Assembly: GCA_964349125.1 (NCBI GenBank)
Contig: CAYGFH010000001.1
Span: 708,801-772,800, forward strand
Direction: 5' to 3'
Length of the DNA stretch: 64,000 bases
Origin: an uncultured Gammaproteobacteria bacterium
GTDB lineage: Bacteria > Patescibacteriota > Microgenomatia > UBA10105 > UBA927
Shown: in pieces, positions 1 to 64,000 of the stretch
Layout of the letters: the number at the start of each line of letters is the position of its first letter
Position numbering within the stretch: the first letter of the stretch is position 1
Program-made: the position numbers and the translations under genes
The notes under the pieces: model-generated
What the model was told of the DNA's origin: nothing
Databases searched by the model: none
The model's input: the letters and a program-made list of their open reading frames with translations, nothing else

Positions 1-1027
1 CATCCAATAAACTAAGTATGTCGGATTGTAAATTTCGATTTTGTATCAACAGTCTGTTTGACTCAACCACTTTCAATAGTGTTGTTGTCTCATTGTCCGT
101 ACTATATAACCATTTACGCTTTCCATTGTCTGTATTGATACATTCCACGGCGCCATCCCAATGTGTGATAAATATACATTTGTTACTAGTCAGAATAGAA
201 TTTGATTGGGTTTCAGTGGAAAATACGATCTCCCCAGATTTTTTATCAACAAGATTAAATGTATTGTGAGGATCAGTAAACGAAATGGTTTTCTCAAAAA
301 CAGTCGGTTTTTGAAATATAAATTCCTGTGTGTTTATTTCCCATAGCACATGTCCATTTAGCTTATCTAACGCATAAATCTTTTTTTTTGGTGCACTGTT
401 TATATATACAATCTTCGTATCAACAGTAAATCGTCCAAAGTGAAATATCGTTGTTAGCGGAGTATGTGAGGAAATATCCTGTGCTCCAGGACTGAAAGTC
501 CACAGAATCGAACCTGTATCAGAATTAATCGCATAAAAAGAGCCGTCTCTGCTTCCCGCAAATACTTTGCCATCGGAATATACCGGTTCGGTATCCAATC
601 TGAAATTATCTGTTAATGACAGTCTCCATTTTTCGGAGCCTGTCTTCGTATCAATTGCATAAATTCTGCCGTCAAAATTAGATATAAACATACTTCCCTT
701 GGTATCAAAGGCAGCGGGATAAATTGAATAATCAAAAGCACTGTGTCTCCAGTTTAAAGATCCGTTTACAGCATTGAGGCTATATGTGTCCCCGTTTATG
801 GTTCCGAAATATACACCATTCTCATGGATAGTAAAGCTGTTATAGATGCCGGGATCAGCCTTTAGTTGAGAAATTTCCTTGTGCGAGTTATACGTCCAGG
901 CATATTCATGTCTCGCTGAATATATAAGGTAATATGATATATAACATACAACACTCAAAAAAAGTAAACTGAATATCCCTCTTCGAATATGTATATTTGT
1001 GGATGGCAGGAAGAATACAGATTTCAT
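1..1027 (-). CDS. PQQ-like beta-propeller repeat protein with N-terminal signal/anchor; start codon at 1027, C-terminus runs off the window edge
   Basis: Manual minus-strand translation from ATG(1027): MKSVFFLPSTNIHIRRGIFSLLFLSVVCYISYYLIYS... followed by repeated W/G-rich blades (GDTYSLNAVNGSLNWRH, GRIYAIDTKTGSEKWRL, GSFYAINSDTGSILWTF, KIYALDKLNGHVLWEI). No stop before position 1. Absent from the ORF track because it is edge-truncated. Confidence 0.6.
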   Translation of the reverse strand, partial: MKSVFFLPSTNIHIRRGIFSLLFLSVVCYISYYLIYSARHEYAWTYNSHKEISQLKADPGIYNSFTIHENGVYFGTINGDTYSLNAVNGSLNWRHSAFDYSIYPAAFDTKGSMFISNFDGRIYAIDTKTGSEKWRLSLTDNFRLDTEPVYSDGKVFAGSRDGSFYAINSDTGSILWTFSPGAQDISSHTPLTTIFHFGRFTVDTKIVYINSAPKKKIYALDKLNGHVLWEINTQEFIFQKPTVFEKTISFTDPHNTFNLVDKKSGEIVFSTETQSNSILTSNKCIFITHWDGAVECINTDNGKRKWLYSTDNETTTLLKVVESNRLLIQNRNLQSDILSLLD

Positions 1028-1051
1028 AACTCACAGATACCACAATGCAAT

Positions 1052-1927
1052 TTATTGAATAATCTCTGTTATCACAGGATACAAGACGATTTGATCAAAA
1101 AAGATCGGGATTGACCAGCCTATGAGAACAGGCTTATCTTCCAGAAACATATAGTTCATATCTAGCTTCGTTACGGTCAATTGTATAGTCATGTATACAT
1201 CCTTCTTTATAGGGTCCTCTGCTACTGCAACGCTTCCATCTGCCATCGGGACAACCCGTTGTGCCGGTTCTATGGAGGCGTCAAGTATTTTGGCTATGGG
1301 TTTTCCTGCAGCGTCATACATCACCAGTTTATTTGTTATTGCGTTGGCTATCCACGGCTCAACACCACGGGTATATAACGAATACGGAGAAGTTGAATCG
1401 ACAAGTCTGGCTTTGACGGTTACCGTGTATGTCGGCCTGGTGTCGGTATATCCTTCAATCCCAGATACGACACCATGTATACTCGATCCATTTATCGTTA
1501 TATCGATTGTTCTGCCAATTTCCAGCGGTTGGTATAAGTAGGTATATTTTTTTTGCTTAGGTTTGTATTTCGCTTTTACCGATGCAGTTACCCAAATTTC
1601 TTTACTTTGATACCCCCATTTCTTGATGCTGAGAATTTTCAAATTTTCCTTCCCAACATTATCATATTGGTAATCTCCTGGCCTGATTCTATCTGCTAAC
1701 CAATATGGAGCGTCACCGTCACCATTATGAGGGAAATATGCTGGTGAGGGTATGACTTTAAATTCTATAGTAATCCACTGTTCTCGCGAGATAGATGATG
1801 CAACTAAAAAAACTATAACTCCCGCGGAAATCGTAATGATAATCCAATCAAGCGGCATTAGGCGTGTAAATGTTAATTTGAGGAACCTAAATGCACTGCT
1901 CATTATCAGTGTATTATATAGTGGCAC
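1052..1927 (-). CDS. hypothetical membrane-anchored protein (N-terminal TM, soluble beta-rich domain)
   Basis: 291-aa ORF with a hydrophobic N-terminal segment (LDWIIITISAGVIVFLVASSI) and no recognised catalytic motif. Sits 20 nt upstream of the preceding gene and 22 nt downstream of the next. Confidence 0.5.
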   Translation of the reverse strand: MPLYNTLIMSSAFRFLKLTFTRLMPLDWIIITISAGVIVFLVASSISREQWITIEFKVIPSPAYFPHNGDGDAPYWLADRIRPGDYQYDNVGKENLKILSIKKWGYQSKEIWVTASVKAKYKPKQKKYTYLYQPLEIGRTIDITINGSSIHGVVSGIEGYTDTRPTYTVTVKARLVDSTSPYSLYTRGVEPWIANAITNKLVMYDAAGKPIAKILDASIEPAQRVVPMADGSVAVAEDPIKKDVYMTIQLTVTKLDMNYMFLEDKPVLIGWSIPIFFDQIVLYPVITEIIQ

Positions 1928-1949
1928 ATCCTACGACTCAAGCCTATAT

Positions 1950-3413
1950 TTATATAATAATCGTAAGGAGTATCCAGAACCAACCGAATAGCTGCTGCTC
2001 TGTGAGTATCGGATAAAACATCGAGAGCAAAAGAAAAACCAAGAACATCGAGCGGTAAATATATTGATATATATCAATGCCCGACACTCTAGACGTATAT
2101 ATGGTTGCAAGTGCACTGCGCAATTTTATGTATAAAAATGTCATAAAACTTATTCCACCCAAATAGCCAAATGCAGAGAATATCTGAGCGAATAAATTGT
2201 GTGGTTGTGTAGGAAAAGAGGTGAACCCCCCAATATCTTGCAGTAAAATCTTCGGAAACATTCCGAGACCCACGCCAAAAGGGTGCTGTAATAATATGCG
2301 AATTGAATATCCAATCAGTTCCCATCTAAATATAGCCCCACCACTTGAATTGAATGTTATAGCAAGTTGAGAGAGTCGCGGTATTATAATAAATGGAAAC
2401 ACCAACGAACATAACAGCGCGAATCCAAGATAGAACCGCCGAATAATAAGCGTAACGTGCAGAGATTTTCGGATGTCTGATCGTCCAAAGACTATAATTA
2501 GAGAGATTGCTGCAACTATCCAAGAAGCTCTGCTTGCAGATAATCCCAAGCCGATTATACCGGCCACAACACCCACAGCAGAGGTATACTGCATAAATAT
2601 ACTTGAGCGCTTTGAAAGTGATGCGTACAATAAAAGAGGTAATGTAAAAGCCATAAAATACCCCAAAAAATTCGGATGACTAAACGTCCCTTGCATGCGC
2701 GCAAAAGAAATATCTTCACTGGCGACATGAGTTATGGTTGCGGAAAGGGATGGGTCTATGCTGTTTTCTGCCCAAGTTCCCAGAGTCCCTTTATTCAGAT
2801 ATTGTAACGCACTCCAAAAACCTTCATAAAGTACTAACGATGATAGGATAGGCAATAAAAACTCACGTACAGTTGATTGCAGCCGACACTGAATAATATA
2901 GTAATATACCAAAATATATCCCCATATCTGGATAGCAAGGATAAATGATAATACAGGCATTTCTGAAATATATGAAGAAAATATCCCAGACACAAAAAAT
3001 ATTCCTAATAGCACGTCAGTTGTTCCAAATGTCGTATGAAGCTCACTCAGTCTAGCTTGTGAAACGTGACGTATTCTACCGTAATACAACAAAGCTGCAA
3101 TGAGAAATGACATTGTAATTGTGGGAGTCATGATGAACGGTACATCACCATATACATATTCTGATGGCACGACTAAAAATTCCATTCCCTTACCGTTTTG
3201 GAACGGAAGCATCAACATGTATGCATAGAGACATGTTCGTGTCAAATTTTTGAAGACGAGGTATAAGCAGATAAGTAATATACTTGTTATTAACAGGAGG
3301 ATCTTATTATTCGGAACAATGAAAAATATGCTCAAAAAAACGAGGGAAATGCTGTATAGTTTTTTTTCAATTGTCCAATCTTTAATTCGACTCCCGATTC
3401 TAAGATTCAACAT
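1950..3413 (-). CDS. O-antigen ligase/polymerase (Wzy_C) family polytopic membrane protein
   Basis: 487 aa with more than 10 predicted TM helices. Wzy_C-like loop GVGLGMFPKILLQDIGGFTSFPTQPHNLFAQIFSAFGYLGG. Confidence 0.75.
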   Translation of the reverse strand: MLNLRIGSRIKDWTIEKKLYSISLVFLSIFFIVPNNKILLLITSILLICLYLVFKNLTRTCLYAYMLMLPFQNGKGMEFLVVPSEYVYGDVPFIMTPTITMSFLIAALLYYGRIRHVSQARLSELHTTFGTTDVLLGIFFVSGIFSSYISEMPVLSFILAIQIWGYILVYYYIIQCRLQSTVREFLLPILSSLVLYEGFWSALQYLNKGTLGTWAENSIDPSLSATITHVASEDISFARMQGTFSHPNFLGYFMAFTLPLLLYASLSKRSSIFMQYTSAVGVVAGIIGLGLSASRASWIVAAISLIIVFGRSDIRKSLHVTLIIRRFYLGFALLCSLVFPFIIIPRLSQLAITFNSSGGAIFRWELIGYSIRILLQHPFGVGLGMFPKILLQDIGGFTSFPTQPHNLFAQIFSAFGYLGGISFMTFLYIKLRSALATIYTSRVSGIDIYQYIYRSMFLVFLLLSMFYPILTEQQLFGWFWILLTIII

Positions 3414-3430
3414 ATATAATCAATTCAGGT

Positions 3431-4582
3431 ATGAAAAATTCACTCATAATTATACTGTACGACCATCCCTTTAACCACACGGCGGATTATTGCACGCAAA
3501 CGAGTAAATATCTACACGATGAGTACTTTGTTCTTGATGTACTGCTTAAAGATGCCTTTACAATTAAGGAGTATTTTACAAAACAACGAAGCAACACGCC
3601 TATTATTCGTTATGAGTATCGAAAAATTATTATCACGCCAATCCTGCTAGTGCCATTTAAACGATTCAAGATCGTGCAAAAAATTAATCAGTACATTGTC
3701 TCCTTCTCCATCCATATTCTTGTTGAAATCATTAGACTTCTCTTTAAACTTGATAAGGCAATCCTCTGGTCATTTAACCCGTTAGAATACGTAGGATTTT
3801 CGCAAAGATGGGACAGAAGTGTCAAAATCTGTGATTGTGTTGATTTTCATGAAGAAATGCAACACGCTTCTTCTCAATACTCTATCGCCCTCAAGGCATA
3901 TGATTATGTGACAGCTAACTCCACATCGTTATACCGTCTATTAAAAAATTACCGATACGATATTATAAAAGTGCCAATCGGGTTTGATTTGGATACACTT
4001 GAAAATTCACAAGTACACCCTATTGTGGTTCCCTGGAAAAGTAAATATTCTATAGGATATATTGGAGGCATTAACTCTCGTATTGATTTTCGTTTATTAC
4101 GATCAGTTGTGCGTATGAATCCCTCCGTTGATTTTGTATTTATCGGACAAATTCAACAACGTGAATCGTGTGACGTATTTAATGATAGTGTTATGAATCA
4201 GATACAATCGCTCTTTGCAATGAAAAATGTGTATCACATTCCCCTAATTCCGCGAGAAGATATTGGATCCTTCGTAATCCGATTTACCGCCTGCATGATT
4301 CCGTATGATGCCAAACTGCTCTTCAATAAATATAGTTTTCCTATGAAGCTTTTTGAATATATATATTTTCATAAACCAATTCTATCGACCCCAATAGATG
4401 AATTAGCGTACTACGATGATTTTGTTCATATTGGGGCAACTGCATCCGAATGGAATGATCAGGTAAAAAAAATATTAAAGGCCAAGTCTCCTCAGTATAG
4501 TATGTACACAGCCGCTCAAATATTAAAAGAAAGTACGTGGAAAGAAAAAATAGATAGTATATTGGTATATTCCGGTATATAG
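3431..4582 (+). CDS. glycosyltransferase, GT1/GT4-like (C-terminal GT-B domain)
   Basis: C-terminal region has the EX7E-type motif (FPMKLFEYIYFHKPILSTP) and the nucleotide-sugar binding fold signature (IGYIGGINSRIDFRLL). The N-terminal half is divergent. Confidence 0.55.
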   Translation: MKNSLIIILYDHPFNHTADYCTQTSKYLHDEYFVLDVLLKDAFTIKEYFTKQRSNTPIIRYEYRKIIITPILLVPFKRFKIVQKINQYIVSFSIHILVEIIRLLFKLDKAILWSFNPLEYVGFSQRWDRSVKICDCVDFHEEMQHASSQYSIALKAYDYVTANSTSLYRLLKNYRYDIIKVPIGFDLDTLENSQVHPIVVPWKSKYSIGYIGGINSRIDFRLLRSVVRMNPSVDFVFIGQIQQRESCDVFNDSVMNQIQSLFAMKNVYHIPLIPREDIGSFVIRFTACMIPYDAKLLFNKYSFPMKLFEYIYFHKPILSTPIDELAYYDDFVHIGATASEWNDQVKKILKAKSPQYSMYTAAQILKESTWKEKIDSILVYSGI

Positions 4583-4623
4583 ATTAGCAATATACACAAT
4601 TCACGCGCGTATTTTGATGCGAA

Positions 4624-5583
4624 TCAGACGCCTCTATTGGAGAACATAGATGCTGCGATGGCAACGCAAATACCGCGAACTTTATATATATTCTTGATCA
4701 CACAATATTTCCATATACTTCGTAGTTGCCCAACGCCATGATGGTAATAAAATGCTTTACAATATTTCTTACAATCAGAATAGCTATCGCGAATGTTGCG
4801 CAGGACCAATTCACGTGGGAATGTGTGCCCTAATCTCTGGTAATACACATAGCATGCAAGTTCACCACACGTATACGACAAGCCTTGAATATACAATTCA
4901 TGAGCATTTAGCCATTTATTGTGGCTCACAAGCATCCGTGGACAGTAGAGTATCTGATAATTACGTGTGAGCATTCGTAAGATCATATCTGCATCTTCTG
5001 CGTTGCTCCCGATTGATCCTGGTCCTAGCCATTCACTAAATTTTCCCACCTTCTGAAGAACAGTGGCTCGTATGGCCATATTGTTGCCGAACCCAACCTG
5101 TTCATAGTGAATGCATGGTTGGGTTATTACAGACATCTTTTTTTTCAAAAAAACGCTTGGGCACGTTTCATGTACATGTTTATTGGGTTCGAAAGGAACT
5201 GTCTTTCCAAATATTGCTGAAATGTTCTCATGTGTGCTAAACGTATTTTTTATGGTATGAATCCATGTATTTGAAGCAATACAATCATCGTCGGTAAATG
5301 CGAGAATACTGCCTCTTGCGCTAGAAATACCTATGTTAAGCGCTTTGGATTTACCTTTTTTTGAGTTGTGAATATATCTATATGAAGGCAAATGATATAA
5401 GACTGCCTTATCTATTTCAAAATGTGCACCTTGGTTAATAACTACTATCTCGAAATCTTTTTCGGATTGATGAGTAAAAGAGGACAAACAACGGTTGAGC
5501 TTTTCGGGTCGATCTTTTGTCGCAATGATGACGGATATCATAATGAAATCAGTAAAGTGGTATATATAGTACCATATTGTCAC
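4624..5583 (-). CDS. glycosyltransferase family 2
   Basis: MISVIIATKDRPEKLNRCLSSF...ILAFTDDDCIA are classic GT2 DXD-region motifs. The true start is probably the internal Met at 5541 (MISVIIATKD). Confidence 0.8.
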   Translation of the reverse strand: MTIWYYIYHFTDFIMISVIIATKDRPEKLNRCLSSFTHQSEKDFEIVVINQGAHFEIDKAVLYHLPSYRYIHNSKKGKSKALNIGISSARGSILAFTDDDCIASNTWIHTIKNTFSTHENISAIFGKTVPFEPNKHVHETCPSVFLKKKMSVITQPCIHYEQVGFGNNMAIRATVLQKVGKFSEWLGPGSIGSNAEDADMILRMLTRNYQILYCPRMLVSHNKWLNAHELYIQGLSYTCGELACYVYYQRLGHTFPRELVLRNIRDSYSDCKKYCKAFYYHHGVGQLRSIWKYCVIKNIYKVRGICVAIAASMFSNRGV

Positions 5584-5712
5584 TCGTGAGCTGACTCTCT
5601 ATACGCCGTATATAAGTAAATAGTGTGTGACACATCTTGCTCAAACCAGAATCAAACAATGATATTGGTGTGACGAATAAAGAGAAATACAGGTATAATA
5701 ACGCACACACGA

Positions 5713-6915
5713 TTGAGTATGAGAATATTATATATAGTTCCTGAGGAATTTAATGGGAAAAGGTGGGGAGGTGTAACTAGTTATACCGTGGAATACGCAG
5801 CCCGCTTGATACAGATTGGCCACGCCGTAACTATTCTTACACCAGGGAAACAGATGTCACAGCATACGTATCGCCGTATCACCATTGTTAGGATACCCCC
5901 AGATGCAACACGATTCAGAGAGCGAATAGTGCTTAAAATATTACAATATATCTCTCAATCTCTCTATTCGAGGATTGCCTGGTCATTTGCGGTAAGATCA
6001 TACGTAAATAACTCAAAGTTCGATATTGTTGAGTCTCCAGAGTGGGGATCAAGCACGCTTCTCTTAAGGAGCACGCCTCACACAAACGTTATCGTACGAA
6101 TGCACAGATCTTGGTTACAGTACAAACAAGATAATAAACTCCCGATTGTGCTTACTGACTATTTGATTAATATATTTGAGTGTCTGTGTATACTCAAGTC
6201 ATCTGCGGTAACCTCCCCCACTATATACATGCTCAAACAACATTCTCTATTGGTATATATGGTACAGCGTTTGGGAAAGAGAGTTCGTGTTATTCGAAAT
6301 GCAGTACCTCCGTATAAATCAATTGGCGGTCTTTGCACCGTCAAAGGAAAATATATTCTTACAGTAGGAAGGATAGAAATTGGTAAAGGGAGCGTTCTCT
6401 TAGCTGAGGCGTTTCTATCAATCGCTCATCGTATTCCACGGATATGTTTAGTGTATATAGGGGAAGATACAGAAATGTATATTGCTGGCAAACAGCAAAG
6501 CTGTGAATCATATATTCGTGGTTTATTTAAACTTCATAATCGAGTAGATCAGCTTGTAATCCTACCGAGAATGAAGCGTGAGAATCTGTATGGGTATTAT
6601 AAAAAATGTATGGTGTATGTCGCTCCTTCACGAGGGAACGAGAATCCATCAATGTCATTACTGGAAGCTATCTCAGCTGGCGCTTGTGTGGTGGCAAGCA
6701 CGGCTGGAGGAATTCCTGAAACAGTGGCTACTTTAAAAAATATTCAACTGGTTCCAGAAGACAACGTAGAAGCATTATCGAAATCTATATTGTCTGCGAC
6801 AGCAGTTAAGAAGAATACAAAAAGAACGCTATCGGAAAGCATATCATTTGATTCTCAAATTGAAAAAACTGAACGCTTGTATCTCGAGGTGCATCAACGC
6901 GCTCTTTCTCGATAG
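5713..6915 (+). CDS. glycosyltransferase family 4 (GT-B, retaining)
   Basis: C-terminal motif EAISAGACVVASTAGGIPETV and the N-terminal YIVPEEFNGKRWGGVTSY. Confidence 0.8.
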   Translation: MSMRILYIVPEEFNGKRWGGVTSYTVEYAARLIQIGHAVTILTPGKQMSQHTYRRITIVRIPPDATRFRERIVLKILQYISQSLYSRIAWSFAVRSYVNNSKFDIVESPEWGSSTLLLRSTPHTNVIVRMHRSWLQYKQDNKLPIVLTDYLINIFECLCILKSSAVTSPTIYMLKQHSLLVYMVQRLGKRVRVIRNAVPPYKSIGGLCTVKGKYILTVGRIEIGKGSVLLAEAFLSIAHRIPRICLVYIGEDTEMYIAGKQQSCESYIRGLFKLHNRVDQLVILPRMKRENLYGYYKKCMVYVAPSRGNENPSMSLLEAISAGACVVASTAGGIPETVATLKNIQLVPEDNVEALSKSILSATAVKKNTKRTLSESISFDSQIEKTERLYLEVHQRALSR

Positions 6916-6958
6916 TGATTCATGAGAGATATACTTGTACTATTTTCTACCACAGCTG

Positions 6959-7918
6959 TTAGCGAACGAGCGCGCAGCAGTAACTCCACAGTGTGTTGCA
7001 TTCTGGTAAATCCCAAAATTTATTTCCAGTCACACCAAACGAATGTATGATCCGAGCCCGTTTAGGTAACCCCCACCACATCCAATTACTCCCCCACTCT
7101 TTCTCAGCAAGACCGGAATACTGCAAGACTTTTTTAGCGAATGGATATGATCCAGAATATATGATAATGCCGTCATCTGATACCTGGCGTATGTCGCTGT
7201 ACTTTGCGAGGACATTATATTCATGCCCGATACGCTGGTGTGTAAAATCATAGTGTATATACTGAAAGTACGAATTGATGAGGCCTTGTTGTCCAGCCTG
7301 AATTTTTACTGTACTTCCATCCCTGTAATATTGAGATACCAGTTTTTTTGTCGTGATGAAATTAGATCGGCTTGAATAGCTATAGACTCCGGCATTTAAT
7401 AATGGGACTCCCTTTTCCTGAAGTAACTCAGGGATTGCGATGTATGGTTTATCGTCAATTATATTCCACCAATCATCAAGTGTATCCACAATCAATGCGT
7501 CGGCATCAAGATAAATATACTTGTGTATGCCTAGCACTCGAGTTCTATCCCAGAGTGCGAGTTGTAAATCTTGTGTAGGTAAGTGTATGCAGCCATTTCT
7601 TATCTTCCGTATCTCACTTGAGATGGGTAAGGTTTCAAAATAAATGTTTGTATATCGTCGTGCAAACGATCTAATAGATGATATATCATGCTGTGAGAAT
7701 ATTGTTATATTGGCATTCTCATGTTGTCGCTTCGCAAGAGCAATCCAAGACTTGCATAACACTAATGATTCCCGATCAGAATAATCCATCAACGTAACAA
7801 GGTGCATAGCTATGTATCCTGTTCCATACGAGTACCAATCAGTAGTCTTTGCTGTCAGCAACGCGAGCAATAATTCTATTGTGAATGCTGATTTCTTACA
7901 GATCTGTTTCGAAATCAC
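6959..7918 (-). CDS. glycosyltransferase family 8 (LPS glycosyltransferase/glycogenin-like)
   Basis: YIYLDADALIVDTLDDWWN (DXD) and NAGVYSY motifs typical of GT8. Confidence 0.75.
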   Translation of the reverse strand: MISKQICKKSAFTIELLLALLTAKTTDWYSYGTGYIAMHLVTLMDYSDRESLVLCKSWIALAKRQHENANITIFSQHDISSIRSFARRYTNIYFETLPISSEIRKIRNGCIHLPTQDLQLALWDRTRVLGIHKYIYLDADALIVDTLDDWWNIIDDKPYIAIPELLQEKGVPLLNAGVYSYSSRSNFITTKKLVSQYYRDGSTVKIQAGQQGLINSYFQYIHYDFTHQRIGHEYNVLAKYSDIRQVSDDGIIIYSGSYPFAKKVLQYSGLAEKEWGSNWMWWGLPKRARIIHSFGVTGNKFWDLPECNTLWSYCCALVR

Positions 7919-8078
7919 GAATATATGTGCATAGTATACTACTATATAATGTGATTGTTATCATTCGTATATATGCTCAACATGTGTTGAGCGAAATATA
8001 TTATGCGTGTATGATTCAGTTTATCAGCTTGCTTTTAAGACTGTCTAATCTGTGAGGCAAATGGTATAGTTATGGTGG

Positions 8079-8107
8079 TTGAAAACTCACATATTGAAGT
8101 ATATAAT
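8079..8107 (+). promoter_or_regulatory. sigma70-like promoter (TTGAAA-17-TATAAT) upstream of the DegT gene
   Basis: Hexamers read directly in the sequence, with a 17-nt spacer and the ATG 13 nt downstream of the -10. Confidence 0.35.
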
Positions 8108-8119
8108 GCGTGAATTGCT

Positions 8120-9409
8120 ATGAATAAATATAAAAATATTGTAAAAAAGATTCTCAAAAATACTCCGCTCTTTGGTGTTGCCCGAGGTGCGTACAGATTG
8201 GTCAAAAACACTCTTGCTCGCGAAACGGATACAGGCTTTCCTACGATGCCCTATAGATTTACTCATGAAGATGCGCTTCGAGTCTACGAAATCGTATTGA
8301 GCGGAAGATTGCAGCATGGAGTTGGGAAAGAGGTATTTGCCCTGGAGAAGGAATTTGCTGAATACCATAACGTAAAATATGCGCTAGCTACAAATGCGGG
8401 TACATCTGCACTGGAGCTAGCTGTAAAAGCAATAGGGATTCGCCCTGGCGATGAAGTAATTGTGCCGGCATATACATTCGTTGCCACCGCACAGGCAGTT
8501 ATCAGACATGGAGGTATTCCAGTTTTTGCTGATATAGACGATACGTATACGTTGTCTCCAAAATCTTTCGAAGCAAAAATTACAAAGAGAACGAAGGCAG
8601 TAATTCCTGTACATATTTTTGGTAATGCTGCGGATATGGATAGTATTATGAGAATAGCTAGAAAACATAACTTGTTGGTAATCGAAGATGCCTGTCAGGG
8701 GCTAGGAGCAACATACAAAGGAAAAAAAGTAGGAAGTATTGGAGATATTGGCTGTTTCTCATTTAACGAAATGAAATCAATATACACAGGACAGGGAGGG
8801 ATGTTGATCACAAATAAGAAAAAATATTGGGACGTGTCGAGCATGACGAGAAACACTGGGCAAATTAAGGAAGATCTTGGTAGTGATATCGTCACAACGG
8901 GAAATACATTCGCTCTAACTGAAATGCAAGCTTCCCTTGCTCGATCAATACTTCCTCAACTCGATAGCCTTATTGCAATGAGAAAAAAGAACTACGAACT
9001 ATTTGTTGATATGATTGACGGTCGCTTGAAGCATGTTCGATGGTATAGAATCCTACCCGATGCAACACCTTCGTATTGTCGATTAATTTTTATGATAGAT
9101 TTTGAGGCGATTGGAGTTTCCAGACAATCCTTTATCAAAGCAGCTCACTCAATGGGAATTCCTATGAAGGAAATATATCCAAAGCCACTATATACCTATT
9201 CTCTTTTTCAGAAGAGACGGGATATTATGACCGGCAGTACATACCCATTTGATCAAAATACGCACGTGCGGTATACAGGATTGAAATTACCATTTGCAGA
9301 ATTATTTAGTAAACAACAAGTTGGCATAGAATTTAGTCCCTATATTACCACTGAGCATATTCAAAACCTCTGTACTGTCCTTCAAACCCTAACGTTAAAG
9401 CGTTTATGA
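8120..9409 (+). CDS. DegT/DnrJ/EryC1/StrS-family PLP-dependent sugar aminotransferase
   Basis: AYTFVATAQAVIRHGGIPVFADID and EDACQGLGATYKGKKVGSIGDIGCFSF. The Lys in FNEMKSIYTGQGG is the candidate PLP-Lys. Confidence 0.85.
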   Translation: MNKYKNIVKKILKNTPLFGVARGAYRLVKNTLARETDTGFPTMPYRFTHEDALRVYEIVLSGRLQHGVGKEVFALEKEFAEYHNVKYALATNAGTSALELAVKAIGIRPGDEVIVPAYTFVATAQAVIRHGGIPVFADIDDTYTLSPKSFEAKITKRTKAVIPVHIFGNAADMDSIMRIARKHNLLVIEDACQGLGATYKGKKVGSIGDIGCFSFNEMKSIYTGQGGMLITNKKKYWDVSSMTRNTGQIKEDLGSDIVTTGNTFALTEMQASLARSILPQLDSLIAMRKKNYELFVDMIDGRLKHVRWYRILPDATPSYCRLIFMIDFEAIGVSRQSFIKAAHSMGIPMKEIYPKPLYTYSLFQKRRDIMTGSTYPFDQNTHVRYTGLKLPFAELFSKQQVGIEFSPYITTEHIQNLCTVLQTLTLKRL

Positions 9410-10461
9410 CACACGGGAGACTGGATACAGCAGCGCGCAAGCGACCTCTGAAAATTGGTTTAATTGGACTCGGTCTTATCAGTCATTGGCACATAGAAGC
9501 GATCAAACTGAAAAAGAACATTATTATCTCCGCATTATCCGATGTGAATCATGTCATTTTAGCGAAAAAAGGACAGGAATTAGGCGTTAAGGCTTTGTAT
9601 TCTGATTATCGTGATATGCTGAAAAATGCTGATGTGGATATGGTTGATATTATGACCCCACATAGTCATCACGCTCAGTGTATATCAGACGTTTTGGCAT
9701 CTCAACGCATGGTTATTTGTGAGAAGCCATTGGTAACAACAATAGAAGATTTAAATGTTGTCGAAAAGCTCTCAAAAAAAATGAATATCCCCATATACGT
9801 TAAACATTATATGAGGTATTCCCGGGCATATATGTTTGCGCAAGAGCTTCTCCTCAAAGAGTCAATCGGCAAACCATATTATGTACAATGCACGTTCACG
9901 ACAAATTCAACGCGTGACTACGCAAATCCACACACATGGAAAGGAAATCTATTGGAGGGTGGTGGAGGTGTTTTTATTGATGTAGGTGCACATATTCTTG
10001 ACCTCCTGATTCTGTTGTTCGGACATCCAATTTCCACATACGGACAGAGGGATAAAATTCTAACAAAATTATCCACTAAGGGAGAGGATTTTCTGACAGC
10101 AATCGTCGAATTCCCAAAAAAAATAGCAGCCAACATTGTATGTACGGAAAATGATGCCGCGTATGGGTTTAGATGGGAAGTACGCATATATGGCACAAAA
10201 GGCGCAATCGTGATAATCGATCAGGGAAAAGAAAAAAAAGTGTTACAGCATATACAGGATAATCAGATTCTCCATGAATACGTTGAAGATAACTGGTGGG
10301 AACAATCAAATATACACGCAGTTGAGGATATTTTGGATAGAATTCAAAATGGACAAGCTCCAAAAGTGCCTATGGAAGATATCAGAAGTGCTATCGAAAC
10401 AATAGTCGCCACATATGAATCATCTTCAAGCGGGAAAAAAGTGCTATTGGCCACCCCATGA
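9406..10461 (+). CDS. Gfo/Idh/MocA-family NAD(P)-dependent sugar oxidoreductase
   Basis: N-terminal Rossmann motif LKIGLIGLGLISHWH. The EKP motif (ICEKPL) is present. Overlaps the upstream stop by 4 nt, indicating translational coupling. Confidence 0.85.
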   Translation: MTHGRLDTAARKRPLKIGLIGLGLISHWHIEAIKLKKNIIISALSDVNHVILAKKGQELGVKALYSDYRDMLKNADVDMVDIMTPHSHHAQCISDVLASQRMVICEKPLVTTIEDLNVVEKLSKKMNIPIYVKHYMRYSRAYMFAQELLLKESIGKPYYVQCTFTTNSTRDYANPHTWKGNLLEGGGGVFIDVGAHILDLLILLFGHPISTYGQRDKILTKLSTKGEDFLTAIVEFPKKIAANIVCTENDAAYGFRWEVRIYGTKGAIVIIDQGKEKKVLQHIQDNQILHEYVEDNWWEQSNIHAVEDILDRIQNGQAPKVPMEDIRSAIETIVATYESSSSGKKVLLATP

Positions 10462-10462
10462 T

Positions 10463-11878
10463 ATGCATCTCAAAACAAAAGATATTGTCATTATTGGTGC
10501 GGGGCCTGCGGGGCTTGGGTGTACTGAAGAGTTGTTGCGAAATAAGTATGCCGCGGGTCAAATTATTATTCTAGAAAAAAACGAAAACCCGGGGGGGCTG
10601 GCACGATCATTCTATACAGGGAAATATTTCTTCGATTTAGGACCTCATAGATTTTATACAAAAAATGCAAGCATCCTCACTCTTTGGAAAAAGATACTAG
10701 GGAAAAAACTGGTGTCCGTGCGTAGATCTACGCACATTTTATATAAGAATCGCTTATTTGAATATCCAATTAAAGCATCGGATGTCCTTTGGAAATTGGA
10801 AGTATCAGAATTGTATAGCTGTCTAATTAGCTATATATATGCGAGATTTCGGTATAGGAACAGTCAACCGAAAACATTTGAAGATTGGATTATAAAGCAT
10901 TTTGGAAAAAAACTGTATGAAATTTTCTTTAAAACATACACAGAGAAAGTGTGGGGAATACCGTGTAATCGTATTAGCGCAAAATGGGCATCTCAGCGAA
11001 TACGAAACCTTAATCTGTTAGATATTATAAAAACCGCATTATTTAAACGCGGGAGTGATGCGAGAAGTTTGATAAAAGAATTTTACTATCCTATACAAGG
11101 CAGTGGCTATTTGTATGATACATGGGCAAAAAGGTTACAACGAAAGGGAGTAACGTTTATATTTAATTCCTCCGTAAATAGAGTGCTTCACGATAACCAT
11201 AAGATTAAACGAGTTGAATACATAAAAAATGGAAAAACCACGAGCGTGGCTGCTAAATATGTATTTACCAGTATGCCAATTACAAAGCTAGCTGATGCTT
11301 TGTTCCCATCCCCTCCTCAAGACGTGAAGAAAGCATCAAAGACGCTCTACTACAGAGATCATATAACTGTGAATCTATTGATAGAGGGGCCACCTATTTT
11401 TTTGGATCAGTGGCTATATATACATGATCAAAGAGTGAAAATTGCCAGGGTGACAAATTACAAGAACTTTGTCCCAACCACAACAGCTTTCAAGAACATG
11501 AATCCGATTTCAGTAGAGTATTTTGTATTTCAAAAGGATCCATTATGGAAGATGCAGGAGTCTGAATTATTTCATTTCGCTATTGAGGAATTAAAGACTA
11601 TTCAGTTAATTGCCGAGCAAAAAATTCATACTATGTTTATAAAAAAAGAGACAGAATCGTACCCGGTATATTATTTGAACTATGAAAAAGAATATAAAAA
11701 AATCAAAGGGTATATTAATCAATTCGATAACCTTCGAAGTATAGGAAGAGCGGGTATGTATAAATATAATAATATGGATCACTCTATTCTCAGTGGTCAA
11801 CAGAGCGCAAAATCAATGTTTAATGGAAATGCTCGAGACATAGATGATGTAAACAACGCTGATGAGTATGTTGAGTAA
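10463..11878 (+). CDS. NAD(P)/FAD-dependent oxidoreductase (amine-oxidase/UDP-galactopyranose-mutase-like fold)
   Basis: The dinucleotide-binding motif DIVIIGAGPAGLG follows the start immediately. The start was chosen at the internal ATG(10463), 2 nt after the upstream stop. The ORF track extends to 10415. Confidence 0.7.
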   Translation: MHLKTKDIVIIGAGPAGLGCTEELLRNKYAAGQIIILEKNENPGGLARSFYTGKYFFDLGPHRFYTKNASILTLWKKILGKKLVSVRRSTHILYKNRLFEYPIKASDVLWKLEVSELYSCLISYIYARFRYRNSQPKTFEDWIIKHFGKKLYEIFFKTYTEKVWGIPCNRISAKWASQRIRNLNLLDIIKTALFKRGSDARSLIKEFYYPIQGSGYLYDTWAKRLQRKGVTFIFNSSVNRVLHDNHKIKRVEYIKNGKTTSVAAKYVFTSMPITKLADALFPSPPQDVKKASKTLYYRDHITVNLLIEGPPIFLDQWLYIHDQRVKIARVTNYKNFVPTTTAFKNMNPISVEYFVFQKDPLWKMQESELFHFAIEELKTIQLIAEQKIHTMFIKKETESYPVYYLNYEKEYKKIKGYINQFDNLRSIGRAGMYKYNNMDHSILSGQQSAKSMFNGNARDIDDVNNADEYVE

Positions 11879-11965
11879 TACCTATCCGGAGTGTCTCACC
11901 TCAAAATCACTCAACTTAACATATAGGATGTGATCGTATTTTCATACTTCGAGATAGATTAAATC

Positions 11966-13312
11966 CTACGTGTTCATTTTTATATGACGTCTATAGTTGT
12001 TGAAAGTGCGTACACAAAGCATGAATGAAATATATAGGTACGTGACAAGATGGTATTCCACAGGTGCGATTAACCTTTTATATACTGGATCAGACTCATA
12101 CGCAAAAAAAGCAATAATGATTACCTGAGAGAGTCCTATGGTCCCCAAAATGAATAAAGGAACTAGCTCGGAAGATCTTCTGTGTATCAGTACTCCTGCA
12201 TGGTATATCCACAGAGGTATACTAATTATCATACTCATGCGGATATAATCTGATAGTATTTCTAGATATCTAAAGATATATACATATACAATATTAGTAT
12301 CAGATGAGATAGCGTGCGGAGCTTGAGAGAATAACACATGCGGAATCGCACGAAAAGATACGGTGATATATTGGAGAATATTATTACGAATGACATTCCC
12401 AACAAACCCCTGCATTTCAACCAGTTTTGAATTATCTGTGAACATATTTCGATCATATGCAAGTATGAATCTATACACATACGTATCGTTTCCCTGGGAT
12501 AGATATGTGTATAAGTGCGAATACAGTCTGTCATAACCAGAGCCGGAAGTGATTGGAATATTCGATTGCATTATAATTCCTAACAGATTAACCGTGCTGA
12601 AATATGTTATGCCGCTATAGTTGTGGTAAATTCTGTTTATTTTTGTATATGCCAAAGGCATCATGGTGCATGTAATTAAAAATATAATAGAAACCCAGCG
12701 CCATAGAGGCCGCTTACTTAGCATCACCATACTCAAGAGCATGAGTATTGGGATAGGCGCAAACGCTGGTCGAAGTAGAAAACCCACGCATGAGTGACCA
12801 CCAAAAAGCAGAAGATTATTCAGTTTTCTGTGGTGGTATGCTTCTATATATAAGTATGTTTGGATTAGCATCCAAGAGACCGAAACTCCTTCCGACATAA
12901 GCTTCCTCTCCCATATGAGAGCAGATACATTTATTGCACAAAGGATATAACAAATAAGCGCAGATCGCTTTGACAATCCCATTCGTGCTAATAGAAAATA
13001 CCAAGCAATTGATGCTGTAATTCCATACAACATCTGTAAAAGCGCGATTAGATCTGCATGTTGAAAAAATTCAACAGTGCCCAACGTAGGTATTTTGTCC
13101 ACCATTATTCTCATTACGCCGCCTACAAACAATGGGTATACGGGAGTGCGCAGCGGATTAATAATAGTCGCAATCGATGGGTGTTCAATTATACTCTTTC
13201 CGACTACATAGTAATCCTCACTATCATTTTCGATTATTAAGTGTGGTAATACTCCGGATGTAACAATCCGAATCAGACACGTGACTATGAAGGCAACGAT
13301 AAGATACTTCAT
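11966..13312 (-). CDS. polytopic membrane protein, probable GT-C-type glycosyltransferase (ArnT/PMT-like)
   Basis: 448 aa with about 11 TM helices. An acidic motif lies in the first extracytoplasmic loop (ENDSEDYYVVG). Adjacent to a UbiA-family gene. Assignment is by architecture only. Confidence 0.45.
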   Translation of the reverse strand: MKYLIVAFIVTCLIRIVTSGVLPHLIIENDSEDYYVVGKSIIEHPSIATIINPLRTPVYPLFVGGVMRIMVDKIPTLGTVEFFQHADLIALLQMLYGITASIAWYFLLARMGLSKRSALICYILCAINVSALIWERKLMSEGVSVSWMLIQTYLYIEAYHHRKLNNLLLFGGHSCVGFLLRPAFAPIPILMLLSMVMLSKRPLWRWVSIIFLITCTMMPLAYTKINRIYHNYSGITYFSTVNLLGIIMQSNIPITSGSGYDRLYSHLYTYLSQGNDTYVYRFILAYDRNMFTDNSKLVEMQGFVGNVIRNNILQYITVSFRAIPHVLFSQAPHAISSDTNIVYVYIFRYLEILSDYIRMSMIISIPLWIYHAGVLIHRRSSELVPLFILGTIGLSQVIIIAFFAYESDPVYKRLIAPVEYHLVTYLYISFMLCVRTFNNYRRHIKMNT

Positions 13313-14326
13313 CTAGAAGCTAACAAGCTTTCGTAAGGACTCCCTTAAAAACGCTCTTTGCCAATATACAACGAAGAGTGGTAAGTACCATAACGAGTCT
13401 CTAATCGCGACGGCACACGCAAGACAAACAGGGAGAAAAAAGAAATGAACTGTTCCCAACAATGGTCTGTAATGACTGATGCGAAGTGCAAAGAAAGAAT
13501 GTTCTTTTATAAATTTATACCCGGATATGATTGTCACTATGAAGAGAATTCCTCCCAGCACCGGCGTACGTAGTGCTATAAGGCAAGATAATAGTATATG
13601 TGATAGTATCTCAGCCGGTAAGCACACATTTGCTATTAATTTCATTGAGTGTGATGCACCTTTTTCAATAACATATGTGCGTACACCGGCGAGTTTATCA
13701 CTCTTAAAGTCATCGAGCTGATGAAATAACATCGACCTAATGCTAAATATTTCCAGCCATATCAGGTACGAAAAAATAAAAAGCAAATGAGTATTTTGCA
13801 AATAATCCATCGTAATAAGAAACACACTTACGGGTCTTAATATGAGTGAACCGACAATAATACCTAGGAACCCCTTTTCCTTATACCGATACGGAAAAGC
13901 AGAATAAAAATATACAAAAAAATAGCTGATAAATAATATCAAGAGTTTTTCAATAGAAAATACTCTCCAAGAAAGTATTGCGGTTGAAATTCCTATAATC
14001 AGCATGAGCAAACTCGATGCAATCATTACTCCTTTATTTCGCGAGGCATCTTTATTCTTAGATTTTACATCCTGCTCATAATCAAACAGATCATTCACCA
14101 GAAATAGAAATATATAGTAACAAATAGCAAAAAAAACAGCGGAAAAAAATCGCACATACGCTTCGATCCCCTCTCCTAACACCTTATCAGTGTATTGGAG
14201 GTATAATACAGCAGAAAATATAAACGGTATCCGCACCTTGCTCCAGTCATCCCATCGTATTAAAGAGAAGATTCTATCGGAAAGAGATCCAGTATTAAGT
14301 GAGGGATTTTCAGCGTCTCTTTTCAT
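13313..14326 (-). CDS. UbiA-family prenyl/phosphoribosyl transferase (DPPR-synthase-like)
   Basis: First Asp-rich motif NDLFDYEQD (NDxxDxxxD), second DDFKSD, and multiple TM helices. Confidence 0.7.
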   Translation of the reverse strand: MKRDAENPSLNTGSLSDRIFSLIRWDDWSKVRIPFIFSAVLYLQYTDKVLGEGIEAYVRFFSAVFFAICYYIFLFLVNDLFDYEQDVKSKNKDASRNKGVMIASSLLMLIIGISTAILSWRVFSIEKLLILFISYFFVYFYSAFPYRYKEKGFLGIIVGSLILRPVSVFLITMDYLQNTHLLFIFSYLIWLEIFSIRSMLFHQLDDFKSDKLAGVRTYVIEKGASHSMKLIANVCLPAEILSHILLSCLIALRTPVLGGILFIVTIISGYKFIKEHSFFALRISHYRPLLGTVHFFFLPVCLACAVAIRDSLWYLPLFVVYWQRAFLRESLRKLVSF

Positions 14327-14341
14327 ACATGAATGGAAAAA

Positions 14342-15463
14342 TCATCCAAGTAAAAAACCATGATTAAGTTTTTCCTTCATATTGTTCCAAATAGAGTACA
14401 CGGTCTCTAATTTTTTTGGAACTTCTTTTGAGGCGATAAAAAAGGTACAGTATTTCTTACAAGCCGGATAAAAATCACCTCTATCAAGCTTTTCTCTGAA
14501 GTCCTTATATTTTTTTGTATTCCAAATTGAGCGTATGCCCTTCTTCTTGATATTCAATCCCAGGTGGAAGTCTTCTTGGAGTTGGGACCCGTAACCACAT
14601 GGTTTGATATCTCCATCCGGGCTAATATCCATACTGAATTGCACGAGATCACAATGTCGGCTTTCCCAATAGAGTGGATCTGGGTTCACAAAGTTGAATT
14701 TTGGATGAGCCTTATACACACGAATAGTATTATCTATATTATTCTCAAGTTGGGGATGCTTTGAGGTTATTTTTTTGGCCTGAAGCAACATGTTTATTGC
14801 TTCAAGTCGTTCTTCGTTATTCAGTGCTAACTTGCTCTGCTGTCTGAGTGTTAAATCGTACGGAGACAACGGACCAAAAAATACCTCATCTACTCCCAAT
14901 GATATCCCCAATTCCACGAACTGTACGATTTCCTTATAATTTCCCTTTTGGATGCACAAGGATATTCCGATTTTTGGTGAGAGCCTCTTTATTCTATGAT
15001 TTACTAAATAACGAATACTATTGAGAACTTGGGTATAGCTATCCACGCCATTTATTTCCGTATATACTTTCTGTGTTGCCCCATTAACAGATATATATAA
15101 CGCATCCCAATTCATTGCAATTAGCTTATCCGAAAGTTCCGGTGTCAGTCGTGTTCCATTAGTTATGACATGCCCCTCAATATTTCTCTTTTTTATGGTC
15201 TGAAGAAGAATATCTATTTTTGGAAACAGCAGTGGCTCTCCCCCTCCACATAATACGACTCTCTCAACGGATGCAGGTAGGGTTTTTATAATGCGTAGAT
15301 AGTCATCAAGCTGTAGGTCAGTTGTGCTAAACGCTTTTGTCAATTTTTGACGCATTTGCGGAGTCAAATGCTCTCTCCAACACATGGGGCACGCATGATT
15401 ACATATATACCCCATTGGGAATATACGTACTTGTTTGAGTGTATCCATATCTGTATGCAGCAA
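14342..15463 (-). CDS. radical SAM protein with C-terminal SPASM-like Cys cluster
   Basis: CNHACPMC (Cx3Cx2C) near the N-terminus. Additional Cys residues in the C-terminal region (CGYGSQ, CKKYC). Confidence 0.8.
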   Translation of the reverse strand: MLHTDMDTLKQVRIFPMGYICNHACPMCWREHLTPQMRQKLTKAFSTTDLQLDDYLRIIKTLPASVERVVLCGGGEPLLFPKIDILLQTIKKRNIEGHVITNGTRLTPELSDKLIAMNWDALYISVNGATQKVYTEINGVDSYTQVLNSIRYLVNHRIKRLSPKIGISLCIQKGNYKEIVQFVELGISLGVDEVFFGPLSPYDLTLRQQSKLALNNEERLEAINMLLQAKKITSKHPQLENNIDNTIRVYKAHPKFNFVNPDPLYWESRHCDLVQFSMDISPDGDIKPCGYGSQLQEDFHLGLNIKKKGIRSIWNTKKYKDFREKLDRGDFYPACKKYCTFFIASKEVPKKLETVYSIWNNMKEKLNHGFLLG

Positions 15464-15777
15464 TTATTAATATGACATGCTGTATCTAAATAAGCCGCAT
15501 GATCTATCTATGCTAATCATATTATATGAAAGAGCAATCGATAACAATCCCTGAAGTTTGCTTGGCACCTACAAGACGAAAATGGAATGAATAGAAGCGG
15601 TATCAGAAGTAAATTGGTACAATTTTTCAGGCGTGCCACGATCTCAAAATTGGCAGACTGAAGAACATCGCCTGCTAGTAATTGATATGCATGTGGATGT
15701 GTTAATAGAAAACATTCTCGGCGAGTATTGCAATACACTCCCGTAGAGTAAATAAACGCGATTATACTCGCAGTGTA

Positions 15778-16824
15778 TCAAGCTAAGCAGTCTCTATACA
15801 ATTTATGAATCTGCTTTTCGGAAAATAACGTACGTGCTGCCTGTCGCGCTTTCTTGGCTATCGCCAAATATGTTCGTTTGTTTCTCTTGAGCGCAAGAAT
15901 TGCATCAGAAATGCGTTCAGGATTATTCTCCGTAAGAATACCTCCCGAAGAACGAATAAATGCAGATAACGTTCCCATATCCGATGCAATGATTGGCTTT
16001 CCATACGCGAGATAATCTAACAATTTCATCGAATGAAAATAAAACGGGAAGTGAGACGGTTTATGGTACAGCGCAAGACAGACGTGTGATTCTTTCACAT
16101 AATTCATATATTGCGCATAAGGTATTGGGTTTAGATGAAGTATATTCGAACTGTTATGCCGGGAATAATAATTATTCTTACCAAAAAGTAAAAATAACAC
16201 GTGCCTATCTTTAGCCTCAATAATTTTAGCGACTTTATATATAATATCTGTTGCCTGCCAAGGGAGACTTGCATCCCCTCCCCAGATGACAACAAATGAA
16301 TTTTTTTTGAATGGAAACCGAAATGATTTACTTGTTGCCTGCTTATGAGAACCTGGTACAAAGTTTGGAATAATTTGCCACTTTTTTATTTGTATTTTTC
16401 TTTTAGAGTATTCGTACAGCTCTCCAGAAATAAAAATACATACATCAACAAAATAGGATAATATTCTCCTGCGAAGCGCATTTTTCCAAACAAAAAAATA
16501 GTTCTCTATAGCCGTGTTTACTTCAAGTCTTTCTTCGGGAAACCCATGAATCTCCCATATAAAATGATGTTTTGGCAGGATGCATTTCCAAAAGGTATAT
16601 TTATCTAATATGCATGAGCCATCAATGCGTATGACTATGTGGTTGAATTTATTTTTTATTCGAAGCAGACTTATTACAGTATGTACGTATGTCTTCTTGG
16701 TATGCTCGAAAAGCAACACCTTAAATCCCGCATTCTCCATGGCTGCCATACGCCTTTGGATGTTAATATCTATAGCGGTATGAGTGCCTAGGGTAGGTAC
16801 TATATATGCAATGGTTTCCCCCAT
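15778..16824 (-). CDS. glycosyltransferase (GT-B, GT1/GT4-like)
   Basis: C-terminal DYLAYGKPIIASDMGTLSAFIRSSGGIL resembles a GT-B donor-binding region. The N-terminal domain is divergent. Confidence 0.55.
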   Translation of the reverse strand: MGETIAYIVPTLGTHTAIDINIQRRMAAMENAGFKVLLFEHTKKTYVHTVISLLRIKNKFNHIVIRIDGSCILDKYTFWKCILPKHHFIWEIHGFPEERLEVNTAIENYFFVWKNALRRRILSYFVDVCIFISGELYEYSKRKIQIKKWQIIPNFVPGSHKQATSKSFRFPFKKNSFVVIWGGDASLPWQATDIIYKVAKIIEAKDRHVLFLLFGKNNYYSRHNSSNILHLNPIPYAQYMNYVKESHVCLALYHKPSHFPFYFHSMKLLDYLAYGKPIIASDMGTLSAFIRSSGGILTENNPERISDAILALKRNKRTYLAIAKKARQAARTLFSEKQIHKLYRDCLA

Positions 16825-16842
16825 GAGTTTTTGCTTAGAATT

Positions 16843-17577
16843 CTAGATATTGGATATCAATACATTCCTATCTCGTATACTGGTTGTCTTTCCATCGTAC
16901 GCGATATGACCATCACGAAGCACTATACCTCTAGAACATTGTTTGCAAAGGAGTATTGGATCGTGATAAACGGTGAGAATAGTTTTTTTTTGAAACTCGA
17001 CTGAATTTAATGTCTCTCTCGCTTTCTTTGTGAATTGACTGTCCCCGAACGATAGTCCTTCATCAAGCAGTAGTATGTCAGGATTACAATGTATTGCTAC
17101 GGCAAATCCTAAACGCAATTTCATCCCGGCTGAATATGTATATAAGGGTACATCTATGAATTGTCGAATACCCGCATACCGTACAATATTTGCAAGTTGA
17201 GATTCGATATATGACTTTCGAGCACCAAGTAATAAGCCATTCAAAATGATGTTTTGCAACCCGGTCAAATCCGGATGAAACCCTGCTCCAATATCTATAA
17301 TCGAGATGATACTTCCAGTAGTTGTTAATTTTCCGGATGTAGGGGTTGTGATACCTGCAATAATTTTTAGTAAAGTGGTTTTTCCACTCCCATTCTTACC
17401 TATTATGCCAACTTTCTCTCCCCGATATATCGTGAGATTAATTTTCTTCTGAGCCCAGAAAATTTCCCTTTTTTTGGTAAGTAACCTGTCAATAAATATT
17501 GGCCGTTCATGATTAATCGCATATGACTTATGAATATCTCTCAGCTGAATTACCCGATCTTTCATACTTATATCCAA
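16843..17577 (-). CDS. polysaccharide ABC exporter ATP-binding protein (Wzt/TagH/KpsT-like)
   Basis: Walker A GKNGSGKTT, signature YSAGMKLRLGF and Walker B LLLDEGLS. Confidence 0.85.
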   Translation of the reverse strand: MDISMKDRVIQLRDIHKSYAINHERPIFIDRLLTKKREIFWAQKKINLTIYRGEKVGIIGKNGSGKTTLLKIIAGITTPTSGKLTTTGSIISIIDIGAGFHPDLTGLQNIILNGLLLGARKSYIESQLANIVRYAGIRQFIDVPLYTYSAGMKLRLGFAVAIHCNPDILLLDEGLSFGDSQFTKKARETLNSVEFQKKTILTVYHDPILLCKQCSRGIVLRDGHIAYDGKTTSIRDRNVLISNI

Positions 17578-18395
17578 TCATCAAATGTTTTGCTTTCAAT
17601 AAAAAATACACGTATACCAATAATAAATAGTATGAAAATCAGAAGCACATTCATGGTGAGCAGACTAGGATCTATAGTATTGTGTCCAAACAGAGCTACC
17701 TGCATAAGTTGTAATATTCCAGCCAACGGATTGAAGTTCCAAAGCCATCGTTTATCCATGGGCATCTGGTTAAGCGTGTAAATTATCGGGGTAGCGTAAA
17801 ACCAAAGTATAAGCACCGCCTGGGTAAGAAAATTAACATCTCTATATCTCACGTTACATGCTGAAAGCAGTAAACCTAATCCTATCGTAAATACCGTTAG
17901 TAAACTAATCGCAATGATCATAATAGGTACTGTATATACGGTTGCGGTCCCCAGAAAGTATACGGGTATGCTAAATAGCAAAATAGCCACAGCAAAGTGA
18001 ATGAAATTAGATAAAATTATAGAAAGCGGAATAATAAAATGTGAGAACTGTGCCTTTTTGATTAGTGATCGCTCAGATACTATGGATGGTGTAACGCGGG
18101 AAAGTGATAGCGAGAAAAAATTCCATACGAGCAAACTAATAAAAAGATAATGATAATAATTGTCAATTGGTGCTTTCATAAAAAATCTAAAAATATAGCC
18201 AATAACAATCATCTGAATAATAGGATTTGCGACCAGCCATAAGAAACCAAACACGGTATATTTATATCGGGTACGTAATTCTTTCTCGGTCATTGATATG
18301 AGAAGCTCTACAAAATGGGGATTATATTTCAACATGGGAGCATTATACAGGAATATATAAAATCTGCTAAGTATATTACTATGTATGTGGTTCAA
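17568..18395 (-). CDS. ABC-2 type polysaccharide exporter permease (Wzm/TagG-like)
   Basis: 6-TM ABC-2 permease architecture. Overlaps the ATPase gene by 10 nt. Confidence 0.8.
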   Translation of the reverse strand: MNHIHSNILSRFYIFLYNAPMLKYNPHFVELLISMTEKELRTRYKYTVFGFLWLVANPIIQMIVIGYIFRFFMKAPIDNYYHYLFISLLVWNFFSLSLSRVTPSIVSERSLIKKAQFSHFIIPLSIILSNFIHFAVAILLFSIPVYFLGTATVYTVPIMIIAISLLTVFTIGLGLLLSACNVRYRDVNFLTQAVLILWFYATPIIYTLNQMPMDKRWLWNFNPLAGILQLMQVALFGHNTIDPSLLTMNVLLIFILFIIGIRVFFIESKTFDDWI

Positions 18396-18658
18396 ACCCC
18401 GAGGACTTTATCATAACACTACTACTGATTTCACCACATGGGCATCACATCTGAAGGCATGCTACTGACAGATGCAATGAACGTAAATTGATGCCCTTCA
18501 TATGTCACATGAGAACCCCTACTCAGGGTTTGTGTTCCGGATATATATAACGGGTTTCGTCAAAAAGACGTATGCGTACATAATGCACGTTATATGAAAA
18601 AGCTGGCATGGTAGTATATGTTGCGTATAAAATGATATGATGTCGGGATTGAAATCCT

Positions 18659-19279
18659 ATGGTATATCGATTTTTTTATAGCGTTGCCATCTTTGGTTTA
18701 ATACTTCTCGCAGCTCCTCTATTGGTATGTATATCAATATGCGTATATTTCTTTTCCGGAATACCTATATTGTTCACGCAAAAGCGGGTTGGTAAACTCG
18801 GTACAATTTTCTATATTTACAAATTTCGCACAATGGCTATCAATAGCGACATTAAAAAGAAAGCACTGTTGGATTTAAATGAAGCTGACGGTCCGGTTTT
18901 TAAAATACGCAACGATCCGCGGTATACACGCTTCGGTAAGTTTCTGGCCCATACGGGGCTGGATGAATTACCACAATTGTGGAACGTCCTCAAGGGTGAT
19001 ATGGCCCTGATTGGTCCCCGACCTCTCCCAGTTTCTGAGGCGAAAAAACTTGTCTCCTGGCAAAAAAAGAGACACAATATAAAGCCAGGCATTATATCTC
19101 CCTGGATTTTAGAGGGATATCATACCATGAGTTTTGATGCCTGGATGAAAAGCGATATAGAATATATGAAGCGTAAATCTTTCGCGACAGATTGGGTGCT
19201 ATGTATACAAGCATGTAAATTTCTCGGTATGTTATTTTTCAAGGAAATAGGGCTATATGTAAGGGCAAAGAGTCACTAA
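18659..19279 (+). CDS. polyprenyl-phosphate sugar-1-phosphate transferase (Bac_transf; WbaP/WcaJ/EpsL-like initiating enzyme)
   Basis: KRVGKLGTIFYIYKFRTM...DGPVFKIRNDPRYTRFGKFLAHTGLDELPQLWNVLKGDMALIGPRP is the canonical bacterial sugar transferase motif set. Confidence 0.85.
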   Translation: MVYRFFYSVAIFGLILLAAPLLVCISICVYFFSGIPILFTQKRVGKLGTIFYIYKFRTMAINSDIKKKALLDLNEADGPVFKIRNDPRYTRFGKFLAHTGLDELPQLWNVLKGDMALIGPRPLPVSEAKKLVSWQKKRHNIKPGIISPWILEGYHTMSFDAWMKSDIEYMKRKSFATDWVLCIQACKFLGMLFFKEIGLYVRAKSH

Positions 19280-22200
19280 AATGTCTGCGCGCCTTTAAAG
19301 GTTGTAAACTTCTTCATTCTTAATAGTTTTCGTAATTGTTTAATTGATGCATTAATTGATTTTTTGTCCGCGCCCTTCATTTTTAAGGTATTCATCAGAA
19401 GTTCGACATATTCTTTTAGATATGCCTGATCGTGTTTTTTATTTAATTTCCCATTTTTTTGTACGCGTGAGGTATATGAAATTGTAATATCATCATCAAT
19501 ACTTTTTGTGACAGGATTCATCGTTGTGATCCTATATGAAAATTCATGCACCATCGGAATCCTTTTGTTATTTTTTGACGTTGCACCAAGTACAACCCTT
19601 TTTACGGTCAAAAGTATATTGGGTAAGTCTGAAAGTATAATCCGTTCGGTTTTCTCTGATTTAATGTACTCACCAATACGTATTCGTTGTATTCCTCCTA
19701 TTTCATGTATCTCTGGGGCGAGGCTTACGAGTGACGTTATTTTTTTGGGAATTGGTAGCGTGATTATTTTCGGCTTTGAAGTATTTTGAATCGCGGCATG
19801 TAACCGTTCCCACGCTGGTATGGTCCTATTCAACCGTACTGATGGAGGCTCGTTTACTTCTCCTATCGCGTCAATTTTCAATTTATTGAGATCACGCGCC
19901 AGAGGTGAACTTCGCTGAAATGTTACAAGCTCAGATGCTAGTTTGCGAACATGTGACAGGTCACCCCCGATTTTTCTAAGCTCCTGATCAATCGTTGTGA
20001 TCGATTTTAGCTTAGCTTCGGCGTGCGCAGTTGATTGTATGATAGATGAGTGTAAATCAAGAAATTTCTCTACGTACGCGGGAGTGAACAACAGATGATC
20101 ATCGATTGTTACGACTTTATCTTCTTTAATAACGATCTGTTTCCCTATAGCTTCTTTAATACTATGGGTAAGAAATGTTCTGATAGTGTCTTCGTACCAG
20201 ATTTGCAGCCGTCTGGAAGCAGTCAGTTCAAATTGTCTAGCATGCATTTTTTCTATCAGACTGAAATCGTATGGAATTGATGTTTTGGAAGGAATTGCTT
20301 CCATCTCTTCTTTAAAGGTCGGATACATACTAATGAGCGCATGATCAGCAAGGCCTACGTGTCCACCATGCTTATACGTAATCCACTCAGCGCTTCCGGG
20401 GTGACCCGCCCGTTTGGCTCGTTGCAATACCTGTATCAGAACATCTTTGGCGTGTAAAGGTCCCCATGCCACTACTCTCAATCCACCCGACATATCGGAT
20501 TCTTGGGAAGTCTTTATGTCAATCATTCGTCCCGCTTTTGGATTTGCGATTGTTATATGATGTGCGAGACCTGCATTTTTATATATTTCTTTTTCTTCCT
20601 CTATCGTAGACTTTGATGTAATGGTAGAAATAACAACATTGCTATGTTCTGGCAACGTCGCAAGGAGTGCCTCTTGTATGTCTTCTACCTCGTGATCATT
20701 GTCTGTAACTATCAGATGCGGTCTGGGGTTTTCTGTCAGCTGTCTGAGTGTTTCTATTGCATCATCCTGAGACTCTTCTACGGCATGGTCTGGGATTGGC
20801 ACAGGTTTACCGATCCATCGCTCAGAGTTCACTATCGGTTTTTTTAGAATTTCTTTAATTTCTTCTTCTATTCCATCAGTAGTCATAGTGAGTATGGCGT
20901 ATTGCTTTTCACCATACACAGACTGTAGAAATGACCAATGCCCGATAGAAGCCTGTGCGATGTCTCCCCCACCCCGAAGTGAACACACTCCTTGCGCGAC
21001 ATCCACAGCGACATCCAATAGATCCTGATATCTATGTGAAGTTAGCTGTCTTCCAGTATGTCTATCAATAACGTGTACTGTGTTATTTGCAGCTGCATAC
21101 TCAGTTCCATCTTTCATCGGTAGGGCTTGCATCCATGCCTGAGCATAAAAATTTATGGGATAATCTTTCGCAGGTAATTTTGCGTAGGATTGTATGAGTT
21201 TTATCGCAGATTTATGCATGTCTTGCGTTGACATACGTAAATGAACTGGAAGCGACTCCTGGATTGTGCGTAATCTATCAACAAGCGCTGCATGAAATTC
21301 GCTGGGAAGTCGGCCGGTTTCCTGAATTTTTTGTAAGCCCCGTTTAAATTGCCTTTCGTATTTTCTGATAGAGTCATCATTCACCTCATCGTTAAATGTA
21401 TAAAAACCGTTTTGATTGATGATATCGCCATTTTTTACTAGCCGTTTGCACACATGTTCAGCAACAATCATTGAAATCCAGTCTGGAAGATATCCTTCCA
21501 CCGCACTGGAATTTGGAGCCTCAAGCACATTCACGGTATCAGTTCTCCATTGGAGATCGCCTTCATCGGCTATAGCCTCAATTCTTCCGGTAAAAAGCTC
21601 AGGGTGTTCTTTTTTTAGATAGGCAAATTTAAAGTCTCCATCCGTCCCGATTGCTATAGCAGGCGCCTCAAGTTGTGCGGACGGCAAAAGCGATTCTCTG
21701 GCCCTTGCGTATGCATTCGCGCGATCATAAGCTGATATTTTCAGCTCTATCTTGTGAAGGAGTGCTGATCGATTAGGTGTTGGCGGCAGTTGTGAAAGGA
21801 ATGATCTTTGCGCCGTGAGTTTATTATAGAGATGTGTAGATGAAATTTTTGCGTCCTGTTCACTGAACACAAACACTGGCAGGCTCAACTGTTCTGCCAT
21901 TTTTTTGATTTGCTCCGAATCCCGTTCTCGTGCAAATTCGTCGATCACATAATTATGAACCTGCACATGCTTCAATAGTACTTTCGCAATACTTGCTAGT
22001 ACCGCATCCGGATTGCTTTTGCCCTGGCCGCTATCCACCCGTGTTGAATGTGAGGAAAACAATGAGATGATCGCATCTATTTGTTTCGGGTTAATCCCGA
22101 CGGTTTCTGCCGTGCCGTTTTTTGTATGTTCCATCGATTCATAAATACTCTTCGGTGGAAATAACGTAAGCTCTCCTAATGCAATAATGCCGCCAAAAGC

Positions 22201-22533
22201 GTGTGTGAACGTTTCTTCGGTTGGATTTTTTTCAAATTTTTGACACGCATACCGGATATACTCAGCCACCTTCTTTTTGGCTATCTCCCTTCCCTCCGGA
22301 CGGGTGAACCGATACTCCCCGCTCTTCGATCTCTCTGTGACGGGTGACTGTAGGGGATCTTGTTCGACGATATCTAATAAACTCTCCCGAACATGATATA
22401 TGTGCTCAGATAAAGAGAATCGTTGCTTTCTGTTTGGTGACTCGATAATACTGTCTAGCTCCCGAAAATATCGTTCTTTGGGGTCAGATGCCCGAATTGA
22501 TTCAATTGTGCCAGTCTCGCCCATACTTGACAT
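19276..22533 (-). CDS. large (1085 aa) soluble hypothetical protein, no recognisable family
   Basis: Uninterrupted 3258-nt ORF with coding-like composition. No TM helices, no Walker A/B, few Cys. Convergent on the sugar transferase gene and divergent from the 22697 operon. Confidence 0.55.
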   Translation of the reverse strand: MSSMGETGTIESIRASDPKERYFRELDSIIESPNRKQRFSLSEHIYHVRESLLDIVEQDPLQSPVTERSKSGEYRFTRPEGREIAKKKVAEYIRYACQKFEKNPTEETFTHAFGGIIALGELTLFPPKSIYESMEHTKNGTAETVGINPKQIDAIISLFSSHSTRVDSGQGKSNPDAVLASIAKVLLKHVQVHNYVIDEFARERDSEQIKKMAEQLSLPVFVFSEQDAKISSTHLYNKLTAQRSFLSQLPPTPNRSALLHKIELKISAYDRANAYARARESLLPSAQLEAPAIAIGTDGDFKFAYLKKEHPELFTGRIEAIADEGDLQWRTDTVNVLEAPNSSAVEGYLPDWISMIVAEHVCKRLVKNGDIINQNGFYTFNDEVNDDSIRKYERQFKRGLQKIQETGRLPSEFHAALVDRLRTIQESLPVHLRMSTQDMHKSAIKLIQSYAKLPAKDYPINFYAQAWMQALPMKDGTEYAAANNTVHVIDRHTGRQLTSHRYQDLLDVAVDVAQGVCSLRGGGDIAQASIGHWSFLQSVYGEKQYAILTMTTDGIEEEIKEILKKPIVNSERWIGKPVPIPDHAVEESQDDAIETLRQLTENPRPHLIVTDNDHEVEDIQEALLATLPEHSNVVISTITSKSTIEEEKEIYKNAGLAHHITIANPKAGRMIDIKTSQESDMSGGLRVVAWGPLHAKDVLIQVLQRAKRAGHPGSAEWITYKHGGHVGLADHALISMYPTFKEEMEAIPSKTSIPYDFSLIEKMHARQFELTASRRLQIWYEDTIRTFLTHSIKEAIGKQIVIKEDKVVTIDDHLLFTPAYVEKFLDLHSSIIQSTAHAEAKLKSITTIDQELRKIGGDLSHVRKLASELVTFQRSSPLARDLNKLKIDAIGEVNEPPSVRLNRTIPAWERLHAAIQNTSKPKIITLPIPKKITSLVSLAPEIHEIGGIQRIRIGEYIKSEKTERIILSDLPNILLTVKRVVLGATSKNNKRIPMVHEFSYRITTMNPVTKSIDDDITISYTSRVQKNGKLNKKHDQAYLKEYVELLMNTLKMKGADKKSINASIKQLRKLLRMKKFTTFKGAQTF

Positions 22534-22696
22534 TATAGCTTATAGTATACTATTATCTAAATACAGCGTTTAGAGTGAGAACTTGAATTTTTATTTATCT
22601 ACTCTATACTTAAGAGTATAAAGAAAATAAGAATAAATTGTCACAAAGAAGAATATTCTTTGCACCTTATACGACTGTATATACACAATATAAGAT

Positions 22697-24688
22697 ATGA
22701 CAATGATTGAAGTACATGAAAGTACACAGGATACGGATCAACATTCCGGACCTTGGGCAGTGAATATATCCCCGGGCATTACGATTGATTCATTAACCCC
22801 TCACAGCAGTCAGGTTGATGCTGTAACCAGGCTTCTAGATAGCCATAAAGAGCTCACTTCGCAGGAAAGAGATGCAATTTTATTCACGTCAATCGGCATG
22901 GCTACGAATCACGGTGAAACCGTACAAAAGTTTAATAGCGCGTTGAATTCGTTTCAGGCGAGTCAAAACGCGTTTGACGCAAAACTCACCAAAAATGAAG
23001 TTCGTGATGCTGCCAAGCCATATGTAGAAGTGGTTCGTGCGTATGAGGACAACCCCCAAATCCGGGAGCAAGCGGACGTGTTGGCGAAAATTTGGACGAA
23101 CCTATATTCCGAACCAATTACCGGGAGAGAGGTGTTGGGAGGGTTATACATCGGAGGATCCGTTATCGATGGATGGCGAAAAATGTCGCCAAAAAAGAAG
23201 TTGCTTATCGTGGGTCTGTTGCTTGCTGGTGGTATTACAGCATGCGCAGGAAGCCAAGAAACTGCTCCAAATAGCACCATAGAAATTACGTTTAACGTAA
23301 ATATCTCTGTAAACTCGGAGGTTGTTCCTATAACAGAGCCAATGCATGGGTTACTATCTGATTCGGAAGGTCGACTTATTGATCCTGCGGGTAATGTTAT
23401 AGCACCTGTTCCTCAGGGAGATAAATTTCTGTATACCGGTGTTTCTGCAACTGAAAATGAATTCCAATTTGCCACGATTGATGTGGGTGAAGGGCGTGTT
23501 ACTGTATTTCAGCAAGTTGAAAATGGGAATCCTTCAGTCATGATGTTTGTATCTGAGCCTGATGAACACGGTGCGTACACCCTTATTGATGAAAATAATG
23601 TGAAATCTGATTACACCATTTCTCTTTTTGGCAATAAAATCGTTCTAAACGATAATTCTACTGGTCTCCATTATCTGATCACAGCCGCAACTTTCTTAGA
23701 TGGGTTAGCAACTCCATCGGTTATTGACTCCCCTACTCCGGCAATCGATCAGTTACAAAATAGCTATCCGGTGTACAATGTGTCCTTTAATAATTCAGAA
23801 ACTATACAACCCCAAACACACGAGGTCCACACACAAACGGCTGTACCATCGCCAACTGCAGCGCCGACCGAAACACCAAATTCACTCGTCAATGCCCCTC
23901 CGGGAACGACGCGTGCTGAAAATGGCAAGTATTACATGGATAAGGTTATTGAGGGTAATGAAGTAGTGGTCTTTGAATATACAAAAATCTTAGGACAATC
24001 AGGAGAAACGCTATATGAGGGATGGACAATGCAAAAAACAGTCGGCGAAGGCATCCCATTAATAGATTGGACAAACACATTGGAAGGATATGAACGGGAT
24101 ATAGGATTTGTTAATTTATTTGTATCCCCCGAGGCGATGGGATCATTTGATGTTCCCAGTTTTTCCCATACGAATAAAACGGTTGCAAATGCAAATGATT
24201 CTGACTTGACATCACGGGTTATAGTATCAATATTTAATAGGACAAATGCAGGGAGAAATCCGAATAATTCAGAATCTTGGCAGCAAGACCTTAAATTACA
24301 AAAAGGAGAAGTCCCAATTAGCTTTACAACAACTGATACAGCGATAGCAGAAACATGGAATATTAGCCCTGATAATGGAGCAAGTGTATTTCTTGTTAGT
24401 TGGGATAGTTTGGAAGGTTCTGAAGAATTCTTTCTACACGGGGTATCATGTCGATCAAAAGTTCTTGGGGTTGATAAAGATGGAAAATTAGTTGGAGTGA
24501 TAGCAGTTAAAGCCGAACTTAATACATTAACGGAAGATCAGTGGTGGAGAGTAATTCTTTTTCATGCTGCCAGCGTTATAGATCATGCTGATCAATCCCA
24601 ACAAGGTGGAAACGAAACACTTGAGAGTTGGATCGCATTTGCAGATAATAAATTCCCTAATACCTGGATCGTTCAGACCTCAGAATAA
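22697..24688 (+). CDS. single-pass membrane protein with about 160-aa cytoplasmic N-domain and large extracytoplasmic domain (alternative reading: lipoprotein starting at 23183)
   Basis: Hydrophobic segment KKKLLIVGLLLAGGITACAGS (lipobox-like ITAC). The extracellular part is rich in Thr/Asn/Pro. Confidence 0.5.
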   Translation: MTMIEVHESTQDTDQHSGPWAVNISPGITIDSLTPHSSQVDAVTRLLDSHKELTSQERDAILFTSIGMATNHGETVQKFNSALNSFQASQNAFDAKLTKNEVRDAAKPYVEVVRAYEDNPQIREQADVLAKIWTNLYSEPITGREVLGGLYIGGSVIDGWRKMSPKKKLLIVGLLLAGGITACAGSQETAPNSTIEITFNVNISVNSEVVPITEPMHGLLSDSEGRLIDPAGNVIAPVPQGDKFLYTGVSATENEFQFATIDVGEGRVTVFQQVENGNPSVMMFVSEPDEHGAYTLIDENNVKSDYTISLFGNKIVLNDNSTGLHYLITAATFLDGLATPSVIDSPTPAIDQLQNSYPVYNVSFNNSETIQPQTHEVHTQTAVPSPTAAPTETPNSLVNAPPGTTRAENGKYYMDKVIEGNEVVVFEYTKILGQSGETLYEGWTMQKTVGEGIPLIDWTNTLEGYERDIGFVNLFVSPEAMGSFDVPSFSHTNKTVANANDSDLTSRVIVSIFNRTNAGRNPNNSESWQQDLKLQKGEVPISFTTTDTAIAETWNISPDNGASVFLVSWDSLEGSEEFFLHGVSCRSKVLGVDKDGKLVGVIAVKAELNTLTEDQWWRVILFHAASVIDHADQSQQGGNETLESWIAFADNKFPNTWIVQTSE

Positions 24689-24772
24689 GTCAGTAGTGAC
24701 CCTATCTGTCCTTGTTTTTTTGTAATTTTTCATTTACCCTAGAACTGGTACGTGATTTCTCCAGGTACATGT

Positions 24773-25411
24773 ATGAATAAGTTTTTGGGTCTCTTCCTTG
24801 TCCTGTTACTGCTGTTTGCGCCGATTATATTCATATCTTTTAGGCAACCTTTACTGTCAAGATATGTAAAGCAAATACTTGGTATTCCAAGTAACACCCA
24901 AAACTCTGCCAAGTACGAGGCAGTAAATGAATCAAAAAAACAGGTACTGAAAATAGTTGACACATCGTATTTGGACTTTATTGCATCGAACTTTGGCCTG
25001 TTTGAAAAAAATGTCATTATCGATCCTAAATTCTACATTGAAGGCAAAAAAAATGATACAAAATATACTATTTCAAAAATCGAATTTAAACTAATTGATG
25101 ATATGCCTCAGTATGTCTATGCGGCTACAGGTCCAACTAATTTTGCAAGTAAAGGAAATTATCAGATCAACGGCGATACGTTAATTATTGTAGTTTCATT
25201 ATTCACAGATCAGATACCGAAAAATACAATTATTAATACGTATAAAATTGAAGAGGTATTTTTAAAAACGGTGTTTACAACTTTACTCTACGCAAAAGGA
25301 CTGAGTACACCGAATGAAATGGCGGTATATATTTCCGATATAAGTGAAGGTATGGACAAATATTTAAAATCAGGGTTATTTGCCTGGCCGATTGAAGTTC
25401 AAGAATTATGA
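24773..25411 (+). CDS. small membrane-anchored hypothetical protein
   Basis: N-terminal TM (MNKFLGLFLVLLLLFAPIIFISF). Stop overlaps the next start (ATGA). The ORF track starts at 24752. Confidence 0.45.
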   Translation: MNKFLGLFLVLLLLFAPIIFISFRQPLLSRYVKQILGIPSNTQNSAKYEAVNESKKQVLKIVDTSYLDFIASNFGLFEKNVIIDPKFYIEGKKNDTKYTISKIEFKLIDDMPQYVYAATGPTNFASKGNYQINGDTLIIVVSLFTDQIPKNTIINTYKIEEVFLKTVFTTLLYAKGLSTPNEMAVYISDISEGMDKYLKSGLFAWPIEVQEL

Positions 25412-27069
25412 AAAAATATTTGTTGTTAATTTGCAGTATATTCGTTGTTTCTATAGTCATTCTTCAACGCCCTTCCCCCATATATGCTCAGGATGTCTGT
25501 TCAGGTAGTCCTGCGTGCAATTGGGTTTGGCTACCATACACATGGTACGGTTGTACGGGAGAAGGTCAGTATAGATCCTGCCAATGGCAAACAGAAATGC
25601 GGACTGTATGTCAGATCCCTCAGTCTGGTGGTGGTGCATGTTCGTGTTGTTGGCCGGATGGCTGCTATTTAAATTGTCCGGGTACAAACACGGGGGGAAC
25701 GGATCCTCCACCGGACGGGACGCCGGAGCCAACAAGTCCCCCTCCTTCATGCCAAAATATGTACTACTGCAACACAACGACATACACATGTCAACAGACT
25801 GGTTCTCAATACAGCACCACAAGTCCATACCCTGTTTGCGGAGGTTCGTCTCCTACATGCTCGCAAAATTTAACGACATCCCTCCCGGGGCAAACATCAG
25901 GAGCGTGCTTCACCTCTTTGGCGACATGCCAATTGGGTTGTGTTGCTCCACCCGGTGTTGTCCGTATGCGTGCTTCTGTAATTCCAAACACAGCCAACAC
26001 ATGCGCAGACGTGACCTCCAGCACCAATTACACCCCAGTCGGGGTTCAGTTATTCCCAGACGGAACGTCAAAAACTACAGCATCAGATGGAACATACGCG
26101 AGTGCACGATGGGCAAATTCAAACCCTGGAACCAAGTCTTTTGTTGATACGCCGCCGACTGGTTATATCCTTACGCTCGCCTGCTATAACACCACGTCTC
26201 AACCGGCGTACGCATCTGGGTATACGGCGACACTTCCAACAGGAGAAACGTTGACATGGCAATTAGGGTATACTGCGGGCGTTGGTTGGTTCCAAGCGCA
26301 GGGCGGAGATGTGTATGCAGCAAGTACACTTCGGTCATATATTCCTGTCGGTGCAGTTGGTGGGCGATATTTTGTTGGTAACGGCAGTACAGGTGGGATG
26401 CCAGGAGTAGTTACTTTTGGGGCAACATATGATTTCGATAACACGGCTGCAAATGGGGCAGGATATGTTTCAACCAAAAATTGGTTAGTTAATGAATCAC
26501 AGTCAGCAACCGATTTCTATAGCGTGATGTACCACAGGTTAGGTTCACCCACTGTAGCAGATTTTTCCGGAGATACAACGCTCAACGCGAAGCTAACATC
26601 AAAAGCCGATCCGTATTATGTAGACGGGAATTTGACAATAGATACGGCAGATTGGTTGGTCGGAAATAACGAAACCATCACGGTGCTTGTAAACGGAAAT
26701 TTAACCATAAACAGACGGGTAAATATTTCAGGAACAGGATTTGTAGCCTTTATTGTAAATGGTACGATTACAATAGGGTCAGATGTGGGGACTACATCGA
26801 CTAGTGCGACACCAGTAATTGAAGGCATATACATTACCTCCCCTGCCGGATCGTTTCGCACCAGCGCATCAACTACAGCGGCCGCCAGACGATTTGTAGG
26901 CAAGGGAACATTTATTGCCGGAACATTTACCCTCGAACGCGATCTGGATGCAGATACGAGAAATATTGACTACGCCGCTGAGCTGTTTATCTACAACCCA
27001 GAGCTGATGCTTCGGATGCCGGATAAAATGAAAGATCTCCCGGTGAGTTGGCAAGAGGTCGCGCCGTAG
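25408..27069 (+). CDS. secreted Cys-rich protein with Pro/Thr linker and C-terminal parallel beta-helix-like repeats
   Basis: Signal peptide MKKYLLLICSIFVVSIVILQRPSPIYA/QD. About 22 Cys lie in the first 150 mature residues (CSGSPACNW...CSCCWPDGCYLNC). PT-rich linker (TDPPPDGTPEPTSPPP). NxT-rich repeats (GNLTIDT, VNGNLTIN, VNGTITIG). GC is noticeably higher than the flanks. Confidence 0.55.
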   Translation: MKKYLLLICSIFVVSIVILQRPSPIYAQDVCSGSPACNWVWLPYTWYGCTGEGQYRSCQWQTEMRTVCQIPQSGGGACSCCWPDGCYLNCPGTNTGGTDPPPDGTPEPTSPPPSCQNMYYCNTTTYTCQQTGSQYSTTSPYPVCGGSSPTCSQNLTTSLPGQTSGACFTSLATCQLGCVAPPGVVRMRASVIPNTANTCADVTSSTNYTPVGVQLFPDGTSKTTASDGTYASARWANSNPGTKSFVDTPPTGYILTLACYNTTSQPAYASGYTATLPTGETLTWQLGYTAGVGWFQAQGGDVYAASTLRSYIPVGAVGGRYFVGNGSTGGMPGVVTFGATYDFDNTAANGAGYVSTKNWLVNESQSATDFYSVMYHRLGSPTVADFSGDTTLNAKLTSKADPYYVDGNLTIDTADWLVGNNETITVLVNGNLTINRRVNISGTGFVAFIVNGTITIGSDVGTTSTSATPVIEGIYITSPAGSFRTSASTTAAARRFVGKGTFIAGTFTLERDLDADTRNIDYAAELFIYNPELMLRMPDKMKDLPVSWQEVAP

Positions 27070-27070
27070 A

Positions 27071-27099
27071 TTGTCCGTATACACTGTTTATGATATAAT
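27071..27099 (+). promoter_or_regulatory. rpmH promoter: TTGTCC-17-TATAAT with extended TG (TGaTATAAT)
   Basis: Read directly. The -10 lies 7 nt upstream of the rpmH ATG region. Overlaps the end of the upstream CDS. Confidence 0.45.
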
Positions 27100-27105
27100 T
27101 CCTCT

Positions 27106-27243
27106 ATGGTCAAACGAACATATCAACCAAAAAAAGGCAAACGAGCGCGCACACACGGATTTCGAGAGCGCATGAAAACAGTTGGCGGACGCAAGGTTCT
27201 GAAAAGACGCCGTTTTATCGGTCGCGTGAAATTGAGCGTATAA
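27106..27243 (+). CDS. rpmH: 50S ribosomal protein L34
   Basis: Manual translation gives [45 protein letters not shown] (45 aa), a textbook L34. Too short for the ORF track. Immediately precedes rnpA. Confidence 0.9.
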
Positions 27244-27277
27244 GTATCTTCAGTGCGAGACGGTTGGTAGGATTACT

Positions 27278-27649
27278 ATGTTACCCCGACACAATAGGTT
27301 GCCTGCTTTTGAAGTGCGCCGGATTATGCGGCATGGAATCAGATACTCTGCTGAGTCGGTTACCTGCATATACCATATTCGCAGAACCTCTCAGGGTGAA
27401 ATAACGCCAGTACAATGCTCTCCCAGATTTTCGTTTGTGGTGTCAGTAAAAGTAAGTAAAAGTGCTGTGATTCGCAATCGCGTCCGGCGGACACTTCGGG
27501 AATCTATACACCATCTGTTACCAAGTGTGACAGAAACAGTCGATATGGTAATAATAGGAACAAAGAAGCTTATGGGATTGTCTCAAGTTGAAGTTCAAAA
27601 GAGAGTATCAGATCTGCTTAGTAAGGCTCGTCTCATGAATCATGAATGA
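27278..27649 (+). CDS. rnpA: ribonuclease P protein component
   Basis: 123 aa, basic, with conserved rpmH-rnpA synteny. RNR motif region ([12 protein letters not shown]). Confidence 0.85.
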
Positions 27650-27716
27650 TGAATCAGGAATCAAGTATAAAATAAAACAAAATACCCATAATTCAATGTT
27701 CATAATTCTTCATTCA

Positions 27717-27986
27717 ATGCCGCGTCAATTTGCTCTCTTTACCATCCGTTTCTATCAGAAAGTTCTCTCATTTGATACAGGATATGCCGGAAAACTGATC
27801 CCTCTTGGGAAGACGTGCAGGTTTACTCCTACCTGCAGTGAATTCGCGTATCAAGCGATCGATCGCTATGGTATACTATACGGATCGTGGTTAGCCATTG
27901 GTAGGATACTGCGCTGTCACCCATGGAATCCCGGAGGATGGGATCCTGTACCGGAAAGAAACTCCGACAATCGCGCCCGATTATAA
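27717..27986 (+). CDS. yidD: membrane protein insertion efficiency factor YidD
   Basis: IRFYQKVLS...[19 protein letters not shown]...[18 protein letters not shown]. Start chosen at the internal ATG(27717). The ORF track starts at 27642, overlapping the rnpA stop. Confidence 0.8.
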
Positions 27987-27991
27987 TTACT

Positions 27992-28837
27992 ATGGAAAAT
28001 CCAACAATCTGGAATCAACTGTTAGTTTGGCCAATCGTTAATGTCCTTATGGCCCTCTATAAGGGATTTGAATACCTTCATATTCCGGGCCCTCTTGGCT
28101 TTGCCGTTATAGGACTGACGATCATCATCAGAGCTCTCCTGTACCCGCTTATGAATGCCCAGATGAAATCGGCAAAAAAAATGTCTGCACTGAAGCCTCA
28201 TCTTGATACCATTTCCGAGAAACACAAAGGAGATAAACAAGCACTGCAACAGGCACAGCTTGCACTCTATAAAGAGCATGGGGTAAACCCAGCAGCAGGG
28301 TGTCTTCCCCTGTTGATTCAGATGCCAGTGCTTATCGCGCTCTATAACGTGTTTTATCAGGTGTTGAATAACGGGAACGTGCAAAAAGTTGTGGCTGAGC
28401 TCAATCATGTAGCATACGCATCGTGGTTACACATCGACAAGCTTGATCTGACGTTTTTGGGGGTAAATTTGGGTCTTAAACCCGGACAATGGCAAACACA
28501 TGGGTGGTGGTTACTCTCGATCCCTGTGATTACCGGAGCTCTGCAATGGTATCAAAGTAAACTGATGCTTCCACAGACTCCTGCAGATCCGGCAACACAG
28601 CTGAAACAGACAAGCAGTAAGAAGCAATCAAAAGCTATAGTGAAAAAAACTGACGATGCGGTAGCTGAGAAAAAACCGGAAGATACGGCGATGGAAATGC
28701 AAAAGCAAATGGCTATGATAACGCCGATCATGTTCGGATATTTTGCTCTGCAGTTTCCGTTAGGTCTGGCGCTCTACTGGAATGTTTTTGGTCTTTTTGG
28801 TATCATGCAACAACTTAAGATTAATAAGGAGAAATGA
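27992..28837 (+). CDS. yidC: membrane protein insertase YidC/Oxa1 family (short form)
   Basis: 5-TM YidC core with a C-terminal basic tail. Start chosen at the ATG just after the yidD stop. The ORF track starts at 27923. Confidence 0.85.
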   Translation: MENPTIWNQLLVWPIVNVLMALYKGFEYLHIPGPLGFAVIGLTIIIRALLYPLMNAQMKSAKKMSALKPHLDTISEKHKGDKQALQQAQLALYKEHGVNPAAGCLPLLIQMPVLIALYNVFYQVLNNGNVQKVVAELNHVAYASWLHIDKLDLTFLGVNLGLKPGQWQTHGWWLLSIPVITGALQWYQSKLMLPQTPADPATQLKQTSSKKQSKAIVKKTDDAVAEKKPEDTAMEMQKQMAMITPIMFGYFALQFPLGLALYWNVFGLFGIMQQLKINKEK

Positions 28838-28890
28838 GTGGATATGTCTGACTAGTACCTAGTCTTTCATGTCTGGTCTCGGTTATATAT

Positions 28891-29346
28891 ATGGAACATA
28901 AAGATACAGTCAAACAAATAACAGAAGATTTACTCTCGCGCATCGGAGTGATGGGAACCGTTACAGTGGATATAGATGAGACCGAGAGTTTTCGAGTGCA
29001 TATCGAAACAGAGGAGACGGGTCTTCTTATCGGATTCCACGGCCGAACATTGGAGAGTCTTCAAATTATCCTTGGTATTATCGTTTCCAAAGAGTTGAAC
29101 ACCTGGGTGAAAGTATATGTAAATGTCGGTGATTATCGGGAAAAAAGAGAAGAAGCACTTATGCTCATGGCTCAGCATGCCGCGGAACGCGCACTTGCTG
29201 CAGGTCGTGAGATTGAACTCGCAAATCTTTCAGCATCAGAGCGCCGGGTTATCCACCTGACACTCAGTGGTGATGACCGTGTCGAAACTGAATCAGTAGG
29301 CGAAGGAAACAGGCGCACGCTTCTGGTAAAGCCAAAAACAGTATAA
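28891..29346 (+). CDS. Jag/KhpB-like RNA-binding protein (KH + R3H)
   Basis: C-terminal R3H motif region (RRVIHLTLSGDDRVETESVGEGNRRTLLVKPK). Conserved position after yidC. Confidence 0.8.
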   Translation: MEHKDTVKQITEDLLSRIGVMGTVTVDIDETESFRVHIETEETGLLIGFHGRTLESLQIILGIIVSKELNTWVKVYVNVGDYREKREEALMLMAQHAAERALAAGREIELANLSASERRVIHLTLSGDDRVETESVGEGNRRTLLVKPKTV

Positions 29347-29358
29347 TCTACTATACTA

Positions 29359-30663
29359 GTGGGTGTGATTCACAGTTTTTTATTTTCGCTGCTTGTTGTT
29401 TTGCTGCCCACTCAACTTGGGTATCATTTTTGGCCAGAGTGGTCGCATGTCCTTGGAAGACGCATTGATTACCTATCCCCTACTGTGTATCTTACCGATA
29501 TTCTGATCCTATTAACGCTTGGAAGTTGGGCATGGGCAGTTCGAAAAAGTATTATGTATCGTGTATGGCGTATTGAGTCTTTTAGAAAAAAAACACACAG
29601 AATACAGTATACCGTATACGCAATACTCTTTTTCATTATTATAAACATCGCAACTTCCCTCTCCCCCATTCATTCTCTGTACCAATGGATAAAAGTGCTT
29701 GAGTATTCACTATTGGCTGTATATATCATAAAAACAAAACCCTCCAAATCCCATGTCGTTATGTTGTTGTCTGTAGCACTGTTCTACTCTTCTCTTATCG
29801 CTATTATTCAATTTTATTTGCAACGCTCGATAGGTGGTCCGCTGTGGCTTCTTGGAGAGCGGACATTTTCCGCTTCAACTCCCGGCATTGCCCAGTTCCC
29901 CATTGTGTGGGAAATTGGATCTTGGACATTGGATCTTGGACTTAGGTTACGTTCATACGGCACATTCCCCCACCCGAATGTGCTCGGAGGATTTATTGCC
30001 ATAACCATACCTTTGTTGATAGGTGCGCTCAAATATACACACCTGTCCTGGCGCAGTACGCATTTTTTTCATATAAATATTGCTATTTCGGTAGTTGCGC
30101 TACTGTTAACGTTTAGTCGTGGAGCATGGATAGTCGGTACGATCGGCATTATCATTTCTTTGCTGCAATCCCCATCAAACGAGCCAAGAATGAAATACAA
30201 TCCTATTTGGAAATATGGTGGTGCAATTGTTAGCAGTATTCTCCTGTATGGGTTATTCGCAGTAGTACATTCAGGCGGTGAGTCAGTCGTTGTGAGGATA
30301 GCGCTTAACGAATCCGCGATTTCTATGTGGGAGCGTTATCCGTGGTTTGGCGTTGGACTGGGGAATTTTATTACCGCTCTCCCCTCTTTTTTATCGTCAC
30401 ATTTTATATATTTTTTGCAACCAGTCCACAACATTTATCTGTTACTTTTGTCAGAACTCGGTGTCGTTGGGATAGTTCTTCTCTGTGTTGGTTCATACAG
30501 ACTTATGCCTCTCATACGTAGCGTTTCACCGCACAGCGCACGTACTATGTTTCTCTACGCACTCCTGGCTATAGGTGTACTTGGATTGGTTGACCACTAC
30601 CCACTCACCGTACAGCAGGGACAACTGCTCCTCACGGTATTACTTGCGTTGAATGTTCTATAG
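29359..30663 (+). CDS. O-antigen ligase (Wzy_C) family membrane protein
   Basis: About 10 TM helices. Wzy_C loop WFGVGLGNF...HNIYLLLLSELGVVG. Confidence 0.7.
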   Translation: MGVIHSFLFSLLVVLLPTQLGYHFWPEWSHVLGRRIDYLSPTVYLTDILILLTLGSWAWAVRKSIMYRVWRIESFRKKTHRIQYTVYAILFFIIINIATSLSPIHSLYQWIKVLEYSLLAVYIIKTKPSKSHVVMLLSVALFYSSLIAIIQFYLQRSIGGPLWLLGERTFSASTPGIAQFPIVWEIGSWTLDLGLRLRSYGTFPHPNVLGGFIAITIPLLIGALKYTHLSWRSTHFFHINIAISVVALLLTFSRGAWIVGTIGIIISLLQSPSNEPRMKYNPIWKYGGAIVSSILLYGLFAVVHSGGESVVVRIALNESAISMWERYPWFGVGLGNFITALPSFLSSHFIYFLQPVHNIYLLLLSELGVVGIVLLCVGSYRLMPLIRSVSPHSARTMFLYALLAIGVLGLVDHYPLTVQQGQLLLTVLLALNVL

Positions 30664-30778
30664 CATGTATAAGTGCATCGGCTCTGTCTCTTCAAATACG
30701 GATTCACGTGTACAGCAGTACAAATCGCGCTTGTTCAATTCGTTATTCATAATCCGTAAATCGTGCTAGAATATTGCC

Positions 30779-32098
30779 ATGCCCCAGATGCCTTTGAGTC
30801 TAACGCCACGTATACGCTCTATACTTAAAAATACCTCAGCACAAGTTGTCGGGCGTGTCGTTAGCTCATTCTCTACCCTTGTCTTAACCCTGGTGCTCGC
30901 CCGTGTATTTGGATCTATTGGCTATGGCGAATTCGTAAAAATGACCACCTTTATTTCGTTTTTCTATCTAATTGCTGATTTTGGATTTAATGCTATATAC
31001 ATCCAACGCAGTATCGCTAAAAGCGTGGATGACATATCCGAAGACTCCGAGTGGTCAATACTATTAACAATCCGATTAAGTCTAAGCGTCCTTCTGTGTC
31101 TTGTAGCGTTATTCATTATTTCATTGATTCCGGAATCAACCGCCAACGGATATTCAAGGGTGGTTCATATTGGAATAGTGTTACTGCTGCCTACCATTAT
31201 CTTTCAGTCATTGATCACGACGGCAAATGCGGTATTTCAAAAAATACTCCGATATGAATGGTCAGCAATCTCCGTCATAATCGGCTCTGTGGTTTCACTA
31301 TTGGCAATAGGATATCTCACACTGAGTGGTACTCAGACGATCATTGCATTTAGTACCCTTCCCCTTTTGGCCGGCGCTGCCACCACATCTTTTGTATCAC
31401 TTTTACTTCTCAAAAAACCAATAACGCATATAACGCTTACACGCCATATATCTGAATGCATCCCCTTTATCAGATCCACTATTCCTCTCGGTTTAACCCT
31501 TTTATTCAATGTTATTTACTTTCATGTTGATAGTGTAGTTCTAGCATTTTTTCGCCCGACAGCTGAGGTGGGCATATACGGCCTTGCATATAAAGTGTTT
31601 GAACTTATGTTGGTCGTTCCGACGTTTTTTATGAACAGTATGTACCCGTTGTTTGTGCGGACAGCTGCGGAAACAATCAGCGGCACTTCAGAAAAATTTA
31701 CACAGCTCGTGAAATCCTCAGCAAAAGTATTGATCGGAGCATCTGTAGGTATTTCCATTCTATTGTGGCTATTCGCCCCATTGTTTGTGTATATAAAGCC
31801 TGAGTTTGGATCCAGTATCGCAGCGCTTCGTGTCCTTGCGGTCGGTATTCCACTTTTCTTTCTTTCGAGTCTGACTATGTGGATACTCATAGCGCTTAAG
31901 AAGCAAACGGATCTGGTCACAATTTATGGTGTATCGATGATAGCTAATATCGCGCTAAACTTAGTGTTCGTCCCACAATTTGGGTATATGGCTGCGGCGT
32001 GGATCACCATCGCAAGCGAAGCATTTGTCCTGATGGCGAGTACTCTACAGGTGGTGCGGGAACTCAAAAAAAATGACACGTCAAACCATACGAAGTGA
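30779..32098 (+). CDS. oligo/polysaccharide flippase (Wzx/MOP superfamily)
   Basis: 439 aa with about 12 TM helices. Typical polysaccharide-biosynthesis-protein architecture. Confidence 0.75.
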   Translation: MPQMPLSLTPRIRSILKNTSAQVVGRVVSSFSTLVLTLVLARVFGSIGYGEFVKMTTFISFFYLIADFGFNAIYIQRSIAKSVDDISEDSEWSILLTIRLSLSVLLCLVALFIISLIPESTANGYSRVVHIGIVLLLPTIIFQSLITTANAVFQKILRYEWSAISVIIGSVVSLLAIGYLTLSGTQTIIAFSTLPLLAGAATTSFVSLLLLKKPITHITLTRHISECIPFIRSTIPLGLTLLFNVIYFHVDSVVLAFFRPTAEVGIYGLAYKVFELMLVVPTFFMNSMYPLFVRTAAETISGTSEKFTQLVKSSAKVLIGASVGISILLWLFAPLFVYIKPEFGSSIAALRVLAVGIPLFFLSSLTMWILIALKKQTDLVTIYGVSMIANIALNLVFVPQFGYMAAAWITIASEAFVLMASTLQVVRELKKNDTSNHTK

Positions 32099-32144
32099 GT
32101 ATCTTCTCTAGATACACGAGTCAGAATGTTTTATACTACACTCC

Positions 32145-32603
32145 ATGAAATACATCATCCATACAGACGGCGGGTCACGAGGCAATCCTGGAAACGCGGC
32201 TATCGGAGTAGTAATTGAAATTGCACGTGATGGTACATCTGCCTCACATGGTACCCCCTTGCTATCCCCGGTCACCGCATTTGGCAAAACGATCGGAGTG
32301 GCAACCAACAATGTTGCTGAGTACACCGCGGTTATTGAGGCGTTGAAATGGATGCTTGAGAAACTCGAAATTCGAAACTCGAAATTCGAGAAATATCAGA
32401 TATTTTTTTATCTCGATTCAACATTGGTTGTCAATCAACTAAATGGGTTGTTTAAAGTGAAGGACGCAAACATGCGAATGCTCATGATGAAGGTTCGTGA
32501 GTTGGAACAACAAGTCGGTTGTCGCATAACCTATACATATGTTCCTCGTGAACAGAATTCCGACGCAGATTATCAGGTGAACAAAGCGCTCGATAGTGTA
32601 TAG
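32145..32603 (+). CDS. rnhA: ribonuclease HI
   Basis: HTDGGSRGNPG (DxG catalytic Asp), AEYTAVIEAL, LDSTLVVNQ and a C-terminal Asp in DADYQVNKAL. Confidence 0.9.
   Translation: MKYIIHTDGGSRGNPGNAAIGVVIEIARDGTSASHGTPLLSPVTAFGKTIGVATNNVAEYTAVIEALKWMLEKLEIRNSKFEKYQIFFYLDSTLVVNQLNGLFKVKDANMRMLMMKVRELEQQVGCRITYTYVPREQNSDADYQVNKALDSV
32361..32388. repeat. perfect 14-bp tandem duplication (aaactcgaaattcg x2) inside rnhA
   Basis: Seen directly. The unit length is not a multiple of 3, so gain or loss of one copy would shift the rnhA reading frame. Confidence 0.6.
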
Positions 32604-32811
32604 TTCATGTGTTCACTGGAACTTATATGCCAGTAATTGACCGTAATTCTTCAAAATTTTTCATGAACCAACAGCTATAGACAAATAACAGTCAGTGATT
32701 CTAATCCCCTCATGTTGGTTGACGGATATAATCCGTGAGAGTGTGTAAATACTCCAAGTTGTTTTCGGTGTTTCTATTTGCCATAATAGGAAAACGAAAG
32801 CGTGACGACAT

Positions 32812-35418
32812 ATGACCCCTGCCTCCACTCAATCTTTATCTGATGACAGTAACGCATTGCCACTAGCGCGTATTTACGCTGAGGAGGAGTCATTCATTTT
32901 TCCTCTGCGGGAATATCTTGAAGCACATAGTTGTGAGGTGCGGGTAAACCCGCAGCAACCCACAGATGCAATCTACACAATAATCGCAGGTAGCCAGAAT
33001 TTTGTGAAATATATTTTCGCAACACAGGATACCGACTCACTTCGTTGTATAGGTATAGTAGTAACTTTGGACCCAAATGATGGGAATTTTTTTACTGAAA
33101 ATTCCAAAAGAATTGTCGTCGTGGATCCGAGAGTTTTGTCGGCAGATGACGTGGAAAAAATATTTTCCTTTTTTTTCTCAAGTAGCGACCCGATGTTGAA
33201 CATTACGCGAAACATACATGAGCAACCTTCCGTAGTCAGCTTCGCCTCCAATGATGCACTCTCACAGCCTGAATCACCGAAAATTGCAGAGCACAGAGTT
33301 GCTTTGCCACATCCTTCACACCCGCCTTCCGTGCCACCGATTGATACGCCAAGTGTGTTATCTGAAAACGACAGTTTAAGAATTAGCACTATTATGAATG
33401 AAGTATTTTCAGAAACCACGTCCGCCAAAAAAAAGAAACGGAAGCAATTATCATTTGCCAGGATGCGCACTAAAATTTTTTCGCTCGTTGTTTACTCGGT
33501 ATTTTTTTCTGGTATATTTCTATTTCCGATGTTTACCTATTTCGGATCGATTTCCATCGCGAGTATTTTTATGGCAAATGCTGCGAACGCTGCCATACGC
33601 ACTGACACCCAAAAAGCCCAACAGTCACTTGACACATCAGAGCATTGGTTAATTCAGGGAAAAATAATATTTTCAGTTTTTTCCGTACCCCTGCGTGTGA
33701 TAGGCGCGACATCCACAGTGCGAGGACAGGAGCGATTTATCTCCTTATTATTTGATCTTACTCATGGCATGAAAGAAACAATAAAAGTTGCCGAGCAAGG
33801 TAAGAAAGTCGCTACCGTTTTGATTCCGTCGTCGGTGTTATCCGAAGATAAACTTCCTGCATCAACAATTGAATCACTTAATAATTCGGTAACATCATCA
33901 CATAGTACACTTGGGCTTGCACAAGCTGAACTTACGATTCTGCTGAGAGATCAATCATTTCCATTTTCCATTCCTATACTGCATACAAAAGCGTCTGAGC
34001 TGTTAACGAAACTGCAATCTGCAAGAACAGTGTTATCGTATGCGCGTCAATTTTTGACTGTATATCCTAAAATAGCCGGATTTAAAAAACCCCAATCAAT
34101 TCTTATTTTGTTACAAAACAGCAATGAGCTGCGTCCGACAGGGGGATTTATTGGAAGTGTTGCTGTGGCAACTCTTGAAGATGGAGGTCTGGCTGATTTT
34201 GTTATAGAAGATATTTATGCACTAGACGGTCAGTTGAAGGGTCATGTTGATCCACCCAAACCAATCGCCGAATTATTGGGCAATGAACATTGGTATATGA
34301 GAGACAGCAATTGGGATCCGGATTTTAAAGAGAGTGCCGGCCGGGCGTCATGGTTCTATGAGAAAGAAACCGGAAAAACAGTCGATGGAGTCATCGCTAT
34401 AAATATTCCAATTGTCGTAGAGTTGCTAAAGGCAATTGGACCTGTTCAGTTACCTGACTATGGGGACAGAATAACTGCTGAGAATTTTTTCGGGAAATCA
34501 CTGTACTATACACAGCAAAATTTTTTCCCGGGGTCGACACAAAAGCGTGACTTTCTGGGAAGCTTAGTCCGCGCATCGATGACAAAAATAATGACAGACC
34601 GTGATATAGACGGATTTGCTCTCATGAAAACGGTTACACATGGTTTGGAAAGCCGCGATATCCTTGTTCATCTCCAGGATGCTGAACTTCAATCGACTGT
34701 CGAGTATTTTGGGTGGGGTGGGAGAGTATATACAGAACCGCTTTGCAATGGAATTGATAAGAACAGGTGCCTGTCAGATGAGGTGCTTATTTCAGAGGCA
34801 AATGTAAGTGTAAGCAAAGTAAACTACTTTATAACACATAAAGCGATGCGTGAAATTACCCTAACACCAAAAGGAGAGATACAGGAGAGGTTATCTTATA
34901 TGATTGGTAACACCGTTAATACGGCACCAGATCCAAATGAAAAAGGAGTAGGAGGACCCTACCAGACGTATATCCGTTTTTTACTTCCGAAAGACAGCAT
35001 TATTAATACTGTGACACTCGATGGTATTCCAATCCCATCAAGAAGTGCGCTGCAAAGAACGGCGCCGGCTATACCATATATAGAGAATGCTGATGGAGCA
35101 CAGCCCGCAAGAAGCATCGGTGTTGTCCTTCGGATTATGCCGGGAGAAGAAAAGGATCTTCAGATGACATACTCCCGTGGCGTATTGCAACCTCTCGGTA
35201 AAGGTGGGGGATACTTAGACCTTTTATGGTACAAGCATCCTGGTATATCAAACATGCCGCTTCAGACAAAAGTTAAGTACCCATCCTATTGGACCGCATC
35301 CAACGAAGTACTTTCAGGTACGAGGCAGGATGGAGAGTTTATTGCAAAAGAAAGCGAATTCGAGTACAATACGCACATACAGCGCGATACACGGTATCGT
35401 ATTAAATTTATACAATGA
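32812..35418 (+). CDS. DUF4012 domain-containing large membrane-anchored protein
   Basis: N-terminal TMs, then the DUF4012 signature LLQNSNELRPTGGFIGSVAVATLEDGGL...LDGQLKGHVDPPKP. This family is abundant in CPR/Patescibacteria. Confidence 0.75.
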   Translation: MTPASTQSLSDDSNALPLARIYAEEESFIFPLREYLEAHSCEVRVNPQQPTDAIYTIIAGSQNFVKYIFATQDTDSLRCIGIVVTLDPNDGNFFTENSKRIVVVDPRVLSADDVEKIFSFFFSSSDPMLNITRNIHEQPSVVSFASNDALSQPESPKIAEHRVALPHPSHPPSVPPIDTPSVLSENDSLRISTIMNEVFSETTSAKKKKRKQLSFARMRTKIFSLVVYSVFFSGIFLFPMFTYFGSISIASIFMANAANAAIRTDTQKAQQSLDTSEHWLIQGKIIFSVFSVPLRVIGATSTVRGQERFISLLFDLTHGMKETIKVAEQGKKVATVLIPSSVLSEDKLPASTIESLNNSVTSSHSTLGLAQAELTILLRDQSFPFSIPILHTKASELLTKLQSARTVLSYARQFLTVYPKIAGFKKPQSILILLQNSNELRPTGGFIGSVAVATLEDGGLADFVIEDIYALDGQLKGHVDPPKPIAELLGNEHWYMRDSNWDPDFKESAGRASWFYEKETGKTVDGVIAINIPIVVELLKAIGPVQLPDYGDRITAENFFGKSLYYTQQNFFPGSTQKRDFLGSLVRASMTKIMTDRDIDGFALMKTVTHGLESRDILVHLQDAELQSTVEYFGWGGRVYTEPLCNGIDKNRCLSDEVLISEANVSVSKVNYFITHKAMREITLTPKGEIQERLSYMIGNTVNTAPDPNEKGVGGPYQTYIRFLLPKDSIINTVTLDGIPIPSRSALQRTAPAIPYIENADGAQPARSIGVVLRIMPGEEKDLQMTYSRGVLQPLGKGGGYLDLLWYKHPGISNMPLQTKVKYPSYWTASNEVLSGTRQDGEFIAKESEFEYNTHIQRDTRYRIKFIQ

Positions 35419-36101
35419 AAAAACATACATTAAATGTCTCAGTGCGAACCCAAACGGGAAAAACAGTAAAAATGCTTCGAAAGCAGGGTATTTTGCCGGG
35501 AACCGTATATGGCAAGGATATGAAAAGCCTATCCGTGCAGTTTCCCACAGACGCATTTGTCACCTTATATAAGGAAGCTGGAGAAACAGGGTTAGTTGAC
35601 CTTGTGGTAGATGGAAAAGTGCTACCTGTTTTGGTCCATTCCGTACAGGTTCATGCTGTCACTGATTCACTTATTCATGTTGAGTTTCATAAGGTAAACC
35701 TGAAAGAGAAAATTCATGCAAAAGTTTCAATTGATCAAACGGGCGAGAGTCCCGCTTCTGCACAGAAGCTTGGAGTATTGCTTGTTCTTCATGACGCAAT
35801 TGAAGTAGAAGCCCTTCCTACAGATTTGCCGGAGAAAATAACAGTTGACCTTACACGCCTTACCGACGTTGGTAGTGATATTACAGCAGGATCAGTAGAG
35901 TTGCCGAGTGGTGTAACATTGATCTCTGATCCAACTCTTGTACTCGTGAAAATCGGACAGTTAGTCACAAAAGAAGCCGAAGCAGAAGTTGCTGCTGATG
36001 CGGCGCAGGCTGCTGATGCAGCTGCAGTTGTAGAAGAGGCCGCAGCGCAAGATAAGGCTGAAGTAGCCAAAGAGTCTGCAGAAAAATCCTCAGATAAGTA
36101 A
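35415..36101 (+). CDS. rplY: 50S ribosomal protein L25/general stress protein Ctc, with Ala/Glu-rich C-terminal tail
   Basis: The N-terminus LNVSVRTQTGKTVKMLRKQGILPGTVYGK matches L25. The C-terminal 50 aa are a low-complexity AEAEVAADAAQAADAAAVVEEAAAQ stretch. Confidence 0.85.
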   Translation: MKKHTLNVSVRTQTGKTVKMLRKQGILPGTVYGKDMKSLSVQFPTDAFVTLYKEAGETGLVDLVVDGKVLPVLVHSVQVHAVTDSLIHVEFHKVNLKEKIHAKVSIDQTGESPASAQKLGVLLVLHDAIEVEALPTDLPEKITVDLTRLTDVGSDITAGSVELPSGVTLISDPTLVLVKIGQLVTKEAEAEVAADAAQAADAAAVVEEAAAQDKAEVAKESAEKSSDK

Positions 36102-36147
36102 ACCAATCTCCGTGGCCATGCACGACCCTCAAATGATGCGTGTGTAT

Positions 36148-36663
36148 CTAGTGCAGTGGATCCAGTTCCTTTGCTTTTAGGAGTAGTGTTTCAGCAAGTG
36201 TCGTGAGCTTTAACTTCGATGCGTAAAACGCTGCCTGTACGTATGCGTCACGATATTCAGGATGAGTCTCGATAATATGTTGCCAATATTCGAGTTTCTC
36301 CTCATACTGCTCGGGTTCCATCTTCCACGTTTGGATGATGGATGGTATATCCGTCGATGACCCTAATATTGTTGGCGAGTTATTACTGAGTTCTTGTGCT
36401 ATGGCAACCTCCCGTGCTTTCTTTGCGTCATTTGCCGAGTCTTTATAATATTCTGCAAGGATTATATGGCCTTGTGCATCCAGTGGATTTGACAGTATTT
36501 TTCCTGATATCCTGTTGGGACCATAGGGCATAGCCAAGAACACATTCGTGATGTACAGATAGATAAGTGAAAATAGTAATACAGCAAGAATTGAGACGTA
36601 GGAAACCCGTTGCAATATCTTTGCGGTGAATAATCGGGAAATATGCGGTAAACTTAGTGCCAT
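36148..36663 (-). CDS. membrane-anchored TPR-like hypothetical protein
   Basis: One TM (VSYVSILAVLLFSLIYLYI) then helical repeats. Start chosen at the internal Met. The ORF track extends to 36810. Confidence 0.45.
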   Translation of the reverse strand: MALSLPHISRLFTAKILQRVSYVSILAVLLFSLIYLYITNVFLAMPYGPNRISGKILSNPLDAQGHIILAEYYKDSANDAKKAREVAIAQELSNNSPTILGSSTDIPSIIQTWKMEPEQYEEKLEYWQHIIETHPEYRDAYVQAAFYASKLKLTTLAETLLLKAKELDPLH

Positions 36664-36825
36664 TGGGTCTATTGTATGGATTGAACGGAAAAAAAACAAC
36701 TCAATCGAGGTGTACTTCCACGCCAGAGAAGCAGCGGTGTTCGACTCGGCTGATTGCGTGCTTGCGCAGAAGTGTGGTATTCTAGCGACACTTACATATA
36801 ACTGCCACATTTAAAGGAGAACAGT

Positions 36826-37530
36826 ATGCCAAAAATAGGAAAGAAACAACTAAAGAAACAAATAGTGAAAAAATCAAGGGTCGCTCCTGTGCGTCATGAA
36901 GTGTTAGGGGAGACAATGTCAGAATTTGTAGAGCCAGTATCTCCGGATACAAACGCGCCCGCGCCTATGAGGTGGGGGATGCTCATCGTTGGTGTGCTCT
37001 GTATAGTTGGGATTTACGCAGCAAGTAAGGGGTATATCGTCGCTGCCATCGTGAACGGCTCTCCCGTGTTTCGCTGGGACGTGACACGGATGTTGACTGC
37101 TCGATACGGACAACAAACCCTCGAAAGCATTATCAGTGAAAAACTTATTGCAGATACCGCAAAAAAAGAGGGAGTAACCATCACACAACAAGATATTGAT
37201 GCAAAAACAAATGAAGTTGTCAAATCCTTAGGGCCAAATGTGAAGCTTGATGATCTGCTTAAGTATCAGGGGATGAACAAGGCGGACTTTGAGCATCAGA
37301 TCGCATTGCAGTTGACGGTTGAAAAAATACTGGGTAAAGATGTAACAGTCTCCGATGCTGAGTTGGATGAGTTTATTACAGCAAATAAAGACAGTATGCT
37401 GGCAACAGATGAAGCAGCCCTCAAGGGAGAAGCGCGAGAAGCGTTGACATCTCAAAAGATAAATGAAAAAATTCAACCTTGGTTTGCAAAGTTGAAAGAG
37501 AGTGCAAAGATTGTAAAATTGATGAAATAA
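36826..37530 (+). CDS. membrane-anchored SurA-N-terminal-domain-like chaperone-type protein
   Basis: TM segment, then a region resembling the SurA N-terminal chaperone module (ESIISEKLIADTAKKEGVTITQQDID). No PPIase domain. Confidence 0.5.
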   Translation: MPKIGKKQLKKQIVKKSRVAPVRHEVLGETMSEFVEPVSPDTNAPAPMRWGMLIVGVLCIVGIYAASKGYIVAAIVNGSPVFRWDVTRMLTARYGQQTLESIISEKLIADTAKKEGVTITQQDIDAKTNEVVKSLGPNVKLDDLLKYQGMNKADFEHQIALQLTVEKILGKDVTVSDAELDEFITANKDSMLATDEAALKGEAREALTSQKINEKIQPWFAKLKESAKIVKLMK

Positions 37531-37533
37531 CGT

Positions 37534-38283
37534 ATGAAGAACGTGCTCATTGGTATAGCAATTTTGGGTGTTATTGCGGCTGCCACGTGGATAGCCTATA
37601 CGAAGTCAAGAGCAGATTTAGAGGCCGTAAAGGGTGTGGAAACCGAATCTGTAGGTTTACCACTGCCTACAGCAGAGGTTACACCAACAATAGAAACAGT
37701 ACAGAAAGAGGAGGGTCTCATGACAGAACAAAAAAAAGAAGTTAGAAAGCCAAAATCATATTCAGCTGCGCCTGCACTGACTGTGAAATCTGATAGCACA
37801 TATACAGCAATATTCAAAACAAACAAAGGAACGATGACAGTATCTCTGTATGTGAAGGATGCGCCGAACACGGTGAATAATTTTGTATTTCTCGCGCGAG
37901 AAGGATTCTATGATTCCTCTGTGTTTCACCGCATAATCAAGGGATTCATGATTCAGGGTGGTGATCCTAAAGGTGACGGAACGGGTGGACCAGGGTACCG
38001 ATTCGATGATGAGAAGGTAACACGAGAGTATACGAGAGGCACTCTTGCAATGGCAAATGCAGGTCCAAATACAAACGGGAGTCAGTTCTTTGTGATGCAT
38101 GCTGATTATCCGTTGCCGAAAAATTATGTGATTTTTGGCGGCATTGATCCCAAAGATACAACAAGTTTAAAAACGCTTGATGCTATCGCCACAACGCCCA
38201 CCTCTTTTAGTGCGATGGGAGAGCAGTCCAAACCTGTGGAAACAGTAATACTTGAATCAGTCACGATAGAAGAGCGTACATAA
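37534..38283 (+). CDS. peptidyl-prolyl cis-trans isomerase, cyclophilin type, with N-terminal membrane anchor
   Basis: [31 protein letters not shown] and [14 protein letters not shown] are cyclophilin signatures. Confidence 0.9.
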
Positions 38284-38288
38284 ATACT

Positions 38289-38582
38289 ATGCCATTTTTT
38301 TTAGGAAATGCTCACCAGTGGGTCAGTAGTGCGGGATGGATGGGCTCGTTTATCTGGCCTTGGTTTATCGTCCCAGTTGCTGTATGGTCTGCGTGTGCAA
38401 CAGGGTTTGCCCTTTGGCATGCGGCAAAGCGCAATGAGATTGGTTGGTTTATTTTTTTTCTCTTTGTGCATACTGCAGGAATTCTCGAGATTCTATATCT
38501 GCTGTTTGTTGTCGGTATATTTACCTCGACCAAAGAGAGAAATCCTTCACGTATCATAAAAGCAACACGCCGGAAAAAATAG
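38289..38582 (+). CDS. small 3-TM hypothetical membrane protein
   Basis: 97-aa hydrophobic ORF lying 1 nt upstream of epmA. Confidence 0.4.
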   Translation: MPFFLGNAHQWVSSAGWMGSFIWPWFIVPVAVWSACATGFALWHAAKRNEIGWFIFFLFVHTAGILEILYLLFVVGIFTSTKERNPSRIIKATRRKK

Positions 38583-38583
38583 T

Positions 38584-39624
38584 ATGTCCAATTGGAAGCG
38601 CCTCCACGATGATCCACACTTGTGGGAAAAATACTTTGTCCGTGAAAAAGTTATCAAATCGATTCGCGGTTATTTTGATGCCAATTCGTTCCATGAAATA
38701 GAAACGCCTATTCTGATTGCCAATCCTCCCGCTGAGTCATACGTGGATGTATTTGAAACGACAGTGCTTGATAGAAAACGCAGAAAGTACTCCGCATATT
38801 TATCGACATCCCCTGAGATGGCTCTCAAAAAATTGTTAGTGGCAGGAGTTGGTAACTGCTTTTCCATGACCAAAAGCTTTCGCAATACTGAAATGCAATC
38901 TACAAGACATAATCCCGAGTTTACGATTCTCGAATGGTATCGGGTTGATGTGGACTATACGGCGATTATGGATGACGTTGAACGTATCGTGTTTTCGATT
39001 CAACAGTCCGTGAGTGAAGATCCTGTGATGCATTACCAGGGACATGATATTCATTTAGGGCCACCTTGGGACAGATTAACCATGAAGGAAGCGTTCCTGA
39101 AATACACTAGTATCGATTTTGATGCGTTTCTGAATATGGATACAGCGAGAAAAGTGGCAGCAGAAAAAGGATATGCAGTTACCCCCCAAAACACGTGGGA
39201 AGAATTATATAATCAAATTTTTCTTAATGAAATCGAGCCTAAGCTTGGTTTCGGTAAGCCTGTGTTTCTGTATGAATTCCCATCCAGCATGGCTGCACTG
39301 TCAAAGAAGAAAGAATCAGACCCAAGATATGCCGAGCGGTTTGAATTCTATATCGCCGGACTTGAATTAGGCGACGCATACAGCGAGCTCACGGATTGGG
39401 CAGAGCAGGAGCGTCGTTTTAATGACGAGCTCAAGGAAATAGCCAGATTAGGAAAAACCAGCTATGAATATGATCGTGATTTTATTGAAGCGTTGAAAGT
39501 TGGATTGCCGCAGTGTGCCGGAATTGCAGTCGGAGTTGACCGCCTAGTTATGTTGTTTGCTGATGTTATCAACATAGCCGACACGCTGTTTTTCCCGGCA
39601 TCCGAAATGTTTAAAGTGGAGTAA
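38584..39624 (+). CDS. epmA: EF-P--(R)-beta-lysine ligase EpmA (GenX/PoxA, LysRS class II paralog)
   Basis: ALKKLLVAGVGNCFSMTKSFRNTEMQSTRHNPEFTILEWY and ERFEFYIAGLELGDAYSELTD...DFIEALKVGLPQCAGIAVGVDRLVM align motif-for-motif with E. coli EpmA. Confidence 0.85.
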   Translation: MSNWKRLHDDPHLWEKYFVREKVIKSIRGYFDANSFHEIETPILIANPPAESYVDVFETTVLDRKRRKYSAYLSTSPEMALKKLLVAGVGNCFSMTKSFRNTEMQSTRHNPEFTILEWYRVDVDYTAIMDDVERIVFSIQQSVSEDPVMHYQGHDIHLGPPWDRLTMKEAFLKYTSIDFDAFLNMDTARKVAAEKGYAVTPQNTWEELYNQIFLNEIEPKLGFGKPVFLYEFPSSMAALSKKKESDPRYAERFEFYIAGLELGDAYSELTDWAEQERRFNDELKEIARLGKTSYEYDRDFIEALKVGLPQCAGIAVGVDRLVMLFADVINIADTLFFPASEMFKVE

Positions 39625-39676
39625 GGTGTTTAAACAGAAGTAAACTTATACATCTGACTGATTCCACCGGTGCACT

Positions 39677-40384
39677 ATGGATATCACCACGCTCAACCAC
39701 ATACAGAATTTGATTCAAGCGTCTGAGCACGCTGTAGATATAATTGCGGTTACAAAAACTCGCCCATTCTCCTGTGTGAAAGACGCATACGATGCCGGGG
39801 TGCTCCATATAGGTGAAAACAGGGTAGAGGAGGCGGCTGTCAAAATACAAACAGCAAGTGAACTGGGAATACACGGGCTAGTGTGGCACATGATCGGGCA
39901 TGTGCAATCCCGAAAGGTCAAGCGAGTGGTGGAGTTGTTTGATTGCATTGATTCGGTGGATAGCGTCAGCGTTGCAACTGCGATATCGTTGCACGCAGGT
40001 AAGATTCATAAACACATCTCCATGTTACTTGAAGTAAATATTTCAGGAGAATCCACTAAACAAGGATTTGCGCTATATAACTGGGGACATGACCGTGCGG
40101 TGTTTGGAGCGTTTTTAGAAGATATCAAATACATGCTTGAGCTTCCAAATATCAGTATAGACGGGTTTATGATAATGCCTCCGTATGTCACAGACGCAAC
40201 AGAGAATGCGCCATACTTTCGATCCGTACGAGCTCTTGCCGCACGGATTCGAACGGAAATTCCGTCAGTCGGTGCTGTATTATCCATGGGAACAAGTTGT
40301 GATTACACCAGTGCCATAGTAGAGGGATCAACACAAATTCGACTAGGGGAAACTTTGTTTGGACAGCGAACCTCAACACCATAG
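39677..40384 (+). CDS. YggS-family PLP-binding homeostasis protein (alanine racemase N-terminal fold)
   Basis: IIAVTKTRPFSCVKDAYDAGVLHIGENRVEEA with the conserved Lys in VTKT. Confidence 0.85.
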   Translation: MDITTLNHIQNLIQASEHAVDIIAVTKTRPFSCVKDAYDAGVLHIGENRVEEAAVKIQTASELGIHGLVWHMIGHVQSRKVKRVVELFDCIDSVDSVSVATAISLHAGKIHKHISMLLEVNISGESTKQGFALYNWGHDRAVFGAFLEDIKYMLELPNISIDGFMIMPPYVTDATENAPYFRSVRALAARIRTEIPSVGAVLSMGTSCDYTSAIVEGSTQIRLGETLFGQRTSTP

Positions 40385-40478
40385 TGTAGGTGAAGTATGT
40401 GAGGCCGGGTTCTCTGCCCGCTAGATCTCACCCTGTCTCTTAAATCCCCAATGACTAGTCTTACCGTTTGGTATTTGA

Positions 40479-40507
40479 TTGAAATCAGACGGAATTAACG
40501 ATATAAT
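40479..40507 (+). promoter_or_regulatory. sigma70-like promoter TTGAAA-17-TATAAT upstream of efp
   Basis: Read directly, about 35 nt upstream of the efp ATG. Confidence 0.4.
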
Positions 40508-40541
40508 ATCAGCCATACAGAGGTAGAAAACTTAAACAACT

Positions 40542-41105
40542 ATGGCAAATATAACAACAGCAGACTTCACAAAAGGCATGTTTATAGAATTCAAGGATGA
40601 GCCGCATCAGATTACGGATCTCACATTTGTGAATCCGGGAAAAGGATCTGCCTTCGTACGCACACGGCTAAAGTCGCTTAAGTCGGGTAAGGTGCAGGAA
40701 TTTACGTTCAAATCAGGTGAATCAGCTGTCGAAGTTCCTGTCGCAACTCAGGAAATGCAGTACCTTTATAAAGAAAATGAAAAGTATATATTTATGGATA
40801 ACACATCATATGAGCAATTCGGCATTTCGGAAGACATGCTTGGTAATTATATAAATTACTTAAAGCCAAACGACACGTATCAAATACTGGTAAACGGTGA
40901 TGAGGCAGTTGGCCTGAGATTCCCCAAAAAAGTTCGCCTCATGGTAACGGAAGCTGATGACGGGGCAAAGGGAAATACTGTTGGTGGAGCAACTAAAACT
41001 GTTATTATCGAGACCGGCGCGGTAGTAACGGTCCCAATGTTCATAAAGCAGGGTGAAATTATCGCAATAGATCCTGAAACAGGTGCATATCTCGAGCGAG
41101 GGTAA
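40542..41105 (+). CDS. efp: elongation factor P
   Basis: FVNPGKGSAFVRTRLKSLKSGK retains the modifiable Lys equivalent to E. coli K34. Three-domain length (187 aa). Confidence 0.9.
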   Translation: MANITTADFTKGMFIEFKDEPHQITDLTFVNPGKGSAFVRTRLKSLKSGKVQEFTFKSGESAVEVPVATQEMQYLYKENEKYIFMDNTSYEQFGISEDMLGNYINYLKPNDTYQILVNGDEAVGLRFPKKVRLMVTEADDGAKGNTVGGATKTVIIETGAVVTVPMFIKQGEIIAIDPETGAYLERG

Positions 41106-41159
41106 TGTGCTCCAACAAAACGCTTCTGTATCCCACGTGTAATCTGATACACTGAAATT

Positions 41160-42353
41160 GTGGCATCAAAAATACACCAGCAACATATTCCCGTATGGCA
41201 TTGGATTATAGCAAGTGGCGTGGGTGTCATTATCCTGCTTGTGGTTGCTGTATGGGCTACCGATACGTGGGAACAGGTTCAGCAGCGTATTGTCGGGCTC
41301 ACAAATGAAAAACATGCAGTTGAATCACGCATGTCCTCCATTGCCCGCGAACTCTCGGATATTAAATCACAGGATCAATATGTCATTAATAAAAATTTGA
41401 GCGCAGATATACAACAGATCGAGGCTACATATAGTCAAACGGTCTCTGTGTATGAGCAGTTGTTGAAATTAAAGGAAGCGACGAATAAAACAAAACCGTT
41501 TGATGACGGGTTTGCCGATATCCTCGCGCTGCTATCAAAGCGTAATTACGCATCCGCATCCTCCTCTCTTAGGACATTAAAATCAGCCATGGATGCGGAG
41601 TCAGCGCGATTGGCAAGTACGTTTGTAATTCCGGCAACGGTACCTGTGAATAACGTCGCCCCCGGGTCCGGCTATAGCAGGCAGTCTGTAGCTGCTAATG
41701 GTGAACAACATCTGGTAGATCTGATTGCCGGAGATCTTAGCACCACAAAAGTTATCGTTGATACGGCTTCCGATGGGGATTGTAAATCAGACTGTCCTGT
41801 ATTGTCTCTGGGTGACTATGTGTCCAGAAGTGGAGGATTTGCAGGTATTAATGGATCGTATTTTTGTCCTTCTACCTACCCGAGCTGTCAGGATAAAAAG
41901 AATTCATTTGACACACTTCTTATGAATAAGAAGAAAACATATTTTAACTCGGAGAATAATAAATATAGCACAGTTCCCGCAGTCATTTTTCAAGGCGGTT
42001 CAGTCAGGTTTGTCGGCAGGTCTCTGGATTGGGGTAGGGATACAGGGATAGATAGCATGATCGCAAATCAACCAATGCTTGTATCAGGCGGAAATTCAGT
42101 ATTCGGTGGTGATGCTGATCCAAAGAAGGGGAGTAAGGGCCCTCGCGGTTTTGTGGCAAATAAAGGTAACACCGTGTACATCGGCTTTGTTCATAATGCT
42201 ACGGTCGCCGAAGCAGCGCTCGTGCTTAAAGCATTGGGTATGGAAAATGGATTAAATTTGGATAGCGGAGGATCCAGTGCATTGTGGTTTAACGGATATA
42301 AAGTTGGTCCGGGCAGGGCGATACCAAATGCGATTATTTTTGTGAGAAAGTAA
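41160..42353 (+). CDS. phosphodiester glycosidase family protein (DUF2233/NAGPA-like) with N-terminal TM and coiled coil
   Basis: C-terminal GINGSYF...NQPMLVSGG...GFVANKGNTVYIGFV...LDSGGSSALW is the family pattern. Confidence 0.7.
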   Translation: MASKIHQQHIPVWHWIIASGVGVIILLVVAVWATDTWEQVQQRIVGLTNEKHAVESRMSSIARELSDIKSQDQYVINKNLSADIQQIEATYSQTVSVYEQLLKLKEATNKTKPFDDGFADILALLSKRNYASASSSLRTLKSAMDAESARLASTFVIPATVPVNNVAPGSGYSRQSVAANGEQHLVDLIAGDLSTTKVIVDTASDGDCKSDCPVLSLGDYVSRSGGFAGINGSYFCPSTYPSCQDKKNSFDTLLMNKKKTYFNSENNKYSTVPAVIFQGGSVRFVGRSLDWGRDTGIDSMIANQPMLVSGGNSVFGGDADPKKGSKGPRGFVANKGNTVYIGFVHNATVAEAALVLKALGMENGLNLDSGGSSALWFNGYKVGPGRAIPNAIIFVRK

Positions 42354-42465
42354 CGAATTGTTTATAAAGTAATGAGTTTATACGGCTTGAATGTTCACGT
42401 AGCACAGGTTTGAACTCAGAACTTAGAGCATACATATCTATCTTTGTTGACAGCTTCCACGTGAG

Positions 42466-43512
42466 GTGAAACAATATTTATATATGGGTAATCCATTAAC
42501 TACAGAAGATTTATACGGAAAATCTGAATCCACAAGCGATCAAGCCGCTAAAGAAAAGCCGTTAGTATATGAAGAAACTCCAGTTATTGAGTCAGTACCT
42601 CCGATGCCTGAATCACATGATCATGCCTCATCCACTGAATATTCGGAAGCAGTCGATGCACTTACTCATCGTCCGCAGCTAACCTCACCACATGAGCTTC
42701 CTACGCGTACAAAATCTATTCGATCGGAGGGAAAAGGTATTCTATCAGGTGTATCGCTTTTGGTATTCCTTCTTCTCTTTATGGTTGGAGTATGGATTTC
42801 AGGTGCTATCCGTCAATTTTTACCAACGAACAATTCTGCAATCGATAGCACATCATCACCTGTTGTCCCGGATACTGCTATAGACAGTGGAACAGCTCCA
42901 TCACCTCAAGTTGATTCTCTAGCTAGTTGGAAGTCGTATGACATTATAAGTGGCATAACAAAAAAGCCCGTCAGTGGAATTTCTTTCACGCTTCCACCGA
43001 ATGTATTAGCTCCGGTTTGTGATAGTTCTAGTTGTGCATCTCAGGGAACCTATCTTCCGGGAGGGACACGATTTACGGTTGCTGCACGTGGTTCCGGTCA
43101 ATCATTACGGGATTATAGGGGAACCGCAATTTCAGATTCTAATGGTGTTACTTTTACCTCGAAAGAAGTACGTATAGCAGGTAAGAATGCTATGGAATTC
43201 ATAGGAACTTTTACTGGGAGGACTATATCAGGATATGCATTCACAGCTATGAGAGGTGTGATGATTCCACTTACTGATTCTACATCTGTGGAATTTAATC
43301 ATTTTGTCCCAAGTGGCATAGTTGCGGATTTTGATTCAGATGATGCACTATTTGATACGATACTCAGCAATATACGTATAGGCGTTGATCTTTCACAAGG
43401 TAACAAAGGTGAAACCCCTGCATTACCATCTCCTTTGCCAGCCAGTACTGCTGATAGTCTTACTTTACCACCTGTGGCTCCTGCTCAAGCTAGTGATTCA
43501 AGTCAACTTTAG
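42466..43512 (+). CDS. single-pass membrane hypothetical protein with Ser/Thr/Pro-rich exterior
   Basis: TM segment (VSLLVFLLLFMVGVWISGAI). No known domain. Confidence 0.45.
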   Translation: MKQYLYMGNPLTTEDLYGKSESTSDQAAKEKPLVYEETPVIESVPPMPESHDHASSTEYSEAVDALTHRPQLTSPHELPTRTKSIRSEGKGILSGVSLLVFLLLFMVGVWISGAIRQFLPTNNSAIDSTSSPVVPDTAIDSGTAPSPQVDSLASWKSYDIISGITKKPVSGISFTLPPNVLAPVCDSSSCASQGTYLPGGTRFTVAARGSGQSLRDYRGTAISDSNGVTFTSKEVRIAGKNAMEFIGTFTGRTISGYAFTAMRGVMIPLTDSTSVEFNHFVPSGIVADFDSDDALFDTILSNIRIGVDLSQGNKGETPALPSPLPASTADSLTLPPVAPAQASDSSQL

Positions 43513-43552
43513 GATAGTGTAGATATACTCGTTTGTAGGTGTTGTCGGGATC

Positions 43553-45727
43553 CTAATTTTTTACACCTGGCCATGGTGTGATAATAAGAGGCATTCGATC
43601 CCAGCGTGGGAGTTGTTGGTAAATTTTTTCCGTCACAAATGGCACAAACGGATGGAGAAGCGTCAATATTGTTTTATATACATGCAGTAGGACAGTAAGT
43701 GCCTGTACGTCGCCATTTTTAAAGCGTTCCTTATTTTTTTCCAAGTGCACGTCTGCAAGACGGTGCCACGCAAAGTCATAGAGTGCCTTTGCCGCATCCG
43801 ATAGGCGATACGATTCCATACTCTTGGTGACCTTCGCAGTCAACATATTGAGTTCTGTGATAATACGTTTATCGTGTTGATTTTCGAGCGTGGCATGGAA
43901 ATTTTCTGTATAGTCAGCAATTTTGACACCAGCCGGTGTATTCATTTCGATAAACCGTCCGATATTCCAGAGTTTGTTGGCAAAATTACGCATGCCGCGA
44001 ATTTTGTCCTCAGACAGAGACTGATCGTTACCTGCAGCCGTACCAAACACAAGTGAAAATCGAAGTGCATCAGCTCCGTAGAGATCTATCATCTTGAGCG
44101 GGTTGATTACATTCCCTTTGCTCTTGCTCATTTTTTGCCCTTTGGCATCGCGAACCAACCCATGCAAATATACTGTATGAAACGGTACGTCTCCCGTCAT
44201 GTAGAGCCCCAGCATGGCCATTCGGCACACCCACCAGGGGAGAATGTCATATCCTGTCTCCATAACGCTTGTAGGGTAAAACGTGGAGAAATCCGACGGC
44301 TGGTTAGCCTTGAGTGTTGCAAAGGGCCATTGCCCAGATGAAAACCAGGTATCAAACGTATCTGCATCCTGCTCTATATTGGTGCTTTTACAGTCAATGC
44401 ATGAGGTAGGTACGTCGCCATTCGTAATCGTCCACGCTGTACAATCTGCACATTTCCAGGCCGGTATGCGTATTCCCCACACTATCTGTCGGCTGATATT
44501 CCAATCATGAAAATTTGTGAGCCATTGGACACCAAGTTTCTCAAATCTTTTTGGCACAAAAGTTATTTTTTTGGCTTTAACAGCTTTTTTTGCAGCATCG
44601 GTTAATGGCTTGACCTTAACAAACCATTGTTCCATAGGCAAAGGCTCAATGATCGTATTGGATTTATAACACACGCCTACTCTATGTGAGTATTGCTCTT
44701 CGACTTTTTCAAGAAGACCGTCTGCTGCAAGATCTGCAACCATGAGCGCTCGTGCTTCTGCGACCTTCTTACCATGATATGCGATTGCTCTGGCCATGTA
44801 CTTTGTATCTACATCTTTCTTTGAAAGGAACCACGAAAAATCCATTCGTCCGTTAAAATCAATGATCGGGGTGACCGGGAGGTTAAATTTTTTCCCGAGC
44901 TCAAAATCGTGCGCATCGTGAGCAGGGGTGACTTTCATAATGCCCGTACCGAATTCGGGATCTACGTCAGGGTCAGGTATCACGGTCATAGATATAGGTC
45001 CGAGAAGTCCCATGATTTCAAGTGTTTGACCGATATACTTCTTATACCGTTTGTCCTTTGGATTGACGGCCAATGCTGTGTCTCTGAATTTCGTCTCAGG
45101 GCGAACGGTTGCAATGGTAAACGGGCCATACTTCAGGTAATACATCGGATCAATACGATCCTCATATTTAACTTCCAGATCAGAAAATCCGGTACCGCAC
45201 TTCGTACAGTAATTTACGAGCCTCACGCCGCGATATATCAGGTTATCGTCGTACAGTTTTTTGAACGTGCCATACACGATCTTGACGATCTTAGGATCGA
45301 GCGTGAAGGTATTGCGGCTCCAATCAAGAGAAAATCCTAGTCTGCGAAGCTGATTTTCCATGGTTGTCCTGTTTGCATGGACAAAATCCCATATATTTTT
45401 ATATAGCGTATCGCGATCAAAATCAAACCTGCTTTTCCCTTCTTTTGCCAGGTGTTTTTCATACACATACTGAGTCTCAAACCCTGCGTGGTCCGCGCCG
45501 GGAAGCCAGAGTGTCGGATCGCCCTTCATACGGTGATACCGAACGAGTATATCCTCTACAACATACAGTGCATGTCCCAGATGTAAATCTGCATTTGCGT
45601 TTGGTGGGGGGAGTAAGATGGTAAACGGAGTCTTCTCAGAATTAATCTGAGGCTTGAAATATCCTCCCTGTTCCCAGAGTGTATACAACGCCTGTTCCGA
45701 TACTTTCGGATCGTATGCCTTATCCAT
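43553..45727 (-). CDS. valS: valine--tRNA ligase (short form lacking long C-terminal coiled coil)
   Basis: PPPNANADLHLGHAL (HIGH), KMSKSKGN (KMSKS) and WNISRQIVWGIRIPAW match ValRS. Start chosen at the internal Met. The ORF track extends to 45763. Confidence 0.85.
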   Translation of the reverse strand: MDKAYDPKVSEQALYTLWEQGGYFKPQINSEKTPFTILLPPPNANADLHLGHALYVVEDILVRYHRMKGDPTLWLPGADHAGFETQYVYEKHLAKEGKSRFDFDRDTLYKNIWDFVHANRTTMENQLRRLGFSLDWSRNTFTLDPKIVKIVYGTFKKLYDDNLIYRGVRLVNYCTKCGTGFSDLEVKYEDRIDPMYYLKYGPFTIATVRPETKFRDTALAVNPKDKRYKKYIGQTLEIMGLLGPISMTVIPDPDVDPEFGTGIMKVTPAHDAHDFELGKKFNLPVTPIIDFNGRMDFSWFLSKKDVDTKYMARAIAYHGKKVAEARALMVADLAADGLLEKVEEQYSHRVGVCYKSNTIIEPLPMEQWFVKVKPLTDAAKKAVKAKKITFVPKRFEKLGVQWLTNFHDWNISRQIVWGIRIPAWKCADCTAWTITNGDVPTSCIDCKSTNIEQDADTFDTWFSSGQWPFATLKANQPSDFSTFYPTSVMETGYDILPWWVCRMAMLGLYMTGDVPFHTVYLHGLVRDAKGQKMSKSKGNVINPLKMIDLYGADALRFSLVFGTAAGNDQSLSEDKIRGMRNFANKLWNIGRFIEMNTPAGVKIADYTENFHATLENQHDKRIITELNMLTAKVTKSMESYRLSDAAKALYDFAWHRLADVHLEKNKERFKNGDVQALTVLLHVYKTILTLLHPFVPFVTEKIYQQLPRWDRMPLIITPWPGVKN

Positions 45728-45771
45728 GGGTATATTGTATAGCAGGGGAGAGCGTGGGAGCAAGCTGAAGA

Positions 45772-46632
45772 TTACAGCTCATCGAGCTTTACATTTTCAG
45801 TTTTAACATCCTTCACCAGCTCCAAATATCGCTCCGTTGTGGATAGCCTCTTGTGTCCGACCAGTTTAGACAGGGTCGTAATGGCAGTTCCCGCCATTAA
45901 ATGATGGGCGATAAATGTGTGCCTGAGATCGTTTACCTTAGCTCCTTCAATACCCGCAATTCTGAAATATCTGTCTATTGCGGTTCTGATGTTACGTATA
46001 AGCAGAGGTCGTCCTGTTTTGGTAATAAACAACGCTTTGTTTGGTGTGTTTGCTGCACGTTGTTCTACGTATTTGTCTAGTGCGTCCTTTGCTGCCTTAT
46101 TCAGTGGAACCATGCGCTCTGCGTGTCCTTCCTGTGCCGCTATGTGAATTTCCGTTGCCTTAAGATCATCGAGTGTCAGATTTGCTAGCTCTCCAATTCG
46201 AATTCCGGTTTGGAGAAACAGCTCAACGATAGCATAAATACGAACGTCGCCACGGCAAGTATCCCGAAGCGCCCGGTATTCAATTTTTGAGAGAATTCGA
46301 GGTGGTTTTACTTCATACTTAGGATGCGCAATCTCAATGGCAGGGTCAGATGTGATAATTCCCGAGGCCTTTAGAAATCGGAAAAAGGTTTTAATGGAAT
46401 TGATTTTTCTGGATATAGACTTCGGGGTATAGTTATCTCCGGCCAACTTTTTTAGGAACGCATCGATCTCATCGCGAGTGACTTCATTGACCATTTTCTT
46501 ACCCATGTTACTGAGGTACATGGTCACTTGTTCAATATCTTTGCCGTATGCTACGATGGTTGCACGGGCGCGCTTTCTGGAACCAAGATACTCGGTGAAT
46601 TGTGTGTGTGCGTCTTTTAGAGTTACTGACAT
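45772..46632 (-). CDS. tyrosine site-specific recombinase, XerC/XerD-like
   Basis: C-terminal catalytic region LRHTFIAHHLMAGTAITTLSKLVGHKRLSTTERY (RHR...Y). N-terminal SAM-like domain. Confidence 0.8.
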   Translation of the reverse strand: MSVTLKDAHTQFTEYLGSRKRARATIVAYGKDIEQVTMYLSNMGKKMVNEVTRDEIDAFLKKLAGDNYTPKSISRKINSIKTFFRFLKASGIITSDPAIEIAHPKYEVKPPRILSKIEYRALRDTCRGDVRIYAIVELFLQTGIRIGELANLTLDDLKATEIHIAAQEGHAERMVPLNKAAKDALDKYVEQRAANTPNKALFITKTGRPLLIRNIRTAIDRYFRIAGIEGAKVNDLRHTFIAHHLMAGTAITTLSKLVGHKRLSTTERYLELVKDVKTENVKLDEL

Positions 46633-46776
46633 AATTGTATAGATTTTTGGCAGTTAGCTATCCTTGATTCCGATACAGCCGGAACTAACAGATTTAGAGC
46701 GATAGATCGATCTAATGAAGCTAAAGATACCCTATAATATCATGAAAACAGCCAGTGTGCAAGTCCCTTCACCACC

Positions 46777-47127
46777 ATGATGCTATTTCGCCATTCACTC
46801 GTGCGGTTTATACTCGGCATAATTAGCCTCAGCCTGAGCGTGGGGTTTGTCCGTTCTATCTACGCACAAATTCGGAAAGAGGATCTTGTGAGTGAGCGCA
46901 GGATGCGTTACGAGAAAGAACTTCACCGCAATGCCCAGCTCAAAAAGAGGCTTGAAGAGGCGACAAGTAGCGCGTTTATCGAGAAGCTTGCACGAGAAAA
47001 ACTCGGATGGGTAAAAGAAAATGATACGGTGATTCTATTGGATACCACGGCTGTCACAAGACGAAGTAGGGATGGAGAAACTAAGACTCAGTCGAACTGG
47101 GATGCCTGGTGGGAATTATTCCGTTGA
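46777..47127 (+). CDS. septum formation initiator (FtsB/DivIC-like) membrane-anchored coiled-coil protein
   Basis: TM, then a coiled coil, then the conserved FIEKLAREKLGWVKENDTVI-type C-terminal motif. Confidence 0.55.
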   Translation: MMLFRHSLVRFILGIISLSLSVGFVRSIYAQIRKEDLVSERRMRYEKELHRNAQLKKRLEEATSSAFIEKLAREKLGWVKENDTVILLDTTAVTRRSRDGETKTQSNWDAWWELFR

Positions 47128-47202
47128 TGGTGCCAGCGGCAGGAATCGGACCTGCTACCCATGCCTTATGAAGACACTGCTCTACCAATGAGCTACGCTG
47201 GC
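47128..47202 (-). tRNA. tRNA with CAT anticodon (elongator Met or Ile2/lysidine type; not initiator-like)
   Basis: Minus-strand fold GCCAGCG-TA-GCTC/ATTGGTA/GAGC-A-GTGTC/TTCATAA/GGCAT-GGGTA-GCAGG/TCCGATT/CCTGC-CGCTGGC-A-CCA. Stems score 7/7, 4/4 and 5/5, and the anticodon stem has 2 G-U pairs. CCA is encoded. Position 55 is C rather than U. Confidence 0.8.
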
Positions 47203-47223
47203 GATTGGTCTATTTTACCTAAC

Positions 47224-47252
47224 TTGAGGCGCCAAAGCAATTCTGTTATACT
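47224..47252 (+). promoter_or_regulatory. sigma70-like promoter TTGAGG-17-TATACT driving the tRNA-like element
   Basis: Read directly. Divergent from the tRNA(CAT) gene. Confidence 0.4.
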
Positions 47253-47274
47253 AGCCATGGTTAGAATCAGAATC

Positions 47275-47343
47275 GCGGGGTAGTGTAGAGTTGCACAGAA
47301 GGCTCATAATCTTCTAGACCGCGGCGCGACTCCCGGCCCCGCA
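47275..47343 (+). ncRNA. tRNA-like small RNA/degenerate tRNA with CAT anticodon loop (CTCATAA), non-canonical T-arm
   Basis: Acceptor-like helix GCGGGGT/GCCCCGC and anticodon-like hairpin AGAAGG-CTCATAA-TCTTCT. The 3' region GACCGCGGCGCGACTCCCGGCCCCGC resembles a tRNA T-arm/acceptor but does not pair canonically. Flanked by a promoter and an intrinsic terminator. Confidence 0.3.
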
Positions 47344-47355
47344 ACAAGCGAAAAA

Positions 47356-47379
47356 AGCAGCCACCAGGCTGCTTTTTTA
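47356..47379. terminator. rho-independent terminator, bidirectional (AGCAGCC-acca-GGCUGCU + U6; A5 on the other side)
   Basis: Perfect 7-bp GC-rich stem with a 4-nt loop and a T-tract. Read directly. Confidence 0.6.
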
Positions 47380-47396
47380 TTGGATAAAGAACCGTA

Positions 47397-47430
47397 TTGA
47401 CATTGTACTACTATACTAGTACAATAGTAC
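47397..47430 (+). promoter_or_regulatory. trpR-like gene promoter (TTGACA-17-TACAAT) overlapped by an 18-bp near-perfect palindrome GTACTACTATACTAGTAC plus a tandem TAGTAC repeat; candidate Trp-repressor operator
   Basis: The palindrome (47405-47422) matches the E. coli trp operator core GTACTAGTTAACTAGTAC at 15/18 positions. A second TAGTAC lies 8 bp downstream. The -10 lies only about 8 nt before the ATG, implying a near-leaderless mRNA. Confidence 0.5.
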
Positions 47431-47433
47431 GAT

Positions 47434-47685
47434 ATGAATCCAGAGTGGCTAGACGAGGTATCAGCAGTATTGGTTAGGATATATGATAAAGCAGAAATGA
47501 CTGAATTTTTAAGAGGCCTGTTAACGGAAGGTGAACTGGAGGAGATAACCAGACGCGTGCAAATAGTGAAAAAATTAAAATCAGGAATATCTCAGCATAC
47601 AATTGCACGTGAGCTTGGTGTCGGTGTGGCAACAGTGACCCGGGGATCAAAAGAGATACAAAAAGGAAGGTTCAGACAAGTATAG
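47434..47685 (+). CDS. TrpR-like (YerC/YecD family) DNA-binding protein
   Basis: 83 aa. SGISQHTIARELGVGVATVTRGSKEIQKG is the Trp-repressor-family HTH. Confidence 0.75.
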   Translation: MNPEWLDEVSAVLVRIYDKAEMTEFLRGLLTEGELEEITRRVQIVKKLKSGISQHTIARELGVGVATVTRGSKEIQKGRFRQV

Positions 47686-47813
47686 TAGCGTGATTATTAA
47701 ATGCATTCGTATGAGTACATATAGCAACGTGGTACAAACTTGGTGGCAGAACTCTCAACAACTGGAGAGTGCTGTGCTGTTGGATTAACACGTATACCGT
47801 ACCGATTGCATAC

Positions 47814-47837
47814 ACCTCCAGAAATGGAGGTTTTTTT
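47814..47837 (+). terminator. intrinsic terminator/possible attenuator hairpin (ACCUCCA-gaaa-UGGAGGU + U7) between the trpR-like gene and trpB2
   Basis: Read directly. Lies 129 nt after the trpR-like stop and 94 nt before the trpB2 start. Confidence 0.55.
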
Positions 47838-47930
47838 GTTGTGTTAGTTAGCAAGCCGATTCAGAGAGGCGAGTGTACTAACCAACAATCCCACAATGCG
47901 GGATGTGGAAACATTTATGAAAGGAATACT

Positions 47931-49235
47931 ATGAACACAAAACAGTCAACACAGGTCTCAGACATGCCAAAGGCATATTTGAATATCGCCTACTATCTCA
48001 ATCGATATTTGGGCGAACTGCCCCCGCCTCCGGTTGATCCGACGGGTACACCAATTGGCCCAGACGCGCTTGCGCCGTTATTTGCGATGGAGTTAATCAA
48101 GCAGGAGGTTTCTCTGGAAAAAGATATTCCGATACCAGAACCAGTACTTGAGGCATACAGACAGTATAGGATGACCCCTCTTATACGAGTGAGAAGATTG
48201 GAACGGTATCTTGACACACCAGCCCATATCTATGTGAAGTATGAGGGAGTGTCACCTGTGGGAAGTCACAAATTTAATACTGCACTACCACAGGCATATT
48301 ACAACAAGATGGAAGGAGTAAAAGGGCTTGCTACCGAAACCGGAGCAGGTCAGTGGGGGAGCGCACTCTCTTTGGCATGCCGCATGATGGATTTGCCCTG
48401 TCAGGTGTTTATGGTCAAAAGTTCCTTTGATCAGAAACCATACAGAAAAACGATAATGGAACTATACGGAGGCTCTGTTGTGGCAAGCCCCTCGACACTG
48501 ACAGAAGCAGGTAGGGGATTTTTGGAATCGGAGGCCAACAGAACGGGTAGTCTGGGGATGGCAATATCCGAAGCTATCGAATTTGCCGTCAAGAACGGGT
48601 ATCACTATGCCCTCGGTAGCGTCTTGAATCATGTCTTGCTGCATCAAACAATCATTGGATTGGAAGCAAAAACGCAGATGGAAAAACAAGATACCTACCC
48701 GGATATCGTCATCGGTTGTTGTGGGGGAGGGAGTAATCTCGCAGGTCTTAGCTTTCCATTTCTGGCCGACAAGCTTTCCGGTAAGACAAAACACCTGCGT
48801 GTTATTGCTGTAGAGCCCATAGCGTGTCCTTCATTGACTCGTGGTGAATACCGCTATGACAGTGGGGATACGGCCGGCATGACTCCCAGAATGATGATGT
48901 ATACGATGGGTAGTGATTTTGTGCCGAACGCCATACACGCGGGAGGGCTGCGGTATCACGGAGACGCACCCCTTATTAGCTTTATGTACCATAAAAAACT
49001 CATTGAGGCAGTTTCATATGGGCAATTGGATGTATTTGAATCCGCCGCATTGTTTGCCAGATGCGAAGGGATCATACCTGCTCCGGAATCCGCACATGCG
49101 ATACAACATGCGATTGTCGAAGCCATTCGTGCAAAAGAAGAGGGAAAGAAGAAAGTAATACTCGTCAATCTCTCTGGCCACGGCCTGTTGGATCTGGGAG
49201 CGTATGACGAGTATTTGAGGGGAAGCATGGCATAA
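47931..49235 (+). CDS. trpB: tryptophan synthase beta chain, stand-alone TrpB2 type
   Basis: The PLP-Lys region YEGVSPVGSHKFNTALPQAYY, GCCGGGSNLAG, and a length of about 434 aa with an N-terminal extension are typical of TrpB2. The start is at ATG(47931), 5 nt after a GAAAGGA SD. The ORF track begins at an upstream in-frame Met. Confidence 0.9.
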   Translation: MNTKQSTQVSDMPKAYLNIAYYLNRYLGELPPPPVDPTGTPIGPDALAPLFAMELIKQEVSLEKDIPIPEPVLEAYRQYRMTPLIRVRRLERYLDTPAHIYVKYEGVSPVGSHKFNTALPQAYYNKMEGVKGLATETGAGQWGSALSLACRMMDLPCQVFMVKSSFDQKPYRKTIMELYGGSVVASPSTLTEAGRGFLESEANRTGSLGMAISEAIEFAVKNGYHYALGSVLNHVLLHQTIIGLEAKTQMEKQDTYPDIVIGCCGGGSNLAGLSFPFLADKLSGKTKHLRVIAVEPIACPSLTRGEYRYDSGDTAGMTPRMMMYTMGSDFVPNAIHAGGLRYHGDAPLISFMYHKKLIEAVSYGQLDVFESAALFARCEGIIPAPESAHAIQHAIVEAIRAKEEGKKKVILVNLSGHGLLDLGAYDEYLRGSMA

Positions 49236-49354
49236 GATCACTCGCACATTTACACAAAGGAAGTCTGGCATTTCCTCGCTACCGAGTTCCCCTAGTCACG
49301 GGTATTTGGTAGTGGGGAAATGAATGTGAAAACTATAGTTCAAGGAGTATTGAC

Positions 49355-49681
49355 ATGGTTCGAAGAGTACTAAGCTTTGGTATTGTACTGGTAAGTGGCG
49401 TGATCGTCGGTATTGGCTTGATAGCAGAGTGGCATGCACGGGTTATTTTGCCGCTATCAATCGTGTGCGTAGGTGCTTTGCTCGTGGCATGTATTCCGGC
49501 ACGCCCTGCCAAGAAGATATGTCTGCGGTGCGGAGGATCGGGATATGTTCCGGTTGTAGGCGCATGGGCGACTGAGTACGATGCGGATACTTGTCCACGG
49601 TGTGGAGGTTCCGGTCGCCTGCTGCAGCAGTCCAGTCCACTTGAAGAGGATGGGTACTGTATGACTGATACAGACATCTAG
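49355..49681 (+). CDS. small 2-TM membrane protein with DnaJ-type CxxCxGxG zinc-finger pair
   Basis: Two hydrophobic helices, then CLRCGGSGY...CPRCGGSGR. The opposite-strand ORFs here are composition shadows in a GC-richer patch. Confidence 0.5.
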   Translation: MVRRVLSFGIVLVSGVIVGIGLIAEWHARVILPLSIVCVGALLVACIPARPAKKICLRCGGSGYVPVVGAWATEYDADTCPRCGGSGRLLQQSSPLEEDGYCMTDTDI

Positions 49682-49890
49682 TCTTTCCTCAATAGTTCGC
49701 ATTCGCATCTCTGCGACAGTCTTCTTACAAAAGAAGCATTCCGTACGGAAATAGTTGTCTCCTGATGTTTTTATGATAAAAATCGTACACACGACGCGTG
49801 TACACATTTTAGCAGTAATTACATCAGGGGGCACGTTTCTAAGACACATAGTTGGTTATAAATATAAATTCATTTACAATAAGGAGACCT

Positions 49891-51753
49891 ATGAATCTAA
49901 AAGATACGATTGAAAAAATTTTGACTGAAAAGAACGTTGAATACCGGTTTATTCCGCTTCCTGCGGAATTACCCGCAGATGTCCCATCCCACGCTGCGTT
50001 TCACGGTATTTCGCTTGCGAATGCAATGACAACCATGCTCTATCGGACAGAAAAAGGCATTATCGCCGCAGTGAAACGGGCGGATACTCAGGTTGATCAA
50101 GAAGCGTTAAAGGCGATTGCGGGTGTGTCGACCCTGACATTTGCATCAAAAGAAGACCTGAAAGCAATAGGGACTGAGGTTGGGCTGGTACCATTTCTTG
50201 GACTGAACATCCCATTTTACATCGATGACAACGTGATGGGTGTAGGTAAAATTTACGGAACAAGTGGGGATGCATTGATGGGTATGTCTATGAATGCGAC
50301 AGATCTCCCGCTGGTAAACGCAGGCAAAGTTTCGAACTTTGCGCGACTAGAACAGCTTGCGAGCGTTCCGATGGGAAAGCGTTTTTTATCTGGCATAACT
50401 CCCAGCGGTGACGGATCACTTCACATAGGGAATTACCTGGGCGCAGTGAAACAGTTTATTGAGCTATCAAAACAGAATGAAACATTCCTGATGGTAGCCG
50501 ATCTCCACGGGCTAACGACCATACAGGACAAAAAACACCTGACTCGGAACATAGAGACACTAGTGCTTGAAGAGTTATCCCTGCTTCTTGGATTTTTGGG
50601 CGAGGAGAAATTTAATTCCATTACGTTCTTCAGACAATCTGATGTGACCATGCATACCGAGTTACAGTCGATACTAAACAATGTAACGCCCCTTGGTTTA
50701 CTGAAACGTGCGCATGCGTATAAAGATAAACTCGCGAAAGATGTGATGGAAGACGATGTGAACTTAGGTCTATTTAATTATCCGATCCTCATGGCGTCTG
50801 ACATTTTGTTGTATAAACCTGATCTTGTCCCTGTAGGAAAAGATCAGAAACAACATATTGAAATTACCAGAGATGTGGCGGACCGGTTTAATCGGATTTA
50901 TAAGAAAAATGTGTTGAAATTGCCAGACCCGTTTATTCCCGAAGCTGTCTCAGTTGTATTAGGAACTGACGGAAAGCGAAAAATGAGTAAGTCCCTGGGT
51001 AATCTGATCAGCATATTTGACGAGGAATCAGTCATAAAGAAACAGGTATACGGTGCCTATACTGATCCGACCCGCGTGCACGCTACGGATAAGGGTCATA
51101 TAGAAGGAAACATGGTGTTTTCCTATTTACACTATTTCGGGGAAACCAGCCGTGTTGAAGAGCTCAAAGTTCAGTACAAAGAGGGAGCCGTGTCAGATGT
51201 CGCAGTAAAAGAGTATCTTTTTGAATGTTTGAAGCGAACGTTTGCTCCAGCAAGGGAAGCTTACGTTCAGCTAAAGGCAAATCCAAAACGAGTGAAAGCT
51301 ATTTTGAAAATCGGGCAGGAAAAGGCGCTTTCAGTCGCAACGCAAACCCTGAAGGAGGTTCGTGATGCTATAGGTATCACGACGTCATATTCATTCTTTG
51401 AGTACCCGAAAGTGAGTGGAGGCGACACGGTATCCATCGATGACTTCGCGAAAATTCGGTTAACCGTTGGTCATGTTGTCAGCGCAACGCATAAGGAGGG
51501 GAGTGACAAGCTGATCCGTTTGGTTGTCGATGTCGGAGAGCCGGAAAAACGGATTATATTTACCGGGGTACGAACATTCGGGTATACGCATGAAGATTTT
51601 TCGGGTAAGCAGTTTTTCTTTATCACCAATCTGGCCCCGCGAAAAATGCTTGATGAGTATTCGGAGGGCATGATACTCGCAGTAGATGGAGCAGACGGTA
51701 GGCCACAATTTATTTCTGCTGACGGAATGCCGGTGGGCTCCCAAATTCGATAA
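49891..51753 (+). CDS. trpS: tryptophan--tRNA ligase with N-terminal YbaK/ProX-like deacylase domain and C-terminal Trbp111/EMAP-like tRNA-binding domain
   Basis: Catalytic core RFLSGITPSGDGSLHIGNYLGAV (TrpRS HIGH region), VPVGKDQKQHIEITRDVADRFN and RKMSKSLGN (KMSKS). N-terminal 150 aa: AMTTMLYRTEKGIIAAV...IGTEVGLVPFLG (YbaK GxxxGxxPxG-type). C-terminal about 110 aa: DFAKIRLTVGHVVSATHKEGSDKLIRLVVDVGE...GMILAV (Myf/Trbp111 OB fold). Start at ATG(49891), 5 nt after AAGGAG. The ORF track starts at 49852. Confidence 0.9.
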   Translation: MNLKDTIEKILTEKNVEYRFIPLPAELPADVPSHAAFHGISLANAMTTMLYRTEKGIIAAVKRADTQVDQEALKAIAGVSTLTFASKEDLKAIGTEVGLVPFLGLNIPFYIDDNVMGVGKIYGTSGDALMGMSMNATDLPLVNAGKVSNFARLEQLASVPMGKRFLSGITPSGDGSLHIGNYLGAVKQFIELSKQNETFLMVADLHGLTTIQDKKHLTRNIETLVLEELSLLLGFLGEEKFNSITFFRQSDVTMHTELQSILNNVTPLGLLKRAHAYKDKLAKDVMEDDVNLGLFNYPILMASDILLYKPDLVPVGKDQKQHIEITRDVADRFNRIYKKNVLKLPDPFIPEAVSVVLGTDGKRKMSKSLGNLISIFDEESVIKKQVYGAYTDPTRVHATDKGHIEGNMVFSYLHYFGETSRVEELKVQYKEGAVSDVAVKEYLFECLKRTFAPAREAYVQLKANPKRVKAILKIGQEKALSVATQTLKEVRDAIGITTSYSFFEYPKVSGGDTVSIDDFAKIRLTVGHVVSATHKEGSDKLIRLVVDVGEPEKRIIFTGVRTFGYTHEDFSGKQFFFITNLAPRKMLDEYSEGMILAVDGADGRPQFISADGMPVGSQIR

Positions 51754-51828
51754 AGGAATGTTGCGCAAGCGAAATCCTATTTCGAAGGAGACGATAGATG
51801 CCTATACCCGCACATGATGGGTGGAGAT

Positions 51829-52224
51829 TTAGACTGCAGGTTGCAATAGCTCCTTTACCTTATTCACTACCTGATCAGGTGTATGATCACTCTTTATGAG
51901 GTATCCACGGGCGCCGAGCGAAATTGCATTTGCGATGATTGTTTCCTGTCCGAGGTTAGATAGCACCAGAATTGCTTCATTTGGCGCAATGGGCGGTGTC
52001 TCATTTTTAAGTTTTTCGAGAATCTTAATGCCATCCATTTTAGGGAGCATAATATCAAGAAGCACAATATTATATCCGCCAGCATGCATTTTCTGATACC
52101 CCTCTTCTCCATCCACAGCGTGTTCCACATCGTATCCTTCGTCCTGCAATATATCGATATAAAGCTCTCGTATATATTGATCGTCTTCGACGACTAACAC
52201 TTTTTTGATCCCTACAGTATTCAT
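51829..52224 (-). CDS. single-domain response regulator (REC only, CheY-like)
   Basis: KVLVVEDDQYIRELY...DGEEG...IVLLDIMLPKMDG with the phospho-acceptor Asp in LLDIMLP. Confidence 0.85.
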   Translation of the reverse strand: MNTVGIKKVLVVEDDQYIRELYIDILQDEGYDVEHAVDGEEGYQKMHAGGYNIVLLDIMLPKMDGIKILEKLKNETPPIAPNEAILVLSNLGQETIIANAISLGARGYLIKSDHTPDQVVNKVKELLQPAV

Positions 52225-52238
52225 ACTAAAAGTGTACT

Positions 52239-53696
52239 CTATATCACTTTTGGTTGTAAAGCATTTGCGTCTGAATTAACCGGAAGTGTGAATGTAAACG
52301 TGGATCCTTTTCCAAGTTCAGATTGAACATCTATAGACCCTTTATGGAGTTCCACATATTGTTTGGATATAAATAAACCCAAGCCACTGCTTTCTGCAGT
52401 GACCGTTACCAGTGAATTTTCCAATCGTCCGAATTTTTTAAATAATTTCGGCATATCATCGGCTGCAATGCCACGACCGGTATCAGCGATAGAGAAGCGT
52501 ATGAGATTGCCCTCCTGAGCCACTGTAAGCGTGATGGTGGCTCCTTTTTGCGAGTATTTGATACTGTTACCGATAAGGTTCTCTAGGACCTGTATGATCT
52601 TTTCATGGTCTATCTCGATGAGTGGTAGCACATCAGGTTTATGCACAATAAACGTGACTTGGGCGTCAGCAACCTTTGCGGCAAATTCAGTCTGTATATC
52701 ATCGCATAATACCAACGGATTTACCTGTGTCTTATGTAATGTCACGCGTCCGGATTCAATGCGCGATACATCCAACATTTCATTAACCAAATGTATGAGG
52801 CGTTCTGTTGATTTAAATACTCTGTCCAGATAGATCCGTGCTTTCGGCGTAATTTCTCCTGCTTTGTTGTTTAGTACCATCCATGCATAACTTTTTATTG
52901 CGGTCATGGGGGTTCTCAGTTCATGTGAGGCAACAGATACGAATTCATCCTTCAATTTATCCAGTATCCGTAATTGTTCGTTGGCATATTGCACCTGATT
53001 GTTCGTTTCTTGTATATGCTCCAACAGTTCAGAGCGATCAATAGCCAGTGAAATAGCTCCGATGAGTTCGTCGAGCGTTTCTTTTTCTCCACGAGACAGG
53101 TCGTTGGCTTTTTTTGCAAGTCCGAGGCAGAGAAGCCCAATCTGCCTTGCTCCAATACGCAGCGGATAGATGATGACGGTCTTAATGTGCAATTGATTCT
53201 CTATATGGTCGGCTATTTCCTGATTGATAAGCGGTGTAAAAATATCCAGCAAATTTCCCGTTACCGTCTGTTCGGGACTATTGAGTGATGTAACCAGTAA
53301 ATTTTCATTATCCGAAAGTGGGATTGCAGCACTATCAGAGGAAATATGAAGCGCATCAGACAATGCTGAATTCGCTGTCAACTGTGCAATCGCACGAAAG
53401 CGAAGCGCATGTTTTTGATCGTCTATAAGCGCTAAAATGGCGAGAGGAAATTTTAGTTCAGACACAATTGCATCTGCTATCTTTTGGCTAGCCTCATGTG
53501 TTGAGAGAGAATTAACGGTAATTGTTGAAATAGTGCGAAGCACACTAAGCGTTTTATTTTTTATGGAAAGCTCCAGATTTTGCTTGTACATCTCCTCCGT
53601 AATTTTTGACAAATCTTCAGAAGATTCATGGAGCACTGATTTGGGTGATTGCTTGGATGATCCGACAAATACTGGTGAATTGGCAGGCATATACAA
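52239..53696 (-). CDS. cytoplasmic sensor histidine kinase (GAF-like N-domain + HisKA + HATPase_c)
   Basis: H-box VSVASHELRTPMTAIKSY. N/G boxes LENLIGNSIKYS and DTGRGIAADDMPKLFKKF...GLGL. No TM helices. Confidence 0.85.
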   Translation of the reverse strand: MYMPANSPVFVGSSKQSPKSVLHESSEDLSKITEEMYKQNLELSIKNKTLSVLRTISTITVNSLSTHEASQKIADAIVSELKFPLAILALIDDQKHALRFRAIAQLTANSALSDALHISSDSAAIPLSDNENLLVTSLNSPEQTVTGNLLDIFTPLINQEIADHIENQLHIKTVIIYPLRIGARQIGLLCLGLAKKANDLSRGEKETLDELIGAISLAIDRSELLEHIQETNNQVQYANEQLRILDKLKDEFVSVASHELRTPMTAIKSYAWMVLNNKAGEITPKARIYLDRVFKSTERLIHLVNEMLDVSRIESGRVTLHKTQVNPLVLCDDIQTEFAAKVADAQVTFIVHKPDVLPLIEIDHEKIIQVLENLIGNSIKYSQKGATITLTVAQEGNLIRFSIADTGRGIAADDMPKLFKKFGRLENSLVTVTAESSGLGLFISKQYVELHKGSIDVQSELGKGSTFTFTLPVNSDANALQPKVI

Positions 53697-53738
53697 CGAG
53701 TATAAAGTGTATAATGTACTAAGTCACTAGCAACCTAA

Positions 53739-54026
53739 TTACCTGAGAATTTCTGGAAGGTCGGAAGGGGAGAGAGACAATTGAGTCTCTTTTACGGCAT
53801 CCTTACATGCTTCAACTGAAGCCTGTCCGAAAATATGTTGGTATGAGTTGACGAGGTTCTCCAAGATTCGGACAATATTTTTGGATTGAATGGTCACACT
53901 GCCATCAATGCTGACGTGAATTCCATCAACCTTTTTTGCCTGTTCTTGTGCTAACGGGCCAATGATCGTTTCCTGATGGGAGATGATTGATCTGGCTATT
54001 GTTGTGGCCTGGTCGATTGATAGCAT
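53739..54026 (-). CDS. small hypothetical protein co-oriented between membrane protein and histidine kinase
   Basis: 95 aa, soluble, no motif recognised. Confidence 0.4.
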   Translation of the reverse strand: MLSIDQATTIARSIISHQETIIGPLAQEQAKKVDGIHVSIDGSVTIQSKNIVRILENLVNSYQHIFGQASVEACKDAVKETQLSLSPSDLPEILR

Positions 54027-54030
54027 ATGT

Positions 54031-54858
54031 TTATTTCATTGAATGAAGTGCTTTTCCAACACGATGCAGTTGAATAAGTCCAAGCGTCATCAGTGTGTAC
54101 GCAACAAGATATAGGTAGTCAACAGTTCCTCCCACAAAGTATCCATTGTGGCTGTTGGCATACAAAAATGCGAAGTCAGATAAATATTGCACAACTAGCG
54201 ACGCAATTAAAAACTGGATCGGATTTTTCATAACACCGCCCAGCGATTTCCTGGAAAGACTGTACACTAAAATAGCGAGTGAAACATACAGTGCTTGCCC
54301 GAGTGGGTATCCAAAATCTAATGCAATGGTAAGTGGCTGTGTCCAATCAAATTCATATACTTGGAGGAACAAATAATATGAGCCTATAAGCCCGATCGTG
54401 GGAATTATGACTGCCTGAAGCTGGGTATGCCATGATCTTGAATTTATTTTAACCCCGGATGCTTTTGCCAGTAACCAGAGTGCATAGATGTAAATCGGAA
54501 TTGATCCAAAAAAACCGATATCAGGAATGCCAGGATAGGAGACTTCGATTCCAAGGAAGAGGTTATATACACTATTACTGACCTGTCCCAATGCCTGCGC
54601 AAGCAATCCACACGAGAGCATGATTACTGCTTTTCCCATCATACTTTTCCAGCTACCCCAAATTTTGGCTGAATACAGTCCAAATAAACCGCCAAATACT
54701 GTCATGAACGGTCCATATACGGCTCCGAATAGATACGTGCTATAGCCACCCGGTACAGCAACCCGTTGTAAAACTAGCCACCAAACAGTAAGGAGCACAA
54801 AAGATGTGACAGTGATTTGTGCGATGGGATTTGATTTCAATAAGTCTCTCATATACAC
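54031..54858 (-). CDS. polytopic (about 8 TM) membrane protein, candidate membrane sensor partner of the cytoplasmic kinase
   Basis: Hydrophobicity pattern only. First gene of a co-directional four-gene unit ending in the HK and RR. Confidence 0.5.
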   Translation of the reverse strand: MYMRDLLKSNPIAQITVTSFVLLTVWWLVLQRVAVPGGYSTYLFGAVYGPFMTVFGGLFGLYSAKIWGSWKSMMGKAVIMLSCGLLAQALGQVSNSVYNLFLGIEVSYPGIPDIGFFGSIPIYIYALWLLAKASGVKINSRSWHTQLQAVIIPTIGLIGSYYLFLQVYEFDWTQPLTIALDFGYPLGQALYVSLAILVYSLSRKSLGGVMKNPIQFLIASLVVQYLSDFAFLYANSHNGYFVGGTVDYLYLVAYTLMTLGLIQLHRVGKALHSMK

Positions 54859-54906
54859 AGCGTAGAATCATTTGCTACCAGAGTCAAGGGTTATGAGTGT
54901 ATACTA

Positions 54907-55827
54907 ATGATCATGAATTGGCTTCCCTATGCATTAACAGCAGCACTTAGTTTTGCTGCCGTAAATCATATCGATAAATACTTGTTGTCAAAATATTTTA
55001 AGGGACGGACAACCGGTGCGTTGTTATTATTCTCAGCGTGTATCGGTATACCAGTCAGTGTGTTGATTGCTATACTCTCGCCTCAAGTATTTGATTTGTC
55101 ACTAGGTAGCAAAATTATTCTGGTTTTTAATGGGGCGTTTTATCTGCTTGGACTTTTGCCATACTTTTATGCGTTGGATAAAGACGAAACATCCATAGTC
55201 GCCCCTCTATTTCAAATGGTGTCGGTGTTCAGTGCTCTTTTAGGTGTCATATTCTTGGGTGAGAGGTTATACCTGATGCAGTGGCTTGGCTGTGTGTTGA
55301 TTTTCTTGGGAGGGGTTGCGCTCTCAATGGAAACCTCCCAGTATACAAAAATTCGCATTAAATATGATGTCTTGCGGCTTATGGTATTTGCCTCATTTAT
55401 TATGGCGTTTAACGGGTTTATTTTTAAGTTAGTCGCTGTGCAGACAAAGTTTTGGACCGCCATGTTCTGGGAGTATACAGGGTATATTTTATTTGCTTCA
55501 TTAGTCTATATTTTTATCCAACCATTTAGAGAGGAATTTCTTACAGTGCTCAGGCAAAATAATCTGAAGATCCTTGGAGTGAACGGAGTAAATGAAGTAT
55601 TAGCTATCGTAGGAAAATCATTGCAGCACTTTGCAACTATGTTAACGCCACTGGCGATCGCGTTTGTTGTCCACGAAGGCGCCCAGCCATTTTTTGTTCT
55701 GCTGATAGGAATTTTTCTTACTGTTTTTTTCCCAAAAATCAGCCAGGAAGATATATCAAAAAAGGTTATTATTCATAAATTTGTCGCCGTCGGTGTGATG
55801 GTGTTTGGTGTGCTTCTACTATCCTAA
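54907..55827 (+). CDS. EamA/DMT-superfamily transporter
   Basis: 10-TM architecture with duplicated EamA halves. Confidence 0.75.
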   Translation: MIMNWLPYALTAALSFAAVNHIDKYLLSKYFKGRTTGALLLFSACIGIPVSVLIAILSPQVFDLSLGSKIILVFNGAFYLLGLLPYFYALDKDETSIVAPLFQMVSVFSALLGVIFLGERLYLMQWLGCVLIFLGGVALSMETSQYTKIRIKYDVLRLMVFASFIMAFNGFIFKLVAVQTKFWTAMFWEYTGYILFASLVYIFIQPFREEFLTVLRQNNLKILGVNGVNEVLAIVGKSLQHFATMLTPLAIAFVVHEGAQPFFVLLIGIFLTVFFPKISQEDISKKVIIHKFVAVGVMVFGVLLLS

Positions 55828-55835
55828 ATACTCAT

Positions 55836-56741
55836 ATGTTACCGGTATATCCCAGACTGAAACCTCTTGAGTTAACTGATAAAAACGATATTGAGAAGCT
55901 AGTTGCATTGTATCCTCCCTACTCGGACTTTAATTTTGTAAGTTTATGGAGTTGGAATATTCACAATATGGCCAAAGTGGGCACACTCAACGGGAATCTG
56001 GTTGTGCTTTTTCAGGATTACATCACAAATGAAGCGTTCTTTACATTTATCGGTGAGCGACATGTTCAGGAAACAATCGATACACTGCTATCCAATGCGA
56101 GCGCATGTAACGTTATAGATGAATTGCGGTTAATTCCAGAGCATACAATACTGCAACTTCCTGCCGGTGCGTATACGGTGATAGAGGATACTGATAATCA
56201 TGATTACGTCGTTTCAATCCAAGATGTGTCTGAAATGAAAGGTACGGCATATTTATCAAAACGTAATCATGTAAATCGGTTTACCCGTGAATTCGGTCAC
56301 ATTTCCCGTTTGCGCCATATAGATATACGCTCCCGACAACAGCAGGAGCAAATCCTCAGCCTGTTTGAAACGTGGCAGAAAGCCAGAGGAAAACTTGATA
56401 TGGAAACTATAAATGAATTGAAAGCGATACGGCGCTTATTTCTAGGAGCTCATATTTTTGATCTCCACTCAATGGGGTTGTTTATCGAGTCAGAGTTGGT
56501 TGCATTCGCCATTCATGAAAAAGTTCAACAACAGTATGTTGTATTCCACTTTGAAAAGGCCGACACAAATTACATAGGCATATTTGAATATTGTAAACGA
56601 CATGTCTCGACCGCACTTTTACACGACGGGTCGGTCTATATGAATTTGGAACAAGACTTGGGAATAGAAGGACTTCGAAAAGCAAAACAATCGTACAGGC
56701 CAGTTCATTTTTTGAAAAAGTATACAGTGAGGAAGGAATAA
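55836..56741 (+). CDS. stand-alone DUF2156 (MprF C-terminal-like, aminoacyl-tRNA-dependent transferase fold) protein
   Basis: N-terminal YPPYSDFNFVSLWSWN and C-terminal GIEGLRKAKQSYRPVHFLKKY resemble the GNAT-like aa-tRNA transferase domain of MprF/FemX-type enzymes. No membrane domain. Confidence 0.6.
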   Translation: MLPVYPRLKPLELTDKNDIEKLVALYPPYSDFNFVSLWSWNIHNMAKVGTLNGNLVVLFQDYITNEAFFTFIGERHVQETIDTLLSNASACNVIDELRLIPEHTILQLPAGAYTVIEDTDNHDYVVSIQDVSEMKGTAYLSKRNHVNRFTREFGHISRLRHIDIRSRQQQEQILSLFETWQKARGKLDMETINELKAIRRLFLGAHIFDLHSMGLFIESELVAFAIHEKVQQQYVVFHFEKADTNYIGIFEYCKRHVSTALLHDGSVYMNLEQDLGIEGLRKAKQSYRPVHFLKKYTVRKE

Positions 56742-56750
56742 CTTTACAAG

Positions 56751-57107
56751 TTACCTATCTATTGTAACGGCTGTCGCATCTTTGGCCTGAAAGTATGCAG
56801 CAGCGAAGTGTTTTGCAGTGTCAGTATCAAAATCTTTGCAGCTAAAAATATCTATAAATGCACGTTTATCCACTTCGTCACAGTGAATGGTAATAGAAGA
56901 TGTCTCAATAAATTGCATGGCGCTATATCCTTCAAGAGTTCCAGCCCCAAAACGCTCTATGTACGTGGGGCCATGTGCAACCATTTTGATTTTTTTAATA
57001 ACTTGGGATACAAATTTCTTAATTAAGTCAGGGTCACTCAGTGTTTTTTTATTACACCCGTAGAGATTTATGGAAACTGATTTCCCCCATGGTGGTGTTT
57101 TTTTCAT
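56751..57107 (-). CDS. speH: S-adenosylmethionine decarboxylase proenzyme, small archaeal/bacterial SpeH type
   Basis: GYSAMQFIETSSITIHCDE contains the E-S self-cleavage site context. Start chosen at the internal Met (MKKTPPWG). The ORF track extends to 57173. Confidence 0.8.
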   Translation of the reverse strand: MKKTPPWGKSVSINLYGCNKKTLSDPDLIKKFVSQVIKKIKMVAHGPTYIERFGAGTLEGYSAMQFIETSSITIHCDEVDKRAFIDIFSCKDFDTDTAKHFAAAYFQAKDATAVTIDR

Positions 57108-57208
57108 AGAATACTCATTATATTTGTTTTTAGTTTTTGCCCGCAAGGCGTAATCTCTGTAATTACATTGCAATGCAGATCACAATCGGTATATAATGAG
57201 CCCTCACT

Positions 57209-59131
57209 ATGGCAGAAAAACATGCAGTAAAAGGGAAGCCCTATTCAAATGGTCAGAATCGCCCAAATGGTTCTGGTAAGAAATCCGGAAAAATGTTTGA
57301 ATTTCGGATGGAATTTAATCTGAAAAACATCATTGTCGGATTGTTTGTTCTGTTTTTGGTTTTCTCCCTGTTTAGCAGCCTGAGTGATCCCAGCTCACTC
57401 CTTCCTAAAAAACCGTTATCCACAATTATTACCGATGTGAGGGACGGAAAGATAGAAAAAATTGAAGTGGAAGACTCAAAACTAGTAGCACAGTACAAAG
57501 GGGGAGAAAAAGTAGTTTCTCACAAAGAGCCACAAGATTCTCTGGTAAAGCTCTTGGAATCATCGGGGGTTGATCCCAAAAAAACAGAGATTACTATAAA
57601 AGATCTCAGTGTCGGACAAATGTGGGTTGGAATAATTTCAAATATACTCCCACTCATACTGACAGTCTTGTTTTTCCTGTTTATTTTCAGACAAGCTCGT
57701 GGCGCACAGGATAATTTGTTTAGTTTTGGCCAAAGCAAAGCGAGAATTTTTAACAAGGATTTACCAAAAATCACGTTTGCAGATGTTGCCGGAGTTGATG
57801 AAGCCAAAAAAGAACTGGAAGAAGTAGTCGATTTCCTTCGAAATCCAGCGAAATACAAAGCGCTGGGAGCACGAACTCCCAAAGGTGTGATTCTGGTTGG
57901 TCCGAGTGGTACGGGGAAGACGCTTCTGGCCAAAGCTATGGCGGGAGAAGCAAAGACAGCATTTTACAGCATTGCCGGAAGTGAATTTATGGAAATGCTG
58001 GTTGGCGTAGGTGCCGCACGCGTGCGTGACCTATTTGCCAATGCGAAGAAGAATGCCCCGGCTATCATTTTTATAGATGAGGTTGATGCTATTGGTCGTA
58101 TGCGCAGTACCGGTACGATGGGTGGCCATGATGAGCGAGAGCAGACACTCAACCAAATACTGGTCGAGATGGATGGATTTGAACCGAACACTGCGGTACT
58201 CATCGTTGCTGCCACAAATAGAGGAGATCTTCTGGATCCGGCACTTCTTCGACCAGGACGATTTGATCGGAGAGTCGTACTCGATCTTCCTGATATGGAA
58301 GGCAGAAAAATGATACTGGCTATACACGCAAAAGGAAAACCGTTTGTACAGAACATGGATTGGGACCGAGTTGCAAAGCGGACTGTAGGGTTTAGTGGCG
58401 CTGACCTTGAGAATATGTTAAATGAAGCTGCTATCGGGGCGGCTCGCGGAGAGAAAAAAGAGATAGACAATACGGATGTGGAAGAGGCTGCAACCAAGGT
58501 GAAATTAGGGCCAGAGAAAAAAAGATTGCAGAGTGAATTGGATAGGAAAATTACTGCGTATCACGAAGCAGGTCACGCGGTTGTGTCCTACTTTAGTCCA
58601 AATCTGGATATTGTCCATAGAATTAGCATCGTGTCACGTGGTATGGCGCTTGGCTATACACTTTCACCGCCTGAAAAAGATCGTCTGCATGAGACAAAAT
58701 CACGCCTTATCGAGGAGATAGCCATGACTATGGGAGGCCGCGCTGCTGAAGAGCTAATATTCAACGAGAAAACAAGCGGTGCATCAAATGATATTGACCA
58801 AGCAACGAGGATCGCCAGATACATGGTTATGGAATTTGGTATGAGCAATCTAGGGCCTATAAACTATGGACCTGACCGAGATATCACTGAATGGGGGAAA
58901 AGCCTTTCGGAACAGCAATATATCTCAAACGATGTTCTTGCTGAAATTGACAAAGAAATCAGGAGATTTGTTGAAGAAGGGTATAAGAAAGCGTTTGATA
59001 TCCTTAAGAAAAATCGTAAAAAGTTAGATGTTATTGCAGAAGCACTGATAAAACGAGAAACAGTAGAAAGTGATGAATTTGAAGCTCTAATGGGTGGCGC
59101 AAAAAAAAGGACACTCGCGAACAAGCAATAA
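57209..59131 (+). CDS. ftsH: ATP-dependent zinc metalloprotease FtsH
   Basis: Two N-terminal TMs. Walker [17 protein letters not shown] region, and the zinc motif HEAGHAVV. Confidence 0.95.
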
Positions 59132-59177
59132 CGGCGACATCCAAGCAAAAACGCGCACAATCCAATATAATAGCCTC

Positions 59178-60173
59178 ATGAACCGACTGCTGATTATAGA
59201 CGGTAACGCAATGATGCATCGCGCGTATCATGCAATTCCACCCCTGACCGCTCCGGATGGCAGTGTGGTAAATGTAGTGTATGGGTTTGCAACTATGTTG
59301 TTACGCCTGTATGAAGTATTGGCTCCGCACTATGTGGCCGTCACATTCGATAGGCCATCACCAACATTTCGTAAAAAACTTTTTACCGGATATCAGTCGA
59401 AGCGCCCAAAAATGGAGGAGACTCTCGTGGAGCAAATCCCGAAAGTACACGCAATGGTCGAAGCTTTTGATATTCCTATTTTTGAAAAAGACGGATTCGA
59501 AGCGGATGACGTAATCGGAACATTGGCAACCAAGGTTATTTCTGGAAAAGTAAAAAATATTCAGGTTGACCAGGTTGTTATCGTCACAGGAGATAGGGAT
59601 ATATTGCAATTGGTTAATGGCGAACACATTATGGTGTACATGCCAACAAAAGGGTTATCAGAAGGGAAGATATATCAGGACATCGATGTGGTGGCGAGAC
59701 TCGGAATACAACCGAATCAAATCACTGATTACAAGGGATTAGCGGGGGATAGTTCCGATAATTATCCGGGCGTAGCTGGTATCGGACCAAAAACTGCAAT
59801 AGCACTGCTTGAAACATTCGGAACTGTAGAAACGTTATATACCGCATTGAAAAAACATGATGCAAAACTAAACCAGTTTAGCGGCTCGGTCATACAGAAA
59901 TTAAAAGCAGATGAACACAATGCCCGGTTATCCAAAGACCTTGCAACGATCCGGACAAATGTGGAATTCCCGATAGCATTATCTCCGATTACCTCACTCA
60001 ACACGAAAAAATCCCGGATGGCACTATCAGCATTTCATTTTCATTCACTCTTAAAGCGGATGGGTGTCACATCTATGACCAGTGAATCAGACACGCCCAA
60101 AATCGAAACCATAACCTCAGCTGCAGACCAACAGAAAGTAAAATCCAGAGGGGAGCAACAGGAATTATTTTAA
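59178..60173 (+). CDS. stand-alone 5'-3' exonuclease (Pol I N-terminal/FEN-like domain, no polymerase domain)
   Basis: LLIIDGNAMMHRAYHAIPP, TGDRDILQL and GVAGIGPKTA (H3TH). Ends at 332 aa with no Klenow domain following. Start chosen at the internal Met. Confidence 0.85.
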   Translation: MNRLLIIDGNAMMHRAYHAIPPLTAPDGSVVNVVYGFATMLLRLYEVLAPHYVAVTFDRPSPTFRKKLFTGYQSKRPKMEETLVEQIPKVHAMVEAFDIPIFEKDGFEADDVIGTLATKVISGKVKNIQVDQVVIVTGDRDILQLVNGEHIMVYMPTKGLSEGKIYQDIDVVARLGIQPNQITDYKGLAGDSSDNYPGVAGIGPKTAIALLETFGTVETLYTALKKHDAKLNQFSGSVIQKLKADEHNARLSKDLATIRTNVEFPIALSPITSLNTKKSRMALSAFHFHSLLKRMGVTSMTSESDTPKIETITSAADQQKVKSRGEQQELF

Positions 60174-60179
60174 TTCACT

Positions 60180-61274
60180 ATGAGAGTAGCATTAGTTCAT
60201 GACCAGTTAAATGAATTCGGAGGAGCTGAGCGCGTACTCCTGGCGCTTAGTACTCTGTATCCAGACGCTCCGATTTATACGGCATATTGCAAAAAAGGAT
60301 CTCCTGCATGGGAGCGGTTTAAGCATAAAAATATCAGGGTCTCCTGGGCGCACTATATACCCGGGTTTGTGACACGATTTCACAGTCCGCTTCGCTTCTT
60401 AGCGCCTCTTATATGGAACTCATTTGATTTTTCTTCATACGATATCGTAATAGGATCATCCAGTTGGTACGTAACAAAAGGATTCGCAAAAAAGGGAAAA
60501 GCTGTTGAAATTTGCTATTGTCATACACCACCCAGATGGCTGTACGGGTATCCGACATCTGTAAATTGGCAACGATACCCAATAGTTCGTGCATACGCAG
60601 CAATAGTCGGATTTTTTATGCGGCAATATGATTATCACGCAGCGCAGCGAGTGGATGTGTTTGTAGCGAATTCCAGGGAAACGCAGCGGAGAATTAGTAA
60701 ATTTTATCGAAGAGAATCGACAGTCATCTACCCACCAATCAATGTACCCAGTATTCACAGTTCACAGTTAACGGTTAACGGTTCACGAGACTACTATCTT
60801 TTTGTCTCTCGAGATGTTGGAGGTAAAGGCTTAGAGCTAGCTGTAGCGGTGGCAAAAAAACTAGGTTTCAAGCTGAAAGTTGTAGGCAGAAGCGGTGTGG
60901 ATGACTCCAATACAGAGTATTTGGGTATAGTAACTGATGATGTTCTGGCTTCATTGTATTCCGGTGCCAAAGCATTTTTAGCATTGGCGACACATGAGGA
61001 TTTTGGAATGACGCCAGTTGAATCAATGAGCTTTGGGACACCTGTAATTGCGTACAATGGAGGAGGATACGCAGAATCAGTGATCGACGGAAAGACCGGG
61101 ATATTATTCAGTGAATACTCTGTGCAAGGGTTATCTGTGGCTATATATCGGTTTGAGCGTGTGAAAAAAGAATGGGGTCGTGCCTGCAAAGATACTGCAC
61201 GAATGTTTAATACAGACAGATTTGTTACGGAAATACAAGATATTGTGGCCGGCTGTGTTCCACCTGACCATTAA
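60180..61274 (+). CDS. glycosyltransferase family 4
   Basis: EDFGMTPVESMSFGTPVIAYNGGGYAESVIDGKTGILF is the GT4 EX7E region. Confidence 0.85.
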   Translation: MRVALVHDQLNEFGGAERVLLALSTLYPDAPIYTAYCKKGSPAWERFKHKNIRVSWAHYIPGFVTRFHSPLRFLAPLIWNSFDFSSYDIVIGSSSWYVTKGFAKKGKAVEICYCHTPPRWLYGYPTSVNWQRYPIVRAYAAIVGFFMRQYDYHAAQRVDVFVANSRETQRRISKFYRRESTVIYPPINVPSIHSSQLTVNGSRDYYLFVSRDVGGKGLELAVAVAKKLGFKLKVVGRSGVDDSNTEYLGIVTDDVLASLYSGAKAFLALATHEDFGMTPVESMSFGTPVIAYNGGGYAESVIDGKTGILFSEYSVQGLSVAIYRFERVKKEWGRACKDTARMFNTDRFVTEIQDIVAGCVPPDH

Positions 61275-61657
61275 CCAACCGGATTTAACCCGATACGAAT
61301 CCTTTGTGATCTACAGGTTGTGTGTCCGATCGTGACCTCCGAGCAAATTCCCGGTCTTTTTACTTTTCCATATATCTCACAATTCATTGTTGAGCTATCC
61401 AGATACGGACAGGACCCTCTGATATATATGTATACGGATTTGCGAGTATTTTTCCCGTCATCTATAACATATATTCCTTGATTCAAGAAAGCGACTTCAT
61501 CAAGATTAGATACCTCAAATTGATTGGGATTGAGTGTCGTGTATCGTTGGCCATCCAGGAATCGGTTCGCCTCTGTTTCTGACAGCTCCAGTGTGATGTT
61601 TCTGCAACAAGCAGCAGGACATCCAAGTGCCGCACACGCATTTTCATGATTTGCCAT
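61271..61657 (-). CDS. YkgJ-family (UPF0153) Cys-cluster Zn/Fe-binding protein
   Basis: CAALGCPAACC...GSCPYLDSSTMNCEIYGKVKRPGICSE fits the CxxCGxCC...CPFL...CxIY...RP..C pattern. Start set at the internal Met(61657), because the longer ORF to 61903 would overlap the ABC ATPase start. Confidence 0.55.
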   Translation of the reverse strand: MANHENACAALGCPAACCRNITLELSETEANRFLDGQRYTTLNPNQFEVSNLDEVAFLNQGIYVIDDGKNTRKSVYIYIRGSCPYLDSSTMNCEIYGKVKRPGICSEVTIGHTTCRSQRIRIGLNPVG

Positions 61658-61709
61658 AGCAGAGCGAATTGTACCCGAAATCTTACAATAGTCAATTTTT
61701 CGCGATATA

Positions 61710-62651
61710 ATGCTATATATGGCACAAGTAATATTGGATGTATCACATCTAAAAAAGCTATATGACTCATTTGTTGCTGTCGATGACATCTCATTTACTA
61801 TCCACGAAGGAGAAATAGTAGGACTGCTTGGTCCGAACGGGGCAGGGAAGACGACCACAATACAAATGCTGTTAGGGTTAACCCAGCCAACATCTGGGAC
61901 CATTTCTTTTTTCGGAAAAGATCTGGCACATCATCGGGAAGAAATTTTTAGGAAGATAAATTTCGTTTCTGCATTTTCTGGTATGCAAACGCGGGTAACG
62001 GTGAGGGAGAATCTTGAAGTATATGCCGGATTATTTTCGGTAGAGAATTGGAAGGAGAAAATAGAGGAATTGTCCATTATATTAGGTGTGTCGGATAAGT
62101 TGGACACATTATATTGGCATTTATCTTCAGGTCAACGGACACGGGTAAATCTGGTCAAATCGTTCCTGAACAGTCCGAGACTCATTCTGATGGACGAGCC
62201 GACAGCGAGTTTAGATCCTGAGGTGGTCAACATAGTGTTGAAGCTCATAGAAGACATGCGAAAGAGAGAGGGTGTGGCAGTGTTGTATACAAGTCACAAT
62301 ATGGGCGAGGTGACCCGTATTTGTGATGAAGTAATTTTTTTGCATCACGGAAAAATTATTGCGATGGACACACCACTTGGGCTTACACAGCGTGTTGGCA
62401 CTGCGCTTCTTCGGCTTACCTTTACAGGTGGGAGAAAACCGGTAGAAACGTATCTAAGCAGAGAATCACATCGGTATACGATCGATTCACCGCACACGGT
62501 TGAGATTTCCATAGATGAGTCCCGTATTCCGAAAGTGCTGTTTGGATTTTCAAAGGAAAAGATATTGATAACAGATATTGAAATCGAGAAGCCAAACTTG
62601 GAAGATGTATTTCTGGCGGTTGCAGAGAAAGGAATTCATGCGCTTACATAG
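61710..62651 (+). CDS. ABC transporter ATP-binding protein (ABC-2 subfamily)
   Basis: Walker A GLLGPNGAGKTTT, signature LSSGQRTRV and Walker B LILMDEPTASLD. Confidence 0.85.
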   Translation: MLYMAQVILDVSHLKKLYDSFVAVDDISFTIHEGEIVGLLGPNGAGKTTTIQMLLGLTQPTSGTISFFGKDLAHHREEIFRKINFVSAFSGMQTRVTVRENLEVYAGLFSVENWKEKIEELSIILGVSDKLDTLYWHLSSGQRTRVNLVKSFLNSPRLILMDEPTASLDPEVVNIVLKLIEDMRKREGVAVLYTSHNMGEVTRICDEVIFLHHGKIIAMDTPLGLTQRVGTALLRLTFTGGRKPVETYLSRESHRYTIDSPHTVEISIDESRIPKVLFGFSKEKILITDIEIEKPNLEDVFLAVAEKGIHALT

Positions 62652-63423
62652 GATCAGATCTGTCGTGCTGCATGCTTGGCATCATATGCTCCATAGCCGG
62701 GAAACCTGGATAGATATAGGATGGTTTCCTGTTGTGACGACGCTCTCTATCGGAGGGTTAACGACATATATATCCCGTCAAAATGGCTCAACGGAATCGC
62801 TATTCCCACTTGTAGCAATAGTGATGTGGTATGCAATCGAGGTAGGGAATTACTCCATTGCCATTGGTGCGCTATGGGAAATTTGGGCGAGAAGCTTTAG
62901 CAGTCTATTTATTTCGCCACTAACTGTGGAAGAGTTTGTTGCCGGTCATATACTTTTTAGTATTTTTAAACAAGTGATTATCGTCGGGCTGTTGTCACTG
63001 ATTACCACCGTGTTATTCGGGATATCACCGATAATATTCGGGTATATGCTCCCACTGTATTTGGTACTGCTTGCGATTTACGGTTGGGGATTTGGTATGT
63101 TTGTCTTTGGATTAATTCTGCGATTTGGTACCGGGTTGCAATCGTTGGCATGGGGATTGGTCGTAGGGCTACAGCCGCTTATCGGTATATATTATCCGCT
63201 TGATGTAGTACCTCCTGTACTTAGAGTATTGTCCGACAGTATTTCACCCTCTCATGTTTTTAGATCAGCACGGTCTCAAATAGCAGGTGGAGAGCCTCTA
63301 TGGGATGCTATTGGCACTGCACTTATTCTTGATATAATGACTGCTATTATGGGATATATATTTATGAAGGCTATGTGGAAACGGGCTCGCGAGCAGGGCA
63401 CGTTGGCCCGAATGGAGGAATAA
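62638..63423 (+). CDS. ABC-2 type transporter permease
   Basis: 6-TM permease. Start at ATG(62638), overlapping the ATPase stop by 14 nt. GAGAAAGGA lies upstream. Confidence 0.7.
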   Translation: MRLHRIRSVVLHAWHHMLHSRETWIDIGWFPVVTTLSIGGLTTYISRQNGSTESLFPLVAIVMWYAIEVGNYSIAIGALWEIWARSFSSLFISPLTVEEFVAGHILFSIFKQVIIVGLLSLITTVLFGISPIIFGYMLPLYLVLLAIYGWGFGMFVFGLILRFGTGLQSLAWGLVVGLQPLIGIYYPLDVVPPVLRVLSDSISPSHVFRSARSQIAGGEPLWDAIGTALILDIMTAIMGYIFMKAMWKRAREQGTLARMEE

Positions 63424-63427
63424 CCAT

Positions 63428-64000
63428 ATGGTAGTAGAAGAAAATCAAACAATATATCGAACAAGATCTCCACTACATCAGGAGCGTAACAAATCTCAAA
63501 GACTTCTTGAACTTGATCTGATACCACCGCTTGTTGAATTTAGTGATATATTCACTCGTCCTGAGTTTTCATTTCTTCGGGATTCAGCAGAAATAGATTT
63601 GGATATCCGGTATAAAGATCAATGGGATTTTCTCGCGACAACAATAAAAGAAAAGAATGGAGATGTTGATGAAGCGCGCCGAAAAACAGTCGAATCGCTT
63701 ATGATATACAATTTTTCGTCACTTCTTGCTAACGAAGTGTTAATATCTATTACGCAAGGAGATACTGGTCCTTCGGATTTTGGCAATTTTGTACGAAGGG
63801 CGCTCGTTAGTGTTCCGGCATTTCCTCATGGTGATGTGCATACCCGAAATATAGATGCTACTCAAAAATTAAATATTATCATGACAGCCGCAACTACAGA
63901 TGATCAAAGCGGTTTGTTCACATTTGCAGCGGGACTTAAGCCGATTTTTCATGATTTCCCACAAGCGCTTATGGAGTATAAAAAATCCTTAATTTCACCT
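63428..64000 (+). CDS. hypothetical protein, N-terminal 191 codons; continues beyond window
   Basis: Manual translation from ATG(63428) (MVVEENQTIYRTRSPLHQ...) has no stop to position 64000. Absent from the ORF track because it is edge-truncated. Confidence 0.45.
   Translation, partial: MVVEENQTIYRTRSPLHQERNKSQRLLELDLIPPLVEFSDIFTRPEFSFLRDSAEIDLDIRYKDQWDFLATTIKEKNGDVDEARRKTVESLMIYNFSSLLANEVLISITQGDTGPSDFGNFVRRALVSVPAFPHGDVHTRNIDATQKLNIIMTAATTDDQSGLFTFAAGLKPIFHDFPQALMEYKKSLISP

Follow-up and report, generated by a model that had tools for sequence, protein, structure and literature searches.

The window (the whole stretch of DNA analysed, 64,000 nucleotides) carries a gene for an 83-aa TrpR-like protein whose promoter is overlaid by an array of palindromes, which raises the question of whether this array is the operator of a tryptophan repressor and what such a repressor would control in a bacterium of the candidate phyla radiation (CPR). 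Bacteria of this radiation cannot be grown alone, and their gene regulation is, to our knowledge, almost unexplored; our search of the literature turned up no Trp repressor from Patescibacteria. We consider it very likely that the palindromic array is a TrpR-type operator, which would place a leaderless, trpR-led operon under tryptophan-dependent autorepression, a pairing of repressor and site that rests on their association and on analogy with Escherichia coli.

Direct reading places TTGACA and TACAAT on either side of a 17-nt spacer (47403-47419), with the ATG (47434-47436) following the -10 hexamer after a gap of 8 nt. This promoter (47397-47425) is the top sigma-70-type match between 46600 and 50000, with agreement at 11 of 12 positions. 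The first-pass annotation had described an 18-bp palindrome spanning the spacer and -10 of this promoter, and direct reading confirms it: GTACTACTATACTAGTAC (site A in Table 1) has eight of nine symmetric pairs. The claimed 15/18 match to the classical TrpR operator core is likewise correct when measured against the idealised GTACTAGTTAACTAGTAC, and the natural E. coli trpO, GAACTAGTTAACTAGTAC, whose sequence was verified, is identical at 14 of 18 positions. In addition, the slightly longer TGTACTACTATACTAGTACA (47404-47423) agrees with the published TrpR consensus TGTAcTnGTnnACnAgTACA (PMC9413887), which is gamma-proteobacterial, at 15 of its 16 specified positions. A second site, ATACTAGTACAATAGTAC, lies 8 bp downstream of the first, and the array as a whole (47404-47431) has three CTAG-type centres 8 bp apart (CTAC at 47408, CTAG at 47416, ATAG at 47424) that make up two overlapping GNACT-N8-AGTNC sites. 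Dyad-symmetric GNACT half-sites 8 bp apart, the arrangement by which an operator of this kind is recognised, overlap the promoter over its spacer and -10 element. The tetramer CTAG is the most depleted of 12 4-bp palindromes counted over the whole window, occurring 76 times where base composition predicts 236 (about three-fold depletion) and a second-order Markov expectation is 93, yet it is clustered at the array.

Table 1. Features of the locus in the window and of related loci (L followed by a number denotes a related locus; positions without it are those of the window).
Feature	Position	Strand	Basis or remark
-35 hexamer TTGACA	47397-47402	+	TTGAC 35-38 nt 5' of start codon in 58/81 loci
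Putative operator site A, GTACT-N8-AGTAC palindrome (8/9 pairs), spacer and first half of -10	47405-47422	.	Fits TrpR half-site rule GNACT-N8 (PMC9413887)
Putative operator site B, ATACT-N8-AGTAC, 8 bp from site A	47413-47430	.	Covers -10, stops 1-3 nt before predicted start site; E. coli trpO dyad register
-10 hexamer TACAAT, within putative operator	47420-47425	+	Promoter match; relatives TATAAT (25), TATACT (23), TACAAT (8)
Predicted transcription start (leaderless or 2-nt leader)	47432-47434	+	Predicted from spacing
trpR-like gene, 83 aa	47434-47685	+	Pfam PF01371; 39% identity and TM 0.70-0.72 to E. coli TrpR; AF2 pLDDT 95.8
Leader ORF MSTYSNVVQTWWQNSQQLESAVLLD, tandem Trp codons TGG TGG at 47741-47746	47711-47788	+	Read directly; W(W)Q leaders in relatives
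Hairpin 1:2, 5' arm opening at first TGG	47741-47779	+	Minimum-free-energy fold
Alternative antiterminator, segments 2:3, sequestering terminator 5' arm	47762-47821	+	-23.6 kcal/mol, z = -4.79, 0/200 shuffles fold as well
Intrinsic terminator ACCTCCA-GAAA-TGGAGGT (47814-47831) and T7	47814-47838	+	Terminator call and fold
trpB2, stand-alone TrpB-like enzyme, presumed target of control region	47931-49235	+	NCBIfam NF009057, 659 bits
trpS, fusion of YbaK-like editing domain, TrpRS and tRNA-binding domain	49891-51753	+	Domain matches; conserved downstream partner in relatives
C-terminal single-Trp extension, attenuator hairpins directly 3'	L007, L010, L014, L027, L031, L056; L037, L053, L055, L063, L070; 3' end of trpR-like ORF		
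T-box-like leaders (AAGGTGGyACCG)	L018:3508-3717, L024:1695-1862; also L021, L029, L051, L009		
AGGGG-N3-GTT-TGG, just downstream of trpR-like gene	L016:4330-4360; L006, L009, L019, L033, L034, L040, L049, L054		
AGGGG-N3-GTT-TGG, further loci	L057, L064, L065, L071, L072, L074, L076, L077		

To place the array among relatives, one genome per GTDB species was scanned, which gave 80 loci with proteins 51-76% identical to the query, or 81 loci with the window. These belong to Microgenomates and other Patescibacteria, and the nearest homologues are named Woesebacteria or Microgenomates (CPR/Patescibacteria). Upstream of the gene the loci are unalignable apart from one block, made up of TTGACA, 2-3 nt, ATACTAgtATACTAGTATAaTAGTAT, 2-5 nt and ATG. 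Comparing the palindrome across orthologous upstream regions, the check that the first-pass annotation had suggested, found it conserved: the array stands between TTGACA and the leaderless ATG in 79 of the 81 orthologous loci, the other two being cut by contig ends, and the ATG lies 6-8 nt 3' of the -10 where the array is conserved. Conservation across about 80 species also bears out two predictions made from the window alone, namely tandem TrpR-like sites at 8-bp spacing and a candidate TrpR-type operator inside the gene's own promoter, with autoregulation as the probable outcome. Judged from these sequences, the operator genuinely belongs to a familiar class of switch, because its layout recurs in about 80 related species.

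A position matrix of the loci resolves three 8-bp units, each a CTAG-centred palindrome (consensus ATACTAgtATACTAGTATAaTAGTAT), with information content that stays high outside the -35 and -10 hexamers. The anchoring regular expression imposed matrix positions 0-9, so that their invariance is partly by construction; the flanking units were free, and together with the matrix scan they constitute independent evidence. When a 26-bp weight matrix was run over both strands of 632 kb, 299 of the 300 hits above 8 bits fell within 90 nt upstream of a trpR-like start, with scores of 17.9-40.7 bits in 79 of the 81 loci, and the sole hit elsewhere scored 9 bits. An exact-pattern scan of metagenome contigs with TACTAGTATAMTAGTA gave at least 120 matches, from which no extra regulon members were definable; among the matches listed, 10 adjoined a trpR-like ORF, and the majority proved to be unrelated palindromes or repeats. 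Such metagenome matches are informative solely with a -35 in register, and among the core 16-mer matches listed that have one, 9-10 of 16 interpretable cases encode TrpR-family proteins, divergent ones included. Some metagenome matches (L148:600-650, L160:8060-8110, L084:905-960) place the perfect palindrome TACTAGTATACTAGTA in unrelated surroundings, namely in a tandem (TACTAGTA)n array or in the middle of longer inverted repeats.

The protein encoded behind the array was initially assigned to the YerC/YecD family. It matches Pfam PF01371 (Trp_repressor) over residues 6-78 with 60.5 bits against a cut-off of 27. Its best-scoring model is NCBIfam TrpR (TIGR01321), at 50.6 bits and below the equivalog cut-off of 67.25, and yecD_yerC (TIGR02531) reaches 30.4 bits, below its cut-off of 42.2; each of the 33 family members is matched by both profiles, the best E-value being 1e-17 for TrpR and 4.3e-13 for yecD_yerC. 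The AlphaFold model (pLDDT 95.8) has five helices in the all-helical TrpR fold. Its top PDB matches, 1TRR and 1TRO, are both E. coli TrpR, 1TRR being the tandem-binding complex, and identity is 39% to these versus 19-28% to HisR-like structures. In the phmmer alignment to E. coli TrpR, ELGVGVATVTRGSKEIQ stands opposite ELGAGIATITRGSNSLK, and the recognition helix, ATVTRGS, follows the TrpR pattern ATxTRGS.

Residue by residue, the E. coli TrpR positions that contact DNA (R69, I79, A80, T81, T83 and R84; PMC9413887) correspond to H55, V65, A66, T67, T69 and R70, of which four are identical, one is conservative and one replaces R69 with His. In the Trp pocket, the equivalents of T44, R54 and R84 (T31, R41 and R70) are invariant in the family and those of I57, V58, T81 and G85 are retained; L41 is replaced by Gly and S88 by Glu, so the effector or the affinity could differ from that of E. 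coli TrpR. In E. coli TrpR, R69, a His in the window protein, is the only residue known to make a direct base contact. By these sequence and structural comparisons the protein is TrpR-type and not YerC/HisR-type, because model, structure and recognition helix all lie closest to TrpR and the site TGTACTACTATACTAGTACA fits the TrpR motif. The initial YerC/YecD assignment is accordingly at odds with the profile scores, the structural identities and the ATVTRGS helix, and an identity as YerC/YecD, which is HisR, was rejected on the sub-threshold profile, an operator of another type and the neighbouring trp genes and trpS. The accompanying statement that operators of YerC/YecD proteins are essentially uncharacterised does not hold either: Bacillus subtilis YerC is HisR, the histidine repressor, which binds a 20-bp palindrome, cacTTTAn6TAAAgtg, unlike the window site, and is frequently autoregulated (PMC9413887, 2022). 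HisR thus shares Pfam PF01371, a palindromic operator and autoregulation with the window system, and differs in its histidine effector, its his-gene targets, Y/T/S at positions 69/79/83 of its recognition helix and the retention of just 2/9 Trp-pocket residues (PMC9413887).

Other explanations of the array have to be set against this evidence. Short palindromes are common in AT-rich intergenic DNA, and with two mismatches GTACTAN6TAGTAC is found four times in the window against 1.6 expected; with no or one mismatch, however, it occurs on either strand of the 64 kb solely as the two overlapping sites, and the array is not due to chance because the same position is kept in 79 of the 81 loci, so that the probability of a chance palindrome is negligible. 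Nor is the conserved sequence likely to be a strong promoter only, built of spacer or discriminator elements or leaderless-initiation signals and serving no repressor, a reading to which we give very little weight. TTGACA-17-TAtAaT is near consensus, the -10 lies inside the repeat, and the promoter alone accounts for part of the information content (TTGACA, TAtAaT), but the three dyad-symmetric 8-bp units run through the spacer and past the -10, and nowhere else in 632 kb, with its hundreds of genes and promoters, does the matrix score above 9 bits. Moreover, the -10 reads TATAAT in 25 loci and TATACT in 23, the latter making the palindrome complete at the expense of the -10 consensus, which argues against a promoter-only origin; the split has the look of a compromise in which fit to the promoter is traded against fit to the operator.

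A real operator might instead answer to another regulator or to another effector, such as histidine (HisR/YerC), indole or another indole derivative, which we regard as improbable. HisR, in the same Pfam family, does have a different effector (PMC9413887), both NCBIfam cut-offs are missed by the window protein, and its L41-to-Gly, S88-to-Glu and R69-to-His replacements depart from E. coli TrpR. Against this, the neighbours of the trpR-like gene are trp genes and trpS and never his genes, and the adjoining leaders sense Trp codons or are T-box-like. Similarly, the equivalents of T44, R54, I57, V58, T81, R84 and G85 are all kept, whereas HisR keeps 2/9 of the Trp-contact residues, and the site fits the TrpR motif and not the Firmicute HisR motif.

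With a TrpR-type operator as the preferred reading, a tandem pair of repressor dimers would occupy the spacer and -10, ending 1-3 nt before the predicted start, and would exclude RNA polymerase from the near-consensus sigma-70-type promoter; this binding would probably depend on L-tryptophan. From the promoter spacing we infer transcription to start at 47432-47434, so the mRNA would begin at the AUG or 1-2 nt before it and would therefore be leaderless. A leaderless mRNA had been suggested by the first-pass annotation from a -10 ending about 8 nt before the ATG, and the proposal gains support from the conservation of this spacing across about 80 species: of the 66 loci measured, 32 have 7 nt between -10 and start codon, 10 have 8 nt and 6 have 6 nt, and an SD-like tetramer precedes the start in just 5 of the 81 loci. 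The annotated start codon is real, because the N-terminus of the protein aligns to TrpR helix A and is modelled at high confidence.

The trpR-like gene would be the first cistron of a Trp-acquisition operon, followed by a ribosome-mediated attenuator (WW leader peptide; 1:2, 2:3 and 3:4 hairpins), by trpB2, converting indole to Trp, and probably by trpS. [quoted passage not shown] The weight-matrix scan found no second operator within 4 kb on either side of any locus (64 kb for the window), so any repressor control of downstream genes must run via co-transcription. An earlier suggestion that a GTACTA half-site at 47875-47880, upstream of trpB2, is meaningful did not survive: the hexamer exists, but as a trpB2 operator it was rejected and is put down to chance, because it occurs at chance frequency in the window (24 times, 21 expected), has no weight-matrix match and is not conserved.

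In the window the genes run in the order trpR, trpB2, a 108-aa ORF and the trpS fusion, with a terminator about 100 nt before trpB2 and with trpS 650 nt beyond trpB2 behind the other ORF. Relatives have, on one strand, the trpR-like gene, a variable cassette (trpB2, trpB, trpE/G/D or unknown genes) and trpS, often then ftsH, and in most loci trpB/trpB2, trpE and related genes and trpS are downstream on the strand of the trpR-like gene. From this arrangement, trpR, leader and trpB2 probably form an operon, which probably takes in trpS also. In the window trpS, a YbaK/ProX-type editing domain lies at the N-terminus and an EMAP/CsaA-type tRNA-binding domain at the C-terminus, a fusion that is partly or wholly common to several relatives. 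Besides DIT1_PvcA-like and AstE/AspA-like proteins, the cassettes encode conserved proteins of about 300-570 aa without a Pfam match, often next to an Asp/Glu-racemase-like gene (L033:4320-5447, L034:4327-5202, L054:4310-5932, L021:607-1885 and similar); these proteins may be Trp-acquisition enzymes not described before.

The gap between trpR and trpB2 holds a putative trpL-like attenuator (47711-47838) that the first-pass annotation had missed. Its leader ORF begins 25 nt past the trpR stop codon and lacks an SD, and the folds predicted for the gap follow the classical 1:2, 2:3 and 3:4 attenuator logic of trpL; equivalent terminators with compensatory stem changes are present in most relatives. 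Searched with Rfam, the gap matched no family, Trp_leader included, at the gathering threshold or at E<=5. The window attenuator resembles E. coli trpL in its short ORF, which carries tandem Trp codons, in the mutual complementarity of its four segments and in the U-run of its terminator. It differs in that the leader is translated after (coupled to) the repressor ORF or is fused to it, in that most relatives have only one Trp codon, set in a conserved W-Q-N-L context, and in that the next gene's SD often forms segment 4, and there is no sequence or Rfam similarity between the two.

Across the 81 loci, a Trp-codon or tRNA-sensing leader directly follows the trpR-like ORF, or is fused to it, in 69. 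The most frequent type is a separate W(W)Q-type leader ORF (35/81), which often starts at the trpR stop codon (TAAnATG, or with an 8-11 nt overlap) and has behind it four mutually complementary CCTCC/GGAGG segments, the last frequently the SD of the next gene. In 12 of the 81 loci the W motif is fused to the TrpR C-terminus, for example as ...KSWQNLSSLRG-stop, ...EKGWRPPKSGG-stop or ..SSNWR-stop, and in such loci the repressor ORF seemingly also serves as leader peptide. T-box-like leaders, beginning at the trpR stop codon, are found in 5 of the 81 loci; with Rfam T-box scores of 41.7 and 39.6 bits, far below the 93 bits of the gathering cut-off, these are possibly CPR T-boxes of a divergent form. 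A frameshift-type leader is present in 17 loci, and a terminator alone or nothing recognisable in the remaining 12. Because these leader types follow the trpR-like gene across the 81 loci, the operon read from the repressor promoter appears to place the repressor first and to add a second check, based on the ribosome or on tRNA. With a leaderless start throughout the family and ribosome-sensing leaders next after the repressor gene, these loci could be a compact model for coupled control of transcription and translation.

The frameshift-type leader has the form M...(E/D)GQGLVW(L)-stop with the core AGGGG-NNN-GTT-TGG, and is absent from the window. Searched on both strands of about 572 kb, AGGGG-N3-GTT-TGG occurs 19 times, 17 of them just past a trpR-like gene. 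It has the geometry of the +1 frameshift site of prfB (AGGGGG-3 nt-CTT-TGA; PMC12421855), except that the A site holds UGG where prfB has UGA. In 16 of the 17 loci a +1-frame ORF of 100-541 codons opens exactly at TTT without a start codon, in 12 of 17 a +1-frame stop codon stands directly before this ORF, and its first Met lies 12-232 codons downstream. The products of these ORFs are TrpE, TrpD, racemase-like, DIT1_PvcA-like or unknown proteins, and Pfam domains start ahead of the first Met, with the TrpD N-terminal domain at residues 6-64 (first Met 27) and a racemase domain from residue 10 (first Met 12).

A slowly decoded ('hungry') UGG at this site could provoke a +1 shift when Trp-tRNA is scarce, so that TrpE, TrpD and other enzymes lacking start codons of their own would be made only under Trp-tRNA scarcity; starvation-driven +1 frameshifting at a Trp codon would explain the start-less pattern of the +1-frame ORFs. 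According to the comprehensive recoding review of 2016, no example of natural starvation-driven regulatory frameshifting is known (PMC5009743), and if true the leader may be a new kind of sensor; the frameshift leaders of the relatives merit separate study. We give about even chances to a broader proposal in which the operator is the entry to a modular, multi-layer Trp sensor widespread in Microgenomates/CPR, consisting of a leaderless, self-repressed trpR whose translating ribosome feeds an adjoining or fused Trp-codon sensor, this sensor being a prfB-like +1 frameshift site in about a fifth of lineages (17/81).

The resemblance to E. coli extends to the register of the promoter. The E. coli trp promoter-operator-trpL sequence used for comparison is present at 100% identity in E. 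coli genomes, and when aligned from TTGACA the E. coli and CPR promoters are identical at 14 of 19 positions (17-35), sharing ACTAGT at the end of the spacer, a -10 within the dyad and AGTACG after it, from which it follows that the operator register is common to both. As with the E. coli TrpR operators (trpEDCBA, aroH and trpR promoters), the CPR system combines the TrpR fold, 39% identity and an ATxTRGS helix with CTAG-centred GNACT half-sites 8 bp apart, where tandem 8-bp phasing is possible (PDB 1TRR), an operator over the -10 in the same register from TTGACA, a putatively autoregulated repressor gene and a WW attenuator downstream. It differs in that the repressor gene, leaderless, stands between operator and attenuator, in that the 8-bp units lie one unit upstream (centres at +12, +20 and +28 from the -35, against +20, +28 and +36 in E. 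coli), in the R69-to-His, L41-to-Gly and S88-to-Glu replacements, and in the predicted targets, which are salvage genes (trpB2) and trpS where E. coli regulates the full pathway. These sequences suggest that TrpR-operator recognition, down to the promoter register, is common to Proteobacteria and CPR. The locus also offers a defined candidate repressor-operator pair that is testable with the purified 83-aa protein and a 40-bp duplex, and the promoter should function in E. coli because it is of near-consensus sigma-70 type.

By analogy of layout, the closest known system is Chlamydia trpRBA. In Chlamydia trachomatis, trpR comes first under the TrpR-controlled P_trpR, followed by an intergenic regulatory region and trpB for indole salvage (PMC7755916, PMC6504234); the order of trpR, regulatory intergenic region and trpB on one strand is also that of the window and its relatives. 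In layout, both systems combine a leading trpR, a regulatory gap and trpB in a reduced-genome, host-dependent bacterium. An internal promoter and a YtgR operator lie within the Chlamydia intergenic region, and the TrpL annotated there is of atypical form and has yet to be validated. The window gap differs in being a compact, classical-looking attenuator with WW, and the window system further in having no trpA, a predicted leaderless mRNA and a linked trpS. A reduced-genome symbiont may thus control its indole salvage gene trpB2, and perhaps also trpS, in much the way known from Chlamydia.

Upstream of the promoter, the plus strand of the window encodes at 47274-47344 a tRNA with a CAT anticodon, an initiator-like C1:A72 mismatch and an unusual T-arm, which Rfam detects at 36.5 bits under permissive filters alone and which ARAGORN and a default Rfam scan miss. 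This tRNA is divergent from the tRNA-Met at 47128-47202 on the minus strand, and a similar pair is present in one of the related loci (L003).

Follow-up and report, generated by a model that had tools for sequence, protein, structure and literature searches.

We identified a candidate operon with the order promoter/operator, trpR, trpL, attenuator, trpB2, znf and trpS on the + strand (47397–51753) of the window – the 64 kb stretch of DNA that was analyzed, which is part of an 809 kb contig and has a GC content of 41.6%. Our preferred reading, to which we assign a probability of about 75%, is that this region forms a single tryptophan-responsive operon with two layers of control, as in the Escherichia coli trp operon. 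Its host is a Microgenomates (Gottesmanbacteria-like) member of the Candidate Phyla Radiation (CPR) with a tiny genome. The kinds of regulation – TrpR repression and leader-peptide attenuation – are known ones, present here in variant form and in an unexpected lineage; what they would control is TrpB2 alone, together probably with an unusual TrpRS of three domains. Gene identities, operator-like repeats, a leader open reading frame (ORF) and mutually exclusive RNA structures are directly observable, as is conservation in related loci, and the arrangement is beyond chance because it recurs across many independent loci. The original prediction had placed a trpR-like gene, a hairpin, a TrpB2, a zinc-finger ORF and a TrpRS in this region, and all five were found there.

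A TrpR-like repressor and its predicted operator

The 5' end of the candidate operon contains the following features:

47397–47425, + strand: operon promoter, −35 TTGACA (47397–47402), 17-nt spacer, −10 TACAAT (47420–47425), 11 of 12 positions matched
47406–47429, no strand assigned: predicted TrpR operator, three tandem 8-bp repeats, TACTACTA, TACTAGTA and CAATAGTA
47434–47685, + strand: trpR-like repressor gene (83 aa; Pfam Trp_repressor), the first gene of the operon

Consistent with the regulator belonging to the TrpR family, as originally proposed, we found that its product scores well above the cut-off for Pfam Trp_repressor (PF01371; 60.5 bits, cut-off 27) and matches E. coli TrpR structures with an E-value of 2e-7. 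It falls below the cut-off for the TIGR01321 equivalog (50.6 bits, cut-off 67.25) – a difference from the E. coli protein – and scores lower still against the YerC/YecD model (30.4 bits). In E. coli TrpR numbering, the Trp-pocket residues T44, R54, R84 and G85 align with T31, R41, R70 and G71 here, whereas R69 and K72 are replaced by H55 and A58. The recognition helix GxATxTRGS is kept (GVATVTRGS here, GIATITRGS in E. coli TrpR). The TrpR-like protein may share with its E. coli family member a Trp-dependent mode of DNA binding.

A candidate operator for this protein can now be located at 47406–47429. The operator of E. coli TrpR is GTACTAGTTAACTAGTAC, and the tandem TACTAGTA repeats are predicted to be essentially the same element: as in E. 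coli, CTAG-type centres are spaced 8 bp apart over the promoter, here overlapping both the spacer and the −10 as well as the transcription start. Exact TACTAGTA occurs only once in the 64 kb window, with a one-mismatch copy immediately adjoining it. Among 35 loci with trpR-like genes, 26 have ACTAGT at most 26 nt from the start codon, the upstream consensus being (A/G)TACTAGTAT(A/C)(A/C)TAGTA(C/T), and a CTTGACA-N11-12-operator/−10 arrangement also lies 5' of trpR-like genes in related loci. The promoter itself is the top promoter-like site across 46.5–52.5 kb. Only 8 nt separate its −10 from the trpR ATG. The operon mRNA is therefore probably leaderless at trpR, which is not the case in E. 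coli trp. In the first layer of control, Trp-bound repressor would occupy the tandem TACTAGTA repeats over the −10 and the transcription start and silence its own, probably leaderless, transcript.

A predicted leader-peptide attenuator upstream of trpB2

A 245-nt leader (47686–47930) precedes trpB2. Within it we identified the elements of a predicted attenuator:

47711–47788, + strand: leader peptide ORF trpL, 25 codons (MSTYSNVVQTWWQNSQQLESAVLLD, then a stop codon), with tandem Trp codons at 47741–47746
47751–47770, + strand: anti-antiterminator (1:2) hairpin, ACTCTC (47751–47756) with GAGAGT (47765–47770), read from the sequence
47762–47821, + strand: antiterminator (2:3), 47762–47783 with 47802–47821, from folding and duplex energy
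47814–47837, + strand: intrinsic terminator (3:4), ACCTCCA-GAAA-TGGAGGT and then a U-tract (hairpin and U7)

The terminator stem (47814–47820/47825–47831) closes a GAAA loop and is followed by a T-run up to 47837. This hairpin and U7 had been suggested as a conditional terminator; its presence in the leader is confirmed, and the conditional reading gains support from the Trp codons of trpL and from an exclusive antiterminator. The Trp codons are TGG TGG (W10–W11) and the stop codon lies at 47786. An alternative start, GTG, is found at 47690, 5 nt past the trpR stop. The antiterminator pairing uses up the 5' arm of the terminator, so that the two structures are mutually exclusive: a fold of 47758–47840 (−23.6 kcal/mol) lacks the terminator, and the antiterminator duplex reaches −26.5 kcal/mol (z = −5.6 relative to dinucleotide shuffles). 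The 1:2 helix has 6 bp, and its region 1 would be covered by a ribosome that stalls on the Trp codons. The minimum free energy (MFE) structure of the full-length leader, with no ribosome, contains the antiterminator rather than 1:2 and the terminator; an equivalent of the 1:2 hairpin is present in the MFE structures of two related loci (L119 and L004).

We predict that the hairpin and U7 serve as the terminator in attenuation of the classical ribosome-mediated type, a mechanism that the original prediction had not recognized. With ample Trp-tRNA, the leader ribosome would proceed to the stop codon; region 2 would then be masked or paired with region 1, the 47814–47831 hairpin and U-tract would form, and transcription would halt 5' of trpB2. 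When Trp-tRNA is scarce, the ribosome would stall at W10–W11 and cover region 1, leaving region 2 to pair with 47802–47821, so that no terminator forms and RNA polymerase enters trpB2. Read-through at the terminator would be expected in vivo under Trp starvation.

This logic of repressor plus TrpL attenuation is common to E. coli trp, as are the tandem Trp codons, the predicted 1:2, 2:3 and 3:4 architecture and the spacing of ~21 nt between the Trp codons and region 2. The systems differ in that trpR here opens the regulated operon and precedes the attenuator; it would therefore be autoregulated but not attenuated. They also differ in the leader RNA, which lacks sequence homology to Rfam Trp_leader: the leader would resemble TrpL in its working and lies outside that sequence family.

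The predicted attenuator is conserved in relatives

More than 20 related Microgenomates/Patescibacteria loci combine trpR with a W-rich leader and a terminator, a unit that lies 5' of TrpB2, TrpB1, TrpRS or whole trpE-G-DC operons. L119, L004, L128, L008 and L096–L117 have homologous leaders, and leader ORFs in these related loci carry WW or WWW and are followed by terminators. In seven loci the trpR stop codon and the leader start codon share an ATGA, an overlap which argues that the leader is translated; such translational coupling to trpR in relatives of the window is a further difference from E. coli.

An antiterminator was detected in all 18 loci tested, always with z < 0 (Fisher combined p of 1e-10 for all loci and 2.6e-6 for one locus per subgroup), and the distance from the first Trp codon to the start of its 5' strand is 21.3 +/- 1.7 nt. 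Among the six closest leaders, extended antiterminators have z values of −2.2 to −5.6. The pairing survives changes in sequence – L127 has a U-A pair where L129 has C-G – and the pairing sequences of the window/L119 class are wholly different from those of the L004/L128 class. The hairpin CCTCCAG-NAA-TGGAGG is kept in six Gottesmanbacteria-type loci. Folding with a ribosome masking the stop codon produced the terminator in all 19 loci examined; when the Trp codons were masked instead, the MFE structure lost the terminator in 11 of the 19, including the window, and kept it in the other 8.

These observations bear on whether the hairpin could instead be a constitutive trpR terminator, with trpB2 expressed from its own promoter in the next 93 nt and the WW ORF coincidental. 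The terminator is indeed strong and canonical and starts 129 nt past the trpR stop, the 93-nt segment from terminator to trpB2 is conserved in the window and L119, and the ATG of trpL has no clear Shine-Dalgarno (SD) sequence. However, we found no promoter-like site in 47838–47930, and L004 has no space for one, as its terminator runs right up to the ribosome-binding site of trpB2. The conservation of W-rich leaders and fixed-distance antiterminators in more than 20 loci, along with the ATGA coupling described above, also argues against this explanation, which we consider improbable.

Still less probable is that the leader works not by ribosome-mediated attenuation but as a T-box or another riboswitch that binds tRNA or protein. 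T-boxes do occur in related loci: L009 has one before TrpB2 (55 bits, E = 2.5e-9), L094 has a weak match after trpR (22 bits, E = 0.057), and L005, L006 and L121 have one before ValRS. Yet the model that detects these relatives' T-boxes (RF00230) has no match at E < 1 across 46.5–52.5 kb of the window, nor does Trp_leader (RF00513), and an Rfam scan of the same interval with permissive filters returned, at that E-value limit, only a tRNA and a chance-level match (E = 0.9) overlapping the tRNA gene. The WW ORF and the ribosome-footprint geometry, moreover, account for the structures.

A lone TrpB2 as the probable regulated enzyme

The attenuator is followed by the only trp enzyme gene seen:

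47931–49235, + strand: trpB2, a stand-alone TrpB-like pyridoxal phosphate (PLP) enzyme, 434 aa (TIGR01415, NF009057)

The assignment to TrpB2 proved correct: the protein exceeds the cut-offs for TIGR01415 (597.7 bits, cut-off 518.85) and NF009057 (659.4, cut-off 366), far above its score of only 144.7 against the TrpB1 model TIGR00263, and it is 57–71% identical to TrpB2 from many phyla. It was also originally noted that the window contains no trpA, trpC, trpD, trpE, trpF or trpG. We likewise found none of these genes in the 64 kb by combining a Pfam scan of ORFs of at least 110 aa outside 39.7–61.8 kb, the public gene table for 39.9–61.8 kb, and tblastn with TrpE, TrpG, TrpDC and TrpB1.

The order trpR, leader, TrpB2 (followed in some cases by a SerK-like protein or racemase) and TrpRS is found again in loci of Roizmanbacteria type and elsewhere, and L090 has a version of it with TrpB1. 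The predicted linkage of a lone TrpB2 to trpS is thus upheld by independent recurrence in other Patescibacteria, for TrpB2 as well as for TrpB1. This linkage fits indole-to-Trp salvage feeding tRNA charging. TrpB2 would produce L-Trp from serine or O-phosphoserine and scavenged indole, for which a host source had been proposed, and TrpRS, if co-transcribed, would charge tRNA-Trp. In sister loci a short SerK/SbnI-like (serine kinase-like) protein accompanies TrpB2. O-phosphoserine use by TrpB2 was reportedly described by Busch et al. in 2014, and this partner fits such use.

TrpB2 could alternatively be the final step of a full de novo pathway with its remaining genes elsewhere in the genome. 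Related lineages couple the trpR-leader unit to trpE-G-DC (L109 and L112–L115), and because they place it before such full operons the unit is not specific to salvage; in L105 TrpB2 itself occurs together with trpE/G/DC, and only 64 kb of the 809 kb contig is in view. Those lineages, however, keep trp genes and regulator in one operon, whereas here trpB2 stands alone and no other trp gene was found in the 47 kb upstream or 12 kb downstream of the operon. CPR bacteria, to our knowledge, generally lack amino-acid biosynthesis. A role of stand-alone TrpB2 in Thermococcus indole salvage also speaks for the salvage reading – it has been proposed or shown (Hiyama et al. 2014, cited in PMC11085991). 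On balance, we regard the de novo pathway as unlikely.

The enzyme is of the same family as the stand-alone TrpB2 of Thermotoga, Sulfolobus and Thermococcus kodakarensis, and like them has no TrpA partner nearby; it differs in being under predicted TrpR and attenuator control and in adjoining trpS. The order trpR, intergenic regulatory region, trpB is shared with the indole-salvage operon trpRBA of Chlamydia trachomatis, a host-dependent organism whose genome is reduced, which makes Trp from exogenous indole and in which TrpR acts at the promoter 5' of trpR (PMC7755916). The annotated chlamydial TrpL is a long one without consecutive Trp codons; it is regarded as a poor attenuator, and attenuation is delegated in trans to YtgR (PMC7755916). 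Here, in contrast, a canonical cis attenuator is predicted, and it is conserved. Chlamydia also uses TrpB1 and TrpA, whereas TrpB2 is here alone and linked to trpS.

znf, trpS and the probable 3' extent of the operon

Two genes follow trpB2, the second encoding three domains:

49355–49681, + strand: znf, a small membrane protein (108 aa) with two transmembrane segments and two CxxCGGSG motifs
49891–50370, + strand: TrpRS N-terminal YbaK/ProX-fold domain, ~residues 1–160 (Pfam tRNA_edit, AlphaFold)
50380–51390, + strand: TrpRS catalytic core with HIGN and KMSKS motifs (profiles, translation)
51460–51753, + strand: TrpRS C-terminal Trbp111/EMAPII-type tRNA-binding domain (Pfam tRNA_bind, 56 bits)

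The description of znf as a two-transmembrane, zinc-finger-motif ORF in a GC-richer patch is borne out by two hydrophobic segments, the two CxxCGGSG motifs and a GC content of 52.9%, compared with 41.6% for the window. Its score against DnaJ_CXXCXGXG (PF00684) is under the cut-off (21.5 bits, cut-off 32.7). The ORF has an SD sequence, AAGGAG, 8 nt upstream, and both CxxCGGSG motifs are invariant across four homologues. The family comprises only about eight protein clusters from a single Gottesmanbacteria clade with shared overall synteny, and is missing from all the other trpR/trpB2/trpS modules among the related loci compared. Wherever it occurs, znf adjoins trpS. A functional place for znf in the module is thus not supported; it is a real, one-clade gene family with no independent tie to tryptophan.

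In E. coli the regulated genes are trpEDCBA; here they are a lone trpB2 and probably trpS. We infer co-transcription of znf and trpS with trpB2, as no strong + strand terminator was found between trpB2 and trpS. A lesser but substantial possibility is that trpS, and perhaps znf, lies outside the regulated unit and that trpS is expressed mostly from its own signals, the trpR-trpL-trpB2 cassette having been inserted in a variable slot 5' of an ancestral znf-(tRNA-Trp)-racemase-trpS block. Three close relatives (L120–L122) have this block, with znf directly 5' of (tRNA-Trp)-racemase-trpS and neither trpR nor trpB2. The gaps from trpB2 to znf and from znf to trpS (119 and 209 nt), a palindrome upstream of trpS (49784–49806) and a weak promoter-like TTGGTT-17-TACAAT just 5' of it leave room for separate trpS expression, and an essential synthetase needs basal expression. 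Against this, many other lineages have trpS directly after, or overlapping, the genes behind the trpR-leader unit, and in L127 and L129 that unit is followed by two ORFs and then trpS, with no trpB.

An unusual three-domain TrpRS

The true start of TrpRS is at 49891 (620 aa, SD AAGGAG), in agreement with public gene calls. The protein exceeds the cut-off for TIGR00233 (267.3 bits, cut-off 176.75), and its tRNA_edit, tRNA-synt_1b and tRNA_bind domains all exceed theirs in Pfam. The C-terminal region resembles the C-terminal domain of MetRS (E = 6e-24). This three-domain architecture is previously undescribed; we found no report in the literature of a YbaK/ProX domain fused to the N-terminus of TrpRS.

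The N-terminal domain matches Pfam tRNA_edit (PF04073; 48 bits, cut-off 25.5), and its AlphaFold model (pLDDT 91.7) confidently predicts a YbaK/ProX fold: Foldseek (E = 5.6e-13) gave TM-scores of 0.8–0.88 to ProX, YbaK and APE2540 structures (2cx5, 2z0k, 2dxa, 1dbu and 1wdv). The Gly-rich substrate loop of the YbaK/ProX/ProRS-INS deacylases is kept as lG...G.vP. Those deacylases differ in lacking the fusion to TrpRS and in their conserved Lys (xKTL), which is a variable residue here: the catalytic/tRNA-positioning Lys (K46 of Haemophilus influenzae YbaK, K279 of E. coli ProRS) aligns with T47, a column that holds T, V, A, S or P, and never K, across 21–68 homologues. T48, D65 and D112 are invariant. 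The domain may be active; the "charging quality control" originally proposed is unproven, as the fold is present but the conserved catalytic Lys is missing.

Plasmodium falciparum TrpRS likewise carries, at its N-terminus, a domain akin to a trans-editing factor that exists as a free-standing protein (PMC3240968). That domain is AlaX-like rather than of the YbaK/ProX fold, and the enzyme is of eukaryotic type and lacks the C-terminal tRNA_bind domain.

Genes of the tryptophan module

The window derives from a Patescibacteria (Candidate Phyla Radiation, CPR) genome of the Microgenomates group, and its TrpRS and TrpR-like proteins have their nearest named relatives in Candidatus Gottesmanbacteria and Roizmanbacteria MAGs. 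An 809 kb ENA contig (ERZ27247837 k141_2193826) also carries this sequence. The original prediction described a tryptophan module comprising a TrpR-like regulator, an attenuator-like terminator, a lone TrpB2, a zinc-finger membrane protein and an unusual TrpRS, and each of these was recovered where it had been placed. They are listed here together with trpL, a leader ORF found between trpR and the hairpin:

47434-47685: trpR-like ORF, 83 aa (Pfam Trp_repressor, 60.5 bits; cut-off 27)
47711-47788: trpL, a short leader-peptide ORF encoding MSTYSNVVQTWWQNSQQLESAVLLD and a stop, with tandem Trp codons at 47741-47746
47814-47831: attenuator (terminator) hairpin, followed by T's up to 47837, inside the 245-nt leader
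47931-49235: TrpB2 ORF, 434 aa, recognized by two curated models
49355-49681: znf, encoding the zinc-finger membrane protein, 108 aa, with two hydrophobic segments and two CxxCGGSG motifs
49891 (start, in agreement with public gene calls): TrpRS, 620 aa, with tRNA_edit, class I W/Y core and tRNA_bind domains

Profile scores bear out the assignment to the TrpB2 class (TIGR01415, 598 bits; NF009057, 659 bits; TrpB1, only 145 bits). The TrpR-like protein matches E. coli TrpR structures (E = 2e-7) and scores 50.6 on TIGR01321, under the strict cut-off of 67.25; public annotations already call these proteins Trp repressors. Pfam scans, the public gene table and tblastn with TrpE/G/DC/B1 of related loci identified no trpA, trpC, trpD, trpE, trpF or trpG in the window, and no SerK-like gene, racemase, tRNA-Trp or further trp gene was found there. 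One related locus (L125) was considered as a strain variant with a differing gene call and rejected, as its DNA is identical to the window.

A leader ORF and a predicted attenuator precede trpB2

We tested attenuation states by folding the RNA with parts masked as a ribosome footprint. With the mask of a stalled ribosome extending to 12 nt beyond the Trp codons, 47762-47783 paired with 47802-47821 (-23.6 kcal/mol) and no terminator formed; with the ribosome masked at the stop codon, the terminator formed. A candidate 6-bp anti-antiterminator (1:2) helix (47751-56 with 47765-70) falls inside the stalled-ribosome footprint. These masked folds reproduce the classical attenuation states and thus support the proposal that the hairpin is a conditional terminator. 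Neither T-box nor Trp_leader matches from Rfam were present in the window – implying that the leader works like TrpL but lies outside that sequence family – and, with zero Rfam hits, the reading of this leader as a T-box or another known riboswitch was rejected.

Attenuator and trpB2 are separated by 93 nt (47838-47930) that hold two small hairpins, GTTAGT...ACTAAC and ATCCC...GGGAT. This segment is near-identical in the related locus L119, with one stem U-A to U.G change and loop differences, and is missing altogether from L004.

The predicted attenuator is conserved in related loci

We collected trpR-like genes and their surroundings from metagenomes and genomes and examined +/-10 kb around each gene. 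Related loci (L-numbers) encode tryptophan-containing leader peptides, among them the following, each ending at a stop where a stop is given:

L004: MANIIINSQRWWQNLFREVLM, stop
L119: MNTAQQYVLNSWWQNSQRLGSAVPLD, stop
L128: ..FTWWQSLLWEVLM, stop
L008, L096, L097: ..NWWQ..YPRSGWRF, stop
L098, L099, L105, L106, L110, L111: ..KNWWT..LW, stop
L112, L115, L117: ..NWWW..

An intrinsic terminator follows every listed leader. The trpR stop and the leader start share an ATGA overlap in seven loci, which argues that the leader is translated and coupled to trpR.

Column-wise covariation counts for six leaders aligned with MAFFT were dropped, as a bulge moves the pairing register between subfamilies; antiterminators were instead scored by per-sequence duplex energies against shuffles. 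The antiterminator strand beat dinucleotide shuffles at pairing with the terminator 5' arm in 18/18 loci tested (mean z -2.0), with a Fisher combined p of 1e-10 for all loci and 2.6e-6 for one locus per subfamily. Lengthening the 3' strand by 13 nt in the six Gottesmanbacteria-type leaders gave z = -5.6 (window), -4.9, -3.2, -4.7, -2.2 and -5.0. The upstream strand starts 21.3 +/- 1.7 nt past the first Trp codon, just beyond a stalled ribosome, and pairing survives sequence change: a U-A pair in L127 is C-G in L129, while GUGCUGUGC pairs with GCAUACAC in the window/L119 class and UUCUGAU with AUCAGA(C) in the L004/L128 class. In masked folds, the terminator formed with a stop-codon ribosome in 19/19 loci, and a ribosome placed over the Trp codons removed it from the minimum free energy structure in 11/19. 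The predicted antiterminators are thus statistically supported across related loci.

Attenuation needs tightly coupled transcription and translation. Conservation of the attenuator over many CPR loci accordingly provides indirect evidence for such coupling in these organisms.

A predicted TrpR operator overlaps a promoter-like site

The top promoter-like site of the region (TTGACA-17-TACAAT, 47397-47425) is overlapped by the tandem repeats TACTACTA, TACTAGTA and CAATAGTA at 47406-47429. Within the 64 kb window, TACTAGTA has a single exact match, adjoined by a 1-mismatch copy. We observed ACTAGT upstream of 26/35 related trpR-like genes, mostly within (A/G)TACTAGTAT(A/C)(A/C)TAGTA(C/T) and 11-12 nt past CTTGACA – a spacing that would place the -10 inside the putative operator. 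This predicted operator is essentially that of E. coli trp, GTACTAGTTAACTAGTAC, also with an 8-bp CTAG spacing. Alignment with E. coli TrpR shows that T44, R54, R84, G85 and the GxATxTRGS helix are kept.

In these trpR loci only 6-11 nt separate the end of the -10 from the ATG, which suggests that the transcripts are probably leaderless. Being located 5' of the attenuator, trpR would be autoregulated and escape attenuation; genes 3' of the attenuator would be subject to both repression and attenuation. No further TrpR operators were found in the window, including at trpS and at an EamA/DMT-family transporter gene (54907-55827) that lies 3 kb past trpS. The EamA/DMT family has aromatic amino-acid exporters among its members.

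A proposed portable sensor for tryptophan-supply genes

Gene orders vary across related loci:

Gottesmanbacteria clade
Window: trpR-trpL-trpB2-znf-trpS
L004: trpR-trpL-trpB2-racemase-trpS
L119: (contig start)-trpL-trpB2-racemase-trpS
L128: trpR-trpL-trpB2-racemase-(contig end)
L120-L122: znf-(tRNA-Trp)-racemase-trpS
L005, L006: (tRNA-Trp in L005)-SerK-like-trpB2-trpS
L127, L129: trpR-trpL-two ORFs-(L129: trpS without edit domain)

Roizmanbacteria-type and other
L008, L096, L097, L100, L101, L106, L111: trpR-trpL-trpB2-(SerK-like and/or racemase)-trpS
L090: trpR-trpB1-DUF3182-trpS
L109, L112, L115: trpR-trpL-trpE-trpG-trpDC...

In L113/L114, trpE directly follows trpR. These orders suggest that trpR-trpL is a portable Trp sensor placed ahead of whichever Trp-supply genes a lineage retains. 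A lone TrpB, of type 2 or type 1, has come to stand with trpS repeatedly and independently; this supports the predicted salvage of indole to Trp feeding tRNA charging, and on regulation and salvage the original interpretation was largely right. The controlled genes – TrpB2 on its own or joined by a serine-kinase-like partner, and in many cases TrpRS – point to indole as a resource from hosts or neighbours, paralleling indole use by genital Chlamydia.

The predicted scheme of the window locus is mechanistically equal to E. coli TrpR+TrpL, and its organisation is nearest to the Chlamydia trachomatis trpRBA salvage operon, which has a degenerate cis attenuator whose role YtgR takes over in trans (PMC7755916). 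Our literature searches found no description of attenuation or TrpR function in Patescibacteria, or of TrpB2 in CPR. The locus is a variant on known regulatory schemes: a two-tier, E. coli-style tryptophan sensor that would combine leader-peptide attenuation with a repressor recognizing a near-identical predicted operator. CPR bacteria are usually portrayed as metabolically minimal, with little gene regulation known.

Within the window, where znf and trpS may be co-transcribed, trpB2 and znf are separated by 119 nt and znf and trpS by 209 nt; a weak TTGGTT-17-TACAAT lies ahead of trpS, and no strong terminator was found between trpB2 and trpS. The 209-nt gap contains an inverted repeat, CGTACACACGACGCGTGTACAC (49784-49806), which is terminator-like on the minus strand only, a strand without a gene end at this point; it may serve to bind a protein or act as a weak znf/trpS barrier.

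Two contigs labelled "uncultured Gammaproteobacteria" (L007, CAYRFA010000117.1; L008, CAYNFC010000005.1) are low in GC and carry a CPR-style module of trpR, WW leader, TrpB2, SerK-like gene and TrpRS with a YbaK domain; they are probably mis-binned or mislabelled. The DUF3182 protein of L090 (6523-7647, 374 aa) lies between the lone TrpB1 and trpS, 3' of trpR.

SerK-like proteins, racemases and other leaders

Small ParB-like proteins (132-133 aa) are encoded beside TrpB2 in several loci:

L005:5487-5888
L006:5486-5878
L008:4814-5212
L096:6793-7185
L097:3398-3784
L100:6768-7163

Only their N-terminal half matches the models for archaeal ADP-dependent serine kinase SerK (E about 1e-20) and the O-phosphoserine synthase SbnI (1e-8 to 1e-10), in both cases below cut-offs. 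These matches suggest a possible supply of O-phosphoserine to TrpB2 and would fit a TrpB2 that depends on it.

Five Gottesmanbacteria genomes encode an Asp/Glu-type amino-acid racemase (TIGR00035, above cut-off) that shares 4 nt with the start of the tripartite trpS:

L004:9303-10004
L119:1557-2261
L120:2896-3606
L121:5315-6004
L122:5303-6004

Elsewhere, the racemase follows TrpB2 or the trpR-leader unit (L085, L094, L097, L099, L101, L106, L128). Genes for tRNA-Trp lie just 5' of racemase-trpS in L121 and L122, and one lies 5' of the module in L005.

Loci with TrpB2 or trpS and without trpR carry another conserved short-ORF motif just 5', R/S/K-(E/N)-Y-W-R, encoded as (A/C)GG GAA TA(C/T) TGG CG(A/G):

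L005:5925-5940 (the stop of the short ORF overlaps the trpB2 ATG)
L006:5928-5943
L007:207-222
L009:5869-5884
L122:4322-4335

Its variation is of synonymous type (AGG/CGG, TAC/TAT), suggesting conservation as a peptide, and the motif may represent a second, undescribed Trp-sensing leader.

T-box leaders were also observed in relatives:

L009:5572-5776, ahead of TrpB2 on a Buchananbacteria contig (55 bits)
L094:793-1004, weak, after trpR (22 bits)
L005:799-932(-), L006:565-720(-) and L121:1417-1551(-), ahead of ValRS

The window ValRS gene begins ~45 nt after XerC and has no T-box.

The zinc-finger membrane protein

The znf gene lies in a patch of 52.9% GC (window, 41.6%). A spurious ORF was rejected on the basis of conserved homologues, invariant Cys motifs and a good SD: homologues share 26-39% identity, with C56, C59, C80, C83 and the GGSG motifs invariant. 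A decayed racemase under the znf region was likewise rejected, as tblastn and blastn returned nothing; the intervals compared (655 nt and 702 nt) are similar in length and unrelated in sequence.

The family is clade-specific (~8 clusters out of 5.8 billion proteins), and the clusters traceable to contigs fall on contigs of one clade that also carry trpS; in L120-L122, homologues sit directly 5' of (tRNA-Trp)-racemase-trpS. However, znf-bearing genomes have a whole backbone in common (ValRS-XerC-DivIC-tRNA-Met...trpS-FtsH), so znf-trpS adjacency provides no independent evidence of a Trp function. A functional place for znf in the module is thus only conjectural – it is a real gene near trpS in its clade, but is missing from every module outside it.

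The YbaK-fold domain of TrpRS

Among the best 120 TrpRS clusters, the full set of three domains occurs in 62, edit and core in 6, and core and tRNA_bind in 52 (68 with a YbaK-like domain), indicating that three-domain TrpRS is common and widespread in Microgenomates. A model of the N-domain built with 21 homologues (pLDDT 91.7) superposes on ProX of T. thermophilus and of E. coli, on YbaK of H. influenzae and on APE2540 (TM 0.8-0.88). T48, D65 and D112 are invariant in homologues and the G...G.vP substrate loop is retained, but the lysine that defines the family active site (xKTL) aligns to T47, a position where K never occurs in homologues. The N-domain is thus a YbaK-fold member failing one defining catalytic feature.

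The combination of YbaK fold, core and Trbp111 appears undescribed in the literature searched, where we found no YbaK-TrpRS fusion; the sole editing-type appended TrpRS that we found is the AlaX-like fusion of Plasmodium (PMC3240968). The architecture raises a question of proofreading or tRNA handling. It is conceivable, though unlikely, that the lysine-less N-domain proofreads in cis, clearing tRNA-Trp charged with D-Trp or Trp analogues, in which case it would be the first TrpRS with an editing function; TrpRS is not known to need editing. Under such a scheme, a promiscuous TrpB2 would make Trp analogues from scavenged substituted indoles, and the translationally coupled amino-acid racemase, SerK-like kinase, TrpB2 and tRNA-Trp would belong to a tryptophan island under TrpR and trpL that would "make, racemise, charge and proofread". 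Across loci, the YbaK-like domain showed no consistent co-occurrence with either a neighbouring racemase or TrpB2. A role in binding the tRNA acceptor end is as possible as the deacylase activity on which the predicted quality control of tRNA charging would depend.

Additional translation-related loci

Rfam scores a second tRNA-like gene of the window, anticodon CAU, at 36.5 bits, whereas ARAGORN did not call it there. It shows a C1xA72 mismatch and an unusual D-arm, and a hairpin terminator lies after it at ~47350-47380; its counterparts in relatives (70-73 nt) are called tRNA-Met, and the public contigs L124-L126 start inside it. Coordinates recorded for this entry, and those of a further locus, are as follows:

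47274-47344 (+) and 47128-47202 (-): CAU tRNA-like entry
38584-41105: truncated class II aaRS-like protein (346 aa, tRNA-synt_2 only) near a YggS-like Ala_racemase_N protein and EF-P

The latter resembles an EF-P modification pair of EpmA/PoxA type, here within a CPR genome.

Follow-up and report, generated by a model that had tools for sequence, protein, structure and literature searches.

A tryptophanyl-tRNA synthetase with a Lys-less YbaK-fold domain may point to an undescribed kind of tRNATrp quality control in a CPR bacterium

We describe a gene from a CPR bacterium whose product combines a tRNA_edit domain, a tryptophanyl-tRNA synthetase (TrpRS) core and a tRNA_bind domain, and which, judging from its sequence, is best explained as coding for a functional bacterial-type TrpRS with two putative accessory tRNA-handling modules on flexible linkers. 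Class Ic synthetases, i.e., TrpRS and TyrRS, are the textbook cases of charging enzymes without editing domains. The N-terminal module of the present protein, which falls into a separate, Lys-less clade within the YbaK/INS superfamily, may constitute an undescribed kind of tRNATrp quality control in this bacterium; we found no description in the open-access literature of a YbaK domain fused to TrpRS in CPR/Patescibacteria. An earlier interpretation made from the DNA alone (the sequence-only reading) is partly supported by our analysis.

Domain architecture

The gene occupies positions 49891..51753 (+) of the window, i.e., the whole 64-kb stretch of DNA analyzed here, and specifies a 620-aa three-domain product (ORF list, Pfam and NCBIfam; stop codon at 51751-51753). 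The open reading frame itself spans 49852..51753 (+), but the ATG at 49891 is the correct start because a Shine-Dalgarno AAGGAG, read directly from the sequence, lies 5′ of it at 49881..49886 (+) and because homologs begin with MNLKD; one homolog (P0001) is of equal length and 95% identical. In a Pfam scan all three domains exceeded their own thresholds, thereby confirming the order PF04073, tRNA-synt_1b and PF01588 that the sequence-only reading had put forward.

The bacterial-type catalytic core with its anticodon-binding helices (aa 164-496; 50380..51378, +) is recovered by the NCBIfam model TIGR00233 (trpS) with 267.4 bits (cut-off 176.75) over aa 162-496 and model positions 2-328 of 328, and by Pfam tRNA-synt_1b with 199.4 bits over aa 164-451. 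The HIGN motif (H178 I179 G180 N181; 50422-50433, +), the KMSKS motif (K364-M-S-K-S368; 50980-50994, +) and the GxDQ motif (VPVGKDQKQH) are intact and invariant across 55 homologs. By this score and these signature motifs, the protein is predicted to be a class Ic bacterial tryptophan--tRNA ligase, in keeping with the unambiguous TrpRS core that had been read from SLHIGNYLG, RKMSKS and VPVGKDQKQH. HMM and Pfam scans detected no second TrpRS in the 64-kb window.

The C-terminal domain (aa 524-611; 51460..51723, +) is an OB fold of the MetRS-C/Trbp111 type, as had been proposed: it matches PF01588 (tRNA_bind) over aa 524-611 with 56.5 bits (gathering 27) and TIGR00399 (metG_C_term) with 84.5 bits, while phmmer aligns it to a MetRS C-domain with E=2.8e-21 and to Trbp111 (1pyb/8vu0) with 1.3e-15. 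The match to these proteins is close, including NLAPRKM...SEGMILA, but here the OB fold sits on a TrpRS instead. In Arc1p/MCP1, a Lys/Arg/Ser triad is required for CCA binding and deacylation. When NLAPRKMLDEYSEGMILA is aligned by hand with NLKPRKIFGIESQGMILA of Trbp111, the putative first position of this triad is an Ala, as in MetRS-C. The domain most likely raises general tRNA affinity. The MetRS-C/Trbp111/Arc1p-MCP1 OB fold binds the CCA end, and its MCP1/Arc1p version deacylates Ala-tRNA (PMC12021450).

The N-terminal domain is connected to the first Rossmann-fold strand by a short flexible linker (aa ~155-163; 50353..50379, +), which has a pLDDT of ~63 in the full-length AF2 model. The latter has a pTM of 0.59 and offers no confident inter-domain geometry.

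The N-terminal domain and its active site

By profile and predicted fold, the N-terminal domain (aa 1-155; 49891..50355, +; subtype A of the clade defined below) falls in the YbaK/INS superfamily, which bears out the YbaK/ProX fold assigned to it earlier. The tRNA_edit model PF04073 matches aa 34-133 with 48.1 bits (gathering 25.5), the AF2 model of the domain has a pLDDT of 94.6, and Foldseek aligns it with TM 0.82-0.84 to 2cx5, 2dxa, 1dbx and 1wdv (ProXp-x/YbaK). Further matches are to the ProRS INS domains 2j3l and 5znj and to the non-translation proteins SadB (9qzk) and 3mem. The YbaK/ProXp-x/APE2540 deacylases (1dbx, 2dxa, 2cx5/2z0k, 1wdv) are the best structural matches over the full domain length. 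They share with the window domain the Thr after the Lys position, the first loop Gly and Asp112, but are only 16-20% identical to it, and differ in that the window domain has K->T and P->F substitutions and that a GGxG wall stands where they have F-x-x-G. It is not a YbaK proper, since the TIGR00011 (YbaK_EbsC) score of the window protein, 14.3 bits, lies below the cut-off (153); among solved structures, ProXp-x and APE2540 match it best, with less than 20% identity.

The catalytic Lys of the superfamily (the K of V-K-T-L) is K279 in the E. coli INS, K46 in YbaK and K45 in ProXp-ala. In the window this column holds Thr47 (AM-T-TML; codon 50029..50031, +), as assigned through alignments to 1wdv, 2cx5 and the ProRS INS and confirmed by a profile-to-PDB alignment; pairwise (phmmer), profile and family alignments agree. 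The "KTL-like Lys region" of the sequence-only reading is the one claim at the sequence level that fails. The Lys, whose conservation that reading had wished to see checked and whose absence it had named as counting against itself, is likewise missing in all 69 fused N-domain homologs (69/69), where the column is T/V/A/S/P and never Lys; among the best 150 exhaustive matches the column reads K in 80, P in 36, S in 14 and A in 11.

The loop previously noted as GxxxGxxPxxG is indeed present as G94-TEV-G98-LV-P101-FL-G104, within which alignments identify G98-L-V-P-F102 (50182..50196, +) as the counterpart of the GxxxP loop, the superfamily's oxyanion/substrate-stabilizing loop. Its first Gly (G98) is kept (97%), whereas the terminal Pro, 94% conserved in Lys-containing relatives, is Phe102 in the window; this Pro is lost in subtype B as well, while subtype C retains G-Y-V-S-P. 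Throughout the Lys-less clade the substitutions are K to P/S/A/T, loop Pro to L/F/V and F-x to G-G, and clade-specific conservation peaks round what used to be the active site (97% at the loop Gly and 75-95% over GGxG). As these changes are coordinated clade-wide, including in free-standing proteins, they point to a remodelled rather than a dead site; at the same time, a canonical YbaK-type mechanism cannot be assumed because the Lys and the GxxxP Pro are replaced.

The Lys-less clade and its fusions

Sequence comparisons place the N-domain in a distinct Lys-less clade with three paralogous subtypes, A, B and C; this clade may coincide with one of the clusters ProXp-ST2/7/8/9. On TrpRS, its members are found alone or as tandem pairs and at either terminus (C-terminal in P0149). 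One sits on a TyrRS of the bacterial type (P0195), and others are free-standing proteins of 150 aa, known from cultured Firmicutes as well as from Acidobacteria; the free-standing member of Aneurinibacillus adjoins a TrpRS pseudogene. The tandem pairs always mix subtypes (A+C, B+C). Lys-containing relatives are joined to archaeal-type TyrRS (P0222, P0233). The clade has been fused repeatedly and independently to TrpRS and TyrRS. Two candidate stand-alone N-domains (P0121, P0123) were rejected: they are frameshifted pieces of the fused gene from contigs of ~1.4x coverage, and hence are no evidence for a split gene.

The sequence-only reading had allowed that the three-domain architecture might prove to be an already annotated, common TrpRS subtype. 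It is common in Patescibacteria, as seen in public CPR genomes, but is annotated there solely as "tryptophan--tRNA ligase", belongs to no named subtype and is apparently unstudied. The N-domain is not decaying, given its mean pairwise identity of 59% (core 74%), and is under purifying selection. It is also a clean modular indel, gained and lost among near-identical enzymes: TrpRS bodies 93-97% identical occur both with and without it, P0054 and P0084 being natural N-less examples. We found no remnants of the domain 5′ of the N-less TrpRS genes at L021-L024, and its absence is therefore real rather than an artefact of gene calling.

Among known systems, one close parallel is with the ProRS INS and ProXp-ala-ProRS fusions, where a domain of the same PF04073 fold is covalently attached to a synthetase as an editing-type module. 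There, however, the host is the class II ProRS rather than a class Ic TrpRS, whereas the window domain has both the Lys and the GxxxP Pro replaced, is tethered by a flexible linker to the N-terminal side of its host and varies between strains. Outside ProRS, INS members are single-domain proteins according to a 2024 review (PMC11295145). Contrary to the sequence-only reading, a TrpRS bearing an editing-type domain had already been described: the Plasmodium falciparum enzyme carries one at its N-terminus, of uncertain catalytic status (PMC3240968). That domain, however, is AlaX-like and is found on a eukaryotic-type enzyme of alveolates only, as against the YbaK fold seen here.

Conserved gene neighborhoods

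For the analysis of gene neighborhoods, related loci were collected with a subtype-A alignment and come from Gottesmanbacteria-like genomes only; the background set comprises the 64 of 80 loci from a metagenome scan with the pattern HIGNYLGA that proved to be unrelated bacterial TrpRS. A gene for an Asp/Glu-family amino-acid racemase (TIGR00035) with both catalytic Cys motifs lies directly 5′ of TrpRS, often overlapping its start, in 15/29 loci that have the N-domain, in 1/13 that lack it and in 0/64 of the unrelated set. The association of racemase and N-domain has a Fisher p of about 0.01, a value that ignores phylogeny and the way in which the loci were sampled. Of the pair L025/L021, which is 94% identical, L025 has both the racemase (3300-4004) and the N-domain and L021 has neither; L022, with an N-less TrpRS, nevertheless has the racemase. 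No racemase was found in the 64-kb window itself or at the TyrRS fusion locus. Where present, the enzyme may do no more than provide the cell wall with D-Glu or D-Asp.

In the window, a partly conserved neighbor 5′ of TrpRS codes for a TrpB2-type (TrpB-like PLP) protein (47931..49235, +; NF009057 659 bits, TIGR01415 598 bits), as the sequence-only reading had recognized. TrpB2 is also adjacent in L004, L006, L007 and L016, and in all in 5/29 N-domain loci as against 2/13 N-less loci (L036, L042). A further ORF (49355..49681, +) codes for a small membrane protein with a CxxC...CxxC pattern and a weak DnaJ_CXXCXGXG match; its homologs in L003, L012 and L014 precede the racemase gene, whereas the window has the membrane protein without a racemase. 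A tblastn search with an approximate E. coli DTD query gave no match to a DTD-like gene in the window and the fetched loci, which represent too small a fraction of each genome for this result to be informative.

Functional proposal and alternatives

We tentatively favor, as plausible though short of probable, the proposal that the N-domain works in cis as an accessory module on the acceptor end of aminoacyl-tRNA, with a remodelled active site. It would still bind tRNATrp by its charged 3′ end as this leaves the synthetic site, only ~10 residues away in sequence; the remodelled pocket, with its gained Gly-rich GGxG wall, would then hydrolyze an aberrant product in cis, making the domain an optional, strain-variable quality-control add-on. 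What we infer in this scheme is that the domain is catalytic at all, that it works in cis and which substrate it takes; for the last, D-Trp-tRNATrp (chiral proofreading) is the leading candidate. We favor the proposal because of the high-confidence YbaK fold, the conservation of the domain and the coordinated active-site changes, because of the Rosetta-stone fusions to both termini of TrpRS, in tandem pairs and to TyrRS, and because of the racemase linkage in relatives. Among the errors of class Ic synthetases, charging with D-Tyr or D-Trp is the best known (PMC4844752), and coupling of D-Tyr, D-Trp and D-Asp to their tRNAs has been reported (Soutourina 2000, as relayed by PMC4844752). DTD1/DTD2/DTD3, which remove D-Tyr and D-Trp from tRNA, offer a possible functional analogy only, the N-domain being related to them neither in sequence nor in fold: it has a YbaK fold rather than that of DTD (DTD1, with the Gly-cisPro motif) or of DTD2/DTD3. 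Against the cis-acting module stand the absence of two INS-defining residues, the dispensability of the domain, the fact that D-aminoacyl-tRNA deacylases are not known to have a YbaK fold, the lack of a racemase in the window and at the TyrRS fusion locus, and its presence in L022 beside an N-less TrpRS. The catalytic-site residues are used by all characterized INS members (reviews; PMC11286415); however, activity without the Lys has a precedent, as INS members are said to use it "with one exception" (PMC12021450). A bolder and rather improbable extension would have the whole Lys-less clade be an unrecognized type of chiral-proofreading enzyme, a D-aminoacyl-tRNA deacylase with aromatic residues as substrates. 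It would have been attached to TrpRS/TyrRS several times over, to act in cis, and in Microgenomates it would be co-transcribed with the racemase as a racemase-plus-proofreading cassette that is gained or lost as a unit.

The main rival, which we regard as serious if somewhat unlikely, holds that the domain is a dead relic or adaptor, which has lost hydrolysis and tunes aminoacylation through an extra surface for acceptor-stem/CCA binding, chaperoning, dimerization or interaction. The loss of the catalytic Lys and of the GxxxP Pro, counted as missing in every member, the ease with which the domain is gained or lost between near-identical enzymes, the second general tRNA-binding appendage already borne by this TrpRS on flexible linkers, and the occurrence of YbaK-fold domains in the non-translation proteins SadB (9qzk) and 3mem all fit such a role. 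A precedent is the S. cerevisiae ProRS, which also has an N-terminal INS-fold domain, described as having lost its editing activity (as relayed by PMC12021450); that, however, is a single decayed copy, whereas here the Lys-less state marks a large and varied clade that has conserved motifs, tandems and free-standing members of its own. Also against this rival, the most conserved clade-specific positions surround the former active site and do not make up an unspecific basic surface for RNA, some members are single domains that stand free, and the invariable A+C or B+C composition of the tandems makes distinct specificities likelier than added affinity.

Other explanations differ from the cis-acting module in what the pocket would recognize. 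The sequence-only reading had proposed YbaK-type cis-editing of tRNATrp carrying L-Trp analogues made by a promiscuous TrpB2 from modified indoles. This agrees with the fusion to the cognate synthetase, with a Gly-rich pocket that could take bulky side chains and with TrpB2 lying directly 5′ in the window and four other loci, but we consider it distinctly unlikely: the canonical catalytic residues are absent, and the clade also occurs on TyrRS, where TrpB2 is irrelevant. Since TrpB2 is no more often adjacent when the N-domain is present, we dropped analogue editing as the leading model. It is also quite improbable that the pocket is a small-molecule sensor, binding D-/L-Trp or Trp-AMP to regulate TrpRS allosterically, or that it hydrolyzes a non-cognate adenylate without tRNA. 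While YbaK-fold domains in the signaling proteins SadB and Maqu_0641, the operon linkage to racemase and TrpB2, and the loss of the Lys that positions A76 of the tRNA in INS domains (PMC12021450) would suit such a function, the closest solved relatives are all aminoacyl-tRNA deacylases, and fusion to tRNA-charging enzymes at either terminus is better suited to handling tRNA ends. Finally, action in trans on a broad range of tRNAs is the rule for most of the INS superfamily (PMC11295145), and free-standing relatives exist; the domain might accordingly be a trans-editing factor "parked" on TrpRS, clearing Ala-/Cys-tRNAPro or Ser-/Thr-tRNAs with TrpRS and the OB fold as its tRNA platform in a reduced genome. 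We view this as highly improbable in light of the recurrent fusions, in several independent arrangements, specifically to class Ic TrpRS/TyrRS, and of the swap of pocket residues for smaller ones, which gives no hint that small side chains are being selected for.

Implications

Whereas the known INS/YbaK domains are ProRS insertions or single-domain trans factors built around one conserved Lys, the Lys-less clade departs from this pattern and is wired to TrpRS and TyrRS. Near-isogenic pairs that differ in whether they carry the domain, along with the tandem A+C and B+C forms, are ready-made constructs for biochemistry. If the clade is inactive, it would be a clean natural system for the study of how editing domains are repurposed. 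If active, it would widen the chemistry of the superfamily and lengthen the list of synthetases with quality control in cis, and it may show how bacteria with ultra-small genomes handle D-amino acids.

Architecture of the tryptophanyl-tRNA synthetase

The TrpRS gene occupies a forward-strand ORF (49852..51753), whose most plausible start is the ATG at 49891, since direct reading places a Shine-Dalgarno AAGGAG at 49881-49886(+) and all full-length homologs begin with MNLKD or MKLKD; the start chosen in the sequence-only reading is thereby supported. The three domains which that reading discerned in the 620-aa product are all recovered above Pfam gathering thresholds: tRNA_edit (PF04073) at aa 34-133 (48.1 bits vs 25.5), tRNA-synt_1b at aa 164-451 (199 bits) and tRNA_bind (PF01588) at aa 524-611 (56.5 bits vs 27). 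The core is a tryptophan--tRNA ligase (NCBIfam TIGR00233, 267 bits vs a 177 cut-off), with its HIGN, KMSKS and GKDQ motifs intact and invariant in 55 homologs. The C-terminus is, as had been suggested, a typical MetRS-C/Trbp111 OB fold, matched by NCBIfam TIGR00399 (84.5 bits) in addition to PF01588; this fold binds the 3′-CCA end of tRNA, and its MCP1/Arc1p version deacylates Ala-tRNA (PMC12021450). As 52 of the 120 best homologs combine TrpRS with the OB fold and lack the N-domain, the OB fold is the older appendage in this lineage. In the full-length AlphaFold2 model the domains are confident, and the low-confidence linkers at ~154-163 and 500-520, together with an overall pTM of 0.59, indicate that the predicted domains are flexibly tethered.

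A YbaK fold with a remodelled active site

The N-domain (aa 1-158) is modelled by AlphaFold2 with a pLDDT of 94.6 and a pTM of 0.88, and its best solved matches are ProXp-x (2cx5/2z0k), YbaK of E. coli and H. influenzae (2dxa, 1dbx) and APE2540 (1wdv), with TM 0.82-0.84 over the entire domain. In pairwise and profile alignments against these structures and the ProRS INS domain, Thr47 (AM-T-TML) stands where V-K-T/S-L has its catalytic Lys, and Phe102 (G98-L-V-P-F) where the GxxxP loop has its last Pro. Thus, the proposed YbaK/ProX identity of the domain holds for profile match and fold, although the conserved Lys, whose absence the sequence-only reading had itself named as counting against it, is replaced by Thr. 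Use of this Lys by INS members is said to hold “with one exception” in a 2025 paper (PMC12021450).

The N-domain is present in 69 of the 120 best homologs, in every one of which the Lys position is T, V, A, S or P. A profile search run exhaustively over 1.84 billion representatives returned 5337 matches, and in the alignment of the best 150 of these the Lys is absent from every match better than ~1e-25 (replaced by P in 36, S in 14, A in 11, G in 3, and others), with the canonical K-[TAS]-L proteins (80/150) all weaker than that value. Where the Lys is lost, so is the loop Pro (L/P/V, vs 94% P in Lys-containing relatives), and GGxG (75/95/92%) is gained in place of the F-[GNS]-x-G of those relatives; by alignment, this segment is the “GAN...H” active-site wall of INS. 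The pocket substitutions in the Lys-less proteins are all toward smaller residues. Many Lys-less matches are free-standing 150-aa proteins, among them those of Aneurinibacillus, Fontibacillus and Terriglobales, which bear the annotation YbaK/EbsC. The loss thus marks a clade rather than a single case of decay, and this clade may coincide with the named, uncharacterised cluster ProXp-ST2/7/8/9.

Three paralogous subtypes of the N-domain can be distinguished: A, that of the window's own protein (HAAFHGI...AMxTILY...KRADTQID...GxExGLVPYLGL); B (SAATLLMKADD...RRGDTKLD...GVPSGAASVYIP...INAGSGS); and C (GVSTLIF...RRDDHQL...GCEVGYVSPYNP...GTGSPEYDLKI), which retains GxxxP yet lacks the Lys. Tandem N-domains occur in proteins of 780-800 aa, always as pairs of unlike subtypes (A+C or B+C). 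The N-domain is under constraint, since subtype-A proteins (44 compared pairwise) are on average 59% identical in it, vs 74% in the TrpRS core and 72% in the OB fold.

Fusions and turnover of the module

N-terminal fusions to TrpRS occur both with and without the OB fold, and the members that carry a name belong to Gottesmanbacteria, Roizmanbacteria, Dojkabacteria and unclassified Patescibacteria. Among the homologous proteins, P0149 is a TrpRS with a Lys-less domain at its C-terminus, P0195 a bacterial-type TyrRS (TIGR00234, 291 bits) with one at its N-terminus, and P0222 and P0233 archaeal-type TyrRSs with Lys-containing domains, N- or C-terminal. That fusion to TrpRS and TyrRS arose repeatedly and independently is an argument for this superfamily branch acting together with these enzymes or with their tRNAs. 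In an Aneurinibacillus locus (L111, 5001-5447 and 5801-6303(-)), a free-standing Lys-less YbaK-like gene lies ~350 nt from the fragments of a decayed TrpRS gene, an independent hint tying the clade to TrpRS outside the CPR. In a further locus (L027), a tandem-domain (B+C) bacterial-type TrpRS is directly preceded by a 363-aa archaeal/eukaryote-type TrpRS paralog (3373-4464; PRK12285-like, 258 bits) and, at 4464-4943, by an ORF of 159 aa that bears no annotation, so TrpRS genes of two types lie side by side in this organism.

The architectures are interleaved on the TrpRS-core tree. P0021, with a subtype A domain, and P0054, with none, are 96.9% identical over 457 shared residues; identity is 95.9% between P0011 and P0099, and 93.0% between P0083 (B-like) and P0084. 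Proteins lacking the N-domain start exactly at the domain junction, M-KRLLSGITPSGD, and no N-domain remnants were found upstream of their genes (examined in L021-L024). Loci L108 and L022 share upstream sequence, RBS and ATG at the DNA level, and this ATG is followed either by ~500 nt encoding the N-domain or directly by the core. Such pairs show a clean optional module that TrpRS does not need for its function and that turns over between strains. The only close “stand-alone” N-domain copies were frameshifted fragments on low-coverage contigs and were rejected.

Public databases name the homologs only “tryptophan--tRNA ligase”, our searches of the open-access literature turned up no account of a fusion of YbaK to TrpRS or TyrRS, and a 2024 review (PMC11295145) presents INS members as single-domain proteins, apart from those associated with ProRS. 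The broader claim that no TrpRS with an appended editing-type domain had been described fails on the Plasmodium TrpRS, whose appended domain differs in having the AlaX fold.

Gene neighborhoods

In the locus of P0021 (L025), a 234-aa Asp/Glu-racemase-family gene (3300-4004) shares 4 nt with the start of TrpRS; its product matches TIGR00035 “amino acid racemase” (126.5 bits vs a 93.1 cut-off), and the two catalytic Cys motifs (MACNTAC, LGCTELP) are preserved. TIGR00035-type homologs, likewise with both Cys motifs and often overlapping the TrpRS start, are the immediate upstream neighbors of TrpRS in L003, L005, L007, L009, L012, L014, L016, L018, L020, L022, L038, L040, L026 (subtype B; 4258-5004) and L108 (619-1326), and one is found near TrpRS in L035. 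Where a locus reaches far enough upstream to be counted, the racemase is adjacent to TrpRS in 15/29 cases with the N-domain vs 1/13 of the same lineage without it and 0/64 unrelated bacterial TrpRS genes (Fisher p 0.0135, computed on an earlier count of 14/28 vs 1/13 and ignoring phylogeny and sampling). Between L025 and L021 (94% identical), racemase and N-domain are jointly present or absent, inside one variable block. The window itself lacks the racemase; here TrpB2 (47931-49235) and a small CxxC membrane protein (49355-49681), homologs of which precede the racemase elsewhere, lie upstream of TrpRS. The order TrpB2-racemase-TrpRS is seen in L007 and L016, and TrpB2 adjacency (5/29 with the N-domain, 2/13 without) does not track the module.

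A response regulator-histidine kinase pair (51829-53696(-)) is convergent with TrpRS and is kept immediately downstream of it in L004, L007, L016, L021, L025 and L026. A few kb downstream, at 55836-56741(+), is a stand-alone LPG_synthase_C gene (MprF C-terminal, aminoacyl-tRNA-dependent transferase family) with no NCBIfam match at E <= 1e-10; such a gene is again downstream of TrpRS in L026 (9874-10782). ValRS (43553-45763(-)) has only 736 aa and matches model positions 2-697 of 860, and so is without the tRNA-binding coiled-coil extension usual at the C-terminus. A XerC/D-like tyrosine recombinase (45772-46632(-)) adjoins tRNA-Met (CAT) (47128-47202(-)), the sole tRNA gene in the window; given its synteny in L006, L014, L016 and L021, the recombinase probably belongs to the chromosome rather than to a mobile element. 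G+C steps near 20 kb from ~0.37-0.39 (1-20000) to ~0.42-0.47 (20001-64000), which could reflect horizontal acquisition of a segment or a change in gene content.

Possible function of the module

The comparisons show that a TrpRS which looks functional carries a YbaK-fold module, conserved and remodelled; this module is optional and diversified, and it is associated specifically with TrpRS and TyrRS and, in relatives, with a racemase. As to its activity, we tentatively favor, at somewhat under even odds, a cis-acting module that would still handle the aminoacylated acceptor end and hydrolyze an aberrant product at a non-canonical site. The main rival, which we consider rather unlikely, is a catalytically dead adaptor like that of yeast ProRS. 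The editing of tRNATrp mischarged with Trp analogues, as advanced in the sequence-only reading, is improbable, Thr47 standing where that reading expected the conserved Lys. A small-molecule sensor seems slighter still as a prospect, and a trans-editing factor parked on TrpRS is the least probable of these explanations. Returning to hydrolysis in cis, the best candidate substrate would be D-Trp-tRNATrp: charging of D-Tyr and D-Trp is among the errors reported for these enzymes (PMC4844752), the racemase is co-transcribed in many relatives, and the pocket has changed only toward smaller residues.
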